From positions 186,001-250,000 of IMG/VR virus record IMGVR_UViG_3300027710_000011: a stretch of DNA of 64,000 bases; one strand, 5' to 3'. Under the pieces are notes generated by a model. The model did no database searches and was not told the origin of the DNA. It saw nothing but the letters and a program-made list of their open reading frames with translations. Of the stretch, positions 1 through 64,000 are shown one piece after another (position 1 is the first letter of the stretch; each line of letters opens with the position of its first letter). Both the position numbers and the translations under genes were made by a program.

Positions 1-383
1 AAGCCGAAATACGGATGATTGCTGTGGAAATCCACGAGCGAAATGCAGCCGATCTCTTTGGTATGCGCATTTTCGTAGATAACGAGTGTTTCCGGGTTAT
101 GGCTAATACCGGAATCAAGCGTTTGACGATAACGAGGGATGATGCGGATGATGTCTGCATCGACCGGCATGGTTTTCGAGAAGGTGTACTTACCGTACTC
201 CTGCTCCATGCCGCTTTGAATGCTCTTCTCGGTTGAGCCACTGATCACCAGAGCTTGGCTGATGTGGCTGGAGAACATTTGCTTTCGCGACGCACTGTTG
301 TAAATGTCGAAGCTTGTCAACCCGAGGACGGTTGTGAGCTTTTGCGAGAGCTGGTTGGGTTTTCGGATATGCGGGTTTGTCAT
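1..383 (-). CDS. Non-virion RNA polymerase beta-like subunit (phiKZ gp71-73 type), 5' part, runs off window
   Basis: Not in the ORF track (no stop). Manual translation from ATG 383 gives MTNPHIRKPNQ...FDIYNSASRKQMFSSHISQALVISG...GMEQEYGKYTF, matching the beta conserved segment. AAGAGG SD upstream; position next to gp70 fits. Confidence 0.85.
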   Translation of the reverse strand, partial: MTNPHIRKPNQLSQKLTTVLGLTSFDIYNSASRKQMFSSHISQALVISGSTEKSIQSGMEQEYGKYTFSKTMPVDADIIRIIPRYRQTLDSGISHNPETLVIYENAHTKEIGCISLVDFHSNHPYFG

Positions 384-458
384 CAATTGTCCTCTTTTTT
401 GATGTACTACACGGGCTATTTGTCTTGCAAGGTCTTTTGTATGATTGTCACACCCTTA

Positions 459-475
459 GTGATATGTGACTGAAA
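459..475 (-). promoter_or_regulatory. Putative early (virion RNAP) promoter TTTCAGTCACATATCAC
   Basis: One of 5 copies of a 17-bp motif, 76 nt upstream of the gp71-like start; resembles phiKZ early TTTaA...TATTAC. Confidence 0.7.
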
Positions 476-502
476 CAACTTAGAACTTAGCGAGGTTTCT
501 CA

Positions 503-847
503 ATGGCAGCAATAGACGGACTCATGGTGTCGGATGGTGCCGACATCTATTACACCCAAGCTTTCCATAACGTGTTGGAAGACCACATGACTTATTTACG
601 TGGTTTGAAGTCAACAACTAGACAAGAGGTTGACCCTATCGACGTTGTTCGTTACCAAGCCGATTTGTTTGGCTTGCTAGGGAAGTTTGGGATTAAGCCC
701 GAGCTTCACTGGACTGTGATGCGTATGTCCAACATTGTGTCACCTGCCAAGGTTCCTGAAGATTTGTCTCACATCCTGGTTCCGGATGAGATGGAGATTA
801 ACCGACTGAAACAAACAGTCGTGACGACCTCTAAAATCCAAAAGTAA
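503..847 (+). CDS. Conserved jumbo-phage hypothetical protein, possibly virion/baseplate
   Basis: 114-aa ORF with GAGG SD, followed by a terminator. Confidence 0.7.
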   Translation: MAAIDGLMVSDGADIYYTQAFHNVLEDHMTYLRGLKSTTRQEVDPIDVVRYQADLFGLLGKFGIKPELHWTVMRMSNIVSPAKVPEDLSHILVPDEMEINRLKQTVVTTSKIQK

Positions 848-856
848 AAGCAAGAC

Positions 857-888
857 TAAAAGGGGTCCCGTGAAGGACCCCTTTTATG
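857..888. terminator. Bidirectional intrinsic terminator
   Basis: TAAAAGGGGTCC-cgtgaa-GGACCCCTTTTATG between convergent genes. Confidence 0.85.
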
Positions 889-895
889 ACGTCAC

Positions 896-2323
896 TTAGA
901 TGCCGGCAAAGCCGCCACCGTTGTTGCCGTTGTTCCCATAGCCGTTGCTATAACCAGGACCGCCGGAACGACCCCAGATCGGAACATGCGGAGGACGTTG
1001 TTGCGGCTGCAATTGCTGACCAGCGAAGGGATGAGCGCCGTAGCCGTAACCCATCTGCTGAACCGGTTCAACGTAGTTCGGCAAGAACTTGTTCAGGCTT
1101 TGCCCAATAACGCCAGGCGTCGCACCGACACGAGCCATACCTGCGTTTTGCTGGATGGGCTGTTGCACGGTCAACGGTGCGTTGTGAACCACATTAGCCG
1201 GCATCCCATAAGCAGGACGCTGAACAACGGGTTGCGGACGCGCTGGAGCTGTAGGACGTGGGCCAAAGATCGTGTCGTTGCTGCGATCTTCAGCAACAGC
1301 CGGAGCTTCGACTTGCTTGACAGTTGCGGGAGCTTGGCTTGTTGACAAGGTATTCTCGCCATCCCAAGGCGCTTGGTTCAGCGCTGGTTTGACGATACTG
1401 CCAGGAACTTCGATCTTCGGCCGATCCGAACCAGGCAGCTTGCCTTCATTGCCGGGCTGAGCTGGGACCAGGTTGATCTTCGCTTGAATCGCAGACAGGT
1501 TCTCGAAGGTGCTGACCCAATCCATCGGGTATTGCATGGAATCACGATCAGGGATCACCGTCTCGCCGAACAGCTCGGTCATTTCGTTCACCAAACCACC
1601 CAGCGAACGAGTAGCTTGCATCACGGCATCCAACGTTGGAGCAACTGTGGAGTCGCTGCCGCGGTTGTAATGACCAGCAATGGCGATGTTCGGCACCATG
1701 TACTCGACCAACTTGATCAAGCATTCACGATGCGCCTTCTTCACGCGGACGCCGTAGATCATGTTGGGCTGACCAGTTGCTGGACGCTTCAACAGCTCTT
1801 CGTAGAACGGGAATGACACAACGGCCAAGCGCTGCACAGTGCGTCCACCAATCTCGCCGCCGCGTTTGATGAAGAAACGCATGAAGCATTTCCCATCTTG
1901 GCTGACCGACATTGCTTCCAGGATTTTCGAGTAGGCTTCGACGATGTCTTCGTCGATATCCTTCAGGTTATCCATGAACAACGTTTGGTCAGGCGTCAGA
2001 TTGACGTGTTGAGCTGGCGAAGTTGCGAGCGTCAACAAGCACAACGTGATGTAGCTGAACGAGATGTTCAGGCGAGCGTTGATCATTTCACGCGTACGTG
2101 TCATGATGTCCGTCTCACCACGGATCAGGCTTTCGTGAAGCGGATGGAACACCACTCGATTGCCCAGATTGGGTTGGGCCAGCTGATTGCGAACCGGGAG
2201 AACCAAGCGCTTGCCGCTGAGCAAGACGGGTTCGTTTTGGTCCACCATCGAGATAAAGCCTTCGTCATCTGCAACCATGCCGGCATTGGCCAAGATGACT
2301 TTATAGATATCATTCAGTTCCAA
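896..2323 (-). CDS. phiKZ gp70-like core nucleus-block protein with Q/P/G/N/Y-rich C-tail
   Basis: 475 aa; lies between the gp69-like and gp71-like genes; low-complexity C-terminus. Confidence 0.75.
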   Translation of the reverse strand: MELNDIYKVILANAGMVADDEGFISMVDQNEPVLLSGKRLVLPVRNQLAQPNLGNRVVFHPLHESLIRGETDIMTRTREMINARLNISFSYITLCLLTLATSPAQHVNLTPDQTLFMDNLKDIDEDIVEAYSKILEAMSVSQDGKCFMRFFIKRGGEIGGRTVQRLAVVSFPFYEELLKRPATGQPNMIYGVRVKKAHRECLIKLVEYMVPNIAIAGHYNRGSDSTVAPTLDAVMQATRSLGGLVNEMTELFGETVIPDRDSMQYPMDWVSTFENLSAIQAKINLVPAQPGNEGKLPGSDRPKIEVPGSIVKPALNQAPWDGENTLSTSQAPATVKQVEAPAVAEDRSNDTIFGPRPTAPARPQPVVQRPAYGMPANVVHNAPLTVQQPIQQNAGMARVGATPGVIGQSLNKFLPNYVEPVQQMGYGYGAHPFAGQQLQPQQRPPHVPIWGRSGGPGYSNGYGNNGNNGGGFAGI

Positions 2324-2338
2324 TTTGGTTTCCTTTTT

Positions 2339-3811
2339 CTAGATATTACCAAAGCCGCCAGTGGCCAGCTCATCAATGTTGACGGACTTGACTTGCACCA
2401 GCGATTCCATCAGGTTGCTGAAGTCGCAAGCAACTTCTTGGATGTGATCGTTGTACGCAGTCAGCACTGGGGCGCTCAAAGCGTCAGCAAACGTAGGTGC
2501 AGAGAACGAAACCTGCGGACCTGTGTCCAGCTGAATAGTGATCTGCGAGAACTCCGTCAACGCGATGTTGGCGAAGACGTCGTAACCAATGCCGTTGCGC
2601 ATTGAGATGTCGTCCAGCAGTTCCTGCTGGATACGATGCTCAAGCAGCGACAAGCTTTGTGGCGACAAGACCATTTCGTTCACCAACGGTGTGGCGTACG
2701 GGATCTGGATGAACGCCCGGCCCGAATAGTTCGTAGCCTGAACGATCATGTGGCGCAGGCCGAACTCAACCATCAGCGCGGGGAGGCTGTTGGACAAGAT
2801 CGTTGCAGCCACTGTTTCCATGTCCGAACCACCCCAGCCATTGAAGTTGAATGCGTCCACAGATGCATCCAAGCCATTGGCCATCTTGACCACCGGAGCC
2901 GATGTCAGCACGAAGCAACGCTCGTCGAGCGTCCTGTCGATATTCATCAGATCTTGGTAGGTGAAGAAGTTCGACACACTGGTGTTGTTCATGCCGCTAA
3001 TCGTACGGATGAACTCGTCGCTGTTGATGCCCTTCGTACCGGACAACATGCCGTAGGTATCAGACATGATCTGGGACGGCTGTTCACTCTGGGTCTTGGC
3101 GGCAGCCATCGCGTAGCTGCCGATCATTTTGCCAGTGTAGTTGGACGACAGCGAGTTCTCGCGATACGAGAGCTTGGGCACACTCGAATTGCTTGACCGC
3201 AGGTCAACCAAGTCGGAGGTCATCATTGGCTGCGTCTGAATCGCACCGATGACGTCTTGGGGACGCATGGAGAGATTCTTGTATGGGTTGGTACCCATAA
3301 CCGACGCTGGACCGGAGTAGTTATTGTTCGCCAAGATGTGGTACGAATCCACAATCGTGGGAACACTGTTCCAGCCGTGACCGTTGTTGATGCGCGTATC
3401 ACGCAAGGTCGTGATCGAGTTGATGAAGAACTGCATCCGTGGATCGAAGTTCCCACCGTGCGACTGATCCGTGTAGCTGGTGTAGCCCTGGATCACTTCA
3501 CGCGTTTGACCGCCGAGGTAGTTGTGCACGATCACTTCCATCGTGTAGTAATAACGCTCGGTGTTCCAGTCGTTGGGAATCAAGATCTGTGACTCAGGCG
3601 CTGCTGACGGCCGCATGAATTCACCGGAGATACCGGCGAACAATTGCGGAGACGCCTTTGCGCCGGTATGACCCACTTGGTCAAAACGCTCTTGAAATTG
3701 GCTGATGACTTGGCCTTGTCCGTTGGTCGTGAACGGACGACGATACTGATCGCCGTAAGTTCCGGAACGTGCCATTGTCAGGGAAACAATTTCGATCCTT
3801 TTATTTGTCAT
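2339..3811 (-). CDS. picA: Phage-nucleus protein import factor PicA/Imp1 (phiKZ gp69-like)
   Basis: 490 aa, directly downstream of gp68 in the conserved Chimalliviridae block; size and position match. Confidence 0.7.
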   Translation of the reverse strand: MTNKRIEIVSLTMARSGTYGDQYRRPFTTNGQGQVISQFQERFDQVGHTGAKASPQLFAGISGEFMRPSAAPESQILIPNDWNTERYYYTMEVIVHNYLGGQTREVIQGYTSYTDQSHGGNFDPRMQFFINSITTLRDTRINNGHGWNSVPTIVDSYHILANNNYSGPASVMGTNPYKNLSMRPQDVIGAIQTQPMMTSDLVDLRSSNSSVPKLSYRENSLSSNYTGKMIGSYAMAAAKTQSEQPSQIMSDTYGMLSGTKGINSDEFIRTISGMNNTSVSNFFTYQDLMNIDRTLDERCFVLTSAPVVKMANGLDASVDAFNFNGWGGSDMETVAATILSNSLPALMVEFGLRHMIVQATNYSGRAFIQIPYATPLVNEMVLSPQSLSLLEHRIQQELLDDISMRNGIGYDVFANIALTEFSQITIQLDTGPQVSFSAPTFADALSAPVLTAYNDHIQEVACDFSNLMESLVQVKSVNIDELATGGFGNI

Positions 3812-3847
3812 TTTTTGCGTACTCCTAGGAGCTGGTTGTCGCGATCG

Positions 3848-5527
3848 TTAAATCAAGGCCCAGTTGGTTTCTGGGGGCGTGAGGACTGGCTGATTCAACA
3901 GCACAGGTGCGTAATGCTCTGGTATCTTAGGCAAAGGTTCAATGGAATCAATGCCAATCAACAACAAAGCTAAGCGAGTGCGGATGTCAGTTGGAATCTT
4001 CATCACTTTGTTACGAGGACTCCAGCCGGCTTTGCTGACCCAATGTTCAGGTAGCGTGATACGCCACTGATACTTACCCAAATCTTCGGTAAGCCTGTCG
4101 ATTACGACAATGACTGGGTTCAGACTTTTTGCAGTCTTAGCGCGAGAGCTCGTGCGTTTGTTGAACACGAAGCGCTTTTGCAGCTCGACGAGCTGTTCTT
4201 TCTCGATTGCATCTTTACGGTCAGCAATCATGCCAATATTGTCATCGATGGTGTCGATTGCAATACCGCCGACCAATGCGGCCAAGTGAAAGTGATTATT
4301 TTCCCACAAGTAAGCTTGAGAGAACGCAATCATTTTCAACAGGTCTGTTTTCTGCAGGCTAGGGATTGAACGCACCGGAACAAAGTGCTTCATTACCCAA
4401 CCAGCAATTGTGACTTGTTCACGAGTCAAACGAACGGCGCTCAGTTCCTGAACACTTTGATAAGACTCTGCGACAAGGCGTTGGAAATCGGGATTACTGC
4501 TCAGACGACGAACCAGTGATCTCTCACCAATTGGTTCGGTGCCCAATGCACGATCCATTTGGATTTCCAGGTAAGCACTGATGGTTTCAATGTTACCGAT
4601 TGACGTTGGTTGCTTGATCTTGAAGCCTTCAAGCTTCGAGAGGTTGCTGTCACCATCGCCGGCGTAGGAGCCTGAGTTCTTAGGACTCACGTTACCTACG
4701 TTGGTTTCGATACCGCGCAACTTCTGCAGAATGAAGTTGTACAGATATGCAGGCAGCGTGGTGATCTGGTTTGTTGTTGCAGGAGATTGGTTAATTCCCC
4801 GTACATCGCCGCAGCACAAACGAGTCACTACGGTTACGCTCAACACCCAGTTCGGAATGTCTTCTGACGAAATGCCCAGAAGAATGGCCGCATCATTGTG
4901 CCGATCTTTGGGGATCGTGTGGCGGATGAAGACCATCAAGCGATCCATTGCCTTGCACCGCGCCACATCGGACATAGCGAGCAATTGATAAGCCTGATAT
5001 TCCTTGAAGATGTTTCCAGCTTCACGACGGGTGTCGGTAGTGAACTGACGCCAGATGGGGAACATGGCACGCAAGGAGATGGACAGAGCCACCAACCAGC
5101 GATAATCCTCATCCAGATAAGTACGCTCCAACGTACCAGCCATTGTGCCGTTGGTATCGAAAGCACGATGAATGCTTGCGGGTACAACGATGTTGGCTCG
5201 AGACCATGCCCACATGAAAACATCTTCCTGAGGATGGTACTCCATCAGGTCGGCGATCAGTGGACGAAGGCGCGCAATACGGACGCTGATATCCCAAACG
5301 TTCTGGAACACAGCGTAGATCTTGTCGTAGATTGCAAAGATCTCGTCTTGCGTTTGCGGTTGGCACTGCGCCCAGTAGCCATTGATCTGCTCGAAGATGT
5401 CGAATTGGAAGTCCAAATCCTTAGAAGGAATGTTCCAACGCAGCTCGACACCTTTGTGCAGAATGACCAGTGCGGGCTCGGTCTTATTAAGACCACTGGC
5501 GTCCTGGGACAAAATGCGAATTTCCAT
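3848..5527 (-). CDS. Non-virion RNAP fifth (promoter-specificity) subunit, phiKZ gp68-like
   Basis: 559 aa; synteny gp67-gp68-gp69. Confidence 0.7.
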   Translation of the reverse strand: MEIRILSQDASGLNKTEPALVILHKGVELRWNIPSKDLDFQFDIFEQINGYWAQCQPQTQDEIFAIYDKIYAVFQNVWDISVRIARLRPLIADLMEYHPQEDVFMWAWSRANIVVPASIHRAFDTNGTMAGTLERTYLDEDYRWLVALSISLRAMFPIWRQFTTDTRREAGNIFKEYQAYQLLAMSDVARCKAMDRLMVFIRHTIPKDRHNDAAILLGISSEDIPNWVLSVTVVTRLCCGDVRGINQSPATTNQITTLPAYLYNFILQKLRGIETNVGNVSPKNSGSYAGDGDSNLSKLEGFKIKQPTSIGNIETISAYLEIQMDRALGTEPIGERSLVRRLSSNPDFQRLVAESYQSVQELSAVRLTREQVTIAGWVMKHFVPVRSIPSLQKTDLLKMIAFSQAYLWENNHFHLAALVGGIAIDTIDDNIGMIADRKDAIEKEQLVELQKRFVFNKRTSSRAKTAKSLNPVIVVIDRLTEDLGKYQWRITLPEHWVSKAGWSPRNKVMKIPTDIRTRLALLLIGIDSIEPLPKIPEHYAPVLLNQPVLTPPETNWALI

Positions 5528-5616
5528 GTAATGCTTATCCTTTTTTACACGTTCGCTAAGTCAAAGGTCGAATTACCTTTGATCAGAATTTGCGGATTGC
5601 ACTAATCCACAAGTAC

Positions 5617-5633
5617 GTGATATGTAACTGAAA
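5617..5633 (-). promoter_or_regulatory. Putative early promoter TTTCAGTTACATATCAC
   Basis: Motif copy 90 nt upstream of gp68, just downstream of the chmC terminator. Confidence 0.7.
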
Positions 5634-5716
5634 CAAGTTAGCTTTCAGTTGACTCACAGTACAGAAGATAACATTTATATGTTTTTTATTACCTATATAT
5701 GGTAAAAAATTAACAT

Positions 5717-5752
5717 CATAAAAGCCACCGGGGAGTACCCGGTGGCTTTATT
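5717..5752 (-). terminator. Terminator of chmC
   Basis: CATAAAAGCCACCGGG-gagta-CCCGGTGGCTTTATT. Confidence 0.85.
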
Positions 5753-5780
5753 AAGTAACGTTTAAGTTACCAGGACTTGC

Positions 5781-6497
5781 TTACCAGCTTTCGATATCGT
5801 CCATCGAATCTTCGACAGCAGGCTTGCCACCGCCACCATTGCCGCCACGGTTACCACCGTAGCTGTTGCCACCACCGCCTTGACCGCCGCGGTTACCGCC
5901 ACCGAAGCCACCGCCGCCGGCAGGCTTCTGCTCGGGTTCGACGTACTCAACCACGGCCAAGTGAGCCATGATCTTTTCCATCAGGTTGACCCAGCCCAGA
6001 GCAACGCGCTGCGAACCTTCGCCCTTGGACAGAGGAGTACCGTCGGACTTGATGAAGTTGTGGTACTCGTTCTCGCCGAACTGGAACTTGATCACCGGAC
6101 GACGTGGGGCGCTGATCGAGATGTAGACCACACCTTCTGCGTCCTTGCTGACGATCGTGCTCGAAACGATCGAGGGCTTTTCGGAACGCTGGCCGCCGCC
6201 CCAGGTGAAGTTCTTGTTGTCGATCTTCTCGCGGTACTCGCCAGGAGCATTGGCCGCCGTAGTGATCAGTTGTAGCAGAGAGAAGAAGGTCAACATATCC
6301 ATGTTGGCCGTGATCTTGCCGTAGTCGACGGTGTCCTCGGGATCATTGGTGTACACCACCATGCGAGGATTGTTCTTCACCAATTGCATGGCCAGCGAAG
6401 CCATCTTGCCCTTGGAGTTGGGGGAGTACAGCTTGAGCTTGGAGTTGTCCAGTGCGTTCTTTTGACGAGGAGGTGCGCGAAACTTATTGTCAGACAT
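5781..6497 (-). CDS. chmC: Nucleus-associated RNA-binding protein ChmC (phiKZ gp67-like)
   Basis: 238 aa between gp66 and gp68; Gly/RGG-rich disordered tail ending acidic (DDIESW); strong C/G-ending codon bias. Confidence 0.7.
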   Translation of the reverse strand: MSDNKFRAPPRQKNALDNSKLKLYSPNSKGKMASLAMQLVKNNPRMVVYTNDPEDTVDYGKITANMDMLTFFSLLQLITTAANAPGEYREKIDNKNFTWGGGQRSEKPSIVSSTIVSKDAEGVVYISISAPRRPVIKFQFGENEYHNFIKSDGTPLSKGEGSQRVALGWVNLMEKIMAHLAVVEYVEPEQKPAGGGGFGGGNRGGQGGGGNSYGGNRGGNGGGGKPAVEDSMDDIESW

Positions 6498-6500
6498 GAT

Positions 6501-7229
6501 TTATTCCTGTTGATCGGGTAAACGATACCAGTCTTTAAACTTCTCGCTTTTGCTTTCGAAGCGACTGTTAATCGTTGAATGAGGTATGCCTAAAGTTCTA
6601 GCCGCTTCTTTAAATCCAGGGTACTGGAGGCCGGCGCAAACTACAGGTTTTTGTTGAAGTTTTCCATTAGCAATCACTTTTTGATGATGTTCCTCTGAAA
6701 GAGGTTTACCTTTAAAATGATTACTAATTTGCTGCTTTTGCTTTTCTGAGATTACTCTCCCAGTAAACGCAGCGCTTAACTTCGCCTTATGTTCTTCAGA
6801 TAAAGTTCTTCCAGCATTTCTGCCTTTAGACGCTTCCTTCATCTTTAAGATAGTCTCAGGTGAACACTTTCGTCCAGTTCCTGCGAGACTAACTTTTAGA
6901 CGTGTTTCTGGACCAAATGTCATTCCTAACGTTGGTGCAGAAGTATCTTTAGAAACATTATACAAGGTACCTTCTGGAAACAATTCGTTTAAGACTACTT
7001 GTTCAACTTCTAATGGATTCACATCAGGAAGTGTGGGTATTCTTAAACAAACCAGCTCGTTACCTCTTTGATGAGCGCGCTGGAGTCCCCAGTTGTGATG
7101 GTCATTTCTTTTCAACATACGTTGATGATCGTAGGTCCGACGATCCAAGTCGTTACTACTTCCAACGTACGCCATTTGCTCAGTCAGATCTGCAATTACG
7201 TACAGACCTGGTACTTTTGGCCTTGCCAC
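6501..7229 (-). mobile_element. Free-standing GIY-YIG homing endonuclease with NUMOD3-type repeats and C-terminal HTH
   Basis: GLYVI...YVGSS..L.RR..DH motif with later E and YN; repeated SPETILKM/SEEHKAKLS/SEKQKQQIS units; KEAARTLGI HTH; visibly AT-richer than chmC; GTG start. Confidence 0.9.
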
Positions 7230-7276
7230 TGTTTCGCCTTGGCGCGTGGGGGAGGACGGAATTTGTTATCAGACAT
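7196..7276 (-). pseudogene. Orphaned original 5' end of chmC (26-codon mini-ORF MSDNKFRPPPRAK...)
   Basis: Own SD (AGAGG); the first 13 codons match ChmC MSDNKFRAPPRQK at 11 of 13 residues; overlaps the endonuclease GTG out of frame. Confidence 0.8.
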
Positions 7277-7407
7277 GCTGACCTCTAAAGAGAATAGCGT
7301 TCATCTGCCCAACTGTTAGGGCGCTATGACGCGGTTGAAAACTAGATCCTTTTTGTGGTGGGTTATTACCACAAAGGATCGCCTGGATCTGTAAATTCTG
7401 GCTTGCG

Positions 7408-8238
7408 TCAGAGTTCACGGAGAATGTCTCGCAGATAAGGATCCACGATTTGGCCAAAACCATAACGAACTTTCTCGTTCTGTGTGACTTGACTCCAGTT
7501 GTATTTGGCAGCCAAGTCTAGAACCTGTCGCCTAGCTTTTATTGGCCAAGGACGGAAGTGTTCGTTGTCACCAAAGATCTGAAGCATGTCTTCTCGAAAA
7601 GGGATGCTCGAGAGTTCTTTGCCATTCAGATACTTGGTATACCACATGAACTTATTCTTGATGGTACCCGTGTGGGATTCCAGAAGATGTAAGTTCGAAA
7701 ATCCCTTAGCTAAGAGGTCGTACGCAAAGTGCGTCAACATCAAAGCCTTACGTGCTTCCACGTCTAGGATTTTCAATGTGTAGCGTTTAACCGTGTTTGG
7801 ATGTGCGCGGATATAAGCTGATAGTGTTTCAACCATCATTGCCGTATACGCCAGCTGATTCGCTGTTATGTCACCACGGAGTATCGCATGCTTGTATTTT
7901 TGACCCATTCCAGCGTAATCACTCACGTAGAGAACTACATCCGTTCGGGATGCAGTCTCTACGGAGATTACGTGTTTCAGTTGATCGATTTCACTTGTGA
8001 AAGCATCGATGAAATCCTGGACACTCGCATTCTGCAACTGCTCCTTATCAACAGAGTAGTACAGATTGCGAAAAATCGTCTTCAAGTTGACCCAGATCAC
8101 AGCGTAACCTGGTAACAACTTCTTCGTCTGGTCTGGTTTGTCAGGATGAATACCCATCGCACCTTCAATTGCCAGGGACGTAGCAATTGAGATTGGGTAT
8201 TGTCCTAACACACGATCTGAAAGAACACTGGTCTTCAT
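7408..8238 (-). CDS. phiKZ gp66-like conserved protein
   Basis: 276 aa, between the SbcD-like gene and chmC in the core block. Confidence 0.7.
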   Translation of the reverse strand: MKTSVLSDRVLGQYPISIATSLAIEGAMGIHPDKPDQTKKLLPGYAVIWVNLKTIFRNLYYSVDKEQLQNASVQDFIDAFTSEIDQLKHVISVETASRTDVVLYVSDYAGMGQKYKHAILRGDITANQLAYTAMMVETLSAYIRAHPNTVKRYTLKILDVEARKALMLTHFAYDLLAKGFSNLHLLESHTGTIKNKFMWYTKYLNGKELSSIPFREDMLQIFGDNEHFRPWPIKARRQVLDLAAKYNWSQVTQNEKVRYGFGQIVDPYLRDILREL

Positions 8239-8245
8239 GAATGAA

Positions 8246-9367
8246 TTACCTCAGTTCCGTAACCGTACGTTCGACCATTTCAAGAATCTCTAAAGAGACT
8301 CCTCTTTGTCTAACGCGATCAGTTACCAGCTTCACAATGTTATCCGGTGTGATCGTGATGGGAATGAAATCAAGCTGACTGAGTTCGTTATCTTCGATCT
8401 CAGCAGTATCTTCTTTTAACTCCCTCTTGATCTTAGACCACGTATAAAGAGGCCAGCGAAGCGCCAATTCATGCATGTTCTCCAGCAACGGATTACCTTC
8501 CAAGCAAGAAACCCGTACGAAAGAATCGACAGGTAAGTCCTTAATCTTGGTTTGAATCTCATCCAAGGTTTCATCCAGATCCATACCAACACATTCAATC
8601 GTGATGAATTTACGAGCATCTTTGTTCTCAACAAACAAAGCTTCGTAGTCGCCATCAGGATGAACGGTTGCACGAATATGGCCTTTTGCATGCTCCTCGC
8701 CATGAGAGAGTCTATCAAAAGAGCCTTGGGCGTAAATTCGGTCTAGTACTGAATGGATGTGCACGTGACCAATAAAGATCAAGTACTTAACGATTTTCAA
8801 GTAACCTTCAGAGCTATGCTTTGGGGCTTTAACTACTGGAGGAAGTTGATATTCGAACTGTCCGTGCATGAATGCGAAGTCGACCTTATCGATCCCTTTT
8901 GCCTTCATCAGTTCTAGAACCTGGGCATACGTGTCGTCTGGGTTGGGCTCCCATTCGTCAGGTACATACAAAATATTGATGTCAAAATCCGGTTCGTAAA
9001 CAATCGAAAGTTTGTCCACGTACTGAAGATCACATCCGATCTTTGCACCGTCATTCAATGTGGTGAAACAGGCGGACTGTTTCCAATCATGACTGCGTGT
9101 TCCTTCGAGGACACGCAGCTTTATGTCGTGCTTTTTGCACAACCACAAAAGATCCATGATCCACATGTCGATTGGCATGCAGTCATCATCAGCTCTATTT
9201 AGAAGGCCGTCAAATACGTCGCCCACTAGAAAGATGAAATCCAAAGAAGCTGTCTCGGCATTATCCGGTAACGCTTTCCTCAGATTACTGATGATGAACT
9301 CAGTGTTGTTTCTATCGTGCCCTAAATGAATGTCACTTAGGGATGCGAATTTGATGCTCTTTTTCAA
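8246..9367 (-). CDS. sbcD: SbcD/Mre11-like metallophosphoesterase nuclease (gp65-like)
   Basis: SDIHLGH, GDVFD, GTRSHD, HG and GHVH metallophosphoesterase motifs. Confidence 0.9.
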   Translation of the reverse strand: MKKSIKFASLSDIHLGHDRNNTEFIISNLRKALPDNAETASLDFIFLVGDVFDGLLNRADDDCMPIDMWIMDLLWLCKKHDIKLRVLEGTRSHDWKQSACFTTLNDGAKIGCDLQYVDKLSIVYEPDFDINILYVPDEWEPNPDDTYAQVLELMKAKGIDKVDFAFMHGQFEYQLPPVVKAPKHSSEGYLKIVKYLIFIGHVHIHSVLDRIYAQGSFDRLSHGEEHAKGHIRATVHPDGDYEALFVENKDARKFITIECVGMDLDETLDEIQTKIKDLPVDSFVRVSCLEGNPLLENMHELALRWPLYTWSKIKRELKEDTAEIEDNELSQLDFIPITITPDNIVKLVTDRVRQRGVSLEILEMVERTVTELR

Positions 9368-9597
9368 CGGGCGATAACCTCTTTGAGCACTACCGTTGGT
9401 TTGTACATCTGCAACGCGTCCGAACGCATGGAAGGTTTATCAAACCCCAGGTTCTTTTCGGATCGAACCATTTCTGGATCTTCCAAGACAACGTTCAGAC
9501 CAAGAGTCTTCGTCAAGAGTTCTTCGATTTCAATCAGCAAGGCCGTCTTGCCGCAGCCGATCGATCCGCTAACAGTAATTGTAATCTCAGAACCCAT
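9364..9597 (-). CDS. Small hypothetical protein with P-loop-like GSIGCGKT
   Basis: Probable start 9597 (AAGGAG SD); stop overlaps the sbcD start. Confidence 0.7.
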   Translation of the reverse strand: MGSEITITVSGSIGCGKTALLIEIEELLTKTLGLNVVLEDPEMVRSEKNLGFDKPSMRSDALQMYKPTVVLKEVIAR

Positions 9598-9610
9598 GCT
9601 TAACTCCTTT

Positions 9611-10195
9611 TTAGAGCATGTCAGCATCGTCGAAGTTCAGCTGTGCTGCTGAACTGACGTTGCCTTCAGTAATTTCAGGAACTACTGCGCCGTCCGGCAT
9701 TTGAAAATCTTTCGGAATCACGTTGTACCGCTTGAAGATGTCCAGCCAAACCTTGGTTTGACGCAGAGCCTCATCCTTGCGGTCATGCAGGATTTCCAAC
9801 GAATTGATGAACCTGTTGAAGTAGTTCTGGCCTTGCGCAGGATGGATCAGGCTGAGGTCAGCCACCTTCTTCACCATGTCACTGATGTTGCCAGTCTTGC
9901 GGTCAGAGATGGTGAATGCACCTTCATCAAAGAATGGTGGAACCGTGTACAAAATGTCTCGAGTCTCATCATGGAAGACTTGCACGGACTTGAACGGGTT
10001 ACCAGCAAGAGCAATCCACTTAGCCGGAAGCTCATCGCCTTCCACCACATTCTGGCCGGCGAAGAACGGTAAAAACATCTTTACGAACAGAGATTCAGGG
10101 ATAGCCGCTTGTTCCGATTGCTCGGCGGCTGCGAGACTGCTAGCGATGCGGTTGATCAATGCACCGGTGCCGGGATACATACTTTGTTGCGACAT
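9611..10195 (-). CDS. Conserved core hypothetical protein (gp62-like)
   Basis: 194 aa, AGGAG SD, core-block position. Confidence 0.7.
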   Translation of the reverse strand: MSQQSMYPGTGALINRIASSLAAAEQSEQAAIPESLFVKMFLPFFAGQNVVEGDELPAKWIALAGNPFKSVQVFHDETRDILYTVPPFFDEGAFTISDRKTGNISDMVKKVADLSLIHPAQGQNYFNRFINSLEILHDRKDEALRQTKVWLDIFKRYNVIPKDFQMPDGAVVPEITEGNVSSAAQLNFDDADML

Positions 10196-10216
10196 GGCTA
10201 TTCTCCTAAGATTGGA

Positions 10217-10250
10217 ATAAAGACCAGGAGAATCCCTCCTGGTCTTTATG
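10217..10250 (-). terminator. Terminator
   Basis: ATAAAGACCAGGA-gaatccc-TCCTGGTCTTTATG. Confidence 0.8.
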
Positions 10251-10269
10251 TGTTTACCAGCTGGCCGTT

Positions 10270-10698
10270 TTAGACCGGAGCGGCGTCGGCGACGACTTCG
10301 CTCAGTTCTTGAGGAGCAGGCGCATCGCCGGCGGGAGCTGTGTCGACGGACTCGGGCGCCACTTCAGCGGCCTTGAAGTACTGGTAGCCTTCAACAGGCT
10401 TCTCGACCAACATCAGGCCCAGCTGCACATGGCCCTTGTTTTCCACGCCGACGGCCGACAGTTGACGAAGCAGTTCAGCAGTCATTTCTTCGCTCAGCTC
10501 GAGGAAGCGGGTCTGCATGGTGTTGGTCTCGTCTTCCAGGAAGGCGCAGAGGGTACGCTGGCCGTCAGCAGTGTGCGAGACGATCAGGCGGAAGAAGCCG
10601 GTGTTGGGGCGGAAGAAAGGCACCAGGCACAGCGACGAACCGTTGGCCAGCAGGGCAGGAGGGGTGATCAGTTGAGCAGCATCGACGTTGCTCATCAT
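10270..10698 (-). CDS. Hypothetical protein with highly expressed codon profile
   Basis: 142 aa, C/G-ending codons, acidic Ala/Pro tail. Confidence 0.75.
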   Translation of the reverse strand: MMSNVDAAQLITPPALLANGSSLCLVPFFRPNTGFFRLIVSHTADGQRTLCAFLEDETNTMQTRFLELSEEMTAELLRQLSAVGVENKGHVQLGLMLVEKPVEGYQYFKAAEVAPESVDTAPAGDAPAPQELSEVVADAAPV

Positions 10699-10841
10699 GC
10701 CGTAGCCTGGGCGCGCAGAGCGTTGCCGGAGGCGATCATTGTGTTGGCCATGATGAGGCCGACATTGGCGTTGGCAACTTCTTGAGCGATGCCGCGGAAT
10801 GCTTCGTTCATGTCCAGGGGCTTTTGGTCGTGATGGTTCAT
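10695..10841 (-). CDS. 48-aa small protein missed by the ORF track (MNHHDQKPLDMNEAFRGIAQEVANANVGLIMANTMIASGNALRAQATA)
   Basis: GAGGAA SD; ATGA stop/start overlap with the 10698 gene; same codon bias. Confidence 0.75.
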   Translation of the reverse strand: MNHHDQKPLDMNEAFRGIAQEVANANVGLIMANTMIASGNALRAQATA

Positions 10842-10858
10842 GTGTTCCTCTGAAAGGT

Positions 10859-11275
10859 TCATAGAGCGTTGTTGTTGAGATCTGAAAACTCAGCTAATTT
10901 TCCGTCCACGATGCTCAGCAACTTAGCCACAGAGAATGTTTCACCATTCAAAGTAACGGTTGCGTCGATCGTCATCGTCGTCTTTGAGCCGGAAACAGTT
11001 GGATCTGTATCAGCTACGGTGACGTTGATGTCAACGGAATCATAGTAAGTGCCCAGGTAAATATTTAATTGCTTTCTTACCGATTCTGCAGCAGCAGTCA
11101 TGTCTCTTGGATTCTCTTTCATGATCCAAGGGAAGCTAGAAATGCTGCCTGCATACAACGTAGATTGCAGGTAGTCGGACACAAAGAAGTAAACCATCAA
11201 GTAGTCTACTCGTTTTGCGTTTGACCGAACCCAGCCATCTGTAGAAAGGGTCGGTACTGGATTGATAGTGGCCAT
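10859..11275 (-). CDS. Conserved core protein (gp61-like)
   Basis: Likely start MATINPVPTLSTDGWV with GAGG SD. Confidence 0.7.
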   Translation of the reverse strand: MATINPVPTLSTDGWVRSNAKRVDYLMVYFFVSDYLQSTLYAGSISSFPWIMKENPRDMTAAAESVRKQLNIYLGTYYDSVDINVTVADTDPTVSGSKTTMTIDATVTLNGETFSVAKLLSIVDGKLAEFSDLNNNAL

Positions 11276-11406
11276 GACACCCTCGTAAGCTTGAGGAAAA
11301 AGTACGAAAACAAGCAAAAAAATAAGGCCGTGAGACCTTATCTGTCATTCAATAAAATAGACTGACCGAAGCCAATCCTTTTATTGAATGGTGCTCAAGC
11401 AGAGGG

Positions 11407-11435
11407 GGAGGAGGGCTAACACCCTCCTCCTTATG
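11407..11435 (-). terminator. Terminator-like hairpin
   Basis: GGAGGAGGG-ctaaca-CCCTCCTCCTTATG. Confidence 0.65.
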
Positions 11436-11450
11436 TCGACTAACTACGAA

Positions 11451-12080
11451 TCACAGCTTACCGCAGAACGGTGAAGTCGGATCTTCTTTTCCAGGGAGCA
11501 TCATGGTCTTGATGAAATCCCAGGTCGAGAGGATCTCGATCTTTTCCGTCACAGACAGCTGAACGTCAGCTGCACTTTCGTCCAGATAGTTCACGCACTG
11601 CCATTCGTATTCTGGATCGTCTGGAGTTTCTTCAACGAGTCCAGTGTTGACCAAGCGCCAGTCGTAATGATCACGGCCGATCGAATCGGGCGCCACGTCA
11701 ACGTAGCTATTTGAATAGCCATCACATTGTTGACGATGATACAACTCACGCACGCCAGGGCTCGCCATAATCCAGCGTTGCATCTTTTGGCCAGCTTGTT
11801 GAACAGAACCCAGGGTCTTGAGTTCACGAACACAATCTGAATCAAACGCATGCTGGACCGTACGAACCGCTGCCTTGGCCAAACGAATGGCTTCAGATCC
11901 ACCGTATTTCTCGAACACTTGCAGGCCGCGATTGACGAATGCTTCGCCAGCTGCCGCCATCGTATTTGAGAAACTGGTAAGTCTTTCTTCAAGGAAATTC
12001 AGGTTGGCTTGGGTTGGCACACCAAACGCGATTGCGTCAAAGTTTGCCTGCCCATGCCCGCCTTGAATAAATACGGGCAT
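11451..12080 (-). CDS. Conserved core protein (probably phiKZ gp59/Imp3-like)
   Basis: 209 aa downstream of gp55; gp number inferred from synteny. Confidence 0.6.
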   Translation of the reverse strand: MPVFIQGGHGQANFDAIAFGVPTQANLNFLEERLTSFSNTMAAAGEAFVNRGLQVFEKYGGSEAIRLAKAAVRTVQHAFDSDCVRELKTLGSVQQAGQKMQRWIMASPGVRELYHRQQCDGYSNSYVDVAPDSIGRDHYDWRLVNTGLVEETPDDPEYEWQCVNYLDESAADVQLSVTEKIEILSTWDFIKTMMLPGKEDPTSPFCGKL

Positions 12081-12103
12081 CTCGGTTTCCTTTTTTCGAT
12101 TGG

Positions 12104-13594
12104 TTAGACCGCTAAAGCCATCATGCGCTGTAGCTTTACCGGATCAGCAGGTTCTTGCAATGATTCAATCCACTCCGCCGTAGTAGCTACCACTGGTTTG
12201 GATAGACTTGCGGAATTGGACATCGATCGAACAGAGTCGATACCGTAGACGCTCATGTAGGGCGCTAAGGTTTCAAGTTTCTTTTCGATCACTTGGTCAA
12301 CAGCCAGCGTGAATTGCAGAGCATCGCCGTCAAAGTCGCAGTTCAGCGCCTTAACGATAAGAATACTCAGCGACACCGTCGGATCTTGCACGTCGGTTTT
12401 CACGCGCGAGATATAGACGTGCTGGATAGATCCACGACCAAGGGATGGGTTTCGATTCAGCGTGCAACTGATACCGACACCGCTTGGAGCTTCTGCGATC
12501 AGTTCTTTGAACAACGAATCCAGGAAAGGATTATAGTGCTCAGCATGCTCATCGATGAACCGGCAAGCTTCATTGGGCGTATAGTCCAACTTCAGCAGCT
12601 TGTTCTTCAAGTGTTCACGCAAAACTGACGTAGCAACGCCCCAGGGAATGTAGATTTCCCGGTGATTGTGAGCCTTGGTAATTGATGACACCACAGCACG
12701 GAAGCTGAAGTGTGACCGGGAAGCAACCACGTGTTTGCGGAAGGTTCCTTCTTTACCAGCCAAGGTATCACGGTAAGTCAGTTCAAAGTACTCGGCCAAC
12801 TGGTTGATCGATTTGACCGTCCGGTTTTCCTTAACGTACGTTTGGAACATGTTGGAGTCTGTGTCAATACCCGCGAGGATATGCACAGCGTCCATTGCGC
12901 CAGTCGTGATTGTGTCCACGAACCAGCCCAGGTCATTCTGTTCCAGCACCAAAAGCGAACGGTGCGGGATTGGAAGATACTGGCAGAAAATCTTGTCACG
13001 CTCAACCTGCAACAAGCGCCTCAAGTTATCGCCTTTACCGCGGTTCTTGCGGAAAAGAGGATGCTCGAATAACTCATGCATGATTTCATCGAAGTTGTCG
13101 ATGAAGTAGTTCAAACCACGATCGATGGGTTTCCCCTTGATCTTGATCTGTTCGATCATGTACAGCTTTTTAGGCGGAACTGCTGTTGGCGAATACATGG
13201 TATCGCACAACCACTGAATGATGTTGAACTTTCCGAAGCCCGATTTGAAACGGTTCTTCATCATAGTCCAGATCAGGGGATTGATCAGAGCACGCACGCC
13301 TTTCGGTGCACGCAACCACGTGATCGGTTCCAGATCCTGATCGAAGATCGGCTTAACGGATGTTCCGCAATGTGCGCAACGCACGCCGATGTTGTATTCA
13401 CCAGTCACTTCACCACACTCGCAGGTCGGGACATTGCTGAGCAAGTCTCCTGAGAATCTAGTAAAGATCAGGTTTTCCAACTTCTTCGCATCGTCTTCAG
13501 AGAAAGACGGTACATCGTTGATGATGACGGCTTCACCACCGCTGCGCTCACGATAGAGCTTGTCGAAATCAACTAACTGGGCGTAGGTCCCCAT
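12104..13594 (-). CDS. Non-virion RNAP beta' N-terminal subunit (gp55-like), uninterrupted
   Basis: CECG...CAHC zinc finger, NRNPSL, catalytic NCDFDGD, GKEGTFRKH. Confidence 0.93.
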   Translation of the reverse strand: MGTYAQLVDFDKLYRERSGGEAVIINDVPSFSEDDAKKLENLIFTRFSGDLLSNVPTCECGEVTGEYNIGVRCAHCGTSVKPIFDQDLEPITWLRAPKGVRALINPLIWTMMKNRFKSGFGKFNIIQWLCDTMYSPTAVPPKKLYMIEQIKIKGKPIDRGLNYFIDNFDEIMHELFEHPLFRKNRGKGDNLRRLLQVERDKIFCQYLPIPHRSLLVLEQNDLGWFVDTITTGAMDAVHILAGIDTDSNMFQTYVKENRTVKSINQLAEYFELTYRDTLAGKEGTFRKHVVASRSHFSFRAVVSSITKAHNHREIYIPWGVATSVLREHLKNKLLKLDYTPNEACRFIDEHAEHYNPFLDSLFKELIAEAPSGVGISCTLNRNPSLGRGSIQHVYISRVKTDVQDPTVSLSILIVKALNCDFDGDALQFTLAVDQVIEKKLETLAPYMSVYGIDSVRSMSNSASLSKPVVATTAEWIESLQEPADPVKLQRMMALAV

Positions 13595-13627
13595 TTGTTG
13601 TTTTGTCCTATTTTTTCAGCTGGGTTG

Positions 13628-13661
13628 AAAAAAAGAGAGCCCCTGCGGGCTCTCTTTTATG
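13628..13661 (-). terminator. Terminator of chmA
   Basis: AAAAGAGAGCCC-ctgc-GGGCTCTCTTTTATG. Confidence 0.85.
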
Positions 13662-13685
13662 CTTTACTCTCAGTTACCTGAGAGC

Positions 13686-15734
13686 TTAGCGCCAACGGCC
13701 CAGGCCAGTGTTCAGGCTGTTTGCCGGACCTTGGGAGGTAGGCATACCGCGATTGAACAGGTTGCTGGCGCCGTTGAGGCCGCCGGTTGCTTGGGCCAGG
13801 AAGCTGGCTTGACCACGGCTGCCGGAGACGATGTCCATGTACGGAGTTTCCGGACGGATCGACAGGCCGGCGTCGGCCATTGCTGCTGCCAGGGCATCCA
13901 GGAACTTGTTGCGGAAGGTCATGCGACGAGCCGCACCAGTCACGGTCAGACCAGCAGAGATCTGGCGAGCGATCTTCAGGCGCTCATGCTGACGCTGTTC
14001 CCACGAGTAGTCCAGCTGAGTGAAGGTGTCCGACCAGGCACGGCCTTGCTCAGGATTGGTGGCGCCCAGGACGTTCAGCACGCACAGTTGGTCGATTTCA
14101 CGCAGGTCAAGGGTACGGCCCTTGTTGTCAGTGAAATAACCCAGGTGGATGCGGTTCTCGTCGTTCACCATCACCGGCTCGCCGTCGGCGAAGTACTTGG
14201 CCATGTGACCACCGGTCAGCAGGTTGGCCGCGTCGATGATGTCTTGGTTGGCGCGAGGATTGCAGGTGGCGTTGGCGAACACAGAGTTCTGCCAAGTGCT
14301 GGCGCCGCATTCTTCAACGTCGATCGAGATGACCAGCTCAGGACGCACGAAGGCCGACAGCAAGCTGTGCAGATCGTGAGGCGTGAAGGTGTTCGAACGG
14401 GTCTGGTCGAAAGGCTTGCCGAAGCCGGAAGGATCGTTGCCATTGTTGACTTCGATGCCGATGGCGCCGATGTCGTGATGGTTGGCGTCCAGGCCGGCCG
14501 AGCGAGCGAAGGCGCCCATCCAGTTGTTCTGACGCTTCAGGATGTTGACGGCAGCCAAACCCCACAGCCAGCCAGGCAGCGTTGCCAGATCGCTCGACGA
14601 TGTGTCAGTGATCACGAAACGCGGCAGGTACTTGTAGGGCATCTGGTTGGGCAGCGGAGCCTGAGTGGCGAACGGCGAAGCGAACTGGTTCTGCTGCGCG
14701 CCCATCATGCTCTCGTTTTCCCACCACATCAGGTCCAGGAAGCCGCCGATCTTGAAGATCTCGGTGTTGACCTGGCCGCTGTTCAGCGACTGGATCACAT
14801 TGCGCTTGCCTTGTTGTTGGCCGGTCACCAGCGAGTAGCTCACCACGACGTCTTGACGAACGGGGTTGCCCACGCTGTCGCTGCCGTTGGGCTGGTTGTA
14901 GGTCAACTTGGCGACGGAGTCCAGACGGCCACCGGCAGCTTGCAGCAGCTCGGGCAGTTCCAGGTCCTTGAAGTCGGTCTTGACGGTTGTGTTCAAGATC
15001 GTGCCGCAAGCGGTCAAGGCGTTGGCCAGGGTACGCTGAACCAGGTTCAGGTCCTTGTAGTTGTAGCCCACAGGGATCACTTCGGCTTCAGCGTCGTAGA
15101 TGTTGATGCCGGGGTACAGCGAAGTCAGGGTTGCTTCCACCACGCCGCGGTAGTCTTCGTCGTAGGCGTCGCCGACAACGCGCTGCAGTTCGATGATGGC
15201 GTTGGTACCGGGAGCGGTCAGTTGTTGCACAGGCAGTTGCTCAGCCGTGTCGGCCAGCAGCAGAACGTGGCAAGCGACGCCGGCGTTCGGGGAATCAGCC
15301 AGGCGGACGCACAGGACAACGGCGGAAGCGAACAGGCGAGTAGCGGACTCGTTGGCGTTGATCGGCACGATCTCGATGTTGTAGCCGGTGTCTTTGGCTT
15401 CCAGCGTCGAGCGAATCGATTCGATGAACTTCTTGATGGCGTCAGCGGCAGGAGCGGACGACAGAGGCGCGGTGTTGCCGGAACGCAGGAGCGACAGCAG
15501 ATTCGAGGTTTGGGTAGACATAGTTGTTTTCAGCTGATTGGTTGTTGCAGGTACTTTTGCCGTGGCGACCGGCATCGGTTTCGTGGGAACAGCAGGAACG
15601 ACGGGCTTTTGCGAGATCAGTGCACTGGGCATCGCAGCGGCCATAGCCGTTTCATTCTTGACAGGGCGCTCAGCCTTTGGTGTGGGCACACCGCTGACTG
15701 GAGAACCTTGCTCTTCGTCGTCGACGTGAAGCAT
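13686..15734 (-). CDS. chmA: Chimallin, major phage-nucleus shell protein
   Basis: 682 aa immediately upstream of gp55; chimallin-like segments (ISIDVEECGASTW, NRIHLGYF, DLREIDQL); extreme codon bias. Start may be 15521. Confidence 0.9.
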   Translation of the reverse strand: MLHVDDEEQGSPVSGVPTPKAERPVKNETAMAAAMPSALISQKPVVPAVPTKPMPVATAKVPATTNQLKTTMSTQTSNLLSLLRSGNTAPLSSAPAADAIKKFIESIRSTLEAKDTGYNIEIVPINANESATRLFASAVVLCVRLADSPNAGVACHVLLLADTAEQLPVQQLTAPGTNAIIELQRVVGDAYDEDYRGVVEATLTSLYPGINIYDAEAEVIPVGYNYKDLNLVQRTLANALTACGTILNTTVKTDFKDLELPELLQAAGGRLDSVAKLTYNQPNGSDSVGNPVRQDVVVSYSLVTGQQQGKRNVIQSLNSGQVNTEIFKIGGFLDLMWWENESMMGAQQNQFASPFATQAPLPNQMPYKYLPRFVITDTSSSDLATLPGWLWGLAAVNILKRQNNWMGAFARSAGLDANHHDIGAIGIEVNNGNDPSGFGKPFDQTRSNTFTPHDLHSLLSAFVRPELVISIDVEECGASTWQNSVFANATCNPRANQDIIDAANLLTGGHMAKYFADGEPVMVNDENRIHLGYFTDNKGRTLDLREIDQLCVLNVLGATNPEQGRAWSDTFTQLDYSWEQRQHERLKIARQISAGLTVTGAARRMTFRNKFLDALAAAMADAGLSIRPETPYMDIVSGSRGQASFLAQATGGLNGASNLFNRGMPTSQGPANSLNTGLGRWR

Positions 15735-15871
15735 CTTCGTCCTTTTATGACTTGTTTTCGGTTCGTACTTCTTGCTTCGACCGCTACATGTGGGGCAAGT
15801 AACGATCTATACATCCACATCCCTGCAGAAATGTTGACGGGAGAAACCAGTTAACCCTATTCTCCAGGGAA

Positions 15872-15888
15872 GTGATATGTGGTTGAAA
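15872..15888 (-). promoter_or_regulatory. Putative early promoter TTTCAACCACATATCAC
   Basis: Motif copy upstream of chmA. Confidence 0.7.
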
Positions 15889-16107
15889 TTCTTTCGAATC
15901 CAGTTCAGAAGCACGGGCATTAATTAGGTATTCGGCAAAGCGAGACACCATAGGGTACCCCCAGACCCAGCGCAAACCAGGCCTGGAAAGAATCAGCTGT
16001 GAAGCCTCTTCCACATTATACATCTAACTCTAGTAAATTTTGACATTCCGTCGTAAGCACTGGTTACTATGGTATGTCAATCATCTACTCTTCATTAATC
16101 CGCTGCT

Positions 16108-17199
16108 ATGCAAAGCTTCTTTGGATTCGAAACGGGAAGTAATGAAGGAACGGCACTTATCCCAGACTGGAACTACTTGCGTTCAGGACTGCAAGCGAAT
16201 CTGGAAACCGTGACCTCTTACTACCGAACATACGCAGGCAAAGTAGATGGCTCTCACTTCTTGATCAAACTGATCTATGGCGTGGGGGTCACCAGATCTC
16301 TGTCTATCGATCGGTTTTATGCAACAGCTGTAGCGAAGACTCAAGGAATCGCTTCAGCAAACAAAATGACTTGTGCTGTAAGTAACGGCAACGTTTTTGA
16401 CGGCGTGTTCTACGGCAAGGGCGTTCACGAGATCATTATTGGTCATGATGACGCTTTTGATTACGACGACGCTGCTGAGAACTGGCAAGATCTTCAACCT
16501 ATCAAGGTACTGAAGCATCCTAAAAGCGATCTTGCTTTGAACATCCCAGACGGGACGATCACCAGTCGTGAAAAAGGTACAGCTGTCATTGCGATCAACA
16601 TTCCCATGCTCGCGTTGCAGTATCGTCAATGGAAGTACATCGAAGACATGCGTGCCGAAAAAACCGGCGACTCCCCTAAGGGAATTACGCATTTCATCTA
16701 CAACTACCCATTGGTGAACATGTTGAGTTCACACCTTGACGTGTGTGTCTTCAACCGTATCTACAACTTGCTCAACGGTATTCCTTTTGGGGAATCACGA
16801 GTGAGACATCCGTTTTACATGACGGACTTCACGAAACGACTTAACGATATCCAGATGCGTCAGTTGGACAATCTGAGAGGATCGACAAGAAGGTTCAACT
16901 CTTTGCTGAAGATGATTCCCTTGGTTAGTGAACCAACTTTAGCAGATTTGGCCAAGCTTCCAGAAGTAGCCCCTACACGTCAAGCTGTTTGGGCGCTGAC
17001 ATTGGCTAGATTGACAATGCTGTCATTCTTGTTCAAGGTCACAAAGCTAAGGCCTCGTGAAGTGAATGCTTCCGAGGTTAATCGCATTCAGTGGAATCTT
17101 TCTCTGTACAAGACTGAGAAAGTATTGCAACACATCCTTCCGGGCGATGCGTTTACAGATGCTAAGTACGATCTCAACGTTCTACTCGAAAAGAGTTAG
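16108..17199 (+). CDS. Conserved core, probably virion protein (gp52-like)
   Basis: 363 aa, opposite strand, between chmA and DNA polymerase. Confidence 0.7.
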   Translation: MQSFFGFETGSNEGTALIPDWNYLRSGLQANLETVTSYYRTYAGKVDGSHFLIKLIYGVGVTRSLSIDRFYATAVAKTQGIASANKMTCAVSNGNVFDGVFYGKGVHEIIIGHDDAFDYDDAAENWQDLQPIKVLKHPKSDLALNIPDGTITSREKGTAVIAINIPMLALQYRQWKYIEDMRAEKTGDSPKGITHFIYNYPLVNMLSSHLDVCVFNRIYNLLNGIPFGESRVRHPFYMTDFTKRLNDIQMRQLDNLRGSTRRFNSLLKMIPLVSEPTLADLAKLPEVAPTRQAVWALTLARLTMLSFLFKVTKLRPREVNASEVNRIQWNLSLYKTEKVLQHILPGDAFTDAKYDLNVLLEKS

Positions 17200-17201
17200 C
17201 T

Positions 17202-17262
17202 CATACAGCACCAGGTTAGTAGGGTCGCCACTTCTGTGGGACCTGCTACCTGGAGCTGTATG
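17202..17262. terminator. Long hairpin between convergent genes
   Basis: CATACAGC-accagg...cctgg-a-GCTGTATG. Confidence 0.7.
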
Positions 17263-17277
17263 ACTATATGTCGTCAA

Positions 17278-19419
17278 TCAGTAATAATCAGAACACAGGT
17301 GGGTGATTTTATCCGTCGTTGCGTAGTAACCAAGTGTCTCCAAGATCAGATAGAAGATCTTAGAGATGTCGGCAACGGAGCGACGCATGTCCAAGTAATC
17401 CACCAGCTCTGCAGGCATTCCGGTGAGTTCCAGATTGGACTGCGGCAAAAGCAGAGAAGTGATAGCGCCAGTCTTGTCGTTATCAATAAGCCACTTTTGC
17501 ATACGAGCTGCGAGATCTTTGTCCTTGATGTTCTCAACCCACTGACGAACCTGACCGGCAGATTGCAAGTCCAAACAAACCTTGGCGGCAGCGTATGGTG
17601 GGGCGGGAGCAGGGCCGTATTTGTCAGCAAAGACTTTCTGCCACAAATCGTAGAACTGATACGGTGAACCCATCGCACCTTTCTTGTACGAGCTTGCGCC
17701 CTTGATCTGTCCGCCACGCATGTACGTGGATTCACCGGCGATAATTGAACGCATAACTTCACGCTCAACATCAGCAACCTCTTTGAGATATGCGATGAGA
17801 CTGATCTTCTTGTTATCCAGTACTGTTTGCATGATGCGTTTCATCATGTCCTCAGCCTGAGCAACAATCTTCTTGGGCACGTTGGAAGACTTCAGGTGAA
17901 CACCCTTGATCTCCATCTTGTACTTCTTGTAGATATTGCCTTCTTGCGAACTAATGTACGCAAAGTAGTGTTTACCTACTTGAGTCGGAACGAACACGTC
18001 GAACTTGTATTCGTTCTTCATGGCCACCTGATGGATACGGTCAGCTTCGATACCGAAGTTGGCAGACATCATGGCCAGCACGTGAGTAATGGATTCAGCA
18101 GCCAAGAAAATCATGGTTGCCGCCAGACCAGACGTACCTTCTGTAAAGCCTGGAGAATCGCCGTAATACCAGAACACCCAGTCCTGCACGGTGAAAATCG
18201 TGGAGTCAGTATCTGAAGTCAAAGCAGCACGACGAATGCTGTCTGGGAAGAAACCCAGGGAAGCAGGTACGTTGGTTGTTCCCAGGAACGTACGAATGAA
18301 GGACTCGTACGCCATGAGCGTGTCGTTGATGTTGATGATCGTGGCAGCAAGATCTTTCTCCAGCTGTGTACCCACGATCTCTTTCATCTGTAGACCACGC
18401 ATTTCGATAGGGAACAACTGCGCGGCCAGAAGCCGGTATTCTTCACGATAGGTGTCGAATACTTTCTTCGGTTCTTCAACTGTGGAACCCGTAACTTTCT
18501 TGGACAACCTGCCAAGGAATTCACGCATCGTACCGTCGTTGAATTTCATCAGGTGATACAGATCACCCGTGTACACAAAGGCACTGCATTGTTCAGGCGT
18601 CAAGTTATACACCAGCTCACGGATCATGAGCATGTGTTGCTCACTGCGCCAATACAAGTCGGTGGAGAAACGAATGACTTGCATCGTTTCTTCGTGTGTG
18701 ACGTGACGAATGCCAAAACGCTGCATGACTTCACGCAAGTTGTCGTAATTCGTGTGATTTGTCACAGCCACGATGTTGTTGATCACGATCTCGTGATTGT
18801 GATAGTGGCGATTACCACTCAACATCTTCTCGTTATTTGCATTACCGTAACCAGAAGTGGTGCGGCAGTTCGATGTCAGAGTCGAATGTGATGTCCGATT
18901 GAACAGAGGTGTCGAGTTAGACACGTGTGCGCCGGAGATCGAGTTGTTCGATAGTTTCTTGTTGTTCTGCTCGTTCTTCTTGAACAACTGCAGAATTTTG
19001 TTACCAGCCATTTCAGCAACATACATGGCTTTCTTAGCCACACTACGCGCTTTAACGTTAATGCCGATAAACGTAGCCAAGATAGATTTCTTGACCTTGG
19101 GATGCAAGTACGTTGTGAACGTTGGTGCAATCAGTTCACGAGACTTGATGGATTCGTTCAGGTAACCCAAGAAGGTTGTTGTCTTCTCGGTACGGTCACC
19201 ATTCTCACCACGTTCCAGGTAGCGGACTGTCGGATCCTTAACAGCAAACTCACCACCTGGCTTTGAGTTCTTGATCACGTAAGCCAGACATTCGTCAAGA
19301 GGTGTCTTGGTCATGACGTGCAAGTAATGCGCGGCATCCAGAGCGTAGTTCTTAACGATATGCAGATCTCGCTTGTATTCCGTCTTCGGAAGCGTGAAAG
19401 GATTTGTGTGCGCAGACAT
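17278..19419 (-). CDS. Family B DNA polymerase, polymerase-domain subunit (gp50-like)
   Basis: KLSNNSISG, TSGYG, SDTDS and KGVHLKSS motifs; start at MSAHTN with AAGGAG SD. Confidence 0.9.
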   Translation of the reverse strand: MSAHTNPFTLPKTEYKRDLHIVKNYALDAAHYLHVMTKTPLDECLAYVIKNSKPGGEFAVKDPTVRYLERGENGDRTEKTTTFLGYLNESIKSRELIAPTFTTYLHPKVKKSILATFIGINVKARSVAKKAMYVAEMAGNKILQLFKKNEQNNKKLSNNSISGAHVSNSTPLFNRTSHSTLTSNCRTTSGYGNANNEKMLSGNRHYHNHEIVINNIVAVTNHTNYDNLREVMQRFGIRHVTHEETMQVIRFSTDLYWRSEQHMLMIRELVYNLTPEQCSAFVYTGDLYHLMKFNDGTMREFLGRLSKKVTGSTVEEPKKVFDTYREEYRLLAAQLFPIEMRGLQMKEIVGTQLEKDLAATIININDTLMAYESFIRTFLGTTNVPASLGFFPDSIRRAALTSDTDSTIFTVQDWVFWYYGDSPGFTEGTSGLAATMIFLAAESITHVLAMMSANFGIEADRIHQVAMKNEYKFDVFVPTQVGKHYFAYISSQEGNIYKKYKMEIKGVHLKSSNVPKKIVAQAEDMMKRIMQTVLDNKKISLIAYLKEVADVEREVMRSIIAGESTYMRGGQIKGASSYKKGAMGSPYQFYDLWQKVFADKYGPAPAPPYAAAKVCLDLQSAGQVRQWVENIKDKDLAARMQKWLIDNDKTGAITSLLLPQSNLELTGMPAELVDYLDMRRSVADISKIFYLILETLGYYATTDKITHLCSDYY

Positions 19420-19475
19420 GGTTCTCCTTTTTCTACAAATCATGTCTGGTTCCTGTAAAAAAGAGGCGGCATATT

Positions 19476-19506
19476 AGCCAGAGGGGACTTCCCCTCTGGC
19501 TTTATG
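19476..19506 (-). terminator. Terminator
   Basis: AGCCAGAGGGG-actt-CCCCTCTGGCTTTATG. Confidence 0.75.
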
Positions 19507-20002
19507 TTGTTTCTTTCTGTGGCACAGCTATCTTTCTAGAACCTTCTTGAATTCTGAAAACCATAGCTCTTGTCTCAATCATCTTGCTTGATGCTTTCAA
19601 GAAACTAGGGATGTCCTTGAACTCTACAAAATCCGTCTTGTAATGACTTCCCAAGCGATAAGCTGCATCGCCCCCGCCGTGCATAAACAAGTGTGCTAAG
19701 CAGTAAAGTTCTTTACCATCTTTGGTAAAATAGAACTCATGCTTCTTGTATACGCATAATTGAAGCTGCGTATGGTAGATATTGTCCGAATAATTGGTGA
19801 TGAAGATTCCAACTAAACGTGCTTCGTCGTAAAACGGATTGATGAATTTCTTGATTCTGAACGCTGCTGGCTTAAATCCGTGGTCACGCATCAGCAAGAA
19901 TAACGGATCACGCTTATCAACCAGCGGGTTAATGAACCATTGGTATTTACTTAGTAGCCGCGCTACGAAACTTCTCCACATGTGATTACTCCAGAGTCTC
20001 AC
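19502..20002 (-). CDS. Hypothetical protein
   Basis: 166-aa ORF, start uncertain. Confidence 0.6.
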   Translation of the reverse strand: MRLWSNHMWRSFVARLLSKYQWFINPLVDKRDPLFLLMRDHGFKPAAFRIKKFINPFYDEARLVGIFITNYSDNIYHTQLQLCVYKKHEFYFTKDGKELYCLAHLFMHGGGDAAYRLGSHYKTDFVEFKDIPSFLKASSKMIETRAMVFRIQEGSRKIAVPQKETT

Positions 20003-20014
20003 ATCAAAATAGGC

Positions 20015-20240
20015 AAAAAAATAAAAGGTGATGAAACCCTCAGACCTTTCGGAGCTTCTCGCAGCACACGCTCGAGGGCTCTTAAGATCTGAGGGGAACC
20101 AATTCCATCAGGTGTTGCAAAATGGAACAACCGTTTTCATTTTGCTTCACCAATCCTGATCGAGAAAAAGGATCGAAAACTCTTTCAGGATTGTGATTCG
20201 AAGATAACCAGTCTTCGCTCAAACTATAGTGTCCTATAGA
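20015..20240 (-). ncRNA. Candidate structured non-coding RNA or leader
   Basis: Five or more hairpins in ~220 nt ending in a U-tract (see findings). Confidence 0.45.
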
Positions 20241-20255
20241 TATTTTTTTACGACC

Positions 20256-20669
20256 TTAAGGAATCGGAATTGGATTCAAGCTCACTGTGACGCTGTTGAA
20301 TCCATTCATCAACAAGCATTGACGAACGCGATCAATGTCTGTAGTCTTAGCGTCTTCAATCAGAACATGGATTCTGGTTGTAGCGCGCGGCGTGATTGTG
20401 GTTTGGTTGATCCACGTGATACCGAGAACGGTTTTGATGCCGTTATTCAATGCCACCTTAACGTAGTAATACGCTGTGGCGTCATCAATTGTTCCGGCCG
20501 GCAGATAAGGATAGACTGCGGCGTGCAGTGCATCAATGTCTGCGATCTGACGAGCAGAGTCGGCATCGAGAATACCGAGGATGGTCACATTCGTGTAGTC
20601 ATTCGGGATGACTGTGGAAGGGTAGACTGAAAAGTCGTACACCTTACCTACTTCAACAGGGTAAGTCAT
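20256..20669 (-). CDS. Conserved jumbo-phage hypothetical protein
   Basis: 137 aa (GKVYDFSVYP...VTILGILD...H..VYPYLP). Confidence 0.75.
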   Translation of the reverse strand: MTYPVEVGKVYDFSVYPSTVIPNDYTNVTILGILDADSARQIADIDALHAAVYPYLPAGTIDDATAYYYVKVALNNGIKTVLGITWINQTTITPRATTRIHVLIEDAKTTDIDRVRQCLLMNGFNSVTVSLNPIPIP

Positions 20670-20727
20670 GTTGGTGCCTTCTGGTAATAGGTTCGTGTAT
20701 TGCGCAACACACGATTAATGACCAAGG

Positions 20728-21219
20728 TCAATTTAGAGCTTCATCAAGCCAGCGATGATACGACACAGGAACGTAGCCGTTATACAGCGGGCGCAGATTT
20801 GGCGTTGGAGGAAGATTGGACTTTACGAATTCCAACAACACAGCTTCTCCAAACACTTCGACCTTACCAAGCCGACGTTTCACTTCTGAAACAGGAACTT
20901 GGTAAGTATCGAAATTAGACAGCATTGCGTCCATGAAAGTCCACAATGCCTGTACTAACGTATCGCGCTCTACACCGTCAAATGCTTCCACCTCATCGAT
21001 GATGGCATCTAACGGCGTGTTCTCCCAATCAGTACGTTCTTCAAGGACGATCCAAATTAGCTGTAATAGCACGGAGTTGAGCCTCGAACGTAGTCGCGTT
21101 GCCATCGAGGTATTTTGCCGTACCTGGTAAAACATTCTGGCTATGATCCCGTCGATTGGAAAAACCACTGACGAAGGTAACTTGTCGTTGAAGGTTGTTG
21201 ACATGACGCTGTCTCGCAC
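20728..21219 (-). CDS. Array member G, hypothetical
   Basis: VVFPI near the N-terminus and GEAVLLEF near the C-terminus; start uncertain. Confidence 0.65.
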   Translation of the reverse strand: MRDSVMSTTFNDKLPSSVVFPIDGIIARMFYQVRQNTSMATRLRSRLNSVLLQLIWIVLEERTDWENTPLDAIIDEVEAFDGVERDTLVQALWTFMDAMLSNFDTYQVPVSEVKRRLGKVEVFGEAVLLEFVKSNLPPTPNLRPLYNGYVPVSYHRWLDEALN

Positions 21220-21703
21220 GATCTTCGGTTAGGAAGGGGACGCCGATCTTTTCTAGCACAAGGGCCGTTCCGATGATCGTACTGATTTGGTAGAACAAAC
21301 GATCGCGATGGTAAAGCTTGTAATCATTGAAGATTTTCAACAAAGCTTTACCCATCTCTTCACGAGCAGAGATGTAATCGACCACGTCTTGATCCATTTG
21401 GGAGATTGGTTCTTGCTCCTCTTCTCTTCCAGCCATGCAGATAGCTGCATCCACAGGCGTCATCTCGTAACTACTGTACGCCAGCTCGTGCTCGGCATCA
21501 GTTTTCTGCGCCAAGCATTCGATCAGATCGGCCACAGCCGCTTTGATTTCGATACCGAGTTCCTCGTACTTGCTGATCGCGGCTTCGAAGCGTTTCAGAG
21601 GTTCTTCAATATCGACTACCAAACGCGTCGGTAGTCCTGGAGCAGAATCAGTTTGTTGCACGTCATCTCCTGGATCGAGTTCTGAGGATGATTGAGTGTT
21701 CAT
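21041..21703 (-). CDS. Array member F, hypothetical
   Basis: Clear similarity to member E; C-terminus overlaps member G. Confidence 0.7.
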   Translation of the reverse strand: MNTQSSSELDPGDDVQQTDSAPGLPTRLVVDIEEPLKRFEAAISKYEELGIEIKAAVADLIECLAQKTDAEHELAYSSYEMTPVDAAICMAGREEEQEPISQMDQDVVDYISAREEMGKALLKIFNDYKLYHRDRLFYQISTIIGTALVLEKIGVPFLTEDRARQRHVNNLQRQVTFVSGFSNRRDHSQNVLPGTAKYLDGNATTFEAQLRAITANLDRP

Positions 21704-22097
21704 CGATTATTCCGTGATAGCTGTATCGAAGCTCGCCGTCAGTATAGAGGCGATAACCTTCGAATTCTTGTTTTAATTGCTGGCCAAGTTTCTTAGCCAG
21801 AGCCACGATGTGTTCAAGGCCGAGTATGTTTTCTTCAGGAGACTCGTAGAAGCTGACCTCATCACTAGGATATAGCATCGGTCCACTACGACTACCTAAA
21901 AATTCATCTCGCAGCATGGTTCTTCCGAGATGAAATAACTCAGCCTCAGCCTCCCTGACAGAAGACACCGAATCAATCACGAGATCAATCACTGCTTCGA
22001 AATCGATGCAGGGAAGCTCTGGTTGATCAAGCGCTCGTTTAAACGCTATTAAGCTATTCTGCACAGGTACGATAAGCAGTGGTGATTTGTTCATCAA
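21663..22097 (-). CDS. Array member E, hypothetical
   Basis: LGQQLKQEFEGYRLYTDGELRY resembles MGKALLKIFNDYKLYHRDRLFY of member F. Confidence 0.7.
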   Translation of the reverse strand: MMNKSPLLIVPVQNSLIAFKRALDQPELPCIDFEAVIDLVIDSVSSVREAEAELFHLGRTMLRDEFLGSRSGPMLYPSDEVSFYESPEENILGLEHIVALAKKLGQQLKQEFEGYRLYTDGELRYSYHGIIDEHSIILRTRSRR

Positions 22098-22115
22098 TAA
22101 ACACAGGGGTTGGGA

Positions 22116-22574
22116 TTAAAAATCTACCGTCACGATGTAATGCATATTCGTTCCCACCATGGGTTCAACAGCATGTACATGCAAGTCGCTAGAGCCAAAC
22201 AACTGCCGCATCTGCCTCAGGACGTATTCTTCCAAAAGCTCTGTAGCAATCTTCACGTTGGTAAATAGACCGAGTAAATCAATCGGTCCGGTGTTCACCT
22301 GACACTCACCTTCTATCCATCTTTCCAGATCACAGATGATGTGATTTGGGCTGACGAAATAGTGGTCGTCCGGAATGCACGTAGTTGCCAATGTGATTTC
22401 GATAGCGTCCTTCAAACCTCGTGGGTAGAAAAAGAACGCTCTAGACATATCTCCTAGTTCGAGATACGCCTCATCGAATGGCACTACGTATCGCCTCTTC
22501 CGGGATGGCCTTTGATGAAATCTCTGGCGGTAAGTCCTCTGTAACGGGTACATAGACGACAAGATCCGTTTCAC
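22116..22574 (-). CDS. Array member D, hypothetical
   Basis: YVVPF...GTNMHYIVTV; overlaps member C. Confidence 0.65.
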   Translation of the reverse strand: MKRILSSMYPLQRTYRQRFHQRPSRKRRYVVPFDEAYLELGDMSRAFFFYPRGLKDAIEITLATTCIPDDHYFVSPNHIICDLERWIEGECQVNTGPIDLLGLFTNVKIATELLEEYVLRQMRQLFGSSDLHVHAVEPMVGTNMHYIVTVDF

Positions 22575-22935
22575 CTGGTGGATAGAAGAAGTAATGGTTG
22601 GTTGGACGCATCACCATGGAGGGGAAAGTGCTTGACAAGACATCAGCAAGTAGACCCATGTAATCATGCATCTGGATATCTACTTGCAACGCTTGTTCTT
22701 CAGTGATCACTTGAGGTATGAGTTGGCGATAAATGCCGACAACGCCCGAGTACTTTCCGTAACGACCGACTCGATCAAAGAAGACGTTGTTCAGCATCTC
22801 CATCATGATACACGATAAATCGATATCACGACCATACGCGAGTTCATCACGCATTACAACGAGAATGTCGGCAATGGAGATTTTGTACTGAATGTACAGT
22901 TGGGATGCTCCCATGGACGGACGTGTTTGGTTCAT
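22471..22935 (-). CDS. Array member C, hypothetical
   Basis: YKISI...ETDLVVYV; probable start MNQTRP. Confidence 0.65.
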   Translation of the reverse strand: MNQTRPSMGASQLYIQYKISIADILVVMRDELAYGRDIDLSCIMMEMLNNVFFDRVGRYGKYSGVVGIYRQLIPQVITEEQALQVDIQMHDYMGLLADVLSSTFPSMVMRPTNHYFFYPPGETDLVVYVPVTEDLPPEISSKAIPEEAIRSAIR

Positions 22936-22942
22936 CGTTCGT

Positions 22943-23710
22943 TCACAGTCCTGTTTTCTTGAGATGCTGAGCTTCCCAAGAGTTGATACGGAAATCACCT
23001 TTCTCGATCAGCAGGAAGTCATTGCCGCGCATACGCTGCAATTCGAATTCCATCCACGGATGCGAGATCAAGTGATCAGCGATTGGCTGAATGATCGAAT
23101 AGCAGAGCTGAATAATTCGGCTCAGGAACACGCCGAAGACGTGGTCTTGTCCAGGCACAGGCATGATGCCGCGCATGTATTCGATTGTGACTTCGTTCAA
23201 ATGCTCGTGAACTTCAGCCATTTTGGTTCGATCGTACGTTTCCATGATTTCATACTTGATGAACTTGTGGAAACGATGATACAGGTTACCTGTACCCAAC
23301 ATCTTGTCTTCTGTGTGCGGATACCAGCAACGCGACATCTCGATGAACGTTTGCAGATATTCCATAACGATGCGATGACCGATGACTGGGATTTGCGGGG
23401 TCAGTTGCAGATCACCAACTCGGTAGACGCGCATTACGCGTGTTCCTTCATCGCTATAGACCATACCTTTCACAACCGCGAGGTTAGTTACCTCACGCTT
23501 GTTAAGCGTATTTGGCTCTTGCAACCAGTAGATTGCAGGCATGCCGGAACGACTGCGGTAAGGCAGGCAAGGTTCCAGATCGGTACTGCGATAGTACCCT
23601 TCTTCAGGTTCGATCAAGATCTCACCGAAATCTTGCTCAATCAGAGTTGGTATTTCTGCAACTCCTAAGACAAACACCTTTTGTGATTCATTCATTTTTG
23701 CTATTTCCAT
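22943..23710 (-). CDS. Array member B, conserved hypothetical
   Basis: 255 aa ending GNDFLLIEKGDFRINSWE. Confidence 0.7.
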   Translation of the reverse strand: MEIAKMNESQKVFVLGVAEIPTLIEQDFGEILIEPEEGYYRSTDLEPCLPYRSRSGMPAIYWLQEPNTLNKREVTNLAVVKGMVYSDEGTRVMRVYRVGDLQLTPQIPVIGHRIVMEYLQTFIEMSRCWYPHTEDKMLGTGNLYHRFHKFIKYEIMETYDRTKMAEVHEHLNEVTIEYMRGIMPVPGQDHVFGVFLSRIIQLCYSIIQPIADHLISHPWMEFELQRMRGNDFLLIEKGDFRINSWEAQHLKKTGL

Positions 23711-24123
23711 GTAACGATTACGGCATCGCCTAGCTTGTCTAAATACACGACCTCAGGGAAGTCGTGCGTTCGAATCACTGAGTCAAGGCATGTTGAAAAG
23801 AACAGTTCGTAATCAGAGATCGCTGTGGTTACCATGATATCTAATACACGAACTATGTCAAATCTGTACTCGCTTTCAGTCAGGTGTGGTGAATGAATTC
23901 CAGCCACTACTTGAACTAGGAAGCGGTTCTCTATTAGTCTTTTTGTTAGTTGGTACAAGTATTGTTCCAGCAAGAACTTATGTTCTAGCGAGTTAACAAT
24001 GCTCGCATCTACGACTCGTAGAGATCTGAGATGTGCTTCTTTTCTTACCTTGACCGCGAATGGCTCGAGAGGCAACACAACGCCTTTAATGGGATGTCCC
24101 ATCTGAGCTCCTATCAGGATCAT
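23701..24123 (-). CDS. Array member A, hypothetical
   Basis: VVLPL...GDAVIVTW. Confidence 0.65.
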   Translation of the reverse strand: MILIGAQMGHPIKGVVLPLEPFAVKVRKEAHLRSLRVVDASIVNSLEHKFLLEQYLYQLTKRLIENRFLVQVVAGIHSPHLTESEYRFDIVRVLDIMVTTAISDYELFFSTCLDSVIRTHDFPEVVYLDKLGDAVIVTWK

Positions 24124-24240
24124 TCAAAAAATTGGTGGAGTGAATAAAAATCCACTAGAAGCAGTCAGGGTATTGGTCACTTATTTTAAACCTCTCCTGG
24201 GTGATTCTGGTGGATTCTAGAGGTAAAATAAAAAGAGGGA

Positions 24241-24283
24241 ATAAAACCAGTGTTGCGGGTTAAGCAACACTGGTTTCTTTATG
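24241..24283 (-). terminator. Terminator of phuZ
   Basis: AAACCAGTGTTGC-gggttaa-GCAACACTGGTTT. Confidence 0.85.
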
Positions 24284-24289
24284 CTGTGT

Positions 24290-25291
24290 TTACAGCACGA
24301 TGCCGGAATCAGTCGGCTTGTCGGAGTTGCTCAGGATCGGGCCGTTATCGACGCGGGCTTTGACAGCCTTCTCGATTGCGACCAGACGAGCGCTCATGTC
24401 CTTGGCAACAACGGCCGGCGTGTTTGCCAGCGTGACCAGTGACAGCGGAGCAATGTCCAGGACTTGACGGTTGACCTTTTCGTTCAGGTAACCGATCGAG
24501 CCGTATTCGGGAGTGAAGTTCAGGTCCAGCGTAGCGCCGGGCTTGAGCACCGAGACCACGGTGATGACGTTGCCGGTGGTGATGTCGTCCAAGTTCTCAG
24601 TTTGGTCGGACAGGTAGCGGACCAGGCCGACGACGCGAGGCTTGTAGCTGGTGACCTTGTCGAAGCGCAAGAAGTTGGCCAAGTCCATGCTGTCGAGTTC
24701 CGTATTCTCGCGAGAGAAAACAGTCATCAACGTGGAGACCAGTTCCACAGCGGCACGGTCCACAACAGCACGAGGAGTTTCCTTGCTGTTCTGGAAGTAG
24801 GCCATGACCACAGGCGTTTCGCGCTTCTGAGCAACACCTTCGTACGACTTGAGGGTGTTCAGCGTGTTCTTGATTTCCAGAGCACTGTCGGTGCCGCCGA
24901 TGGTGATGACCACGGTGGGAATGCCGTCGCTCAGCAGTTCGGAAACCAGGGAAGGAGCAATCACACTGCCGGAGCCGCCGTGGGCCGAAGACAGAACGAT
25001 GGCCAAGTCGCCGGGTGGGAACTTCTGGAGGATGGAGCGAACATGACGACTGATCTCTTGGTAGTTTTCGGCACGAACCTTGCCGGAACCATCCATGCCT
25101 TCGAAAACCCAGGTGAACTCGGGCGGGAGGCCTTTGCTGTTGGACAGCGAGGTATCGATGTAGACCGGAGAGATGGTTGCCATCCCCAGTTCTTGTGCGT
25201 TGCGGAAGGGCTCAATCAACTTGGCAACGTTGATCCCCGCACCCCCTGCTGCGTACAGAGTGATGTTGCCTTTGCGTGTTTCAATTGTCAT
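24290..25291 (-). CDS. phuZ: Phage tubulin PhuZ
   Basis: AAGGAGINVA, DTS, GMDGSGK and GGSGS tubulin motifs; short C-tail DSGIVL. Confidence 0.95.
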   Translation of the reverse strand: MTIETRKGNITLYAAGGAGINVAKLIEPFRNAQELGMATISPVYIDTSLSNSKGLPPEFTWVFEGMDGSGKVRAENYQEISRHVRSILQKFPPGDLAIVLSSAHGGSGSVIAPSLVSELLSDGIPTVVITIGGTDSALEIKNTLNTLKSYEGVAQKRETPVVMAYFQNSKETPRAVVDRAAVELVSTLMTVFSRENTELDSMDLANFLRFDKVTSYKPRVVGLVRYLSDQTENLDDITTGNVITVVSVLKPGATLDLNFTPEYGSIGYLNEKVNRQVLDIAPLSLVTLANTPAVVAKDMSARLVAIEKAVKARVDNGPILSNSDKPTDSGIVL

Positions 25292-25401
25292 ATCTTCCTC
25301 AGATGGTTCAAGGGTTGCAAATCAGACGAGCTTTTTAACAGCCCTCTAATATGAAGGGTGCATCCTGTTCTTTTTTAGATTTAGGCCACACCTCCAAGTC
25401 A

Positions 25402-25418
25402 GTGATATGTGACTGAAA
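25402..25418 (-). promoter_or_regulatory. Putative early promoter TTTCAGTCACATATCAC
   Basis: Identical 17-mer to 459-475, upstream of phuZ. Confidence 0.7.
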
Positions 25419-25459
25419 GTAAGTTGATTGTTTTCAGCACTCGAATAGAGGTTACACAC

Positions 25460-26263
25460 ATGAATCCAATTTCCAGAGCGATCAGTGAAGCGCGTTATCA
25501 GATCCCTGATGAAATCCTTCAAGCTCTTTTCTACGACCGAACCAAAAGCATTCGGTCTACACCCGACACAATCACGGAGAACTTAAAAGCCGTGGTGATT
25601 CGTCCACGCGTTCTCATTGATTGCGACATTGTGGGCGGCACAGAAATCCTTGTTCGTCTTGAAGGCTTGATGACTTCCAGACCCGATGACTTCACGTCGA
25701 TCTATCGCATCCCAAAATCCATGACGCAAAATCGCTCTATCTTGAGCGTTCTAAACGTCACGTTCAACGATCCGACAGGCATCGCCTATTACGGTATGGC
25801 GACAGGTTGTCAGAGCACGCAGATGATGGCAACGGCGCAAGGGTTGCTTGATTCCGCAGGCACCATCCCTGTTACGTCGACATCACAAGTGCAGTTGATT
25901 GGTGAAAATGTGGTGTCTGTTCGTGACACAACAATTCTGCCAGCAAATGCTTTCTTGCGCTGCATGTTGGCCAGTGACGAGAACATGAGTCACTTGCAAT
26001 TGCGTGTGTTCCGTCAATTCAGCCAGTTGTGCGTGCTGGCTATCAAGTCCTACATCTACAACAAGCTTGTCGTCCGTGTGGATGTCGGCGAACTTATGGG
26101 TGGTTTCCAATTGGGACGTTTCCGTGAGATTGTCGACAGTTACTCGGACAGCGAAGAGTTGTACCAGACATACCTCAGGGAAGTGTGGCAGAAGGTCAGC
26201 CTCATGAACGATGCGCAGAAGTGGACTCGCACGCTTCGCATGGTCATTGGCGGTCACCGCTAA
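25460..26263 (+). CDS. Conserved virion structural protein (gp35-like)
   Basis: Start MNPISRAISEARYQIP with GAGG SD. Confidence 0.7.
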   Translation: MNPISRAISEARYQIPDEILQALFYDRTKSIRSTPDTITENLKAVVIRPRVLIDCDIVGGTEILVRLEGLMTSRPDDFTSIYRIPKSMTQNRSILSVLNVTFNDPTGIAYYGMATGCQSTQMMATAQGLLDSAGTIPVTSTSQVQLIGENVVSVRDTTILPANAFLRCMLASDENMSHLQLRVFRQFSQLCVLAIKSYIYNKLVVRVDVGELMGGFQLGRFREIVDSYSDSEELYQTYLREVWQKVSLMNDAQKWTRTLRMVIGGHR

Positions 26264-26269
26264 ACGAAG

Positions 26270-26339
26270 CATAAACGGGGGAGGTAACTCTCCTGTTTAT
26301 GACGTGACAACATAAACCCGGAGACCGAAGTCTCCGGGA
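26270..26339. terminator. Tandem terminators between convergent genes
   Basis: CATAAACGGGGGAG...CTCTCCTGTTTATG and CCCGGAGAC-cgaa-GTCTCCGGG. Confidence 0.8.
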
Positions 26340-26491
26340 GTACGCTAGCTTCGATGCAACAAAGTCTACAAGTCGCTTTCACGCGACGGAATCAGCAGGT
26401 TGGCCGTGAACGCACAAAGGCAATAAGCTCGTTAGCTGACAATTTGTTCTTTGGAACTTCTCTACACAACATGACGTCCAGGTGTAATTTT

Positions 26492-27151
26492 TTACACTAC
26501 TTCGTCACAAGCCCTTGAAGACTTAGTAACTTTGCAACTGGATCGTTCGTCCGTGGCAGACTCCCTACGAAACACTGGGTTGTTTGTTTTTGACACGCAA
26601 TACTCAGTCATGGTTTGGCATTGATGACAGTTACCAGACCCTGGGTCGTGAGCACGCATTACTAAAGCTTTTGAATTCTCGTAAAACGATACATCCAAAC
26701 CTTGCTGTTGTGTGACAGCTGCAAAAACCCGAGTGATCTCCTCATCCTTCAAATCGAAGAGATTGAGTTGGACTTTCTTATAGCCTACCTTTGAACCGTA
26801 CCATTGGTCTTTGCCTAACCCGAAAGCAAGAACTCTAAGGCCGCGTGTATGCTCCTCGTTAGTAAGGATGCGCACAGCGACCAAAGTTCTCGTCTCTAGT
26901 GTGGAAGACAAATCAAGCTTCGAGAAAGCTTCAAAGACTGAAAGTTTTGATTCATTCGGACTGACGATGTCCTGTAGTGCTTTCGAGTATTGTTGGAAAG
27001 CACTGTCGGCCGCTAGATTTGCTTTGGTGTTTGTTACCTTGGTGTTCAACGAGTAAACATCATTTTTGATAACTTTAAACTCCTCAACTTCATTGCGACC
27101 GTGGCTGTAGGCTACTCCGGGGTATTGCTTGTCCCGTTTTGCTGCAACCAT
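26492..27151 (-). CDS. Hypothetical protein, Cys-rich C-terminus
   Basis: 219 aa, AGGAGG SD. Confidence 0.65.
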   Translation of the reverse strand: MVAAKRDKQYPGVAYSHGRNEVEEFKVIKNDVYSLNTKVTNTKANLAADSAFQQYSKALQDIVSPNESKLSVFEAFSKLDLSSTLETRTLVAVRILTNEEHTRGLRVLAFGLGKDQWYGSKVGYKKVQLNLFDLKDEEITRVFAAVTQQQGLDVSFYENSKALVMRAHDPGSGNCHQCQTMTEYCVSKTNNPVFRRESATDERSSCKVTKSSRACDEVV

Positions 27152-27169
27152 TTTCCTCCTTACTTCTCC

Positions 27170-27607
27170 CTACGGATTTGGATACGAAATTACCTTGATG
27201 TACAAACTGCGCGACAACTTGCGACTGATAAGCTCAATCAACGTATAAGGAGTGCCGTCCTTAAAAGCTTTGTACGTTGAAATCTCAACGTCATACAAGT
27301 TTTCAAGATGCGGGAAGTTTGCAGCGAGGCCGGTAATCAGCTGTTGCTCTTTGAAGCTGAACGGCATCGATAAGCTCGAAAGTATCGATGCCTTATTCAA
27401 ATGCATCAATTCTTCCAAATCGTTCGACGGCGAAAAATCTTCTGGCGTTTGTTCAGGAATGTAGTTGTGAAGTTCAAACACAACGCTGCAATTGCCTTCG
27501 TCGAGTTTGTCTTCTTCAACAACCTTGACGATTGATTGAAGCACCACTTTGTCAGCAATGCGGTTTTCAACCGGTGTATCCGGATTTTGATTAAAGAACT
27601 GATTCAC
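27170..27607 (-). CDS. Hypothetical protein
   Basis: 145 aa, GTG start with AAGGA SD. Confidence 0.6.
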   Translation of the reverse strand: MNQFFNQNPDTPVENRIADKVVLQSIVKVVEEDKLDEGNCSVVFELHNYIPEQTPEDFSPSNDLEELMHLNKASILSSLSMPFSFKEQQLITGLAANFPHLENLYDVEISTYKAFKDGTPYTLIELISRKLSRSLYIKVISYPNP

Positions 27608-27621
27608 TGCGATGTCCTTCC

Positions 27622-28410
27622 TTACTGCTCAGCAACTTCACTGATTTTTTCTTCAGCTTGTACTGGAGCAGTTTGTTCAAAAAAGTCGAAGCGCATTTTG
27701 ATGTGGTGGCTTCGTCCGTGTTTGTGCCGCAAGTCCAAGAAAAGGTGAGGTTCTTGGTCAAGCTGGGTAACAAAAGAATATTCATGAACAATTATTTCTT
27801 GCTTGATGCTTTCCAGATACTCGAGCAGTTGCTGGAGAACAAAGCGATAGTTGATCACGCCGCACGTCAAAAGACGCGCATCTTTTGGGAAGGCTGTCGT
27901 ATCGGACAGTTCAGTGAAAACGCGCCGCAGTGTCTTTGCGGCGATTTTCAAATCCTTGACTTCATTGGTCCTATCAGCAATAGGTTCGATGCTGATCATT
28001 GCACGGTTACCTGCCTCATTGATGTCATAAAGCATCTCTGTGACAACATAACGGTCGGTGTTTTCAGGATGTGCCCGCTCGGCGGAATACATCAGTTTCG
28101 AATTGGGTTTTGCTGTGGACTGAATGGCTCTCATCAACAAACGAGTTTGGTCGATCATTCGACTCATGGCGCTTGGATACTTGCAGTGCAGGTACTTGCG
28201 AATGAAAGTCAACTCGGTGTTGTTGAAAGCAATATCGCTGGTCCTTAGCACTATTAAAGTTCTCTTATCCATAGCGATTTTTCCCTTGCCTTTTGTGTTT
28301 GCAGCGTGGCGCTTGCTCATATCAAGGCTTGTCACAATTAGGTGTTGTAGTAAAAATACGCTTTCATCGTATGTGATGACGATATTTACTCGTACTGCAT
28401 TCAAGCCCAC
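27622..28410 (-). CDS. Hypothetical protein (start probably 28272 or 28320)
   Basis: Long ORF co-oriented with its neighbours. Confidence 0.6.
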   Translation of the reverse strand: MGLNAVRVNIVITYDESVFLLQHLIVTSLDMSKRHAANTKGKGKIAMDKRTLIVLRTSDIAFNNTELTFIRKYLHCKYPSAMSRMIDQTRLLMRAIQSTAKPNSKLMYSAERAHPENTDRYVVTEMLYDINEAGNRAMISIEPIADRTNEVKDLKIAAKTLRRVFTELSDTTAFPKDARLLTCGVINYRFVLQQLLEYLESIKQEIIVHEYSFVTQLDQEPHLFLDLRHKHGRSHHIKMRFDFFEQTAPVQAEEKISEVAEQ

Positions 28411-28422
28411 TGGAGCCTATTC

Positions 28423-29127
28423 ATGAAAAACTCAATCTTGTCTCAAGCTCTGGAGAGTTTGGAGACACCCGTTCCCGCAGCATTGCCACCTGCTACTGAA
28501 CCAGTTGCACCTGCTCCACAAGCAGCCCCTCCCACTCACGTCATCAGTCGTGAGAACACGGACGCTGCTGTTGAGCAAAAGCTCGAAGCCATGAGTCGCG
28601 ACAGTGTCGTGATGAATGCGCCGCTGTCCACCCTCTTCACTCGTGCGCTGAATATTCAATTGGCCAAGAAGAACGTGGTGACTGGCGAGTTCGATGGCGT
28701 TACGCCTGCAGCCACAACTCAAGCTGAAGCCGTTGCGACTGAAAGCCAGGCGCAAGACGCTTACTTCTCCGCAGCAGCCCGCCGAGTCTTCCAAGACACT
28801 CACAAGGTGGAAGAGCGGATTGACATTACGGATCCGGTAAAGCCTGAAGTTCCTGAAAGCTTGGAAACCGGTGGTTCAGGTACAAAGCTGATTGCGCCAG
28901 CCACTCAGGAAGAAACCATCAAGTTCTTCAACTCCAACGACCTGGATGGTTTGGAGCCCAAGTTCGTTTTCTACCGCGACGTTGGCATTAAGACTGACGG
29001 CGTGGTGAAGGAAGACTGGGAAACCCAGAAGATGATTGCTTTGAACGAGCAAAGCAGTGATGCCAATTACGTGGTTGAATCCATCGAAGTGGTGATTCGT
29101 ACTCGCAAGGTTGACATCAAGGACTAA
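28423..29127 (+). CDS. Probable virion head protein with protease-processed acidic propeptide
   Basis: 234 aa, Ala/Pro/Glu-rich; ALE-S and ATE-S sites fit the gp175 S/A/G-x-E cleavage rule. Confidence 0.6.
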   Translation: MKNSILSQALESLETPVPAALPPATEPVAPAPQAAPPTHVISRENTDAAVEQKLEAMSRDSVVMNAPLSTLFTRALNIQLAKKNVVTGEFDGVTPAATTQAEAVATESQAQDAYFSAAARRVFQDTHKVEERIDITDPVKPEVPESLETGGSGTKLIAPATQEETIKFFNSNDLDGLEPKFVFYRDVGIKTDGVVKEDWETQKMIALNEQSSDANYVVESIEVVIRTRKVDIKD

Positions 29128-29140
29128 AAGTCTGAAAAAG

Positions 29141-29168
29141 TAAAGAGGGGGTAAAACCTCTCTTTATG
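29141..29168 (+). terminator. Terminator
   Basis: TAAAGAG(G)GG-gtaaaa-CCTCTCTTTATG. Confidence 0.75.
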
Positions 29169-29403
29169 TTGTCACTTGTAAAACGCTGCTAAGGACCCTA
29201 CAAAGGCCATAGATGAAATAAAAAAGAAAAGTCGAGGGTAGGTAGCTACCCAAATCTGAGTTCAATACAAGCCTTTTTAAAAGGTCACTATGCCAAAAAA
29301 TACTGGCTAGCTTACTAATATAGTTAAAGCTATTTTAACTAAACCTAGTATAATAGGGGGGCCCCAGACCCCCGATAGTATACTAAGAATAATAAAGAGT
29401 ATA

Positions 29404-29445
29404 ATGCGCGTGCGCGCACACATGCGCACGCATACGCGCACGCGT
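29404..29445. repeat. 42-bp perfect alternating purine-pyrimidine tract (Z-DNA-prone)
   Basis: ATGCGCGTGCGCGCACACATGCGCACGCATACGCGCACGCGT. Confidence 0.9.
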
Positions 29446-29492
29446 TCTATAATGAGGGTTTCTTAAAAAGAGAAATTTTTTAAGAGTTAAGC

Positions 29493-29520
29493 GGCTGGGT
29501 AGTAGACCCAGCCTTTTATG
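29493..29520 (+). terminator. Terminator-like hairpin inside the non-coding region
   Basis: GGCTGGGT-agtag-ACCCAGCC-TTTTATG. Confidence 0.65.
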
Positions 29521-29854
29521 CTGAGAAGATGAGATCTTGAAGTTATAGGCTTAGAAAAGGTTTTAAGAGGTCTTAGAGCTATTTTCGTTGCTTAGATGAG
29601 CAACGATGAGTCTGAGAGAAAAGAAAGCCGTATAGACGGTTTAAACGAATCTAGCCAATTGACAGACCAACTACCAGAAAAAGGACTTCGTCCAAAGTCT
29701 TGAGAGATTACCCTCCCCCAAAGCCCCCTCCCGCGAAACCGGGGCGGGGCGGCTTTTGACTTTACTTCCCTTTTCCTTTGTGGAGGTACTCACAACACCT
29801 CTTCGCCGTTCATGAGTGGCGGCAACCTGAAACAACGTTACTGAGGCGAACGAA

Positions 29855-31096
29855 ATGCAAGAAGCAAAGATCAGAGACATCTTCGACGATGTCTGCCGGA
29901 ACGTTGTGGCTGATAAGGCATTGAGCCTGAGGATCCATCGCTATGTCGTGGACTTTATCAACCGCAACAGTGAACACTCCCAATTCTTCGGGGGCAACTT
30001 GACAGGTGTTCAAGTCGTGCGGTTTGTGGAGTCGGACAAGAACCACTGGTTCGACGATATCCTGGACGTTAACGAACATGACTTGCAGGACAAGATCAAC
30101 AAGCTGGCTTGCGTACAAGGCAAGGACGGTGTGCGTCACGTGTCTGGTGACGCTTTGAACCAATCGTGCGTGTGGCTTTGCTACAAGTTCCACAATGCAT
30201 CGAATCTCACCATCGACGAGCGTGCCCAAACCATCCAAGACATCTTGCTGGCTTTGCAGTTCAAATTCCTGACCAGTCGTTTGTTCCGTCACTTCAAGTT
30301 CCCAGCCGACCGCGCTTCGGCTGAGGCTGCGTACGCGCAGTTGTCGAACAAGTATTCGATCAAGATCTACGGTACTTGGTTGAAAGTCCTGGAAGCACGT
30401 TGCTCTGACATCACGGCAAAGACTAGCTCTCACTTCAATGTGATTGCTCGTATGGATGACGACATGGGCGTTGTTCGAATGCTCAATGACATTCAAGGTC
30501 GTCTGCGTGACATGCTCAAGAACATCTTTGGTCAGTTCGTACAGATCAAGGACGCGGGTGAGAAAATCACATCCAGCTCCGGTGTGGTTGACTTTGACGG
30601 CGTGGAAGTGCTCAAGGATCGAAGTAAAGGCTTGGCAACTTACACCAACTACATGAACTCCGTTGTGGGTGACAAGAACTCATTCATTCGTGGTGAGTTG
30701 CTGAAAGTGGTTCAAGACATCTTCCCTTCTGCCCCACCCAAGCACATCGTCAGTGCACTTGAATACATCTCGAACAATTACTTGAAATCTCGTTCCGACG
30801 ATATTGCCAAGTTGATCGAGATGACGATGATTCACAGCTTCACGTACTTGGAGAAGAATCGTCAAACAGTTCAAGCCGGCATTAACTTGCCCAAACTGTT
30901 GGAGCGTTTGCGCGGTGTTTACACATCGTCCCGTTCTACGGATCCTGACTTGATGGATCTTCGTCGGTTTGCAGAAGTCATTGTTCGTAAGTCTGTAGAT
31001 ACACGCACAGATAGCGTCATTGCTTCTGTGCGAACCGCAGTCTTGCTTTACATCGTGTCTCGTGCATACACGATGTGTCATTGGTCCAACGTGTAA
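29855..31096 (+). CDS. Conserved core protein (phiKZ gp32-like)
   Basis: 413 aa; FFGGNLTGVQVVRF segment; position near the tail genes. Confidence 0.7.
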   Translation: MQEAKIRDIFDDVCRNVVADKALSLRIHRYVVDFINRNSEHSQFFGGNLTGVQVVRFVESDKNHWFDDILDVNEHDLQDKINKLACVQGKDGVRHVSGDALNQSCVWLCYKFHNASNLTIDERAQTIQDILLALQFKFLTSRLFRHFKFPADRASAEAAYAQLSNKYSIKIYGTWLKVLEARCSDITAKTSSHFNVIARMDDDMGVVRMLNDIQGRLRDMLKNIFGQFVQIKDAGEKITSSSGVVDFDGVEVLKDRSKGLATYTNYMNSVVGDKNSFIRGELLKVVQDIFPSAPPKHIVSALEYISNNYLKSRSDDIAKLIEMTMIHSFTYLEKNRQTVQAGINLPKLLERLRGVYTSSRSTDPDLMDLRRFAEVIVRKSVDTRTDSVIASVRTAVLLYIVSRAYTMCHWSNV

Positions 31097-31172
31097 TATA
31101 CCGTTTATGAAGGCGTCCATCAATCCTTTGGTGCGATGAATCGAGAGAGTATTTACTTCCTTCTAAAATGGT

Positions 31173-31586
31173 GTGTTCGCCATGGGTCATTTTCGATTAC
31201 TTAGTCAGCTGCTTCCGAAGGCCATCGAAACTATTCGAGGTGAAAGAAGTCTGATTGAAATCACTGAAGCAAGGGCTCAGATAGAGTCCTTAGTCGCATA
31301 CTCTGTTGAAGGGTATACAGTGACTATCCATTGTCAGGAAAGAAAATACAGGTGCATGTATAAGCGTTGGTTTGTGCCAAACTTCGTGATTAAAACTTAC
31401 GAAGTCTTTGCCACTATCGCTGGGAAAGCACCTGACGTATTGATCGATGCTTGCGCCAGAGACAGGACGTTCCCTCGACTATTGAACTCGTGGTCCAACT
31501 CGTCCAGTCAAAAGGAAGCAGCAATAGAGGCCTTCTTAGACCTCCTACATGCCAGACTGCGTTACGCTCAAAGCACGTCTGGTTAA
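31173..31586 (+). CDS. Hypothetical protein
   Basis: 137-aa ORF followed by a terminator; start uncertain. Confidence 0.5.
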   Translation: MFAMGHFRLLSQLLPKAIETIRGERSLIEITEARAQIESLVAYSVEGYTVTIHCQERKYRCMYKRWFVPNFVIKTYEVFATIAGKAPDVLIDACARDRTFPRLLNSWSNSSSQKEAAIEAFLDLLHARLRYAQSTSG

Positions 31587-31631
31587 GTCGTGAGATACAT
31601 CGGCGCTTGCGCGTCAATTGCTTCAGTGATT

Positions 31632-31683
31632 ATAAAAAGCCAACACCTATCCGGGAACTAACTCGGGTAGGTGTTGGCTTTAT
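31632..31683 (+). terminator. Long terminator hairpin
   Basis: AAGCCAACACCTA...TAGGTGTTGGCTT, 13-bp stem. Confidence 0.8.
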
Positions 31684-31818
31684 TCCGTCACTTTATCTTT
31701 TTTTATTATATACACCAAGCTTATGGTGAATGCGCTGCATCCATGCGGCCATTAAATGGAGAGGTTATGCATCACTTCAAAGATTTTTGTCTTAGAGAGA
31801 AGTTGGAGTAACTAAGTA

Positions 31819-33999
31819 ATGATACTCTTCTTAGACGACTGGAAGAAATATCCAAGAGCAATCATCGACATGAAGACGACGAACACGTCCTTCATTCGAC
31901 TGGCTTCGGTTTATCGCGCAATGGGTATCGAGAACAATGCGTTCTTGCTCGCCCTACTGAATCCAGACTTGCAAGGAGTTGATCCATACTCGCCTGATTT
32001 GACGCTTGAGCAGATGGCGGCGATCAGTTTGGAATGCAAGCACAATCCTTGGTATTTCTTTCGAGAGATTGCTAAGGTCCCTGCTTCGGGCGGTAACGAC
32101 GCAATGCGGCTTCAGGCCAATCGAGGCAATATTGCATTGTTCTGGTTGTTCTTCAATCACATCACGCAATTTCTAATTCAGCCACGGCAGACAGGTAAGT
32201 CTATTAACGTTGACGCGTTGATGATCTTGCTGCTGAACATCATCTGTATTGCTACAAAGATCAACTTGCTGACAAAGGACGACACTCTGCGTCGTGCCAA
32301 CGTTCAGCGGATCAAGGACATGATGGAGGAACTCCCTCCATACCTGTTCCTGAAGGGTCCGAGTGATCTGAACAATACAGAAGAAATTACCATCAACGCG
32401 CTGGGTAACCGTTACACGACTCACGTTCCACAAAGCTCTCCAAAGCGTGCGGATAACATGGGCCGGGGTTTGACTACTGCGGTTATGCATGTTGACGAAG
32501 CACCCTTCCAGGTGAACATTGAGATTGCGTTGAAAGCAGCTCTGCCTGCTATGACTGCAGCTATCGAAGCAGCTAAGCGTGAAATGGCTCCGTATGGAAC
32601 TATCTTCACTACAACGGCTGGTAAGAAGGATGACAAGGACGGCGCTTTCATTTATCGCGAGATGATGGAGTCTGCACCTTGGACTGAGAAGTTCTTGGAT
32701 TGCAAGAACCTTGTAGATCTTGAAACAACTATTCGTACCAATAGCCGAGGAGGTAAGGTTCGAGTTCGTTGCGTCTTCAATCATCGGCAACTGGGTAAGA
32801 CGGATGAATGGATGTTGCGAGCTCTGGAGGATTCCTTCCAGTCTGGCGATTCTGCTAACCGAGACTTCTTCAACATGTGGACGTCCGGCTCTCAGACCAA
32901 CCCGATCCCTATTCACTTGCTCGAGCGCATTGCTGGCTCACGCATGGAGCCTTTGGAAACAGAGATCTCCAGTCAAGACCGTTACATCACGCGCTGGTAT
33001 ATTCCGGCCGATACGATTCATGGCCGCATGGCGAACGGTAAGTTTGTCCTAGTCCTTGATACCAGCGAAGCCGTCGGCAATGACGATATTGGTTTGTTGC
33101 TGATCGATCTGGCTACAACCGAAGTGATTGCGTCAGGTACGTTCAACGAAACCAACTTGATTAAGTTCTCTCGTTGGCTGTTGCAATGGTTCATCCGCTT
33201 TGAGAACATCACCGGTTTGTTGGAGCGACGCTCTACTGGTGGGATGATCATGGACTACTTGATCGTTTACATGATCGAAGCTGGTATTGATCCCTTCAAG
33301 CGCTTGTTCAACACAGTGGTGCAAGACTACCGTGAGAATCACGACAACTTCGAAGAGATTCGTAAACCAATGAATCGTCGCGATCCTCGTATCTACGATC
33401 GCTTCAAGAAGACGTTTGGTTTCTCCACTTCAGGCGGTGACGGTACGTATAGTCGTAATGGACTTTACTCCAGCACACTGATGATGGCTGCTAAGCGTGG
33501 TTGTGATTATGTTTACGACAGTACCCTTATTGACCAGGTGAATGCCTTGATCAATAAGAACGGTCGAGTCGATCACCCGCAAGGCGGACACGACGATATG
33601 GTCATCGCGTGGCTGCTTGGTTTCTGGTTCATGACTAAAGCAGTTAACGTTGGTTTCTACGGTATTGATTCACGACTACTGATGTCTAAGAATCAAGACT
33701 TGTCGAATCCGGCCAGCGTAATACCTACTCAAGATCAAGAGGTCCAAAACGCTCTGCGTGATAAGATCGAAGGTCTGACAGAAGAGCTCGGTAAAGAGCG
33801 TGACAAGTTTGTAGCTCAGCGTTTGGAGCAAGAGATTCGAAGTCTGATGAAATACGTCATCGTAAAAGAAGACGAAATCTACAGCGTCGATGAACTGCTT
33901 AGAACGGCTAAGGAAAAGCGTGTTGAGAAGAAACGCTTTAACAGCTACCAGCAAAGTCCTTATCAAATGACTTCGCTGCAACCAGGTTACTATCGATAG
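31819..33999 (+). CDS. terL: Terminase large subunit (gp25-like)
   Basis: Walker A PRQTGKS, Walker B HVDEAPF, TTTAG, nuclease DTSEA and HDDMVIAWL. Confidence 0.95.
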   Translation: MILFLDDWKKYPRAIIDMKTTNTSFIRLASVYRAMGIENNAFLLALLNPDLQGVDPYSPDLTLEQMAAISLECKHNPWYFFREIAKVPASGGNDAMRLQANRGNIALFWLFFNHITQFLIQPRQTGKSINVDALMILLLNIICIATKINLLTKDDTLRRANVQRIKDMMEELPPYLFLKGPSDLNNTEEITINALGNRYTTHVPQSSPKRADNMGRGLTTAVMHVDEAPFQVNIEIALKAALPAMTAAIEAAKREMAPYGTIFTTTAGKKDDKDGAFIYREMMESAPWTEKFLDCKNLVDLETTIRTNSRGGKVRVRCVFNHRQLGKTDEWMLRALEDSFQSGDSANRDFFNMWTSGSQTNPIPIHLLERIAGSRMEPLETEISSQDRYITRWYIPADTIHGRMANGKFVLVLDTSEAVGNDDIGLLLIDLATTEVIASGTFNETNLIKFSRWLLQWFIRFENITGLLERRSTGGMIMDYLIVYMIEAGIDPFKRLFNTVVQDYRENHDNFEEIRKPMNRRDPRIYDRFKKTFGFSTSGGDGTYSRNGLYSSTLMMAAKRGCDYVYDSTLIDQVNALINKNGRVDHPQGGHDDMVIAWLLGFWFMTKAVNVGFYGIDSRLLMSKNQDLSNPASVIPTQDQEVQNALRDKIEGLTEELGKERDKFVAQRLEQEIRSLMKYVIVKEDEIYSVDELLRTAKEKRVEKKRFNSYQQSPYQMTSLQPGYYR

Positions 34000-34006
34000 T
34001 GACAGA

Positions 34007-34038
34007 ATAAAAGCCCAGGGCGAACCTGGGCTTTTATG
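34007..34038. terminator. Bidirectional terminator between terL and the tube gene
   Basis: ATAAAAGCCCAGG-gcgaa-CCTGGGCTTTTATG. Confidence 0.85.
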
Positions 34039-34057
34039 TTCACCGTAGTGAAGTGGT

Positions 34058-34924
34058 TTACACGCGCAGAGCCGTGTTGCCCAGATTTGCCGTTTGAGCA
34101 GCGTAGCCGATGTTCTGCGCAGCAGTGTCGGAATCCACAGCTTGCACGAAGGCAGGACGCAGGTAAGGGTTCGCATTGGTGATGCTGATCGAGTCGAGCA
34201 TCGATTGAGCGAACGCCATCACGCCCAGGCTGTGCTGGGTGATTGCCGTGAAGGTGATGTCGTACGTGACGGTTTCACCAGCGGCAGTCTTGTCGCGACG
34301 ACCAGTCACATCACCAGCGCTCTTGGGGAACATGTTGGTCGACAACCAAGCATTGATCACCTTCGAGTGAGTGATGTCGGGCTCGATGAAGAGCACGGTC
34401 ATGGCGTAGCGGTCAGCCAGCATGTCGGTAGGACGCTTGGCCGTGGTGGAGATGTTGGCCACCTTGGTTTCAGGATCCATGATCAGGTTGGTGATCCAGC
34501 CTTCCAAGAAGGCATTGATCGGACGACCATCCTTTTCAACCCAGCTGAACACTGGCTGCGAACGTGCACGCTTCACATCAGTGAAGTCTTCATGCATTTC
34601 GCCACCACCGCCGACAGGCGAGCTGTCCACGGTTTCGACTTCCAAAGTCGATTGCAGGCCAGTGATGCGGATGGCGTGACGTTCCACCAGAGCGCGCAGA
34701 GTGCTCGTCCACTTTTCAGGGTTTTCCAGATCGCGGAAACCAGTGGGCGATTCAATGAGCAGCGCAATCATGTTGCGCTGGACGTACGCCTTATTGCTCA
34801 CCCATTCAGCGTATTCAGGGGCGTAGCCGTTGTGCGCACCGAATTGCAGATCCAGCATCGGAGCTGTTCGGCCCTTTGCGTAAGCCTGGCCATTCGGCAA
34901 CAGTGCGTTAGTAACTCGAGACAT
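34058..34924 (-). CDS. Tail tube protein (gp30-like)
   Basis: Follows the sheath gene; start MSRVTN with GAGGA SD; strong codon bias. Confidence 0.8.
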   Translation of the reverse strand: MSRVTNALLPNGQAYAKGRTAPMLDLQFGAHNGYAPEYAEWVSNKAYVQRNMIALLIESPTGFRDLENPEKWTSTLRALVERHAIRITGLQSTLEVETVDSSPVGGGGEMHEDFTDVKRARSQPVFSWVEKDGRPINAFLEGWITNLIMDPETKVANISTTAKRPTDMLADRYAMTVLFIEPDITHSKVINAWLSTNMFPKSAGDVTGRRDKTAAGETVTYDITFTAITQHSLGVMAFAQSMLDSISITNANPYLRPAFVQAVDSDTAAQNIGYAAQTANLGNTALRV

Positions 34925-34993
34925 TGTGTTATCCTCGGATGAAAGAGATGAATGCATTACCCGGTAGTTTTTACACTACCGGGCTTTGCTGCC

Positions 34994-37090
34994 TTAGCCT
35001 TGTTGAGCGTCGAGATCCGAGAGACGACGGCCGTTCACGTTCAACGTTGCCACGGTCTTCATGTTCGGACCGTACAGGTTGATTTCGGTGTGCCAGCTGT
35101 AACCATTGGCCTCGTCAGCCGCCGTGTAGTACGTACGCGGCACGACGGTGTAACGGTTGGTCAGGCGACCACGGACGTTTTCGGAAATCCATTCATCGAT
35201 GCGCTTGGCGAACTGTTCGTTCGACAGGTCAGCACGACCGGTGAACTGACGCCACGAAGCTTCGCCAACCTTCTGCAGTTCCACACAGGCCATGGCCGTG
35301 ATGAAGCTGGTCAGGATCGAAGTGTCGTTGCTGTACACCGTCTTCAACGCAGGGAAGAACAGAGTTTCGCGGCCAGAGCTTTGCACCCAGTTCAAACCAG
35401 CATCCCAGTCCTTGTTGCGCACAGCGACCGAGGTGTAGCGAACGTTCACGTCAGTGAACATGTCCACTTCGTTCAGCGGAGCAACGTCGAACATGTTCTC
35501 GTTGTTCCACACGCCATTGCTGGCACCCCAAGCTGCAGCAGCACGGCGAGCCAACTGAGGAGTCAGAGGCATGCGCTTGTTGTACTGCGAACCCAACATC
35601 TTGCCGTCGCGGCCGATGATGGCGGCACGCACCACTTGAGTGCCGTAGTATTCGGACTCAGGGTAGTTCTGAGCACGAGTGCGCAGAGCGATGGCGATCG
35701 AGTTCTCTTGCGATGCAGTAGCCGACGGCGAGTCGACATCGTGCACGGCCAGCACGCAGAACGTGTCCTTGCGCTGAGCAATGATCTTCAGCAGGTCGTA
35801 CTTGGTTGCCAGCGGGAAGCCCGAGTCATAGACGATCGAAACGGGGTAACGCGCAGCGTCCAGCATGTCGCTGTTGGGATCTGCAAACTTCTGCATCCAA
35901 GCGCTCACCGAACGAGCAAAGGCCGCATTGTTCATGGTGCCGTCGGCGCCGCCGCGAGCGTAGGTTGTCGATGCTTCGCTCAGGAGCGTCGCATTGCCAC
36001 CGCTGGTTTGCAGTTGGAACGTCACGTAAGGAGCGCCAGTCGAGTCCTTGCCGGAAACCAGATTGAAGCGATACTGTTCATCAGCATCACCCTTCAGGTC
36101 GCACGAAGTCAGGGCCGAAGGCAGTTCAGCAGCAGTCACCAGATCCAAGATGGTCTTGACGTTGGCGTCGTAGGTGTGCATTTCACCGAACGGACCGTAC
36201 TGCTTGGGCATGCCCTTGCTTTCCAGATCTTGGTAGTCCTGGATGAAACGGTCGCCGACATACATCAGCTTGCTGGTGTTGCGATCCAAGGAACCAGGCT
36301 TGAAGCTCAGATCCAAGTACTGCTCGCCGGCTTGGGTTTGCACCACGACGGGAGTGCTCAAGACATCGGCGCGTGTCACGCAAGCGATGCGGAACGGGTA
36401 CAGCTTGGCTTGATCGATCAAGCGGCTGTCCAGAGGTGCATTGCCGTTGACAGTCGGAGCCCAGAGACGCAGGCCGACGTTGTTGCCGTCTGCACCTTCG
36501 CTCGGAACACGCAGATCCATGATCGGATAGCGAACCGACTGAGTCGAAGTCGTGGTGTCCACTTGGTCACCAACGCCTTGAGAAGCAGTACCGAAAGTAT
36601 CGGCTCCGTCGACGTCAGGAGTCACCTTGTCGGCAACCCACTTGACCTTGTAGCCTTGGACAGTTTTCGTACCGTCCTTGACAGGCAAGCCGTCGACGTC
36701 CAGTTGGTACGAATTGTCAGGATTGCGCTTGTACACCGGCACTGCCGTTGCCAAGACATCCATGGACAGGCGGATTGTCGCTGCAGGACCTGCATCGTCA
36801 GGAACGATACGGACACACAGCTGGCTATTGCCTTGACTGTTGATGACGTTGTTCATCAACGAAGCATGGTTGAAGTACGACGACGTGGGGTCGAACGTAG
36901 CGTCACCATACAACGCGTTACGGCTGTTGCCTACGCAAAGCTGAGGATCGCGAGGACCCTTCTTGGCGTAGAAGAAAGACAACGGCAGGTGGGTGGGACG
37001 ATCTTCAGGCACAGCGACGGGAGTGCGAAAGCTCTCGTCCTTGATGCCATTGTTGATCACTTTCGGTGCGGCGTTAACGATAGCGGACAT
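34994..37090 (-). CDS. Tail sheath protein (gp29-like)
   Basis: 698 aa; YDSGFP, YPESEYYGT and ALKTVY segments typical of phiKZ-type sheath. Confidence 0.88.
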   Translation of the reverse strand: MSAIVNAAPKVINNGIKDESFRTPVAVPEDRPTHLPLSFFYAKKGPRDPQLCVGNSRNALYGDATFDPTSSYFNHASLMNNVINSQGNSQLCVRIVPDDAGPAATIRLSMDVLATAVPVYKRNPDNSYQLDVDGLPVKDGTKTVQGYKVKWVADKVTPDVDGADTFGTASQGVGDQVDTTTSTQSVRYPIMDLRVPSEGADGNNVGLRLWAPTVNGNAPLDSRLIDQAKLYPFRIACVTRADVLSTPVVVQTQAGEQYLDLSFKPGSLDRNTSKLMYVGDRFIQDYQDLESKGMPKQYGPFGEMHTYDANVKTILDLVTAAELPSALTSCDLKGDADEQYRFNLVSGKDSTGAPYVTFQLQTSGGNATLLSEASTTYARGGADGTMNNAAFARSVSAWMQKFADPNSDMLDAARYPVSIVYDSGFPLATKYDLLKIIAQRKDTFCVLAVHDVDSPSATASQENSIAIALRTRAQNYPESEYYGTQVVRAAIIGRDGKMLGSQYNKRMPLTPQLARRAAAAWGASNGVWNNENMFDVAPLNEVDMFTDVNVRYTSVAVRNKDWDAGLNWVQSSGRETLFFPALKTVYSNDTSILTSFITAMACVELQKVGEASWRQFTGRADLSNEQFAKRIDEWISENVRGRLTNRYTVVPRTYYTAADEANGYSWHTEINLYGPNMKTVATLNVNGRRLSDLDAQQG

Positions 37091-37252
37091 GTTGATTCCG
37101 TAAAAGAAAGGGTTTTGGATATACGTAAAGCAACAGATGGCACTTGCAAGCGGTTAACCGGTTGCCACGAATCACAGTACGTACTTCAAGCTTTCTAAGT
37201 TCTCAAACTGCTTTGCGGGCAATAAGGAACTTTGTATTAGGCCTATTTAATT

Positions 37253-37484
37253 CATGCGTCTTTTTTGGAAGCCACTAGAACAAATAAGCGTTTAGGCGCG
37301 ACAGCAATAGCTTGCCACACACAATCAGCTGATCAAACGCGATGGCCGCAGGTGATTGTTATGTGACAAGCTCTTGGAAAGTGGCTTAAGCCAGTGTCTT
37401 TGCAGACGCACTTATTGATGCTTCCTTGAGTTTTAAGTACTCTTCAATGAGTGCATTCAGATAAGAGCTCTATTTAAACTCTAG
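37253..37484. ncRNA. Candidate structured RNA in the divergent sheath/gp28 intergenic region
   Basis: Nested helices forming a ~160-nt rod with a central bubble, plus a second domain. Confidence 0.4.
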
Positions 37485-37570
37485 TCGAACCCCGTGAAAA
37501 AGGGCCCGTGTTCATATTAAATGCACAACGGCGCTCCATGGTAGCGGATGTCTTTTTTAAGGAACCCAAA

Positions 37571-38455
37571 ATGTCTGTGTTTCAAACCGCTTACCAGACC
37601 AGTGCTTGTGCTGGTACTGTCACAAGCAAACTCGTGGAAGCACTGATTCGTGCTCGTATTGAAAACTATATTCGAACCGAGCAAGGCTTCACCGATTTGT
37701 ACCTGGTGCGCCGTGATCGCTACGTGGATGAGCTGGTGCCTTCGTTCCATCACCCGGTCGTCAGCGAAGCTTCTGGCGAGAAGTTTGTCTATGTGGACGT
37801 TCGTCCTTACGGCAAGCAAAGCGCCAGCACGCTTGATTTCGAAATCACGAATAAAGACGCTTACGACGCAGCGACTCTTCGTGGTCGTCTTCAGCAGATG
37901 TGGACAACTGGCGGTCAAGCAGCTCTGCGCGACATGCGTTTGCCAGCAATGGCATTCCCTGCCTGGATCTCCATCAATCTCACCAAGCGTCTGAACTTCG
38001 GTCCTGCCGAGCAAGCCAAGATCTGCATCTTGGCAGGTATCTACTACCTCAGCTTGTTCAGCGATGAACCCGTTGACAAAGTGATCGTTGTCACTCAAGT
38101 GGCAAAGAACACCGGCATCAAGCCACAAGTGGTCGAGGAGGTCGTGGACCGCTATCCTTATATCGCGAACATCAACGAGTTCTGCGAAGCAGCTAAGGAA
38201 GAAATTCAAAACGTTCGTCTGAACAATTTGAATACCGCCACGCTGTTCCCAATCATGGCCGGTACTTGGTATGGTGCCAACTCCGCCGAGATCACTGCGG
38301 TTGCTTTGGAGCATCCGCCGACTTGGATCATGATGGTTTACCAAGCAGTCACTGCTCGGTCTTACTACCATTCGGCCCTGGCCAAAATGCTGGAGCAAAA
38401 CCAGTACAAGCGCGAAGTTCGTCAATTCACCATCTCCTTGCGAGAAGGCGAGTAA
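37571..38455 (+). CDS. Virion structural protein (gp28-like)
   Basis: Start MSVFQTAYQT with AAGGA SD; synteny. Confidence 0.75.
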   Translation: MSVFQTAYQTSACAGTVTSKLVEALIRARIENYIRTEQGFTDLYLVRRDRYVDELVPSFHHPVVSEASGEKFVYVDVRPYGKQSASTLDFEITNKDAYDAATLRGRLQQMWTTGGQAALRDMRLPAMAFPAWISINLTKRLNFGPAEQAKICILAGIYYLSLFSDEPVDKVIVVTQVAKNTGIKPQVVEEVVDRYPYIANINEFCEAAKEEIQNVRLNNLNTATLFPIMAGTWYGANSAEITAVALEHPPTWIMMVYQAVTARSYYHSALAKMLEQNQYKREVRQFTISLREGE

Positions 38456-38496
38456 GAATTTCGAATCCCATCTAGTAGCTTTCTCGAAAGATAAAC

Positions 38497-41118
38497 ATGG
38501 CTCAACCCAGCAGCTACGACGTGATGGGTGGTTTCCTGCAGCAACATGCGTATAAGAACGTATGGTGCACGCCAAATCAAGACAAGCAAGCGATCTTCAA
38601 ACCTGCTCGGTTGACTGACCTCAACGGAGCATGGATGGATTTCAGGGTGATGTGGACAAAACACAAACTCCCTGATCAACGCTCGCGCTTTCACATCTAC
38701 CAAATCGGTCAGATTCATCCACTGTTGCTCGGCTTACAGCAAAGTTCAAAGAACGTTTGGATCTCGCTGGCCGACGCATGCATCGAGATGCAGATGATGG
38801 CTGATGTGTATACGGTTAAGGGTTATCAAATCCACCGTAGTCAGATCTGGTACAAGGTTACTCCCGAACGCGATTTGATTCTCGCTATCCGAATTCCTGA
38901 GTACGATCGCATCCCAATCGATCTTGTTCAAGAAACGATCTACGTGCGTCTATACACGAATGCTTACTTCCAGAGCGCTCGTGCAAATTCGCAAGACAAC
39001 ATTGTGTACGTCAAAGGCATTCAAGCCGTCACGACTGCTGACATCATGGCGATTCAGCAAGTCTTGAACGTATACAAAGCCAAAGAAGTTGGCACTACTC
39101 GCTGCTTTGTCAATGGCCTTCTCGTCGACACTATCGACTTGATCACAGCAAAGCCAGGCGATTACATGGAGTTCGTTTTTGACGGCTCTGTGAAGAAGAT
39201 CATCACTTTCGATATTGGTTCTTTGCCGCAATTCGAAAGTACGCTGGACAACGTCTACAAATTCTTGCTTCACTACGCTGGTGAAACAGACATCATCGAC
39301 TACATGGACGATGTGGATTTGTTCCTAGTCAAGGAAGATGGACAGCGCTATAAAGGTCTGTACTACAACAAGAACAATCCCAAAGCCATGCGAATGGTTA
39401 CGCACAAAGACTACGCAGTCCCAGTGCAGTTCTTGACAGCCTACGCTGAGGAAGGCAGTATCTTTGCCCCTCTGAATTCACTGAAGCTAGTTCTGCATGT
39501 TCGTAACTCAGGTTACGATCGTCCACTGGTGTACGAGGAAAATCGCGTCCGTGATCTCTACAAGCTAGATGATGAAGATTTGCTCCAAGCGATGCTTGGC
39601 GTCAATGCGCTTGTGGACGTGTGGAAGGTGGAGAATCTTGAGAACTCCGCCTATATCGGACTGATGAGCAAGAACCTCGGTGCCATCACGGTTGACGATG
39701 TTCAGAACGCTTATGGTTACAACGCCATCAGTGTTTTGATTGCAGATACTCCTCAGCACACTCAGCTGGTATCGACACTCCAGCGCGTTCAGCTTCCATC
39801 AGCTTTGGCGATGGACTGTACTGTTTACGAGTACGACGCCGATGGCTACATGGTCGGACACAGCGTTCACAATTCTGGAACAAGCTACACGTGTGCAAAC
39901 CCAACTACACGGTTGTGTGAAGCAATCAGTGGAGCGGCAGACATCGGTCTGAATTCGTTCTGGAATGTTCGCACGCATTCGATTGATCCTGATCAGAACT
40001 ACAGGTTCTACACCTGTGGTAAGATCGGCAACATCCTGGATAACGTGTGGGTGGATGTGACAGGCTCAGGCCAGTACACGATCATCAACAGCGTCGTGAC
40101 GTGGGTGAATAATCCAGATACGACGTACACATTGGTGCGGCCAAGCAAGAAGCACATTTACTACGAGCTGGATTACTTCGCAGTCGATGGCTTGATCACG
40201 TTCTCTCTTCGTGAATGGCGTGAAGACTTGCAAACCTTCCGCACCATGGCTGTTCCGATGGGCGAGCTGGATCTCTTCTTGAACGGTAAGTCCTTGATTG
40301 AAGGCTTGGACTACATTGTTGACTTCCCACGCATCGTCGTCAACAATAAGGAATACCTGGTCAATCCGGATACACAACCACAGAAGCTCGGGATTCGTTT
40401 CTCAAACTTCTGTAAGTCCGACATGACTCGTCCGAATGTCCCAGACATCGGCTTTGTTCAGTACGGTGTTTTGTCGTACAACAACAAGTACGATATTCGT
40501 CACGACAAGGTCAATCGTGTAAACATCCGGGGCGCTCTCTATCGTTGGGATGAATTGAACTACGGTGAGGATGATTTTGACATCCACGTTGTGGACGTCA
40601 TGAATGGTTCTCCGTATTCCATCCGCGACATCATTGTGCCGATGAACGATTATCTGCATCAAGCAGATGAGAAGATTGATCCAACGTTTGCTCTGCGCGC
40701 GAAGTCAATGGCGATTGATAAAGCCATCTCCGACTACATGACGCTGAAGATACCTGAAAAGAAACCTCAGCCTCCGAGTGCGATTCCAGCACTCTATCAA
40801 GTTGTGAGTCCGTTCTTCAATCGGATCGTCCACGACTTGAATAGCGGCGCTTTGTGGGATGCCAAGTTTATTGAACAGTACAGCGATGTGTTTGTTCGGG
40901 AAACTTGTCAGAGGTACGAGTATCTGTTGGCATGGGATCCTGTGACGGACAAGAACTTGCTTGACCCCAACTTCGTTGTGGTTCATCCGCACAACACGGA
41001 TGGCTATATCGACATGGGCGTTTACCAGTACAAGTTCTTGACCCGCGTTGCGCTGATCTACGGCTCCAACCGTATTTCGCTGTCTGGCTCGATTCGCGTA
41101 AAGCAATTCGGTCAATAA
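38497..41118 (+). CDS. Virion structural protein (gp27-like, tail/baseplate)
   Basis: 873 aa; synteny gp28-27-26. Confidence 0.75.
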   Translation: MAQPSSYDVMGGFLQQHAYKNVWCTPNQDKQAIFKPARLTDLNGAWMDFRVMWTKHKLPDQRSRFHIYQIGQIHPLLLGLQQSSKNVWISLADACIEMQMMADVYTVKGYQIHRSQIWYKVTPERDLILAIRIPEYDRIPIDLVQETIYVRLYTNAYFQSARANSQDNIVYVKGIQAVTTADIMAIQQVLNVYKAKEVGTTRCFVNGLLVDTIDLITAKPGDYMEFVFDGSVKKIITFDIGSLPQFESTLDNVYKFLLHYAGETDIIDYMDDVDLFLVKEDGQRYKGLYYNKNNPKAMRMVTHKDYAVPVQFLTAYAEEGSIFAPLNSLKLVLHVRNSGYDRPLVYEENRVRDLYKLDDEDLLQAMLGVNALVDVWKVENLENSAYIGLMSKNLGAITVDDVQNAYGYNAISVLIADTPQHTQLVSTLQRVQLPSALAMDCTVYEYDADGYMVGHSVHNSGTSYTCANPTTRLCEAISGAADIGLNSFWNVRTHSIDPDQNYRFYTCGKIGNILDNVWVDVTGSGQYTIINSVVTWVNNPDTTYTLVRPSKKHIYYELDYFAVDGLITFSLREWREDLQTFRTMAVPMGELDLFLNGKSLIEGLDYIVDFPRIVVNNKEYLVNPDTQPQKLGIRFSNFCKSDMTRPNVPDIGFVQYGVLSYNNKYDIRHDKVNRVNIRGALYRWDELNYGEDDFDIHVVDVMNGSPYSIRDIIVPMNDYLHQADEKIDPTFALRAKSMAIDKAISDYMTLKIPEKKPQPPSAIPALYQVVSPFFNRIVHDLNSGALWDAKFIEQYSDVFVRETCQRYEYLLAWDPVTDKNLLDPNFVVVHPHNTDGYIDMGVYQYKFLTRVALIYGSNRISLSGSIRVKQFGQ

Positions 41119-41165
41119 CTTAAAAGGGCTCGAGTGGGCAACCGCTCGAGTATTCGGAGCCCTAA

Positions 41166-42872
41166 ATGGCAAATGATCCAATCATCTCAACATCAGGCAT
41201 TACTGGGTCTGACGGCATCACGCCGATCTACGATCCAGATGGTCGCTTTCAAATCTGGAACAAAAACGAAATCTTCATGGGCCCAACAGCTCCTGGCGAT
41301 AAGCGGTACGTTCCAAAGATCGATGACATGGTTGTCGAACTGGTCCCTTTGACCTGGTACCGCGTGACCAATATCGATCTTGCTACATTGATCCCGACTC
41401 TGGACGAGCTGGAAACCGTAGCATCCGGCGGTGATCCTACCGACAAGGATCTGCTCCTCGGTCCTGGACCTGGTACGCCCAGCGATACGTATCGCGTGTA
41501 TTTGGACACATCCGTTGTTCCGCACGCAATCCGTGTCGATGCTCGTTGCTACATTCGTGGTAGCGAGAATATGTACGCACGTCTGTTCTTGGGTTCGGAT
41601 ATCTCCAGCGAAGCCAACATCATCAGTTTGCAGTACGACAGTGCTGGTAACATCATCGGGAACAAAATCCCGCTGGAGTTGGCTGAGATCAACAACACGA
41701 CGAACATCGCTACCAAAGTCATGCCGACCGCATACACCATGCGGGAGATCCAAGATGATGAGCGTGTTACGTTTGTGTCGTACTCGGCAGACAATCGCAT
41801 CACTTCCAAGCGTCAGTTGATCTTGGAAAACTCGGCATTCATTGCCAGTGCGAACATCTCTACCAAGTACATCGTTGGCATCTCGCTGAAGTGCCCGTTC
41901 TTGTCGGCTGCCGATCCGCATCGCATCGATTTGCCGCAGAACGTGCTGCTCACCGGTTTGAACATGATCGGTGTGGTGACGTATTCGGATGGCTCAACAA
42001 ACGAGCTGCCTGTGGACGGTACCAAGTTCAAGATGCTGGGTATGGAGTCGTACCTGACAACCATCGTCGGCCATCAAGCTGGTATTGTGTTGCGTTACCA
42101 GTTGTCTGCCAACGAAATCTCGTACGGCAACCAAGTGGGTGCAGTTCCGTTCATCTCGCAAGAGTACAAGATCGTGACTGCTCAGGAAGACAACGCATAC
42201 AGCGTCAAGCTGTTCGGTTACCCAGTGTGGCAGAATTCCGTCGCAGGCTACACCTTGCGCTGGTTCCTGTACAACGCGCTGCGTAACGTTGTTTACGACG
42301 TCACCAATTCGATTCAGCACAGCCCCGCCGCTGCTCCGTTCCAACCTAAGCTCTACGGTGCCCTGCAGACCGTCGTGGTTAGTGTGAACCTGCAAGACGT
42401 CAATGGTTCGTATCGCAACTACCGCCATGCTCAAACCCAGCAGTTGATTCTCTGGGGTGAAGGTACGATGCGTACAACCAACTGGACGATTCTGTTCGAT
42501 CAGAATCAGAACCCGGTGTACGGTTTGAATCTGCACGCCGACCTGACGTTTGTGAACTACAACTACTACAAGTTGAAGTTCGGCACTGGTGCTCAAACCA
42601 AGGCGGAATGGCTCAAGCGTTTGTACTACGACTCCAAGCCAATCATCGACCAGTTCAAAGAGCAGACGCCGCCGGCGCCTACTCACTTCCGGTTGCGGGT
42701 TGGTACGCAGGACTACGAGTACAGCGTGGACGCATGGAACGACGAGATCATCGTGGGCAACGGTCTGAACGACAACGACACCTTGATCATCTACTTCATC
42801 AGCAAGAACCAATCGACGGATCTTCAATTGTCCGTGGCTGGCTTGCCGGTGTATCAGGTAACAGGAAACTGA
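41166..42872 (+). CDS. Virion structural protein (gp26-like, tail/baseplate)
   Basis: 568 aa, beta-rich; synteny. Confidence 0.75.
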   Translation: MANDPIISTSGITGSDGITPIYDPDGRFQIWNKNEIFMGPTAPGDKRYVPKIDDMVVELVPLTWYRVTNIDLATLIPTLDELETVASGGDPTDKDLLLGPGPGTPSDTYRVYLDTSVVPHAIRVDARCYIRGSENMYARLFLGSDISSEANIISLQYDSAGNIIGNKIPLELAEINNTTNIATKVMPTAYTMREIQDDERVTFVSYSADNRITSKRQLILENSAFIASANISTKYIVGISLKCPFLSAADPHRIDLPQNVLLTGLNMIGVVTYSDGSTNELPVDGTKFKMLGMESYLTTIVGHQAGIVLRYQLSANEISYGNQVGAVPFISQEYKIVTAQEDNAYSVKLFGYPVWQNSVAGYTLRWFLYNALRNVVYDVTNSIQHSPAAAPFQPKLYGALQTVVVSVNLQDVNGSYRNYRHAQTQQLILWGEGTMRTTNWTILFDQNQNPVYGLNLHADLTFVNYNYYKLKFGTGAQTKAEWLKRLYYDSKPIIDQFKEQTPPAPTHFRLRVGTQDYEYSVDAWNDEIIVGNGLNDNDTLIIYFISKNQSTDLQLSVAGLPVYQVTGN

Positions 42873-42881
42873 TGTCTGAAA

Positions 42882-42971
42882 ATAAAAGGAGAGGGAAACC
42901 TCTCCTTTTATGCTGTTTCAAACAAAAAAGAAAAGAGAGCATAAACGGAGGCCTGATGGCCTCCGTTTATT
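42882..42971. terminator. Tandem terminators between convergent genes
   Basis: ATAAAAGGAGAGG-gaaa-CCTCTCCTTTTATG and CATAAACGGAGGCC-tgat-GGCCTCCGTTTAT. Confidence 0.85.
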
Positions 42972-42974
42972 TCA

Positions 42975-43469
42975 TCAGTCTTCGATCAGATCCCAGGGAA
43001 TATTGTCAGCCAGCTTCGTGACACCTTGACGTAGGTCCTTCAAAGCTGTTCTGAGCGTCTTGTTACGGACCTCAAGCTGCTCTACCTCAGAGAGGTTATT
43101 GTTACTCTTGAACTTGGCTTCAGCGACGTCATAGTCTTCGTCAGTGACGTAACGTTGCAATTCACCGAAGCCACCCAATGAGTAACCGATGAGTTGAGCA
43201 AACTGGACTTGATCGTGACGGCTGTAATTCGACCTCGCGATATGGTTCAAATCGAACCCTAGTGGTGTTGCGAACTCCAACATATCGTCTACGATTTTGT
43301 TAGGACGGAAACGAACCACACCAGTCTCGTCTAAATAAAGATCCTGCACGGGATGAGGTCGTGAGAATGACTGCACTGGAGTGATGGGTGTAATTTCCGT
43401 AACTTGAACTTCCGGCTGGGGTTCTGACGCCGGAGGTTTTTGCATAGTGGCCAGGATGAATTTATTCAT
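42975..43469 (-). CDS. Hypothetical protein of a widespread phage family (HP.Q....D..GV.RF..N.IV...FAQLIGYS..GFGEL)
   Basis: Motif recognised from phage hypothetical proteins; function unknown. Confidence 0.7.
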   Translation of the reverse strand: MNKFILATMQKPPASEPQPEVQVTEITPITPVQSFSRPHPVQDLYLDETGVVRFRPNKIVDDMLEFATPLGFDLNHIARSNYSRHDQVQFAQLIGYSLGGFGELQRYVTDEDYDVAEAKFKSNNNLSEVEQLEVRNKTLRTALKDLRQGVTKLADNIPWDLIED

Positions 43470-43933
43470 AGTTGAACCTGAATGACGACTTTGTTTTCGG
43501 TGTTCTTTTCTGCATAGTAGAAACAATGCAGATTGTTCACCTTGGTTTGCATGGCATAATACAAACCACTGTCGTCAGCAAATTGGTTTTGAATGTTTTC
43601 ATTCAACCACGTCATGATCGCGGCAATCAAATCCATACAGCCCAGAGATTTGATAGTAGCAATCATGGAACGGCAGGAAGGAGAACGCAAACCTGCGTAA
43701 CGGAAGTTGGGCGGCAACTCAGAAACCGTGAATACACGGAACTCCGCAACGATGGTTTGTTTTCCTTGCTGAAAGACGTAACGGTTGTACTTCCGACCGT
43801 TAACGCCGTCCAGATCTGGCTGGATAGACAGCGAGGTATTGGACGAAGTCACCGCCATTCTTCGAATGAAGTCGTAATACTTCATCTCCAACACAGAAGC
43901 GGTTTGTGGATTGATAATTGGAAACTGCGACAT
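43466..43933 (-). CDS. Hypothetical protein
   Basis: 155 aa; ATGA overlap with the next gene. Confidence 0.65.
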   Translation of the reverse strand: MSQFPIINPQTASVLEMKYYDFIRRMAVTSSNTSLSIQPDLDGVNGRKYNRYVFQQGKQTIVAEFRVFTVSELPPNFRYAGLRSPSCRSMIATIKSLGCMDLIAAIMTWLNENIQNQFADDSGLYYAMQTKVNNLHCFYYAEKNTENKVVIQVQL

Positions 43934-43954
43934 GAACGATCCTTTTTCTATTCA

Positions 43955-44623
43955 TTAACTGACTACAGCACCGCGGGCTTCTTCCAGAATCTGTTCAGAA
44001 CACCCGCCTTCAACAGTGGGCTTCATCAGAATCTGCATCGTGACATTGAAGTCATCAGAGCCTTCTATCTTTGGAAAGTACCTGCAGGCCTTAAAGTAAC
44101 CTTGCTTGATGTCGTTCAAGTGAAGATAGTTTTGAGCGTTATCTTGCTCACCACTTGCTTCACTCAGACTACTCAGATATCTGAACGTTTCTGTGCGAAC
44201 TGAATCAAACGGCAAGACTCTCAGCACGCTGGTTGTCAAAGGAGATACTGTTTTGGAAACGTTTTCGTATTTCAACTCAGCAAATTCCTTCTGCATGCTG
44301 TTGAATCCGCCGCTAGCGTTTCTACAAAGCTGAGCCAGTAGAAACACTTCACCATTTAACGGATTGCAAATGGTGAACTGAATGACCAGCACATCTTCTT
44401 CAACCGTAAAGCTCGTGATGCATTTTGCACCAGTGATGCCGTACATGGTCCAACTGACAAAACTGAAGAAAGCAAGGATGGCCTTAGAAATCCGATCATC
44501 CATTTTGAGCATCTCTACATCGCTCATTATCTCTTCAAGTTCGATCCGGTGGAGTTTGGAGTGGTAGATGTGGTTAATCAGTAGCACGACGTCTTCCTCG
44601 TTTGAGCCTGTATGCCAAGACAT
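43955..44623 (-). CDS. Hypothetical protein (start uncertain)
   Basis: Co-oriented ORF. Confidence 0.6.
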   Translation of the reverse strand: MSWHTGSNEEDVVLLINHIYHSKLHRIELEEIMSDVEMLKMDDRISKAILAFFSFVSWTMYGITGAKCITSFTVEEDVLVIQFTICNPLNGEVFLLAQLCRNASGGFNSMQKEFAELKYENVSKTVSPLTTSVLRVLPFDSVRTETFRYLSSLSEASGEQDNAQNYLHLNDIKQGYFKACRYFPKIEGSDDFNVTMQILMKPTVEGGCSEQILEEARGAVVS

Positions 44624-45209
44624 AGGTCAGCATTTCAGTACCATTCGCTTTCGAAGCGCGGTAGTTGATAGTAAAACCATACCTATCATTACTCAGGATC
44701 TTGTATTTTGGATTCTTATCCTTGAGCAAGACAGATGCGCCGGTAATCAGCTGTTCTATCAAAGAGTAGCTTTGCAGGTTCTTGGATATCCCGCATTCAG
44801 CATATATGTTATCCAGAGCGTTAAGACAATCCTGCCGAGTATCTATCTTCGCTTCTTCAAGCGACTCATCCATAGAGCCGTGAAGTTGGACGACAGAGAT
44901 GTTTACGTATTGGGTAAACCCACAATCTAGTTCGATCTCTCGCGGGAACTTCACCTCGAGGATGTCACCGATGAACGTGGTGTTGTGAATGAAACGCCGA
45001 TGGTGAGGACAATCCAGCTTTCTATCCGCAATCAATTGGAATGACCTGTCGCGAATCCGCCGAAAGATGTCTGCCTCGTAGCCTTCGTACATCGTATCCA
45101 GTGTTGCAATCTTTATTTCAGGAAACGCGTTGATCGCTTTATCGATCCGAACACGCTGATGCGTGTAAGGATTGTCCCTGACATTTGTTAGTTCGAAGTC
45201 CACCCGCAT
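44574..45209 (-). CDS. Hypothetical protein
   Basis: 211 aa, AAAGGA SD. Confidence 0.65.
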   Translation of the reverse strand: MRVDFELTNVRDNPYTHQRVRIDKAINAFPEIKIATLDTMYEGYEADIFRRIRDRSFQLIADRKLDCPHHRRFIHNTTFIGDILEVKFPREIELDCGFTQYVNISVVQLHGSMDESLEEAKIDTRQDCLNALDNIYAECGISKNLQSYSLIEQLITGASVLLKDKNPKYKILSNDRYGFTINYRASKANGTEMLTYVLAYRLKRGRRRATD

Positions 45210-45246
45210 TCCTTTCTTTTTATTGAGTCAAAAAATAAAAGTACGC

Positions 45247-45280
45247 AAAAGTAGAGATGGAGGTGACCCCCATCTCTACT
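45247..45280 (-). terminator. Terminator
   Basis: GTAGAGATGG...CCATCTCTAC with adjacent A-tract. Confidence 0.75.
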
Positions 45281-45310
45281 CTACGTTACAACACCGGCAA
45301 AGCCGTTGAC

Positions 45311-45790
45311 TTACTTGGAAGCCAATTGCTTGGTGGCCAGGGCCGACAGGTGAGCGCGGATGTTGCCGAGCTGACCGGTCTTGCGCGATGCGCGCAGGGT
45401 GATTTCAGGCATGATCACGCCGAACTTGTCGCTCTTCTCAGCACCAGGGGCGCCGACCAGCTTGGAGCGATAGAACACGGTGCCGAACTGGTTGCCGGAA
45501 GGGTCCTTGACGACCAGCTCGGAGGAGGCCAGCTCAGGGTTCTTCTTCATCACCGGAATGGCAGCTTCGCCGTGGGCCAGAGTTTGGGCCTGGGCCAGTT
45601 CTTCGACGAAGGTGAACACGCGCTTGTATTGCTCAACGCTCACGTCTTCAGGCAGCAGCGATTCGACGGTGGCGGCCTGGGTGGCGGCGCCGGTCTTGGG
45701 GTCGATGGTGATGTTCAGCTTGGCAGCCAGTTCGCGAGTTGCGTCGCTGATCACGATTGCTTTGACTTCAGGGGTCTTTGTTGCAGACAT
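45311..45790 (-). CDS. Abundant conserved jumbo-phage protein, possibly DNA-binding
   Basis: Strong C/G codon bias, own terminator; DNA-binding role is only a guess. Confidence 0.75.
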   Translation of the reverse strand: MSATKTPEVKAIVISDATRELAAKLNITIDPKTGAATQAATVESLLPEDVSVEQYKRVFTFVEELAQAQTLAHGEAAIPVMKKNPELASSELVVKDPSGNQFGTVFYRSKLVGAPGAEKSDKFGVIMPEITLRASRKTGQLGNIRAHLSALATKQLASK

Positions 45791-45929
45791 GGGAAACATC
45801 CTTTTGGATTTTGGTTGATATCAGAGGAGTTCTTTGTGAATAGCAAGATCGTAAAGTTTGGTTGCATTACGATCCTGAACCATCCACGCCGAGCTCCTCT
45901 ATTCTCGGCATGAACGATGTCATTACTTC

Positions 45930-46469
45930 TTAACCTGGACGACGATTGAATGTCGGTCGATCAGATTGTTGGCGATAACCGCCGTCGTCACGTTGCTGGT
46001 ACGGACGTTGCGGGCGATCACCGTAGCGCGGACGCTGATCAAACTGCTCTTGGAAGCCAGCTTGGATTTCGCGTTCAACCTTGTCAGCAACCGCGTTCTG
46101 CTTGTCAGCAGGAACCGTGATGGTCGAGATGTGTTTCATCAACTGCTTGCTGATGAGGCGCACTTTCAAGACACCAGGCTTCTGACCCGCTGGCAATTCC
46201 GCATTGTCGTCCAGAAACTTCTGAACCCGACCCCAGTTGCACAAGACAACGTAGTGGCCACTTTGTGGGTGCACGCAAACCGACATGTGTGCAGTCACTT
46301 CGTTGTCATCTTCAGTTGCAGTCCACAAGCCACGTTGAGCGGCTTTCAAGTCTTCCAACTGCAGAGCGATCTCTGGAGCAGAAGAAATGCTTTTGGTCAA
46401 AGCGCTGAAACTAACAGTCTTTTCACAGATTGTCAGGTGAGTGCGCTTGGGTTGCTTAGTTGGTGTCAT
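45930..46469 (-). CDS. Hypothetical early protein with R/Q/G-rich tail
   Basis: Start MTPTKQPK with GAGGA SD, downstream of a promoter motif copy. Confidence 0.7.
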   Translation of the reverse strand: MTPTKQPKRTHLTICEKTVSFSALTKSISSAPEIALQLEDLKAAQRGLWTATEDDNEVTAHMSVCVHPQSGHYVVLCNWGRVQKFLDDNAELPAGQKPGVLKVRLISKQLMKHISTITVPADKQNAVADKVEREIQAGFQEQFDQRPRYGDRPQRPYQQRDDGGYRQQSDRPTFNRRPG

Positions 46470-46584
46470 GTTCCTCGACTTGGTTGGTGTGGTTGTCACT
46501 CGCATCTGATTTACGCGAGCGCTGTAAAAAACTTCCAGCTTTGCTGCATGAAATATTAGAAGGTTAACCCAATACTCCAAATTG

Positions 46585-46601
46585 GTGATATGTGGTTATA
46601 A
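46585..46601 (-). promoter_or_regulatory. Putative early promoter TTATAACCACATATCAC
   Basis: Degenerate fifth copy of the motif. Confidence 0.6.
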
Positions 46602-46618
46602 CTATTTTCAATACACGG

Positions 46619-46655
46619 CATAAAGGACAGTGGGTGACCCCACTGTCCCACTATG
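46619..46655 (-). terminator. Terminator of the protease operon
   Basis: GGACAGTGGG-tgac-CCCACTGTCC. Confidence 0.75.
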
Positions 46656-46699
46656 CTGCGTTATGCGCTCTACGAGCCGTTAAACGCGTTCTAGAGCTA

Positions 46700-47473
46700 T
46701 TACCAACCGCACCACGGTGCTTCCTTCTTGAAGAGACGTTCCAGCGCCGTAGCGTCGGTCCAACCCATCGAGCTGAAGAGCTCACGACCAGTCAGGATAG
46801 CTGCAGATTCTTGAGCGATACCTGCCCCGGCGCTTGTGTTGACCGCGTACTCCATTTGAGCACGAGAGAACACTGTTTCGGATTCAGATTCCAAAGCAGG
46901 GTTCTTGAACTTCTCAGCAACCGACATACCAGGCTCGTTAACGTAGTCGAACGTCACGACGGTACGCAGATCACGATTCTTCACACCCATGACTTGGTAG
47001 TCCTTGGTGAAAGCACGAATCGAGAAGCACACGTTCTCAGACGGGTTCTCCAGCTGCTTAGCCAATGCCGGACCAAAAGGACCAGCTGGTGCAACTTCGG
47101 AGAAGATAGCAATTACGGGATTGCCACGATCATCCGTCATTTCATCAAACACGAGTTCGATGTTGCGGTGATGGCAGCAGACGCTCTTCTCGTCAATGTC
47201 CAGCACGCGACGTGCAAACATCTCGGTAGACATATTGCCTTGACGAGGATGACCGTATTCACCACGCAAAGCACCGCGACGAACACGGCGCATCAAAGCA
47301 CTGCTTTCTTCGAAGACTTGCTTGGCTTGCTCGTAGGTGTAGAAATGACCTGCCGAATTGAACATATTCAGCGCACCAACGACCATTCGATAGTAGCCGT
47401 TGTCAAGCTGCTTGAGCTTGCCGACCTTGTTTGTGCCCTGCAATGCAGTGCACGAAAAGAAAACGCTATTCAT
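46700..47473 (-). CDS. Prohead (head maturation) protease, gp175-like
   Basis: GEYGHP (His) and CFSIRA (Ser) motifs; TFDYVNEPG. Confidence 0.9.
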   Translation of the reverse strand: MNSVFFSCTALQGTNKVGKLKQLDNGYYRMVVGALNMFNSAGHFYTYEQAKQVFEESSALMRRVRRGALRGEYGHPRQGNMSTEMFARRVLDIDEKSVCCHHRNIELVFDEMTDDRGNPVIAIFSEVAPAGPFGPALAKQLENPSENVCFSIRAFTKDYQVMGVKNRDLRTVVTFDYVNEPGMSVAEKFKNPALESESETVFSRAQMEYAVNTSAGAGIAQESAAILTGRELFSSMGWTDATALERLFKKEAPWCGW

Positions 47474-47494
47474 ACACGACCTACTCGATCTTGT

Positions 47495-48235
47495 TCAATG
47501 CAGCAGGAGGCCTTCAATGCGTTCGACACGTTCAGATGGTGAAACCAGAGCTGACACAATGCCGTCTTGCATGTAAGAACCACCAAGCTTGTTGGTTGTG
47601 TTTGTTGCGGAGTACATCACGCTCTTCAGCGGAATGAACGCAGGAGGATGGTTCACGAGATCTTCGGGACTTTGAATGAACTGCCGATAATACTGCGAAC
47701 GGTCGTTCGGATTGCGAGCAATCATGGAGATAATCAGTTCAGTGACTTCATGGTCTCCACCAATATTTGCATTGGCATGCTTCTTCGCCGTATCAAAGAG
47801 TTTCGCCAGTTCAGGATAACCCATGTACCAAGGCACACGTCCTTTACTGATGAACTCGTCGTAGATGCGGTAAACCAAAGTGTTCTGCTTCACCAGAGAC
47901 AGCGTCGGAATGACGGTTGACCCTGCGTTAAAGCTGAACTCGTAATACTCATCGCCATCGAACACAACCTTGTTGGTTGCGATTGGGTCGATACGCATCA
48001 ACGCGTTGACAATCATCACCGCGTAATACTTATCTTCCACAACGACAGCGAAGAGTCCCACGATAGTGGTTTCCACACCTACACTTGCCAAACCACGCTC
48101 AGAGAAGCGGACTGGGATGTAGATCTTGCAACTCTTGAGAGCTACCAGACTTTCATTCCCAGTCTTTGCATCAACAACTTCCGTGAGCGATCCATGCACT
48201 CGCGCAACATCTTTGACAAAACTCTTATGTTTCAC
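47495..48235 (-). CDS. gp176-like protein, possibly virion-RNAP associated
   Basis: Synteny with gp175-gp178; association with the virion RNAP is recalled from SPN3US work and is tentative. Confidence 0.65.
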   Translation of the reverse strand: MKHKSFVKDVARVHGSLTEVVDAKTGNESLVALKSCKIYIPVRFSERGLASVGVETTIVGLFAVVVEDKYYAVMIVNALMRIDPIATNKVVFDGDEYYEFSFNAGSTVIPTLSLVKQNTLVYRIYDEFISKGRVPWYMGYPELAKLFDTAKKHANANIGGDHEVTELIISMIARNPNDRSQYYRQFIQSPEDLVNHPPAFIPLKSVMYSATNTTNKLGGSYMQDGIVSALVSPSERVERIEGLLLH

Positions 48236-48266
48236 AGGAGTTCTTTCTCAGATGCTCAGGTCAGGA

Positions 48267-49697
48267 TCAGTTGACGCGCGTCAACAACAGCTGGCCAGAA
48301 ACCCAGTAGGTGATGTAATCGATAGCCGCAATGGCTGCCGCTTCACGCACATCCAGATCCGGATTGGCTTCACGCACATCGCTGATCGACTTCAGAATGC
48401 GGTACGCATCCGTATCGTAGAACCAGCTGGTGCCCAGCAAACGCAAGCTCCAAGCAAACAAGTTGCGAGTTTCTTCGATGCGGCTTTGTTCCAAGGCAGT
48501 GTTGAAACGACGCAGGATGATCTCGCGATCATTCAACGGCATCTCGCTGTGAGTGGAGTCAGCCATCAAGCGGCAGAACTCCGCAGCAGCGGCTTCCTTG
48601 TACTTGGTGAACATGCGGTTGTTGAAGTTCAACGCATTCATGGCGGCGTAACGAGACCACGCTGCCTTGCTGCTTTCCGCATCTGCGTCGATGTCCTTGA
48701 CGGTCAGCGCAGGGCTCGACTTCAAAGCGTTGCCGAACAACACTTCGTTCGAACCACCCGATTGCAGCCACTTCACGTAGACCGATTGGTTCACCACGAT
48801 CTTGCGGTTGTAGCTCGACAGCACGAGGTTGCCGGCTTTCTCACCGCGCTCAGCGTTGTTGATGCGCTGGTTCAAACGGCTTGCCACTTGCAGACGCAGT
48901 TCAGCGATCGTGTCGTTGTACTTGCTCAGCGACACTTGCGTGCCTTCTGCGGGGTTGTCCCACATCGTGCGGCAGAACAGGAAAGCAGCCAGCAAGCGCT
49001 CAGTGCCTTCTCCGGTTTGCTGGAAAAAGGCGCTGGCCGTTGTGGTCGGCGCATTCATGCCATCCGAGAACAGACGCTCCCAGACTTCTGCGATGAACGT
49101 AATGCCTTTGGCATCAGCCCATGCATCGATGACGGCATCCAGAGCTGGTGCGCCAGTGCGCAGCATCTGCAGCATGCCTTCAGTGCTGACCGAAGGGAGA
49201 CCCATCAAAGGCATCTCGAAATCGCGAGACAGAACGGTCTCACCCTTCTTGATTGAATCCAGAATGCTGCTGTCAGCCAAAGGCGCTGGCAGAGCTTGCG
49301 TCACGATTTCAAAATCGTGCGCAATAATTCCGCGATAAACAGACACAGCTTCATCCAAATGACGAACAAATTCTTCGACAGCAGGAGCAACGACAGTACG
49401 GGCGTGAGCCAGATAACCTGTCACCTTGGGAGCGATCAGAGCCACCAGCTCGGATTGAGTCAGCGTGTGTTCGCAACTGCCAGTAATGCCGTCAGTCGAA
49501 TTCGCAGCGTACTCGATGCTCGAGCTGCTCAGCACGTGTTGACCGGCGTTGTCTTCAAAAGACGAGATCATGCCGGGATGGCACGCACGCACGGTCGATT
49601 CCAGCAGTGAGCCAGGCAAAGCGCTGACGATAACGCCGCGTGCTTCGAAATTGGCGACTTGGTCGATCGCGGTAGAGATTGCTTGTGCGGACAACAT
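48267..49697 (-). CDS. Virion head protein, gp177-like
   Basis: 476 aa; synteny. Confidence 0.65.
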   Translation of the reverse strand: MLSAQAISTAIDQVANFEARGVIVSALPGSLLESTVRACHPGMISSFEDNAGQHVLSSSSIEYAANSTDGITGSCEHTLTQSELVALIAPKVTGYLAHARTVVAPAVEEFVRHLDEAVSVYRGIIAHDFEIVTQALPAPLADSSILDSIKKGETVLSRDFEMPLMGLPSVSTEGMLQMLRTGAPALDAVIDAWADAKGITFIAEVWERLFSDGMNAPTTTASAFFQQTGEGTERLLAAFLFCRTMWDNPAEGTQVSLSKYNDTIAELRLQVASRLNQRINNAERGEKAGNLVLSSYNRKIVVNQSVYVKWLQSGGSNEVLFGNALKSSPALTVKDIDADAESSKAAWSRYAAMNALNFNNRMFTKYKEAAAAEFCRLMADSTHSEMPLNDREIILRRFNTALEQSRIEETRNLFAWSLRLLGTSWFYDTDAYRILKSISDVREANPDLDVREAAAIAAIDYITYWVSGQLLLTRVN

Positions 49698-49700
49698 TTC

Positions 49701-49898
49701 TTAGACCCCCAGATTCTTCTCAGACAGGTTCTTTTCAAAACCCGATTGAGCCATGTTGAGCATCATTTCTTTGGTCAGTGGAGTGCCACCCACTGTGTCT
49801 GCCACTTCTTGCCCGAGGACTTGCTCGGCAATTGCGGCAACCAGCTCGCCGCCTGCAGCGAGTGTCACCGCTGTGGTGACCGATTGTTTGTGTTTCAT
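49701..49898 (-). CDS. Small hypothetical protein
   Basis: 65 aa, AGAGG SD, abuts the gp177-like gene. Confidence 0.6.
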   Translation of the reverse strand: MKHKQSVTTAVTLAAGGELVAAIAEQVLGQEVADTVGGTPLTKEMMLNMAQSGFEKNLSEKNLGV

Positions 49899-49932
49899 TT
49901 TTGCCTCTGAAAAGAAAGCGGTTAAAAACTAG

Positions 49933-49962
49933 GGAGTACTGGGCAATGAAGCCCAGTACTCC
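49933..49962 (-). terminator. Terminator-like hairpin
   Basis: GGAGTACTGGGC-aatgaa-GCCCAGTACTCC. Confidence 0.7.
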
Positions 49963-49969
49963 TTCACAC

Positions 49970-52900
49970 TCAGGATGCGTCGTACATCTCGACCGCTTTT
50001 TTGGCGATCACGTTCAACAGGGTTGCTGTTGTGCCGATAAGGTACGGACTCATCACAATACGGTTGTCGACACTGATGGCACCGAAGATGCTATCGATCG
50101 GGGTGCCTGTTTCAGTACGTACGTTCTCAGAGAACACACGACCAAAAACTGTTTTCAGCTGATTACCGAAAACACCCTTATCGCCAACACCAGCCGCAAC
50201 TTCCGTGGAGATATAGATGTTGATCGCAGCGCTATCGAGCTGCAATGCATCGTTTTCAACACGGAAGTTTTCATCCACGCTGCCGTTGAATACCTTCTTA
50301 CCTTGACTACGCAGACGCGCAGTCAGCTTATGGTCAGATTCGGTAGCCAACGCACGCAGAGTCGGTGACATGTCTTCCTTCTCACCGTGATAGAAAACTT
50401 CCACACGTTCCACAGTACCAAGGATCTTGGCTTGAGGAGCTTGTGCCGTCAGGACTCGAAGCGTGTCGATTGTCGATTCATCGAGAACCCCGGAACTCGC
50501 AGTCACGGCGTCTTCGATCATACACAGAATAGAGTCGTACTCGACTTTATCGCCGACCTTCGCGACACGGTGAACCTGTTGATCAAAGTTCACCACAATG
50601 GTGCGAAGCTTGGTGATCTTGGTGCGCAACTTGTTCGACAATCTCACGCTGATAGCGCACGAGTCTTCCAAAGTGTCCGTTGATTCCAACAAAGCAGTCT
50701 TGGAGTTCGTGCTGCACTTCCAAACAATCTGTTTAGGATTGAAGAAGTCAGGCTCGAAGAAACCGGAGTTGTAAGCGATTGGATCACCTGCGTTGAAAGT
50801 GTCACCAAGCTTGAGCGTAGTGACGATTTCGTGAGGGATAGTAAGGCCAGCAGCGTTGCCGTACTTACGACCAATCTCAACACCAAGCGTTTCGCCGTCA
50901 GCGTAAGTGACGATGATGCCTGTTGCATTGAGCGACGTCACCTGACCATTCTTCTTGGCCATCACGGTATAAGTCGGTCCAACACGATAAGGAATCACTT
51001 GCTCGTAACCGGTACGAACTTGCGCTTGATGGTAACCACCGCACGCCATACCGTGAGCTTGCTGAATGCTTGCAAAGTTAGCACGCTTCATGTCGTCACG
51101 ATCCAACGCAGGCGAGGCCAATGCTGTCGTAGACAATCCTGAAGTTGCTCCAGATTGACCTGGTACGTAAGGCTCTGCCATACCGCGCAGATTCTTGAAC
51201 TTGGGGTCAGCCGTCAAGAACGTATTGATGCCGACGTCAGAAGAGTCCGACGTTGCTTCAGAGATCACACCTGCGTCAGAAGGATGGTAGGCACGTGTGC
51301 GCTTCACCATAGAGCGTCCAGAGCGGCCGCCAGTACCTGCGTACGTGACTGCTTCGATTTCCTTAAGCTCTTTGATCGGATTGATTTCCAGCGACTGGTC
51401 CTTAGCAGGATCTTCACTGATGGCAATCCAAACAGCGTAAGGATTCATTTCCAACGGGTGCATCGCCTTGGATCCCTTGGCGTTGTGGACCCGCAAAGAA
51501 CGAATCAGTTCAGCGTACAGCAAACCGGAGAAACGCTCGTAACCCTTAATGCGCAAGTAAGTAGCGTCCAGCTCGTGCGGGTGCTGATCAGTGGTGAGCA
51601 GCGCAGCAGCCCTAACCAGCAACTCAGTCCAAACTTGCGGCTCCTTCATCTCAGCCAAGAGTTCCTTGGTGATCGGGTCGATGAACATCTGTGCCATCAA
51701 GTCCAATTCGCGCAAGTAACGAACACTCAAACCGTTCTCTTCAAGAACGTTAAGGTACACGTCACGGCGATTGAATTCGTGATGACCATAGTTCAACGTG
51801 GTTTCGCGATAATCTCGCCACCCACCCAGCACCAACGTAGCAACAACATCGTCGCGATTGAACACCCATGTTTCATCTTGGAAGACGATCGTCCATTCTC
51901 CAGGACCCAAGCTAGCACGCTGACCAGCAGGAACAACACGAGGTTTCACGCTGAGGCGTTTGCAAAGCTCATCCAGACCCATCAGGTAAGACAAGACGAC
52001 ACCAACAGGGATCATCTTACCAAACACACGAAGTTCTGCAAACTCAACAGGGCAGCGAAGGCCGGCCAAGCCAAGCAGTTCATCCAAAGCAGGCATCGGA
52101 ATGATACTGCCTTGAGAATTGACTTCGTAGATGGCGTTTTGCTTATCCATCAACAAGACGCGACCGTTCTCAACCATACCGATGATTACGAACTTGCCGT
52201 TTTGCTCAAGCTTAGCAATCGTGGCTTCTTGTCCGCCAAACATGTTCTTGACACGCGTGTGGTCGAACAACAGTTTCCACTGGACGTCTTGACCTTCGCG
52301 ATTCACGGTCAGATTGAACGCACGAATGCCTTGCGCAATCGTCGTGTAAAGGCGCGGTGCTTCAAACGAGGGATCAAACGCATCGCCTTGCTCGATGTAT
52401 GTAACCAACTTCTGATTGTCAGCCAAAGCCATTCGAACGATGTGGTCCCGCAGCCAACGACCGTAATCGTTAACCTTCTTTGCAGACCGCTCAATGAAAG
52501 CCTTACCGTAATAGCTAGTCAAAGCCACACGTGTTGGAGTCAGCTTTCGAATCGGCATGTCGCCGCGTTGCTTACGTGTGCGGTAAACAACGCCATTGAT
52601 GCGGTAAGAACCATCTTCTTCGACGCGAGGGATCTTGAATCGAAGCGTGCTAGGGATGCCTTGCAAAGGCTTAACCTTAACAACGTAATCCATCACGCCG
52701 CCAGTGACGTTTTCGATTTCGTTGACACGGTAGTCAGTAACCATCACGCCAGCATTTTGCAAGCTAATTGCCATGTTGGCAATATCGCGCTGCATCACGT
52801 CCTTAACGTAACGTCGATCAAAGTCGAGCAAGGACGACTGCGTCATCGTTTTATCGATGATGGTTTGGCGATCCGGGACCTTACTGATTTCCGTCAGCGC

Positions 52901-54355
52901 AGTCATCTCAGGTTTGATCTGAGTGAATTCACCCAGCGTCGTTCCGTCGGGCGCTGTAATTTGCTTGTAGCGACCAGCGTTCTCGAGAGCACGGCGATAT
53001 TCAGTCGCAGGCCATCCACCAGCGTCGGCAAGCGCGTTCGCATGTGCGACGATTGCTTCTTCCGGCGTCTTAGCTTCCGGAGGAGCGTATTCAACGAAGA
53101 CAGCGTCTGGGCCTTCAGTCTCATCGTCGCCGTATGCGTTATCCGCAATAGTCGCCAATGATTCCAAGTCTGCATCGATACTGGTATTGAAGACTTCTTC
53201 CTTCGTCAACACCGGTTCATGATCGATAACTTGAGCTTGCGCGTCGAGCTGCTTTTCTTCCTGCTCTTCGCGTTCAATCTCGTCAACAAAGTCAGATACT
53301 TCAGGCTCCGGGACAGCGTCAATCTTCTCAGGAGAGATCTTCTCCTTAAGAGTCTTGCCTGCTGGCGAAACGGTCACGACTTCGGGCACGGAACCAGTGG
53401 GTAGCTGATTTGCAGCCAAGACGTCAGACTTCTTGTCTTCAGACTCATTGCCCAGATTCTCGGGAACGCTCTCGTCACGAGCAGCAGTCAGCGCCATTGC
53501 CAACCGAAGCATGTAACGCTGCATGCGAGTAGCTTCGTTACCCTTACGACCCGCCAAAGCAGGATTCTCTTCAACCTCGCGCTTTGTCGGCAGCCGCCAT
53601 TCATCGAGCTGACCCAGGTTAATCACAAACCAGCGATTACCTTCACAGAACACGATGTTGACGCGAGAGTAGAACTTGGGATCGATCTTGGCGATCAAAG
53701 ACTTCTCACGATTCGGCCCCAACCATTTCCACAGCTCCAGCAAAATCAAAGTTTCGCTGTATGAGAAAACGGCTGCCAGTTTTTGCGTCATGGAAGTTTC
53801 CATAACGTTAAACATAGAGACGCTTGGGAGCACGCGCGGCAGATTGAACTCGATGAATTGATTACGCGGTGAAGCGCTCGCAATCTCAGCAATCTTGGTC
53901 CAGACAGTATCGTGGATATTTTTCCAGCGATAGTAGTTGGAGTAGATGTTTCGCGGATAACGATACATCCGGTGCAGCAACGAATAGTTGAACACACCAA
54001 CCGTTTGCTGATCGCGCTCCACGGCAGACAGATCGCGCATGATCCGGAAGCGAGGATTACGCGTCAGATGTGAACGCGCAATCTTGTCAGGCATGATCGG
54101 AAGCAGGCGAGGCATACCTTCCGTACCTGACAGTGCCTTGATGGTCGTCAATGGGAATGGACGATTCTTGTTGTTCTGAAGCGCCGTGGTGTCTTCAGTC
54201 GGACCATCATCCAACGGGCCTTCTCCCACGTAGTGGTAGTAAGAGTTGGCGGGCATGGACAGACGACTCAGCAAAGGCAGTGGTGGTGAAACCAACTGTG
54301 CCATTCGCCGAATGCCGTACATTCGGTAAAAGTTGTTGTATTGAATCAAAGCCAT
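49970..54355 (-). CDS. Virion RNA polymerase beta-like subunit (gp178-like)
   Basis: 1461 aa; DDMKRANFASIQQAH, LEDS and GDKGVFGNQLKTV beta motifs. Confidence 0.92.
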   Translation of the reverse strand: MALIQYNNFYRMYGIRRMAQLVSPPLPLLSRLSMPANSYYHYVGEGPLDDGPTEDTTALQNNKNRPFPLTTIKALSGTEGMPRLLPIMPDKIARSHLTRNPRFRIMRDLSAVERDQQTVGVFNYSLLHRMYRYPRNIYSNYYRWKNIHDTVWTKIAEIASASPRNQFIEFNLPRVLPSVSMFNVMETSMTQKLAAVFSYSETLILLELWKWLGPNREKSLIAKIDPKFYSRVNIVFCEGNRWFVINLGQLDEWRLPTKREVEENPALAGRKGNEATRMQRYMLRLAMALTAARDESVPENLGNESEDKKSDVLAANQLPTGSVPEVVTVSPAGKTLKEKISPEKIDAVPEPEVSDFVDEIEREEQEEKQLDAQAQVIDHEPVLTKEEVFNTSIDADLESLATIADNAYGDDETEGPDAVFVEYAPPEAKTPEEAIVAHANALADAGGWPATEYRRALENAGRYKQITAPDGTTLGEFTQIKPEMTALTEISKVPDRQTIIDKTMTQSSLLDFDRRYVKDVMQRDIANMAISLQNAGVMVTDYRVNEIENVTGGVMDYVVKVKPLQGIPSTLRFKIPRVEEDGSYRINGVVYRTRKQRGDMPIRKLTPTRVALTSYYGKAFIERSAKKVNDYGRWLRDHIVRMALADNQKLVTYIEQGDAFDPSFEAPRLYTTIAQGIRAFNLTVNREGQDVQWKLLFDHTRVKNMFGGQEATIAKLEQNGKFVIIGMVENGRVLLMDKQNAIYEVNSQGSIIPMPALDELLGLAGLRCPVEFAELRVFGKMIPVGVVLSYLMGLDELCKRLSVKPRVVPAGQRASLGPGEWTIVFQDETWVFNRDDVVATLVLGGWRDYRETTLNYGHHEFNRRDVYLNVLEENGLSVRYLRELDLMAQMFIDPITKELLAEMKEPQVWTELLVRAAALLTTDQHPHELDATYLRIKGYERFSGLLYAELIRSLRVHNAKGSKAMHPLEMNPYAVWIAISEDPAKDQSLEINPIKELKEIEAVTYAGTGGRSGRSMVKRTRAYHPSDAGVISEATSDSSDVGINTFLTADPKFKNLRGMAEPYVPGQSGATSGLSTTALASPALDRDDMKRANFASIQQAHGMACGGYHQAQVRTGYEQVIPYRVGPTYTVMAKKNGQVTSLNATGIIVTYADGETLGVEIGRKYGNAAGLTIPHEIVTTLKLGDTFNAGDPIAYNSGFFEPDFFNPKQIVWKCSTNSKTALLESTDTLEDSCAISVRLSNKLRTKITKLRTIVVNFDQQVHRVAKVGDKVEYDSILCMIEDAVTASSGVLDESTIDTLRVLTAQAPQAKILGTVERVEVFYHGEKEDMSPTLRALATESDHKLTARLRSQGKKVFNGSVDENFRVENDALQLDSAAINIYISTEVAAGVGDKGVFGNQLKTVFGRVFSENVRTETGTPIDSIFGAISVDNRIVMSPYLIGTTATLLNVIAKKAVEMYDAS

Positions 54356-54357
54356 GG

Positions 54358-55983
54358 CTATTTCCGGAATCCAGTCATGTTGCGCAATACAAGTTGTATT
54401 GTCGACACACCGGTGTTGTGGATCAATTTGCCGTCCGTACCAACGTACGCACGTCGTGAGTTGATGAACTCTTTGTACTCCGCCACTGATTCTTCAGAAT
54501 AGGCAATGTTGGCAGAACAAGTATCACCGTCAAAGTCAGCACCGAGACCTCCAAGCCTTGAGCTGTGTGGCACCAAGGAGTTCATGAAGGCACTGCCTTT
54601 TACCGGGAATTCGAGTGCATCAAATTCCTCAGGCAATGGCTGCCAATTTTCATCCAAACGTGTACGACGTTCGCTTTCAATCGTCACGCGCATGTGAGTG
54701 GAGCTGGGGTAAATAGAACCAACGCCCGACACAGGGTAACGCGTCACGAGAACAGGGTAGCGACTTGAATCCTTGTACACAGCCAAGTACATCAGTTCAG
54801 TGAACGTGATGGGACTGACGTGTTGAGGATCCCGATCTGACGGCAATTCACGAATGTCTGACATCAGACGGAAAGTCATGTCCGGACCTTTGTAGATCAG
54901 GAACATATAACGACCTTCAATTTCCATGAAGCGATTACGAATACTTTCTTCTTGGTACTTCGTAATCTCACGCGCAATACCTTCGTTGGTTGCCCAACGA
55001 TCGTACCACAAGCTGGCCAACATGACTTCTTCGGATTGAAGTGTTTGCTTGTTAATCAGACGAGACGCTTGATTAACATCAGGGAACACTGGCGCCACCA
55101 ACTCACGCAGCTGTTGCGTTGTGACCGGCAGCGTGGCCTTCATGTATTGGTACAGACCAATGACCGTTGAATTGAAGTCAAGGTTACCTTTGGCACCAAG
55201 CACCTTAACCGACGTATCGATCGCGGTAATCACGTTCCGAGTACCGTTGAAAATGTTGCGAGAAGCCCAGCGGCCCAGCAGCAATTTCTTCTTCCCTTCG
55301 ATCAACGAAGAGATGTATTCGTAGATTTGATTAAAACAAATCTGAATCTGATAGCGGGGTACGTTCAAAGCCGCTACGTCCTTACGGACAGAAGCATCCA
55401 GAATTGTGTTCGACAACTTGATCAGAGTCCGGTACATCTGGTTGATTTCGTCTTCAGACTTCCGGTTGTGCTGATCGATCTCAAGATCACGCAAGCCAGC
55501 AGGCATCACGATGATGTTGGTTGTCAACGCAACGTCTTTGTACTTGCGAAGCAAAGCGATACTCTGCTCACGAACGGCGGACTTGGATTCAGAGAACGCA
55601 ATGTCTTGCCAGTGTGAAACGAAGAATTCAAATCCCGTGTCACCCTGTGCTGCGTTCGACTTGACGAAGTCTTTCAGATTCTCGTCCCAAGTCGCATAGA
55701 GCGTGCCGGCCATGATGTCGGCGTAGATACGCTTGAGCTTGATCAAGATGTTGTAAACCACTGGATGGAAAACAGGCACCTTCACATCGACGTATGAGAA
55801 ACGACGGTTACGCCGTTGGTCACCAACACGTCCAAAGATCTCTGTGGAGAACAAGCCATTAGGATGGAAGTTCTCAGAACTACCTTCCATGATGTCCAAT
55901 GCCGAGACAGGACGAATGGCTTTCAATCGGTCTGGTGTCAAAGCCAGAATTTTGATGTTGAACGGAATTTCAGCGCGTTTCAT
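54358..55983 (-). CDS. Virion RNA polymerase beta'-like catalytic subunit (gp180-like)
   Basis: GLFSTEIFG, RYPV and catalytic GADFDGD. Confidence 0.95.
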   Translation of the reverse strand: MKRAEIPFNIKILALTPDRLKAIRPVSALDIMEGSSENFHPNGLFSTEIFGRVGDQRRNRRFSYVDVKVPVFHPVVYNILIKLKRIYADIMAGTLYATWDENLKDFVKSNAAQGDTGFEFFVSHWQDIAFSESKSAVREQSIALLRKYKDVALTTNIIVMPAGLRDLEIDQHNRKSEDEINQMYRTLIKLSNTILDASVRKDVAALNVPRYQIQICFNQIYEYISSLIEGKKKLLLGRWASRNIFNGTRNVITAIDTSVKVLGAKGNLDFNSTVIGLYQYMKATLPVTTQQLRELVAPVFPDVNQASRLINKQTLQSEEVMLASLWYDRWATNEGIAREITKYQEESIRNRFMEIEGRYMFLIYKGPDMTFRLMSDIRELPSDRDPQHVSPITFTELMYLAVYKDSSRYPVLVTRYPVSGVGSIYPSSTHMRVTIESERRTRLDENWQPLPEEFDALEFPVKGSAFMNSLVPHSSRLGGLGADFDGDTCSANIAYSEESVAEYKEFINSRRAYVGTDGKLIHNTGVSTIQLVLRNMTGFRK

Positions 55984-56081
55984 CGCCTACTCCTAAATAA
56001 AATCACAAAAATTATGAGGAAACCAAACGCAGAAGCACTAATGTATATTAGCTTTTCTGTATTTTTACATTCGAGGTTTTA

Positions 56082-59000
56082 ATGGCCACAAAAACCACCA
56101 AACATAAGACTGGTAACAGTCTAGACATCGATCCAGGCCTCGACATTCCTGAGTTTGATTTCGAATCTTTCGAAAGCGGCTTCAGCAAGCAGATGAAGGA
56201 CGAAGGTCCGGTGAAGGAAGTGCTTGGAAGTTTTGCCAAAGGTGTTGGCTCTTCCTTCGTAAAGCCTGGCTTCATCGAAACCACTATCCGCAACGTACTG
56301 CCGCGAGAATACGGCAGTGCTCTAGACCTCGGTCAAGCTAGCTTGGGTTCAGCCCGATCGCTATACAATCAAGCGGTCAAAGAGCTGAAACCTGCGGTCG
56401 GTCAGCTCAAGCAACTGACCCAGCAAGTTCTTCCCAAAACGGAAGGAATTCTCTCGAAGAATATTCAAGAGAAGCTCAAGGACTGGAGTCGAGAAGAGAA
56501 GAGCGGTGAGCTGAGTGAAGAGCGTATGCGCGAAATGGCGCTCGCTGTTGAACTCGGTTCTATTTTCGAAGCTCAGGCGAAAGATACTGATCGTCGAGAA
56601 GAAGCTAATCGTCGAAGCGATCAAATCAAGGATGGTGTCGAGCAGTTGCGTCATCGCGACGAAATGGGGCGTCTGAGTGAAATCGCTCAGAACACATCAC
56701 GCCTCGTTGGTTTTAACGAAGACGTCACTACAGCGGTTTACAAGAAATCACTGCAAGTACAGCTTCGTCAGTTTTATGCAGTCACTGAGTTGCTGCGTGA
56801 AACCAAGATTGCCAACATCAAGAAAACAGCACAGCTTGAAGGCGTTGTTCGCAACACCGGTATTTCGGCAGGTGCTGTTGAAACTACGAATAAGGGCTCT
56901 TTCAAGAACAAGTTCTTGGACGGTGCCAAGAAAGGTTTGTTCGGCGCAGCCCAGGGCTTTGCCAGGGACTACGTCGGAAACATTCATGATGACCTGAGCA
57001 AGAAGCTCACCGGCGCCACCTCGTCAGGTAACGATCTGCTTAGCCAGATCAACATGATGGCTTCCATGGGAAGCATGGGCGCTGACGTAGGTATGTCGGC
57101 CAAAGGCATGGCTGGCGACATGGCTGGTAGTTTCCTTGGTGATTACTTGGCTAACAAGCTGCAAGGTAAGCTGAAGAAACACGTTGGCAAGATTCCTGCT
57201 GTACAGAAGCTAGGAGCCAAACTTGGTTACGGCATGGAGAATGCCGGCCCCTTGTTGAACGATTATCTCAATGATCGCAACAATAAGCTTGGACCTCTGG
57301 AGCCTTTCCGGGAATACCTGACATCGATGCTGCCTAAGACTGGCGTTGACGTCACGATGGATGTGGCATCTTTGCATAAGTCTAATGAGCAAGCGCATTT
57401 CACCAATGCGACTCAGAAGTCTATCATCGAAGTCATCCCTGGTTTGCTCGCACGTATTCAGCGCGAACTCGTCATTACTCGCACAGGTAAAGATGCTCCA
57501 CTGATCTCGTACGACTACAAGGCCAACAAGTTCTCTACCGTTGAGAAGTTGACGTCAGATCTGCGCGCCGCTTTCACGGGTAAGGATAAGCAAGAAGACG
57601 TGAAGAAACGCTTCGATGAGATGTTCAAACTCATCGACAAAGACGGAGAGCTGGACGAAAGCAAGCGTGAACGAATCAAGAAACAGTTCATGGACAAAAA
57701 GTCCAAGGGCATGTCTACTGATTCCAAACACATTGCGTCCAAGTTGAATTGGGGTATGGATGAGGAAGGCGAAGCAATTGCTAAGTTCTTCCAGAAGTAC
57801 TTGAAAACCGATTCCGTCGGTAAGCGTGATCCGGACTCTTTGCAAGCGATCAGGCGTCAGCGCGTATTGTCAAAGCAGATTGATCGATTGACTCGTTTCT
57901 TCGAAGACCCTCGCGCAGACGCTCAAGCTATGGCCAACCTTGGTCAACTTGATGTGCTCTCCGGGACAGGTCTCTATAACACCGAGAAGAATAGCTTTGA
58001 TTTGGATAAAATCAATCAGGGCCTTTTGGGTGGCGAAGACGATACAATCTTGCAAGCTGGTGAAAACAGGAACCCGACTCTTGTTGAAGGCTCCTCTCGC
58101 GATTCCTTGAATAGGCCTCGCCGGAACATTCAGAAGGACGCTCGCCTTGCTGCTCAAGAACGTCGTCGTCGCATGCAAGAAGCGATGACGCCTCGTAATC
58201 AGGCGGCCGGCGCTATTCCTCAACAAGCGCCAGTGGAGCCGACACCAGTTGTTGGTGCTGAAGCTCTGAAGCAAACAGTTGAAGCCATGGTTGACACTGC
58301 AGCTCTCGAAAGGATGATGCAGGAACAAATTGCAGAGATCAAGAAGATTGATCCCAACGCAAACCTGCTGACCGTGATCGAAGTGCTGCGTTCGATGGAC
58401 AGTCGCTTGGAAGGCGGTATCAATACCTACTCCCTTGCCGAAGACTTCCTGGGTCCCGAAGCTCGTGATCGCTTCCGTGATCGCGCAAGCCGCGCAGGGC
58501 AACGTGTCAAAGGCGCTGCTGGCTCAGCTCGTGATGCAGCAGCTAATGCTGCGCGAAGGACTGCTGATGCTGCGCGTAGGGCAACCAGTAGAGTCAAAGA
58601 CAAGGTTAAGTCTTTCCGTGAGACAACTTTGGGCGACGTTGCAGACGCTGGTCTTGGTGCCGCAAAATCGATCGGAAGCTTTGGACTCGACATGGCGAGT
58701 AAGCTTGGCAGCATTGGTGTCAAAGGCGCCAAGATGGCTGGGTCTGTCGCTAGCACTGTCTTGAATAAAGCTGGTAAGACGGCTGATAAAGTTGCCGACT
58801 ATTTCGGCGACGTCTTTGTTGAAGGTGAAACCGAACCACGCTTGACTCGTGCAAAGATGAAGGCTGGTAAGTACTTCGACAAAGGTAGCAAAAAAGTCCT
58901 TACCTCTCTTGCTAACATCAAGGGCGCTGTTCTTGATGAAGAAGGCATGGAGATCTTGAGCGCTGATGAACTCGAGAAGTCCTACGTTAAGGGCTCGAAG

Positions 59001-62000
59001 ATTCGCGCTCTGAAAGAGATCGCCACCACTGGAGCCGGTTGGATTGGTGCCGCCGGATCGATGGCTGTAAAGGGTCTTGGTACCTTCTACGGCGGATTGG
59101 TCAACGTCGGATTGAAGGCCTTTAAGGCTGGTTTGAAACTGCTGCCACCGTACGACGTGTATGTCAAGGGACAGGAGAAGCCTGTTCTTACCGTGGGTGG
59201 TTTCAAAGGTGGCTTGTACATCTCTCAGAAATCTGAAAAGACTCTCTCCCATCCTCGAGAGATCGATGGTCCGGTGATGGACAAGGACGGTAACTATCTG
59301 GTTACTGAAGACGACATCCGGACAGGACTTGTTGACAAGAACGGCTTGACAGTTACCAACAAAGCTGCGCGCTTGCTGGGCAAAGTCAAGAACGTACTCG
59401 GTGCTGGCTTCAAAGCCCTCAAGGGCATTGCCGGCATGGGTAAGGAATTCCTGGTAGGCATCGGTCAAGCGTTCAAAGATATGTTCTCTGGTATCTTTGG
59501 TCTGCGCGGTGAGTACTTGGAAACCAGTAGAAGTCAACTCGATGTTCAGCGCGAAATCCTTAAGGTTTTGGTTGAACGTCTTCCTACCTCTGGCAATAAA
59601 GTCAAAGGCGATTACGACGGAGATGGGGTTCGTAATGGATCAGCTGAAGACATCAGGCGTCAAGCCGCTGAAGCGGAGAAGCAAAAAGCTGCTGATCAAA
59701 ACTCCACCGAGATTAAGAATCAACCTGCTGGTGGAAAAGGCATCTTGGGTATGCTCGCCGGATTGTTCGGTAAAAAGAACAAGGGCGAAGAAGATGAAGG
59801 TGGTGACACCAACATTACTCTTGGTGGAGGCGGCGACGGAAAAGCTCCAGGTGATGCCGGTAAGGATGCTGGTAAAGCTGCAAAGTCTTCTAAGTGGCTT
59901 GGGAAAGGCGGCAGGCTTGCTCGCTTGGGTGGCGGCCTTTGGGGCGCTACTAAGTGGGCCGGAGGTGCTGCTCTTAGCATGGCTGGTCTGGGCGGTCTGG
60001 GCCTTGGTGGTCTTGCTTCAGGTGCTGCTAGTGCTGGCGGTGCCGCTCTAGGTGCTGCTGGAACAGGCCTCGCTGCTGCTGGAACAGCGCTTGGCGCCAT
60101 ACTGACAGCGCCTGTTCTCCTGACAGCCTTAGGCGTCGCTGCAGTGGCCACAGCTGGCTACTACGGTTACAAGTACCTGACTCGTGCTCAACTCACCACA
60201 CTGAACAAAGTTCGCTTTGCTCAATATGGTTTTGCTGAACAAGATAAAGAGAAGCTAGCTATCGTCTTTGGTCTGGAACAATACTTGATGAAGAATGTCA
60301 AGTTCGATAAGGACAAGGCATACATCAATTCTGAAAAGATTGATGCAAACGAGATGATGAAGCCTTTCGAAGTCAGTCAAGGATCTAGTTTTGCTCCCCA
60401 ATGGATGCTTTGGTTTGAACGTCGTTTTAAACCAATCTTCCTTGGACACGTCGCTGCACTGAAGGGTATCAATCCTGAAATTGCACTTGCTGATGTGGAT
60501 AGCAAGCTCAAGTCGGATGAGAAGCTGAAATACTTGGATGCGAGTTCGATGCCTGATGGTCCTTACGACATTTTGGAATCACCGTTCCAAGACATGAAAC
60601 AACTCTCGGTTAGTTCTAGCGGCGTAAAAGCTGCAATTGAACTGGCGCGAGATGAGCTTCAAAAAGCCGTGAAGAGTGATGCTACTTCTTCCGCTGCTAA
60701 GAAGGCAGGCGCTGCCGCTACAGGCGCAGCTCTGCTTAAGAGTGGTGGCGATGGCACCAGCGTCAGTAACGGCAATGCACCTCCGTCAGGTACAAGTGAT
60801 GAGGCTAGTGATGAGCTCAAAGCTGCCGCAGGCATAGGTGCTGCCGGTATGGAGTCCAGCGTGCAAGCTGGCTTGTCTGTCAGTGGCTCCAGCAACGTTC
60901 CTGGTGACTTCTTGTTCACTGGGCAAAAGGGAACCATCGACGCTTTGTCTTCCATCCGCTTTAAGGCGTACGGTTTGACAGAGATGGAAGTGCCCAAGAT
61001 CAAAGATCTGGCTTTCCTTGAAAAACAAGTCAGCAAGGATGTTATCTTTACCAAGGATAGCGCCACTTACGAAGAAGATGTTCGTGACCTGCTGTCTCGA
61101 GTCAAGAGCAAGTTCGGTATTGTTGGTCCGGAAAGTCCAGAAGGTCGTGAATGGGTCAATTGGTTCCGCTGCCGTTTCCTGCCCGTCTATTTGAATTACA
61201 GAACGTTGATTCAAAAAGCAACTGGTAAAGAAGACGGTGTTGTTGGCGGAATGATGCTCAAGCCCGACCAGCAGTTGGACGTGGCTAACGCGCTGATCAC
61301 TACGACCGGTATCGATCGCGGTCGTAAGGTTCCTGTCTGGGACATCACGTATACGCCTTGGACCGATTATCCGATGAATACGGATTCGGCCTCTACTGAG
61401 CTGAACATCAAGTTCTTGACTGAAGCCGTCAAGGCCGTCAAGGCTGGTGAGCAGAAATCAGCAGAAAAGAAAAAAGAAGCCGCTGCCAATGAATCGGCCG
61501 CCATCTCTCGTGGAGAAGCAGCCGATACGAAGTGGCGCGTGAATACTCCGGTTGGTCAACTCGCTATCCCTAAGGACCCTTACAGTCTGAAGAAGGATCG
61601 TGAAGCCATGGCGGAGAAGAACGGTTACGTTCAACCTGCTCCTTTGAATAGCGACGGTACCGGTGTGCGCGGTATGGGCGACTACATTAAGGGTGAGGCG
61701 ATCAAACACCCTGGTAAGGGTACGGGTGGTGACATCAATTCAATTCCTGAACCAACTGGAAACAATTGGCCAGGCATGAAAGCAATGCTCGAAGCAGTCG
61801 GAAAGATAACAGGTGTTGATGCAAGTACGCTTGCTGCAATGGCTGCTATCGAATCCAGCTTCAACCCAACTGCCCAAGCAGGTACCTCCAGTGCCGCTGG
61901 TTTGTTCCAATTCGTCAACAAGACTTGGAACGGAATGATCCAGAAGTATGGTTCTAAGTACGGCATTGCGCCGAACACACCTCGAACCGATGCACGCGCT

Positions 62001-62942
62001 AGTGCTTTGATGGGAGCAGAGTTCATTAAAGAGAATATCGGTTATCTGAAATCCAAACTCAAGGGTAAGGATATCACGAATACCGACGTCTACATGGCTC
62101 ACTTCTTGGGTGCCGGTGGCGCTACTGAGTTTCTCAATAGCGATCCCAACATGACTGGAGATCAAGTAACGTCTAAATCCATGAGAGACGCTGTTGCTGC
62201 CAACCGTCCTGTTTTCTACGAGAACAAAGGAAACGGTAGGGCTCGCACATTCGCTGAGATTTACAAACTCTTCAACCAGAAGATGGATCGTGAATCAAAG
62301 AAAGCAGGCGTCGGTAGTGGCTCGTCATCGTCCGCTGTCGCACCCACAGTGACTGGCGATAAAACGACAGGCGCTCCAGCATCAGTCACACCGGCAGCCG
62401 GAGATCGTGCTGGTGGTGGTAACGTGGCAGCACCAAGTGCTAGTGCAGCTAAGAACTCTGGCACTGCGGCTTTGGCTGCGGCGAACAGTGCTCCGGCTCC
62501 TACAAGCGCTGTAGCTTCTAACGTGACACCTGTTGTTCCTGTTCAAACACCACCCACAACGACTCAAGTCGGTGGTTCCGGTGGCGCATACACAGCACCT
62601 TCAATGCCTGCTGCAGATGCGCCTCGACCTCCGATTCGTCCTGTTCCTGATTTCGCTGGCTTCTCGCCACAACCTCGTCCGACGGGTACGGAAATCAGTG
62701 CTCAAGGCGATGCAAATCGTAAAGCAATGGCTGACGGCATTGTTAGCATTGGTAAGATCTTGGATGATTCTTTGGATGTTCAGAAGAAGATTCTCGACGG
62801 CATCAATGTCATTGCTAAGAACGGTCTTTCAGGTGCTTCTAAAGAACCTGAAAAGCCAAAGACCCCGGTGGCTAACACACCGACTTCCCCTAATGCTCAA
62901 CGCGCCGCTAAGGCTCCGGTGAGTATGGGTAGGGACTACTAA
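56082..62942 (+). CDS. Tail tape-measure/lytic transglycosylase protein (gp181-like)
   Basis: 2286 aa; Gly/Ala hydrophobic segment; C-terminal SLT domain (AIESSFNP, AAGLFQF, YMAHFLG). Confidence 0.92.
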   Translation: MATKTTKHKTGNSLDIDPGLDIPEFDFESFESGFSKQMKDEGPVKEVLGSFAKGVGSSFVKPGFIETTIRNVLPREYGSALDLGQASLGSARSLYNQAVKELKPAVGQLKQLTQQVLPKTEGILSKNIQEKLKDWSREEKSGELSEERMREMALAVELGSIFEAQAKDTDRREEANRRSDQIKDGVEQLRHRDEMGRLSEIAQNTSRLVGFNEDVTTAVYKKSLQVQLRQFYAVTELLRETKIANIKKTAQLEGVVRNTGISAGAVETTNKGSFKNKFLDGAKKGLFGAAQGFARDYVGNIHDDLSKKLTGATSSGNDLLSQINMMASMGSMGADVGMSAKGMAGDMAGSFLGDYLANKLQGKLKKHVGKIPAVQKLGAKLGYGMENAGPLLNDYLNDRNNKLGPLEPFREYLTSMLPKTGVDVTMDVASLHKSNEQAHFTNATQKSIIEVIPGLLARIQRELVITRTGKDAPLISYDYKANKFSTVEKLTSDLRAAFTGKDKQEDVKKRFDEMFKLIDKDGELDESKRERIKKQFMDKKSKGMSTDSKHIASKLNWGMDEEGEAIAKFFQKYLKTDSVGKRDPDSLQAIRRQRVLSKQIDRLTRFFEDPRADAQAMANLGQLDVLSGTGLYNTEKNSFDLDKINQGLLGGEDDTILQAGENRNPTLVEGSSRDSLNRPRRNIQKDARLAAQERRRRMQEAMTPRNQAAGAIPQQAPVEPTPVVGAEALKQTVEAMVDTAALERMMQEQIAEIKKIDPNANLLTVIEVLRSMDSRLEGGINTYSLAEDFLGPEARDRFRDRASRAGQRVKGAAGSARDAAANAARRTADAARRATSRVKDKVKSFRETTLGDVADAGLGAAKSIGSFGLDMASKLGSIGVKGAKMAGSVASTVLNKAGKTADKVADYFGDVFVEGETEPRLTRAKMKAGKYFDKGSKKVLTSLANIKGAVLDEEGMEILSADELEKSYVKGSKIRALKEIATTGAGWIGAAGSMAVKGLGTFYGGLVNVGLKAFKAGLKLLPPYDVYVKGQEKPVLTVGGFKGGLYISQKSEKTLSHPREIDGPVMDKDGNYLVTEDDIRTGLVDKNGLTVTNKAARLLGKVKNVLGAGFKALKGIAGMGKEFLVGIGQAFKDMFSGIFGLRGEYLETSRSQLDVQREILKVLVERLPTSGNKVKGDYDGDGVRNGSAEDIRRQAAEAEKQKAADQNSTEIKNQPAGGKGILGMLAGLFGKKNKGEEDEGGDTNITLGGGGDGKAPGDAGKDAGKAAKSSKWLGKGGRLARLGGGLWGATKWAGGAALSMAGLGGLGLGGLASGAASAGGAALGAAGTGLAAAGTALGAILTAPVLLTALGVAAVATAGYYGYKYLTRAQLTTLNKVRFAQYGFAEQDKEKLAIVFGLEQYLMKNVKFDKDKAYINSEKIDANEMMKPFEVSQGSSFAPQWMLWFERRFKPIFLGHVAALKGINPEIALADVDSKLKSDEKLKYLDASSMPDGPYDILESPFQDMKQLSVSSSGVKAAIELARDELQKAVKSDATSSAAKKAGAAATGAALLKSGGDGTSVSNGNAPPSGTSDEASDELKAAAGIGAAGMESSVQAGLSVSGSSNVPGDFLFTGQKGTIDALSSIRFKAYGLTEMEVPKIKDLAFLEKQVSKDVIFTKDSATYEEDVRDLLSRVKSKFGIVGPESPEGREWVNWFRCRFLPVYLNYRTLIQKATGKEDGVVGGMMLKPDQQLDVANALITTTGIDRGRKVPVWDITYTPWTDYPMNTDSASTELNIKFLTEAVKAVKAGEQKSAEKKKEAAANESAAISRGEAADTKWRVNTPVGQLAIPKDPYSLKKDREAMAEKNGYVQPAPLNSDGTGVRGMGDYIKGEAIKHPGKGTGGDINSIPEPTGNNWPGMKAMLEAVGKITGVDASTLAAMAAIESSFNPTAQAGTSSAAGLFQFVNKTWNGMIQKYGSKYGIAPNTPRTDARASALMGAEFIKENIGYLKSKLKGKDITNTDVYMAHFLGAGGATEFLNSDPNMTGDQVTSKSMRDAVAANRPVFYENKGNGRARTFAEIYKLFNQKMDRESKKAGVGSGSSSSAVAPTVTGDKTTGAPASVTPAAGDRAGGGNVAAPSASAAKNSGTAALAAANSAPAPTSAVASNVTPVVPVQTPPTTTQVGGSGGAYTAPSMPAADAPRPPIRPVPDFAGFSPQPRPTGTEISAQGDANRKAMADGIVSIGKILDDSLDVQKKILDGINVIAKNGLSGASKEPEKPKTPVANTPTSPNAQRAAKAPVSMGRDY

Positions 62943-62947
62943 AAGGA

Positions 62948-62981
62948 ATAAGGGTGGGGATTATCCCCACCCTACCTTTTT
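62948..62981 (+). terminator. Terminator
   Basis: AGGGTGGGGA-tta-TCCCCACCCT followed by a T-tract. Confidence 0.75.
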
Positions 62982-63008
62982 CTATGAGTAAATTAGAAGG
63001 TTACAGCC

Positions 63009-64000
63009 ATGGCTACTTTGAGTGCAAAAATCCGCGATTCCAGTTGGCTGCGGCAAGTCTTCTTGGTCCCAACCAAGGGGAATAGCCCACTGGTCGACGA
63101 CATCGACAAACGTAATGCCGCTTTTTCAACAGCAAGATTCAAGTTCGCCAATACCTCCCTAGGTGGTTCAATGGCGATCAACCCACCTCCGCAATATACA
63201 CCGAATGCTGATCGACGTGTCCCAGGCGTGCACATGTTGCGCGATAAAGCCGACCAGCCGTTGAGCAGAGAAAACCAAGGCACACTTGGTCGTTATTACA
63301 GTGAAGCCGTTGACGATAATTCCCGCATCATCAGCATGCGTATGGGAGTTCCAGCTTTCAACTCGCTGAGTTCGTTCTTCACTGGCTTCTACAACTACAA
63401 CGCTGGTTTGATGGCGCGCACTGGACGTGCCACTGGTGCAATGTATGCATTGGGTATGGCAACAGGTTTCGTCGCTTCCCTGGTAGTGTGGCCGCTGATG
63501 GTCATCAACTTGGGTGGTGACCTGATTAAGTTCTTCATGAACAAACCACGTAGTAAGTATTACTACCTGAAGCCCACGATGCCTCTTTACTGGAATGCAG
63601 TCACTGCCCTGGTGAACAACATTGCAGTTAACAAAGGCATTATTCCGCGCATCCTGGACGAAGACTCCACCAATAACTTGGATGGTCGCTTTCCGTTCAA
63701 GAAGGATGACATGGAGCATGTTTCCAGACTTATGGGCGACATTTACATGGAAGGTGGACAGATCAACGTCTACGCCATGGCAACGCGCTATCAGCGTCAA
63801 GCTCGTAAGTTCTATGGATACATGCAAAAGAAATACATGAACGAGACGGGTTATCTGGACACGTACGGCATGGTGGAAGATTTGTATAAACACCGTGTCG
63901 ATCTAGGTACCCGAGAGAATCCGTCTTTGTCAATGTACTTGAAGAAGTGGATTACTACGTCATCAGGTACACCAAAGCAAACGGAGCAATCTCAGAAGGG
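63009..64000 (+). CDS. Tail tip/baseplate hub protein (gp182-like), partial
   Basis: Not in the ORF track. Manual translation gives MATLSAKIRDSSWLRQ...KFANTSLGGSMAINPPPQYT...LGRYYSEAVDDN; follows gp181. Confidence 0.8.
   Translation, partial: MATLSAKIRDSSWLRQVFLVPTKGNSPLVDDIDKRNAAFSTARFKFANTSLGGSMAINPPPQYTPNADRRVPGVHMLRDKADQPLSRENQGTLGRYYSEAVDDNSRIISMRMGVPAFNSLSSFFTGFYNYNAGLMARTGRATGAMYALGMATGFVASLVVWPLMVINLGGDLIKFFMNKPRSKYYYLKPTMPLYWNAVTALVNNIAVNKGIIPRILDEDSTNNLDGRFPFKKDDMEHVSRLMGDIYMEGGQINVYAMATRYQRQARKFYGYMQKKYMNETGYLDTYGMVEDLYKHRVDLGTRENPSLSMYLKKWITTSSGTPKQTEQSQK

What the first reader, a model, noticed from the sequence alone, without database searches (positions are those of the whole stretch)
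20728..24123. Tandem array of seven diverged paralogs between phuZ and DNA polymerase, candidate nuclear-import adaptors
Seven consecutive ORFs share a layout: an N-terminal hydrophobic strand (VVLPL, FVLGV, YKISI, YVVPF, LIVPV, LVVDI, VVFPI), helices, and a C-terminal hairpin (GDAVIVTW, GNDFLLIE, ETDLVVYV, GTNMHYIV, EHSIILRT, GTALVLEK, GEAVLLEF). E and F are plainly homologous (DFEAVIDLVIDSV..EAEAEL vs EIKAAVADLIECL..DAEHEL; LGQQLKQEFEGYRLY vs MGKALLKIFNDYKLY). In phiKZ this interval contains the import-licensing genes imp2 (gp47) and imp5 (gp48), as I recall them. A shared-fold family could be a cargo-specificity repertoire for the PicA channel.
Basis: partly seen in the sequence, partly recalled or inferred. 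Interest (0 to 1): 0.7.

Follow-up and report, generated by a model that had tools for sequence, protein, structure and literature searches.

The report
Phage nuclear-import adaptor-like gene cassette
Seven small genes between the tubulin and DNA-polymerase genes of an uncultured nucleus-forming jumbo phage form a widely conserved cassette. Its last three genes are related copies that sit where phage phiKZ keeps its import adaptors Imp2 and Imp4. One of them is predicted to dock on the import protein PicA at the patch that licenses Imp2 import in phiKZ.

Summary
The seven minus-strand ORFs are real. They are tightly packed, lie between two terminator hairpins, and keep their order and sizes in related phages.

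"Seven paralogs" is only partly right:
- E and F are certainly homologous.
- G, in the third E-family slot, is probably homologous to them; D possibly.
- B is the ortholog of phiKZ gp43.
- C is a separate family with only a weak link to B.
- A is an orphan.

The E family is large (1269 50%-identity clusters), has no Pfam or PHROG model, and its predicted fold matched only hypothetical proteins, almost all from chimalliviruses.

The commonest array order in relatives is x-B-C-D-E-E-E-SH3DP-Pol. phiKZ has gp43-gp44-gp45-gp46-gp47(Imp2)-gp48(Imp4)-gp49(SH3DP)-gp50(Pol). So F and G sit in the Imp2 and Imp4 slots.

No sequence or profile link to Imp2 or Imp4 was found, and the fold comparison is suggestive only.

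A co-fold of F with the window's PicA passed its controls (0.71 against 0.00). The predicted PicA contact, residues 198-207, aligns with Imp1 223-232, the hot spot of Imp2-specific import-escape mutations in phiKZ.

Best reading (confidence about 0.5): these are PicA-licensed, Imp2/Imp4-like import factors.

The parts
24290..25291 (-). phuZ (phage tubulin), the upstream anchor of the cassette
   Evidence: tblastn hits to annotated PhuZ genes at 33-42% identity; weak Pfam Tubulin match
24244..24276 (-). Terminator-like hairpin with a T-rich tail just after phuZ; about 120 nt of untranslated leader follow before gene A
23701..24102 (-). Gene A (133 aa from the ATG that has an AGGAG ribosome-binding site). 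An orphan in the first slot.
   Evidence: Only near relatives were found: 89% identity on a 2.3-kb contig and 47% in L086. No profile link to any other family.
22943..23695 (-). Gene B (250 aa), a member of the phiKZ gp43 family
   Evidence: Reciprocal iterative HMM: the B profile finds phiKZ gp43, and the gp43 profile finds B at 2.4e-12. Present in 70 of the 85 loci collected, mostly as a single copy.
22471..22935 (-). Gene C (154 aa), a member of the slot-3 family found in 25 loci. Its 3' end overlaps the start of D by about 83 nt.
   Evidence: Orthologs at 61-65% identity. C superfamily links. hhalign to short B-family members 45-61%. Both frames of the overlap are conserved in L086.
22116..22553 (-). 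Gene D (145 aa), a member of the single-copy slot-4 family; a possible distant relative of the E family
   Evidence: D family of 27-28 loci. hhalign D-E 53% over 115 collinear columns, pairing YVVPF with LIVPV and the two C-terminal hairpins. The bridging family is 96% to D and 39-68% to E/F.
21663..22094 (-). Gene E (143 aa), the first copy (E1) of the E family
   Evidence: Family profile. AF2 model pLDDT 87.5, pTM 0.81: strand 6-10, four helical segments, long helix 86-113, hairpin 124-139. 75% identical to its L086 ortholog.
21041..21661 (-). Gene F (206 aa from a GTG with an AGGAG site), a diverged second copy (E2) in the slot of phiKZ gp47/Imp2. An acidic core (pI 4.5) is followed by a basic, poorly conserved 66-residue tail that overlaps G by about 164 nt.
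21602..21637 (-). F residues 9-20 (GLPTRLVVDIEE): the family's most conserved motif, P-x-x-[LIV]3-D, predicted to pair with PicA
   Evidence: Interface list of the co-fold; motif columns in alignment A6
20728..21204 (-). Gene G (158 aa), in the third E-family slot (E3), which is the slot of phiKZ gp48/Imp4. A diverged probable family member.
   Evidence: hhalign to E/F 78-94%. Slot order c2-c21-c44 here against c2-c3-c1 in 17 loci.
20256..20669 (-). SH3DP gene (PF20287, an SH3-fold domain associated with phage DNA polymerases), equivalent to phiKZ gp49; the downstream anchor
   Evidence: Pfam 1.2e-32, phrog_3235; blastp to phiKZ gp49 8.5e-15
19502..19981 (-). ORF I (159 aa, basic, pI 9.6), conserved at 50% identity in L086; the last gene before the second hairpin
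19476..19501 (-). Terminator-like hairpin after ORF I, directly upstream of the DNA polymerase gene
17278..19419 (-). DNA polymerase (divDNApol), equivalent to phiKZ gp50
   Evidence: 53% identical to the FLC9 polymerase and 37% to phiKZ gp50; PF20286 on the L086 ortholog
2339..3811 (-). PicA/Imp1 homolog (490 aa), the predicted docking partner of F
   Evidence: phmmer with phiKZ gp69 3.8e-24; co-fold
3191..3220 (-). PicA residues 198-207 (TSDLVDLRSS), the core of the predicted F contact. They align with phiKZ Imp1 223-232.
   Evidence: allele table of 10.1101/2024.03.27.586873

Best explanation
The seven genes are the local form of an old, syntenic chimallivirus cassette: phuZ, a variable first gene, B (the gp43 family), C, D, three E-family copies, SH3DP, DNA polymerase. 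In this window the cassette lies between two terminator-like hairpins.

E, F and G are three anciently duplicated copies of one small acidic alpha/beta domain. The domain has an N-terminal strand, a helical bundle with one long helix, and a C-terminal hairpin. D may be a fourth, more distant copy.

The E-family triplet fills the slot that gp46, gp47 (Imp2) and gp48 (Imp4) fill in phiKZ-like phages.

Most likely mechanism (inferred): these proteins are made in the cytoplasm and dock on PicA/Imp1 at the nuclear shell. The conserved P-x-x-[LIV]3-D strand would lie against the invariant D-x-R segment of PicA (residues 200-205). Import of the proteins would then be licensed there. As Imp2 and Imp4 do in phiKZ, they would carry or license particular cargo into the phage nucleus.

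Shown here: gene order, family membership, and the model-based docking prediction with its controls.
Inferred: orthology to Imp2 and Imp4, actual binding, import, and adaptor activity.
For: 1. The cassette and its order are conserved in 64 arrays. x-B-C-D-E-E-E is the commonest pattern, and the sub-family order c2-c3-c1 is identical in 17 loci.

2. phiKZ has the same anchors. gp43 equals B and gp49 equals SH3DP, with five main genes between them. E-family genes and gp44-48-family genes never occur in the same array.

3. phiKZ orf47 is imp2 and orf48 is imp4. Both are described as cargo-specific import factors (restated).

4. The model of PhiPA3 gp044 (pLDDT 82.8) has elements in the order b-a-a-a-a-long a-b-b, the same order as the E model. 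The paper names PhiPA3 orf44 as an Imp2 homolog. The two BFVD top-50 lists share 17 targets, and both lists consist almost wholly of chimallivirus hypothetical proteins.

5. Co-fold of PicA with F residues 1-150: ipSAE 0.71, 0.70 and 0.74; best of 3 controls 0.00. The mark was reached by 58 of 80 solved complexes and 2 of 110 mismatched pairs. The runs share at least 56% of contacts and the partner's pLDDT is at least 76.

6. The predicted PicA contact residues T198, D200, L201, R205 and S207 align with Imp1 F223, R225, I226, R230 and S232. In phiKZ, 7 of 14 imp1-bearing single escapers of EcoRI-Imp2 and all 7 Imp2-escape alleles gained in dual escapers hit residues 223-232. D203 and R205 are invariant in 15 PicA/Imp1 sequences.

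7. The genome encodes ChmA, Imp1, Imp3 and Imp6 but has no sequence homolog of Imp2 or Imp4.

8. All seven proteins are acidic (pI 4.7-6.3), as Imp2 (4.5) and Imp4 (4.7) are.

9. The array proteins are 47-75% identical to their L086 orthologs, against 84-89% for the flanking PhuZ and polymerase. This fits partner-specific co-evolution.
Against: - No sequence or profile similarity between any of A-G and phiKZ gp44-48, even with deepened profiles.
- Direct structural cross-hits are weak. E against the SL2 gp47 homolog gives TM 0.30 and probability 0.13. The Imp2-homolog model against RP12 ORF008 gives TM 0.37. The Imp2-homolog model does not hit the two AFDB clusters that E hits.
- Same slot could mean non-orthologous replacement.
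- Only one co-fold was possible. It used my own unpaired alignments, and the pass shows model confidence, not binding.
- The predicted footprint also touches the position aligned with Imp1 H300 (an Nlp2 allele). It misses other Imp2-selected sites (27, 88-90, 121, 171, 420, 459).
- The hot-spot match is one contiguous segment, so by chance it is roughly a 1-in-10 to 1-in-20 event, not a per-residue probability.
- The genetics show that this Imp1 patch licenses import of Imp2 as a cargo. It says nothing directly about adaptor activity.
- There are no expression or localisation data; the phage is an uncultured subsurface-metagenome genome.
Confidence: 0.5

Rival explanations
1. E, F and G are PicA-licensed nuclear cargo with a job of their own inside the phage nucleus, not adaptors for other cargo. 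One possibility is accessory factors of the replisome, encoded next to SH3DP and the DNA polymerase.
For: The cassette lies in one terminator-bounded block with the polymerase-associated SH3DP gene and sits directly upstream of the polymerase in all arrays. The Imp1 223-232 patch is defined genetically by import of Imp2 itself. The co-fold therefore supports 'is imported' more directly than 'imports others'.
Against: No nucleic-acid-binding or enzymatic motif was found, and there is no Pfam or PDB relative. The proteins are acidic. Three to four diverging copies per genome, with copy-number changes between lineages, fit a recognition repertoire better than a fixed replisome part. The proteins in the same slots in phiKZ are needed for import of Nlp1 and TopA.
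Confidence: 0.22
2. The slot identity with Imp2 and Imp4 is non-orthologous replacement and the co-fold is a false positive. The genes would then be fast-evolving accessory proteins, for example host-takeover or anti-defence factors, unrelated to nuclear import.
For: No sequence or profile link to gp44-48 and low direct TM-scores. The array proteins evolve much faster than their neighbours. They are small acidic proteins without known domains. Two of 110 mismatched pairs also reached the co-fold mark.
Against: Order and sub-family identity of the triplet are kept across very divergent chimalliviruses, which is unusual for host-specific accessory genes. The E-fold neighbours are almost all chimallivirus proteins. 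The co-fold contact falls on the very segment that genetics ties to Imp2. All three controls scored 0.00.
Confidence: 0.18
3. All seven genes, A to G, descend from one ancestral domain. A, B and C have simply diverged beyond detection.
For: The same strand / helices / hairpin reading is possible for all seven. Weak but full-length collinear profile alignments exist: short B members to C 45-61%, short B members to E/F 4-11%, D to E/F 9-53%. Short B-family members start with an E-like strand and end with a G-D-L hairpin motif.
Against: None of these links reaches significance. A has no link at all. The motif resemblance is a few hydrophobic residues.
Confidence: 0.3

Closest known systems
phiKZ Imp2 (gp47; PhiPA3 gp044) and Imp4 (gp48), cargo-specific nuclear import factors (Kokontis et al., preprint 10.1101/2024.03.27.586873)
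   Same: F and G occupy the same genomic slots: the last two genes before SH3DP (gp49) and the DNA polymerase (gp50), downstream of the gp43-family gene. Size and acidity are similar. The Imp2-homolog model has the same order of secondary-structure elements as E. F is predicted to contact the PicA segment homologous to the Imp1 patch that licenses Imp2 import.
   Different: There is no detectable sequence or profile similarity, and direct fold scores are low (TM 0.30-0.37). Imp2 and Imp4 are reported only in Pseudomonas phiKZ-like phages, whereas the E family is spread over most other chimallivirus lineages. The two kinds never share one array. Function has been tested only for the phiKZ proteins.
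Unnamed E family of chimallivirus hypothetical proteins (for example Ralstonia phage RP12 ORF008 and ORF009, RSL2 ORF005, Burkholderia phage FLC9 gp4 and gp5)
   Same: E and F are clear members (HMM E-values 1e-21 to 1e-30). They share the domain, its motifs (P-x-x-[LIV]3-D ... Y-x-x-G-x-x-x-Y ... G-x-D-[LIV]-V-L) and tandem placement before SH3DP.
   Different: In the window's lineage the second and third copies (F, G) have diverged into their own sub-families. F has gained a basic tail that overlaps G.
phiKZ gp43 family
   Same: B is a member by reciprocal profile search and sits in the same slot, as the second gene of the cassette here.
   Different: B is 250 aa against 357 aa for gp43; family members range from about 130 to 367 aa. 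No function is known for any member.
PicA/Imp1-dependent import by surface patches (Morgan et al. PNAS 2024, PMC11087766; Kokontis et al.)
   Same: The predicted docking of F uses a defined patch of PicA rather than a terminal signal peptide on a generic receptor.
   Different: Here the contact is predicted to be made by a conserved N-terminal strand shared by a whole protein family. That would be a family-wide docking motif, which has not been described.

Membership tests
E family (unnamed chimallivirus small alpha/beta proteins) | Significant match to the family profile over the whole domain | tested here: met
   E and F: iterative HMM 2.7e-21 and 2.4e-26, hhalign 99.8%. The deep profile gives 1.2e-28 and 1.7e-32.
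E family (membership of G) | Profile-profile match plus occupation of the third family slot | tested here: inconclusive
   hhalign 78-94% over 97-157 columns. The HMM hit is only borderline (0.027 for the L006 ortholog). The slot evidence is positive.
E family (membership of D) | Profile-profile match | tested here: inconclusive
   9-53% directly; 39-68% through a bridging family that is 96% D-like.
E family (membership of A, B, C) | Profile-profile match or shared predicted fold | tested here: not met
   hhalign at most 11% to E/F.
phiKZ gp43 family (gene B) | Reciprocal profile hits and conserved position | tested here: met
   The B profile recruits phiKZ gp43; the gp43 profile hits B at 2.4e-12. 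Slot data.
Imp2 (phiKZ gp47) family | Sequence or profile homology to gp47 / PhiPA3 gp044 | tested here: not met
   phmmer and tblastn found nothing in the genome. hhalign at most 2.3% to any E sub-family.
Imp2 (phiKZ gp47) family | Genomic position: second-last gene before SH3DP and the DNA polymerase, downstream of the gp43-family gene | tested here: met
Imp2 (phiKZ gp47) family | Shared fold | tested here: inconclusive
   Same element order and 17 shared targets among the two Foldseek top-50 lists, but direct TM-scores of 0.30-0.37. The two models could not be superposed directly with the tools at hand.
Imp2 (phiKZ gp47) family | Import licensed through the Imp1 patch around residues 223-232 | tested here: inconclusive
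   The co-fold supports F docking on the homologous PicA residues 198-207: score 0.71, best control 0.00. This is a prediction only.
Imp2 / Imp4 adaptors | Required for nuclear import of a specific cargo (Nlp1; TopA) | not testable with these tools
   Needs genetics or microscopy in an infected host. The phage is known only from a metagenome.
Chimalliviridae (the genome as a whole) | Encodes chimallin and the core import genes Imp1/PicA, Imp3 and Imp6 | tested here: met
   phmmer with phiKZ gp54, gp69, gp59 and gp67: 6e-32, 4e-24, 4e-28 and 4e-28.

The most novel reading that the evidence does not exclude
The whole phuZ-to-polymerase cassette (B, C, D and the E triplet) is an ancient, family-wide repertoire of PicA-docking import adaptors that grew from one strand-helices-hairpin domain. 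phiKZ gp44-gp48, including Imp2 and Imp4, would be its unrecognisably diverged orthologs. Each copy would dock through the same N-terminal strand onto the invariant D-x-R strand of PicA while presenting a different surface to its cargo. Cargo adaptors would then be a universal feature of phage nuclei, not a Pseudomonas-phage peculiarity.
Probability: 0.25. Interest if true: 0.85.

Novelty: new variant of a known kind. Interest (0 to 1): 0.7.

Why it matters
The papers read here describe the cargo-specific import factors Imp2, Imp4 and Imp5 as confined to Pseudomonas phiKZ-like phages. How other nucleus-forming phages select cargo beyond PicA itself is open.

If the E-family triplet is the counterpart of Imp2 and Imp4, several things follow:
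- Most chimalliviruses would carry adaptors at a fixed genomic address.
- A large uncharacterised family (1269 50%-identity clusters) would receive a function.
- A concrete docking mode would be on the table: a conserved strand on the adaptor against the D-x-R strand of PicA. It can be tested by point mutations in culturable relatives.
- The prediction also explains, in structural terms, why the phiKZ Imp2-escape mutations cluster at Imp1 223-232.

Tried and rejected
- Pfam and PHROGs gave nothing for A-G.
- megablast of the region against GenBank phages found no match.
- The search for related loci failed with the SH3DP alignment (no conserved stretch) and with the single polymerase (no relatives). 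It worked only with a polymerase alignment.
- The first iterative-HMM script timed out.
- ESM Atlas by sequence: no usable hit and no model held. Atlas by shape: TM at most 0.43, meaningless.
- AFDB clusters with the Imp2-homolog model: nothing.
- The profile search with the Imp2-family alignment returned only 7 proteins and did not bridge to the E family.
- I tried to identify by length which RSL2 proteins the E model had hit in BFVD. Only the 114-aa ORF007 could be matched; the 177-aa hit could not be assigned.
- Papers searched for data on phiKZ gp43-gp48 or their PhiPA3 equivalents (transposon, antisense-oligomer, core-genome and proximity-labelling studies) had no mention in the main text.
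- Sequencing runs: no RNA data set holds the region, so no expression evidence; read laying was not used.
- dN/dS was not attempted because the closest full relative is too diverged (PhuZ 84% amino-acid identity).
- The sigma-70 promoter scan found fewer sites than in shuffled sequence and is not informative for a phage with its own RNA polymerases.

Full report
WHAT IS THERE

The window is bases 186001-250000 of a single 276,772-bp contig. It comes from a subsurface metagenome.

The contig is a chimallivirus. It encodes homologs of these phiKZ proteins:
- chimallin (window 13686-15734)
- Imp1/PicA (2339-3811)
- Imp6 (5781-6497)
- Imp3 (11451-12080)
It also has PhuZ (24290-25291) and the divergent DNA polymerase (17278-19443). 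The closest named phage is Burkholderia phage FLC9, with 53% polymerase identity.

Seven minus-strand ORFs fill 20728-24123 without gaps. From ribosome-binding sites and ortholog alignments the likely starts are A 24102, B 23695, C 22935, D 22553, E 22094, F 21661 (GTG) and G 21204.

A hairpin with a T-rich tail follows phuZ (24244-24276). Another follows ORF I (19476-19501). So A-G, the SH3DP gene (20256-20669, PF20287) and ORF I look like one transcription unit placed directly ahead of the polymerase.

IS IT MORE THAN CHANCE?

Yes. The same seven genes, in the same order and with similar sizes, are present in a 271-kb Logan contig (L086) and in IMG/VR contigs L006 and L010. The pattern is nearly the same in FLC9.

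Against L086, PhuZ is 84% identical and the polymerase 89%. The array proteins are only 47-75% identical: A 47, B 66, C 61, D 70, E 75, F 50, G 68. These are real genes, and they evolve faster than their neighbours.

ARE THEY SEVEN PARALOGS?

Pairwise blastp links only E-F (21% over 124 aa) and, weakly, F-G.

I built a local library from 80 polymerase-anchored IMG/VR loci plus named phages. I then ran iterative HMM searches, clustering, and all-against-all hhalign. The results:

- E and F fall into one family. Searches started from either gene converge on the same 105-111 local members, and hhalign gives 99.8%.
- A profile search of 1.84 billion representatives finds 1269 clusters at E <= 1e-3 and 421 at E <= 1e-10. 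Neither Pfam nor PHROGs has a model for the family.
- The genome has one more copy, outside the window, at contig position 83993-84520.
- G matches the E/F profile at 78-94%.
- D matches at 9-53%. The alignment is collinear and pairs the N-terminal strands and the C-terminal hairpins. D is also linked through a bridging family (96% to D, 39-68% to E/F).
- B is the ortholog of phiKZ gp43 by reciprocal profile search. The family is present in 70 of the 85 loci collected.
- C belongs to its own family of 25 loci. Its link to short B-family members is 45-61%, and to the full B family 30%.
- A has no relative beyond three close genomes.

THE CASSETTE

I mapped the families onto 64 arrays that have both anchors. 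The commonest order is x-B-C-D-E-E-E-SH3DP-Pol.

The three E copies are distinct sub-families in a fixed order (c2-c3-c1) in 17 loci. The window's lineage has c2 (E), c21 (F) and c44 (G) in those slots. This is an old triplication, not a recent expansion, and G is the positional heir of the third copy.

phiKZ-like loci read ...gp43(B)-gp44-gp45-gp46-gp47-gp48-gp49(SH3DP)-gp50(Pol). That is again five main genes between the same anchors, plus the small overlapping PHIKZ044.1.

E-family genes and gp44-48-family genes never occur together in one array. By position, F corresponds to gp47 and G to gp48.

The preprint 10.1101/2024.03.27.586873 names orf47 imp2 and orf48 imp4; imp5 is orf287. It reports Imp2, Imp4 and Imp5 as conserved only in Pseudomonas phiKZ-like phages.

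FOLD

The AlphaFold2 model of E, built with a 59-sequence alignment, has pLDDT 87.5 and pTM 0.81. Its elements are:
- helical segments
- a long helix at 86-113

Fold searches with the E model gave:
- BFVD: only hypothetical proteins, and nearly every named one from a chimallivirus (RP12, RP31, RSL2, Ea35-70, RAY, Noxifer and others).
- AFDB clusters: only two unnamed small proteins.
- ESM Atlas: nothing.

I then modelled PhiPA3 gp044 (pLDDT 82.8), which the paper identifies as an Imp2 homolog. Its elements come in the same order: strand, helices, long helix, two-stranded hairpin.

Beyond its own family, its BFVD list shares 17 of 50 targets with the list for E, including bona fide E-family members. 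The direct scores are low, however (TM 0.30-0.37). Profile comparisons between the Imp2 family and the E family stay at noise level even after deepening. A shared fold is plausible but not shown.

DOCKING ON PICA

The chains were the window's PicA (14-sequence alignment) and F residues 1-150 (40-sequence alignment).

Result:
- ipSAE 0.71, 0.70 and 0.74 in three runs.
- Best of three controls 0.00.
- Verdict: "supports binding; it does not show it".
- The mark was reached by 58 of 80 solved complexes and 2 of 110 mismatched pairs. These counts hold only roughly because my own alignments were used.
- The runs agree in at least 56% of contacts, and the partner's pLDDT is at least 76.

The most confident contacts pair F residues 11-17 with PicA residues 201-205. 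F 11-17 (PTRLVVD) is the most conserved motif of the family. F 113-116 and 130-135, at the sheet edge, also take part.

Aligned to phiKZ Imp1, PicA T198, D200, L201, R205 and S207 correspond to F223, R225, I226, R230 and S232.

Extended Data Table 1 of the preprint lists the imp1 alleles that let phiKZ escape EcoRI-Imp2. R230S/C/L, S231Y, I226T, F223S and S232G are 7 of the 14 single escapers that carry an imp1 change. All seven Imp2-escape alleles gained in dual escapers (S232N, I226T/F/M, R225W/Q) fall in the same segment.

D203 and R205 (Imp1 D228 and R230) are invariant in 15 PicA/Imp1 sequences.

So F, the gene in the Imp2 slot, is predicted to dock on the patch that genetically licenses Imp2 import. 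One imp2 escape allele, S30R, lies at the start of Imp2's own first strand.

Caveats:
- The match is one contiguous segment, so its chance probability is of the order of 0.05-0.1.
- Other Imp2-selected sites (27, 88-90, 121, 171, 420, 459) map outside the predicted footprint.
- One Nlp2 site (H300) maps inside it.
- E, G and phiKZ Imp2 itself could not be co-folded for comparison.

VERDICT

There is no detectable homology to Imp2 or Imp4. But the slot is the same, the architecture is compatible, and there is a control-passing docking prediction that coincides with independent phiKZ genetics.

My best explanation, at about 0.5, is that E, F and G are PicA-licensed, Imp2/Imp4-like import factors. 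The main rivals are that they are imported cargo with another nuclear role, or that the positional match is non-orthologous replacement and the co-fold a false positive.

The function of B (the gp43 family), C, D and A remains open.

Noticed in passing
window 21041-21204 and 22471-22553: Two long out-of-frame gene overlaps: the tail of F over the head of G (about 164 nt) and the tail of C over the head of D (about 83 nt). Both frames stay open in L086. Identity to L086 is 65% for the G head against 32% for the F tail, and 73% for the C tail against 65% for the D head. The basic tail of F therefore looks like weakly constrained read-on, while the C/D overlap looks like true dual coding.
   Followed up: partly
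own genome G000:C1:83993-84520 (minus strand), outside the window: A further clear E-family copy (175 aa; HMM 5e-13) lies far from the cassette, in a run of small minus-strand ORFs. Its neighbours were not examined.
   Followed up: partly
L004 (Burkholderia phage FLC9) 12858-13388, plus strand: The GenBank record annotates a minus-strand gene (gp6, 12900-13265) here. The plus-strand ORF matches the E-family profile and completes the B-C-D-E-E-E pattern, so the deposited annotation is probably on the wrong strand.
   Followed up: partly
window 19502-19981: ORF I is a basic 159-aa protein (pI 9.6) between SH3DP and the polymerase, conserved at 50% identity in L086. A 148-aa RP12 protein that matches by length the ORF in the same slot (ORF004) was a weak fold hit of the E model (probability 0.75, TM 0.42).
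   Followed up: no
window 2339-6497 and 11451-15734: The core import and shell genes lie within 20 kb of the cassette on the same strand: homologs of gp70, PicA/Imp1, gp68, Imp6, Imp3 and ChmA.
   Followed up: partly
records behind L032 and L042 (handles G005 and G009): Each of these two relatives has a second, weaker PicA-like match (E about 1e-22, 25-26% identity) far from the first. This could be a PicA paralog or the gp68-like neighbour.
   Followed up: no
L087 11740-12321, and the contig that carries P0004: An I-TevI-like homing-endonuclease gene (NUMOD3, I-TevI DNA-binding domain) sits just after the polymerase gene in two relatives. It is absent in L086, and none is evident in the window's ORF list.
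   Followed up: no
window 20205-20255: The spacer after SH3DP holds an A-rich run followed by TATCTATAGGACACTATAG, a near-palindromic motif. It may be a phage promoter or processing site ahead of ORF I. I did not search for it elsewhere in the genome.
   Followed up: no

What the first reader, a model, noticed from the sequence alone, without database searches (positions are those of the whole stretch)
29349..29453. 42-bp perfect purine-pyrimidine alternation flanked by three regularly spaced TATAAT boxes
Positions 29404-29445 alternate R/Y perfectly and are CG/CA-rich, a strong Z-DNA-forming signature found nowhere else that I saw in the window. TATAAT occurs at 29349, 29400 and 29448 (spacing 51 and 48 bp), two copies directly bracketing the tract. 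A palindrome (AGTATACT) and a G/C run lie between the first two. This looks like a designed structural element, such as a supercoiling-sensitive switch in a replication origin or packaging site.
Basis: partly seen in the sequence, partly recalled or inferred. Interest (0 to 1): 0.7.

Follow-up and report, generated by a model that had tools for sequence, protein, structure and literature searches.

The report
Conserved alternating GC tract, jumbo phage
A unique 42-base stretch of strictly alternating purines and pyrimidines sits in a non-coding region of an uncultivated giant phage; that region is better conserved than the genes around it, so the stretch is a real functional element of unknown role, not chance.

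Summary
The 42-nt R/Y run (29404-29445) is the longest in the 276,772-bp phage genome; the next is 17 nt, and about 8e-8 such runs are expected. The only three + strand TATAAT copies in the window lie at 29349, 29400 and 29448.

The tract lies in a 727-bp non-coding gap upstream of a phiKZ gp032-like gene. Against an 89%-identical relative the gap is 92-100% identical, while flanking genes are about 70-90%. The tract block 29388-29475 is 100% identical.

A homologous GC-rich alternating tract of 15-42 nt, between AT-rich boxes, occurs at the same place in 10 of 12 related lineages. Sequence and length vary but alternation is kept.

TATAAT#1 is not conserved and belongs to a separate hairpin. 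Boxes #2 and #3 are the AT-rich ends of a 52-bp imperfect palindrome. No sigma70 -35 element, phage promoter motif, conserved ORF or Rfam family fits.

A simple B-Z model predicts Z-DNA at superhelix density near -0.0375. Hairpin potential is only a by-product of alternation.

The unit is bounded by intrinsic terminators. My best guess is the central hairpin of a ~175-nt non-coding RNA. A DNA-level Z-DNA or cruciform switch is nearly as likely. Nothing supports an origin or packaging site.

The parts
29404..29445 (.). 42-nt perfect purine/pyrimidine alternating, GC-rich tract. It holds the near-invariant core GCGTGCGCGCA and the palindrome GTGCGCGCAC, which is unique in the genome.
29400..29451 (.). 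52-bp imperfect palindrome: 26-nt arms, 73% complementary, no spacer. TATAAT#2 and the TATA of box #3 form its AT-rich ends.
   Evidence: I2; folds
29388..29475 (.). 88-nt block 100% identical to the 89%-aa relative and to contigs from fish-gut and pond runs
29349..29354 (+). TATAAT#1. It lies in the 5' arm of a separate hairpin (TAGTATA..GGGGG..CCCCC..TATACTA, about 29346-29386) and is not conserved.
29400..29405 (+). TATAAT#2. It decays to AGTAAT, CAGTAT or TATAAA in relatives.
29448..29453 (+). TATAAT#3, the best conserved box (TCTATAATG, TCTATATAG or TTATATAGTG in relatives)
29324..29336 (+). Conserved AT-rich motif TTAAAGCTATTTT, followed in every close relative by a hairpin of different sequence. 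Candidate promoter or 5' end of the unit (inferred).
29573..29585 (+). Second copy TTAGAGCTATTTT, followed by the hairpin GTTGCT..AGCAAC, whose loop varies between relatives
29461..29487 (+). A/U-rich hairpin between the tract and the terminator. The hairpin is kept in relatives while its sequence changes.
29493..29519 (+). Intrinsic terminator hairpin plus TTTTATG; 6 of its 8 stem pairs show a change on both sides in at least one relative
29142..29168 (.). Bidirectional terminator-like hairpin plus CTTTATG that closes the upstream gene
29273..29850 (+). Non-coding region more conserved (0.92-1.00 identity) than the flanking genes (about 0.7-0.9), apart from the variable hairpin at 29323-29397
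28423..29127 (+). Upstream gene, 234 aa, no family; weak similarity to FLC9 gp22 and RP12 ORF022
29855..31096 (+). Downstream gene, 413 aa, phrog_2921, homologue of phiKZ gp032

Best explanation
The tract is the GC-rich core of a conserved, single-copy structural module. The module has an AT-rich box, 15-42 nt of alternating CG/CA/TG steps, and a second AT-rich box. It lies inside a terminator-bounded, non-coding transcription unit upstream of the gp032-like and terminase gene block, in one clade of uncultivated phiKZ-like jumbo phages.

Most likely the + strand is transcribed into a ~175-nt non-coding RNA, about 29340-29517. This RNA would carry a 5' hairpin, the tract hairpin (an 11-bp GC stem plus an apical stem), an A/U hairpin and the terminator. 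The tract would act there as a very stable hairpin, for example as a protein-binding, processing or stability element.

Shown: uniqueness, conservation, absence of coding, the terminators and the hairpin potential.
Inferred: that the region is transcribed, the transcript's ends, and that RNA rather than DNA is the active form.
For: - Unique and non-random.
- The gap is more conserved than the flanking genes, and the tract block is 100% identical.
- A homologous tract is present in 10 of 12 lineages, down to about 56% aa identity of the neighbouring protein.
- No conserved ORF. The 20-aa frame starting at 29404 shifts in L011, and other small ORFs are not kept.
- A + strand intrinsic terminator lies 47 nt downstream of the tract, with changes on both sides at 6 of its 8 stem pairs. 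A second terminator lies upstream.
- Hairpins before and after the tract keep their structure while changing sequence.
- The 181-nt unit folds far better than shuffles (z -6.1).
- RNAalifold keeps an 11-bp tract stem in all six close relatives, and its non-Watson-Crick pairs are G-U on the + strand.
Against: - No expression data.
- No promoter identified. The genome-wide motif ACATATCAC is absent from the gap.
- The tract stem is invariant, so it gives no real compensatory support.
- Shuffles that keep the R/Y pattern fold as well as the real tract (z -0.7 and -1.0). Pairing between the TATA flanks is no better than with shuffled flanks. Hairpin formation is therefore not shown to be the selected property.
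- In the window the - strand folds better (z -8.4).
- No Rfam family matches.
- The second half of the gap shows little covariation.
Confidence: 0.4

Rival explanations
1. DNA-level non-B switch. Under negative supercoiling, for example behind transcribing polymerases, the tract flips to Z-DNA or extrudes as a cruciform. This would absorb superhelical stress and so control melting or protein access at the adjacent AT-rich boxes. It could be a cis-regulatory site, or part of an origin or pac site.
For: - Alternation itself is the conserved property. Tracts in 10 lineages differ by transitions (105 ts: 27 tv in pairwise counts) and mostly even-length indels (31 even: 6 odd). The rest of the gap shows ts:tv of about 0.7-1.4.
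- Hairpin potential adds nothing beyond alternation.
- A SIBZ-like single-run model using Table 1 of PMC3024258 predicts B-Z transition at sigma about -0.0375. No competing site lies within 5 kb, and the threshold is the same in all nine relatives tested.
- Single copy per genome, with AT-rich flanks.
- Z-forming repeats are deletion-prone in bacteria (literature cited in PMC13174585), so perfect retention implies selection.
Against: - The ts/tv and indel counts are partly circular, because in-phase alignments of alternating sequences can only show transitions.
- An invariant 11-mer core points to sequence-specific rather than purely conformational constraint.
- Transitions-only change is also what RNA-stem evolution through G-U intermediates produces.
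- The GC-skew extremes are not at this locus and there are no iterons.
- No z-alpha domain or DNA methyltransferase is found in the genome.
- My model ignores competing strand separation and cruciform formation.
- The topology of phage DNA inside the phage nucleus is unknown.
Confidence: 0.3
2. Sequence-specific binding site (operator-like) for a phage or host protein. The protein would recognise the palindromic core TGCGCGCA / GTGCGCGCAC; alternation and hairpin potential would be incidental.
For: The core GCGTGCGCGCA is nearly invariant at the 5' end of the tract in all lineages, while the rest varies. The palindrome is unique in the genome. The 88-nt block is 100% identical, including positions predicted to be unpaired.
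Against: No candidate binding protein: the neighbouring proteins have no Pfam or PHROG function. This does not explain why 20-30 further bases keep alternating with different sequences.
Confidence: 0.12
3. An unusually long transcription terminator or insulator hairpin. It would be a variant of the genome's many 'AT arm - GC stem - AT arm + TTTATG' cassettes.
For: The genome carries about 97 matches to CTTTTAT (51) or CTTTATG (46), a minority of them inside coding sequence; most intergenic ones follow a hairpin with AT-rich arms. The tract element has the same layout. The scan calls a terminator-like site on the - strand at 29423-29404 followed by TATACTCTTT.
Against: No U-run follows the tract hairpin on the + strand. 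Canonical terminators already lie 47 nt downstream and about 240 nt upstream. Ordinary terminators in this genome are neither alternating nor conserved at 100%.
Confidence: 0.08
4. Tandem promoters: the TATAAT boxes are -10 elements for host sigma70 RNAP or a phage RNAP, and the GC tract is a discriminator or spacer.
For: Three perfect TATAAT lie on one strand within 105 nt. TATAATGCGC resembles the stringent rRNA-type -10 plus GC discriminator; this is my own recollection and was not tested. Box 3 is moderately conserved.
Against: - No -35 element or extended -10; the scan finds 0 sigma70-type promoters in 28900-30000.
- Boxes 1 and 2 are not conserved.
- TATA-like heptamers are not a recurrent intergenic motif in this genome.
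- The recurrent promoter-like motif is T-rich plus ACATATCAC.
- The closest cultured relatives, RP12 and RP31, replicate without host RNAP (PMC5468394).
Confidence: 0.06
5. Neutral compound dinucleotide microsatellite, or a short Arg/His/Thr-rich peptide gene (MRVRAHMRTHTRTRSIMRVS).
For: Indels between relatives are mostly 2, 4 or 6 nt. An ATG at 29404 opens a 20-codon frame with AAAGAG upstream.
Against: The tract is 100% identical where the flanking genes differ by about 20%. The frame is shifted in L011, and the peptides differ in length and C-terminus.
Confidence: 0.03

Closest known systems
Z-DNA-forming (CG)n/(CA)n inserts studied in supercoiled plasmids (Ho/Benham energetics, SIBZ; PMC3024258)
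   Same: Perfect Pu/Py alternation made of 11 GC, 7 AC/GT and 3 AT dinucleotides. The computed B-Z cost is 24.3 + 10 kcal/mol, with a predicted transition near sigma -0.0375.
   Different: This tract is natural, unique in its genome and conserved in a phage lineage. It has an invariant core and AT-rich palindromic flanks. Z formation was not observed here, and no Z-binding protein was found.
Phage and bacterial small non-coding RNAs that end in a Rho-independent terminator
   Same: A terminator-bounded unit without an ORF, several hairpins whose structure is kept while sequence changes, and an A/U-rich segment before the terminator.
   Different: No Rfam family, no mapped promoter or transcript, and the central hairpin is invariant rather than covarying.
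RNase III processing hairpins of T7-like early transcripts (from my own knowledge)
   Same: An intergenic hairpin of about 20 bp with an internal loop, lying between transcription units.
   Different: Purely a resemblance. No cleavage data exist, and the sequence is GC-alternating, which T7 sites are not.
phiKZ-type promoters: AT-rich early motif near -10; late TATG (PMC7598289, PMC8244752)
   Same: AT-rich boxes in a jumbo phage that encodes multisubunit RNAPs. The genome has many hairpin+TTTATG cassettes reminiscent of the phiKZ late TATG.
   Different: The boxes here do not match the genome's recurrent motif ACATATCAC and are poorly conserved.

Membership tests
Z-DNA-forming sequence | Uninterrupted alternating purine-pyrimidine run of at least about 12 bp, dominated by CG and CA/TG steps | tested here: met
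   42 nt: 11 GC, 7 AC/GT and 3 AT dinucleotides
Z-DNA-forming sequence | B-Z transition energetically favoured at physiological negative superhelicity | tested here: met
   My simplified single-run SIBZ-like model gives P of at least 0.5 at sigma -0.0375 in a 5-kb domain, with no competitor site. The model ignores melting and cruciforms.
Z-DNA-forming sequence | Left-handed conformation actually adopted (antibody or Z-alpha binding, topoisomer shift, chemical probing) | not testable with these tools
   Needs wet-lab assays
sigma70-type promoter | -10 hexamer TATAAT | tested here: met
   Three exact copies
sigma70-type promoter | -35 element at 16-18 nt, or an extended -10 TG | tested here: not met
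   0 promoter-like sites in 28900-30000. By inspection no TG lies at -15/-14.
Jumbo-phage virion-RNAP early promoter | Match to the AT-rich motif that recurs upstream of many operons of the same genome | tested here: not met
   The recurrent motif is T-rich + ACATATCAC: about 20 exact copies, all on the - strand, none in genome 215128-215854.
Intrinsic terminator | GC-rich hairpin immediately followed by a U-run | tested here: inconclusive
   No U-run on the + strand. The - strand site 29423-29404 + TATACTCTTT is flagged by the scan.
Curated RNA families (Rfam 15) | Score at or above a family's gathering threshold | tested here: not met
   0 hits in the window. Only sub-threshold noise in 29100-29900.
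Structured non-coding RNA (generic) | Compensatory base changes supporting the helices | tested here: inconclusive
   Terminator stem: 6 of 8 pairs change on both sides. Tract stem: invariant or one-sided G-U changes only. Class-preserving shuffles fold equally well.
Structured non-coding RNA (generic) | Detected transcript | not tested
Replication origin | GC-skew inflection, iterons, AT-rich unwinding element | tested here: not met
   Cumulative skew minimum near 130 kb and maximum near 246 kb, against the locus at 215.4 kb. Only two-copy short repeats. AT-rich flanks are present but short.
pac site | Defined packaging-initiation terminus or coverage step in virion DNA reads | not testable with these tools
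   Only assembled contigs with flat depth were available
Leader peptide or small ORF | Reading frame conserved in relatives | tested here: not met
   The frame shifts in L011, and peptides differ in L009

The most novel reading that the evidence does not exclude
The tract is a conserved Z-DNA (or cruciform) supercoil sensor in a phiKZ-like jumbo phage. Transcription-driven negative supercoiling would flip it, which would gate melting of the flanking TATA boxes. That in turn would control a non-coding transcript, or transcription-primed replication or packaging, next to the terminase module. It would be the first natural, phylogenetically conserved Z-DNA switch described in a bacteriophage.
Probability: 0.2. 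Interest if true: 0.85.

Novelty: new variant of a known kind. Interest (0 to 1): 0.6.

Why it matters
Non-coding DNA that is better conserved than the neighbouring essential-looking genes is rare in phages and marks a function still to be found. This case is easy to test. It is one small, unique module whose two candidate properties, hairpin and left-handed DNA, can be separated by simple sequence swaps. If it acts as RNA, it defines a new phage non-coding RNA family next to the packaging genes of nucleus-forming jumbo phages. If it acts as DNA, it would be a natural, selected Z-DNA or cruciform element in a virus of bacteria, which has long been sought.

Tried and rejected
- Megablast and blastn of the locus against cultured phages found nothing. 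A protein-seeded IMG/VR scan found no relatives.
- An IMG/VR pattern scan with GCGTGCGCG..CGCGTTCT returned only unrelated GC-rich hits.
- Apparent 'tracts' in Burkholderia FLC9 and Ralstonia RP12 lie inside coding sequence of GC-rich genomes, so I rejected them as homologues. PhiPA3, Ea35-70, DT01, Xoo-sp14 and RSL2 have no tract and mostly short gaps.
- My first claim that TATAAT is depleted genome-wide (24 against 140 by base composition) is withdrawn. Dinucleotide shuffles give the observed number.
- AGCTATTTT, AGTATAA, TATAWWG and A-rich+TACT were tested as genome-wide promoter motifs, and none recurs.
- Extension of the stem by the TATA flanks is not above shuffled flanks. Selection for the palindrome beyond alternation is not shown.
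- A methylation-switch idea was dropped because the genome has no C5 or N4/N6 methyltransferase. No z-alpha domain was found.
- tRNA and tmRNA scans found none.
- Small ORFs on both strands of the gap are not conserved.
- Literature searches found no described counterpart.

Full report
**What is there.** The window is positions 186001-250000 of a 276,772-bp viral record from a subsurface metagenome. It encodes a multisubunit RNAP beta subunit, a large terminase and other phiKZ-type proteins. The nearest cultured relatives of the neighbouring protein are Burkholderia FLC9 and Ralstonia RP12/RP31, at only about 47% aa identity.

The finding lies in a 727-bp gap (29128-29854) between two + strand genes. 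One is a 234-aa ORF without a family. The other is a 413-aa phrog_2921 protein, the homologue of phiKZ gp032. The large terminase gene starts 2.4 kb downstream.

- Positions 29404-29445 alternate R/Y without a break.
- The run is the longest in the window and in the genome; the next is 17 nt.
- About 8e-8 such runs are expected. The longest run in 100 Markov-1 simulated genomes averaged 19 and never exceeded 26.
- TATAAT occurs on the + strand only at 29349, 29400 and 29448.
- The total number of TATAAT is what dinucleotide shuffles give. I therefore withdraw my earlier impression of genome-wide depletion; only the clustering is odd.

**Conservation.** Using homologues of the gp032-like protein I fetched syntenic loci from independent assemblies. 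The long non-coding gap, 600-1060 bp, is kept throughout the clade.

Against the relative with 89% aa identity (L004):
- The flanking genes are about 70-90% identical at the DNA level.
- The gap from 29273 to 29850 is 92-100% identical.
- The block 29388-29475 (box 2, tract, box 3) is 100% identical.
- The same conserved islands reappear in the 84% and 79% relatives.
- Contigs from fish-gut and pond runs carry the tract block with at most one listed difference, 29476 T>A just past the block.

A homologous GC-rich alternating tract sits between AT-rich boxes at the same position in 10 of 12 lineages:

| Lineage | aa identity | Alternating run(s), nt |
|---|---|---|
| window and L004 | 100% / 89% | 42 |
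| L009 | 84% | 13+22 |
| L011 | 79% | 15+26 |
| L013 | 68% | 26 |
| L015 | 63% | 24 |
| L016 | 58% | 16+15 |
| L018 | 58% | 19 |
| L144 | 57% | 15 |
| L019 | 56% | 10+15 |

Two GC-rich relatives, L145 and L146, lack the tract. More distant chimalliviruses lack both the tract and the long gap. The core GCGTGCGCGCA is nearly invariant. The remainder changes in sequence and length but keeps alternating.

**The TATAAT boxes.**
- Box 1 reads TATAAC in L004 and is deleted in L009 and L011. In the window it lies in the 5' arm of a separate hairpin, TAGTATA..GGGGG..CCCCC..TATACTA. Relatives carry unrelated hairpins at that place.
- Boxes 2 and 3 are the AT-rich ends of a 52-bp imperfect palindrome, 29400-29451.
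- Box 2 decays in relatives. Box 3 persists as TATAAT or TATATAG.
- No -35 element accompanies any box.
- TATA-like heptamers are not a recurrent intergenic motif in this genome.
- The genome's recurrent promoter-like motif is T-rich plus ACATATCAC, and it is absent from the gap.
- RP12 and RP31 do not need host RNAP (PMC5468394).

The regular triad is therefore not a conserved design.

**Coding and known RNA families.** The 20-codon frame opening at 29404 is frameshifted in L011, and other small ORFs are not conserved. No tRNA or Rfam family matches.

**Transcription context.** The genome carries dozens of cassettes built as an AT arm, a GC stem, an AT arm and then CTTTATGCYGTC. Two of them bracket the unit, at 29142-29168 and 29493-29519.

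The downstream one is a + strand intrinsic terminator, and 6 of its 8 stem pairs change on both sides among six relatives. An ORF-free, conserved stretch that ends in a covarying terminator implies a non-coding transcript.

A conserved AT-rich motif, TTAAAGCTATTTT, occurs at 29324 and again at 29573. Each copy is followed by a hairpin, so it is a plausible promoter or 5' boundary. The 181-nt stretch 29340-29520 folds at z -6.1 on the + strand and z -8.4 on the - strand.

**Hairpin or alternation?**
- RNAalifold keeps an 11-bp tract stem in all six close relatives. The stem is invariant, so it gives no covariation evidence.
- Sequences shuffled within the purine and pyrimidine classes fold as well as the real tract in every lineage.
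- Pairing between the flanks is no better than with shuffled flanks.
- Self-complementarity is therefore a by-product of GC-rich alternation, not a demonstrably selected feature.
- Differences among homologous tracts are transitions and mostly even-length indels. This measure is partly circular. It is also what RNA-stem evolution through G-U intermediates would produce.

**Z-DNA potential.** I used the dinucleotide energies of PMC3024258 in a simplified single-run model of a 5-kb domain. The tract costs 24.3 + 10 kcal/mol and is predicted to flip at sigma about -0.0375. It is the only such site within 5 kb. The homologous tracts of nine relatives behave the same way. This shows propensity only.

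**Origin or packaging site.**
- The GC-skew extremes are elsewhere.
- No iterons are present.
- No methyltransferase or z-alpha protein is encoded.
- Packaging termini could not be tested, because only contigs with flat depth were available.

**Verdict.** This is a real, unique, strongly selected non-coding module with no described counterpart. I rank the explanations as follows:

| Explanation | Confidence |
|---|---|
| RNA hairpin within a small non-coding transcript | 0.40 |
| DNA-level Z-DNA or cruciform switch | 0.30 |
| Sequence-specific protein-binding site | 0.12 |
| Terminator or insulator | 0.08 |
| Promoters | 0.06 |
| Neutral repeat or peptide gene | 0.03 |

The two leading models make opposite predictions for simple tract replacements, so the question is directly testable.

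Noticed in passing
window 29147-29168, 29493-29519 and genome-wide: The genome has 97 matches to CTTTTAT (51) or CTTTATG (46). Most intergenic ones follow a GC hairpin with AT-rich arms and often continue as CTTTATGCYGTCTA. They look like bidirectional terminators fused to a phiKZ-type 'TATG' late-promoter start.
   Followed up: partly
window 467, 5625, 15880, 25410, 46593 (all - strand) and elsewhere in the genome: A recurrent intergenic motif, T-rich + (Y)ACATATCAC, has about 20 exact copies, all on the - strand. It is probably this phage's virion-RNAP early promoter consensus.
   Followed up: partly
window 29711-29740: A C-rich tandem motif, CCCTCCCCCAAAGCC / CCCTCCCGCGAAACC, is conserved across the clade. 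In L016, L018, L019 and L144 its reverse complement (GGGGGTAGGGGG-like runs) lies upstream of the tract instead. It has G-quadruplex/i-motif or anti-Shine-Dalgarno potential. RNAalifold pairs CCUC with the GAGG in front of the gp032-like start codon.
   Followed up: partly
window 29679-29928: Two of the 12 low-share runs from other environments were laid, a coded organism and a drinking-water metagenome. Each holds only a ~230-250-nt contig of this stretch, at over 99% identity, and nothing else of the 3-kb query. The other ten have similar shares (0.05-0.09) but the piece they hold was not checked. This may be an ultra-conserved island spanning the leader and first codons of the gp032-like gene.
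   Followed up: partly
window 29324-29336 and 29573-29585: TTAAAGCTATTTT / TTAGAGCTATTTT: AGCTATTTT occurs at only four places in the genome. Two are in this gap, and each of those is followed by a hairpin.
   Followed up: partly
genome 141.0-142.4 kb (outside the window): A second long stretch has no confident gene. It is the lowest-GC region of the genome (0.30), with two - strand TATAAT, an AAAGCTAT..AGTATAATG arrangement like the one here, and a 17-nt R/Y run. It is a possible alternative origin or regulatory region.
   Followed up: no
window 31586-31819 versus L004:5913-7139: Relatives L004 and L013 carry an HNH-type endonuclease gene just upstream of, and overlapping, the large terminase gene. 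The window lacks it.
   Followed up: no
window 28410/28423: The longest ORFs leave only 12 bp at the divergent junction, whereas gene calls in relatives leave 100-140 bp. The true starts of the 262-aa (-) and possibly the 234-aa (+) ORFs are probably internal.
   Followed up: no
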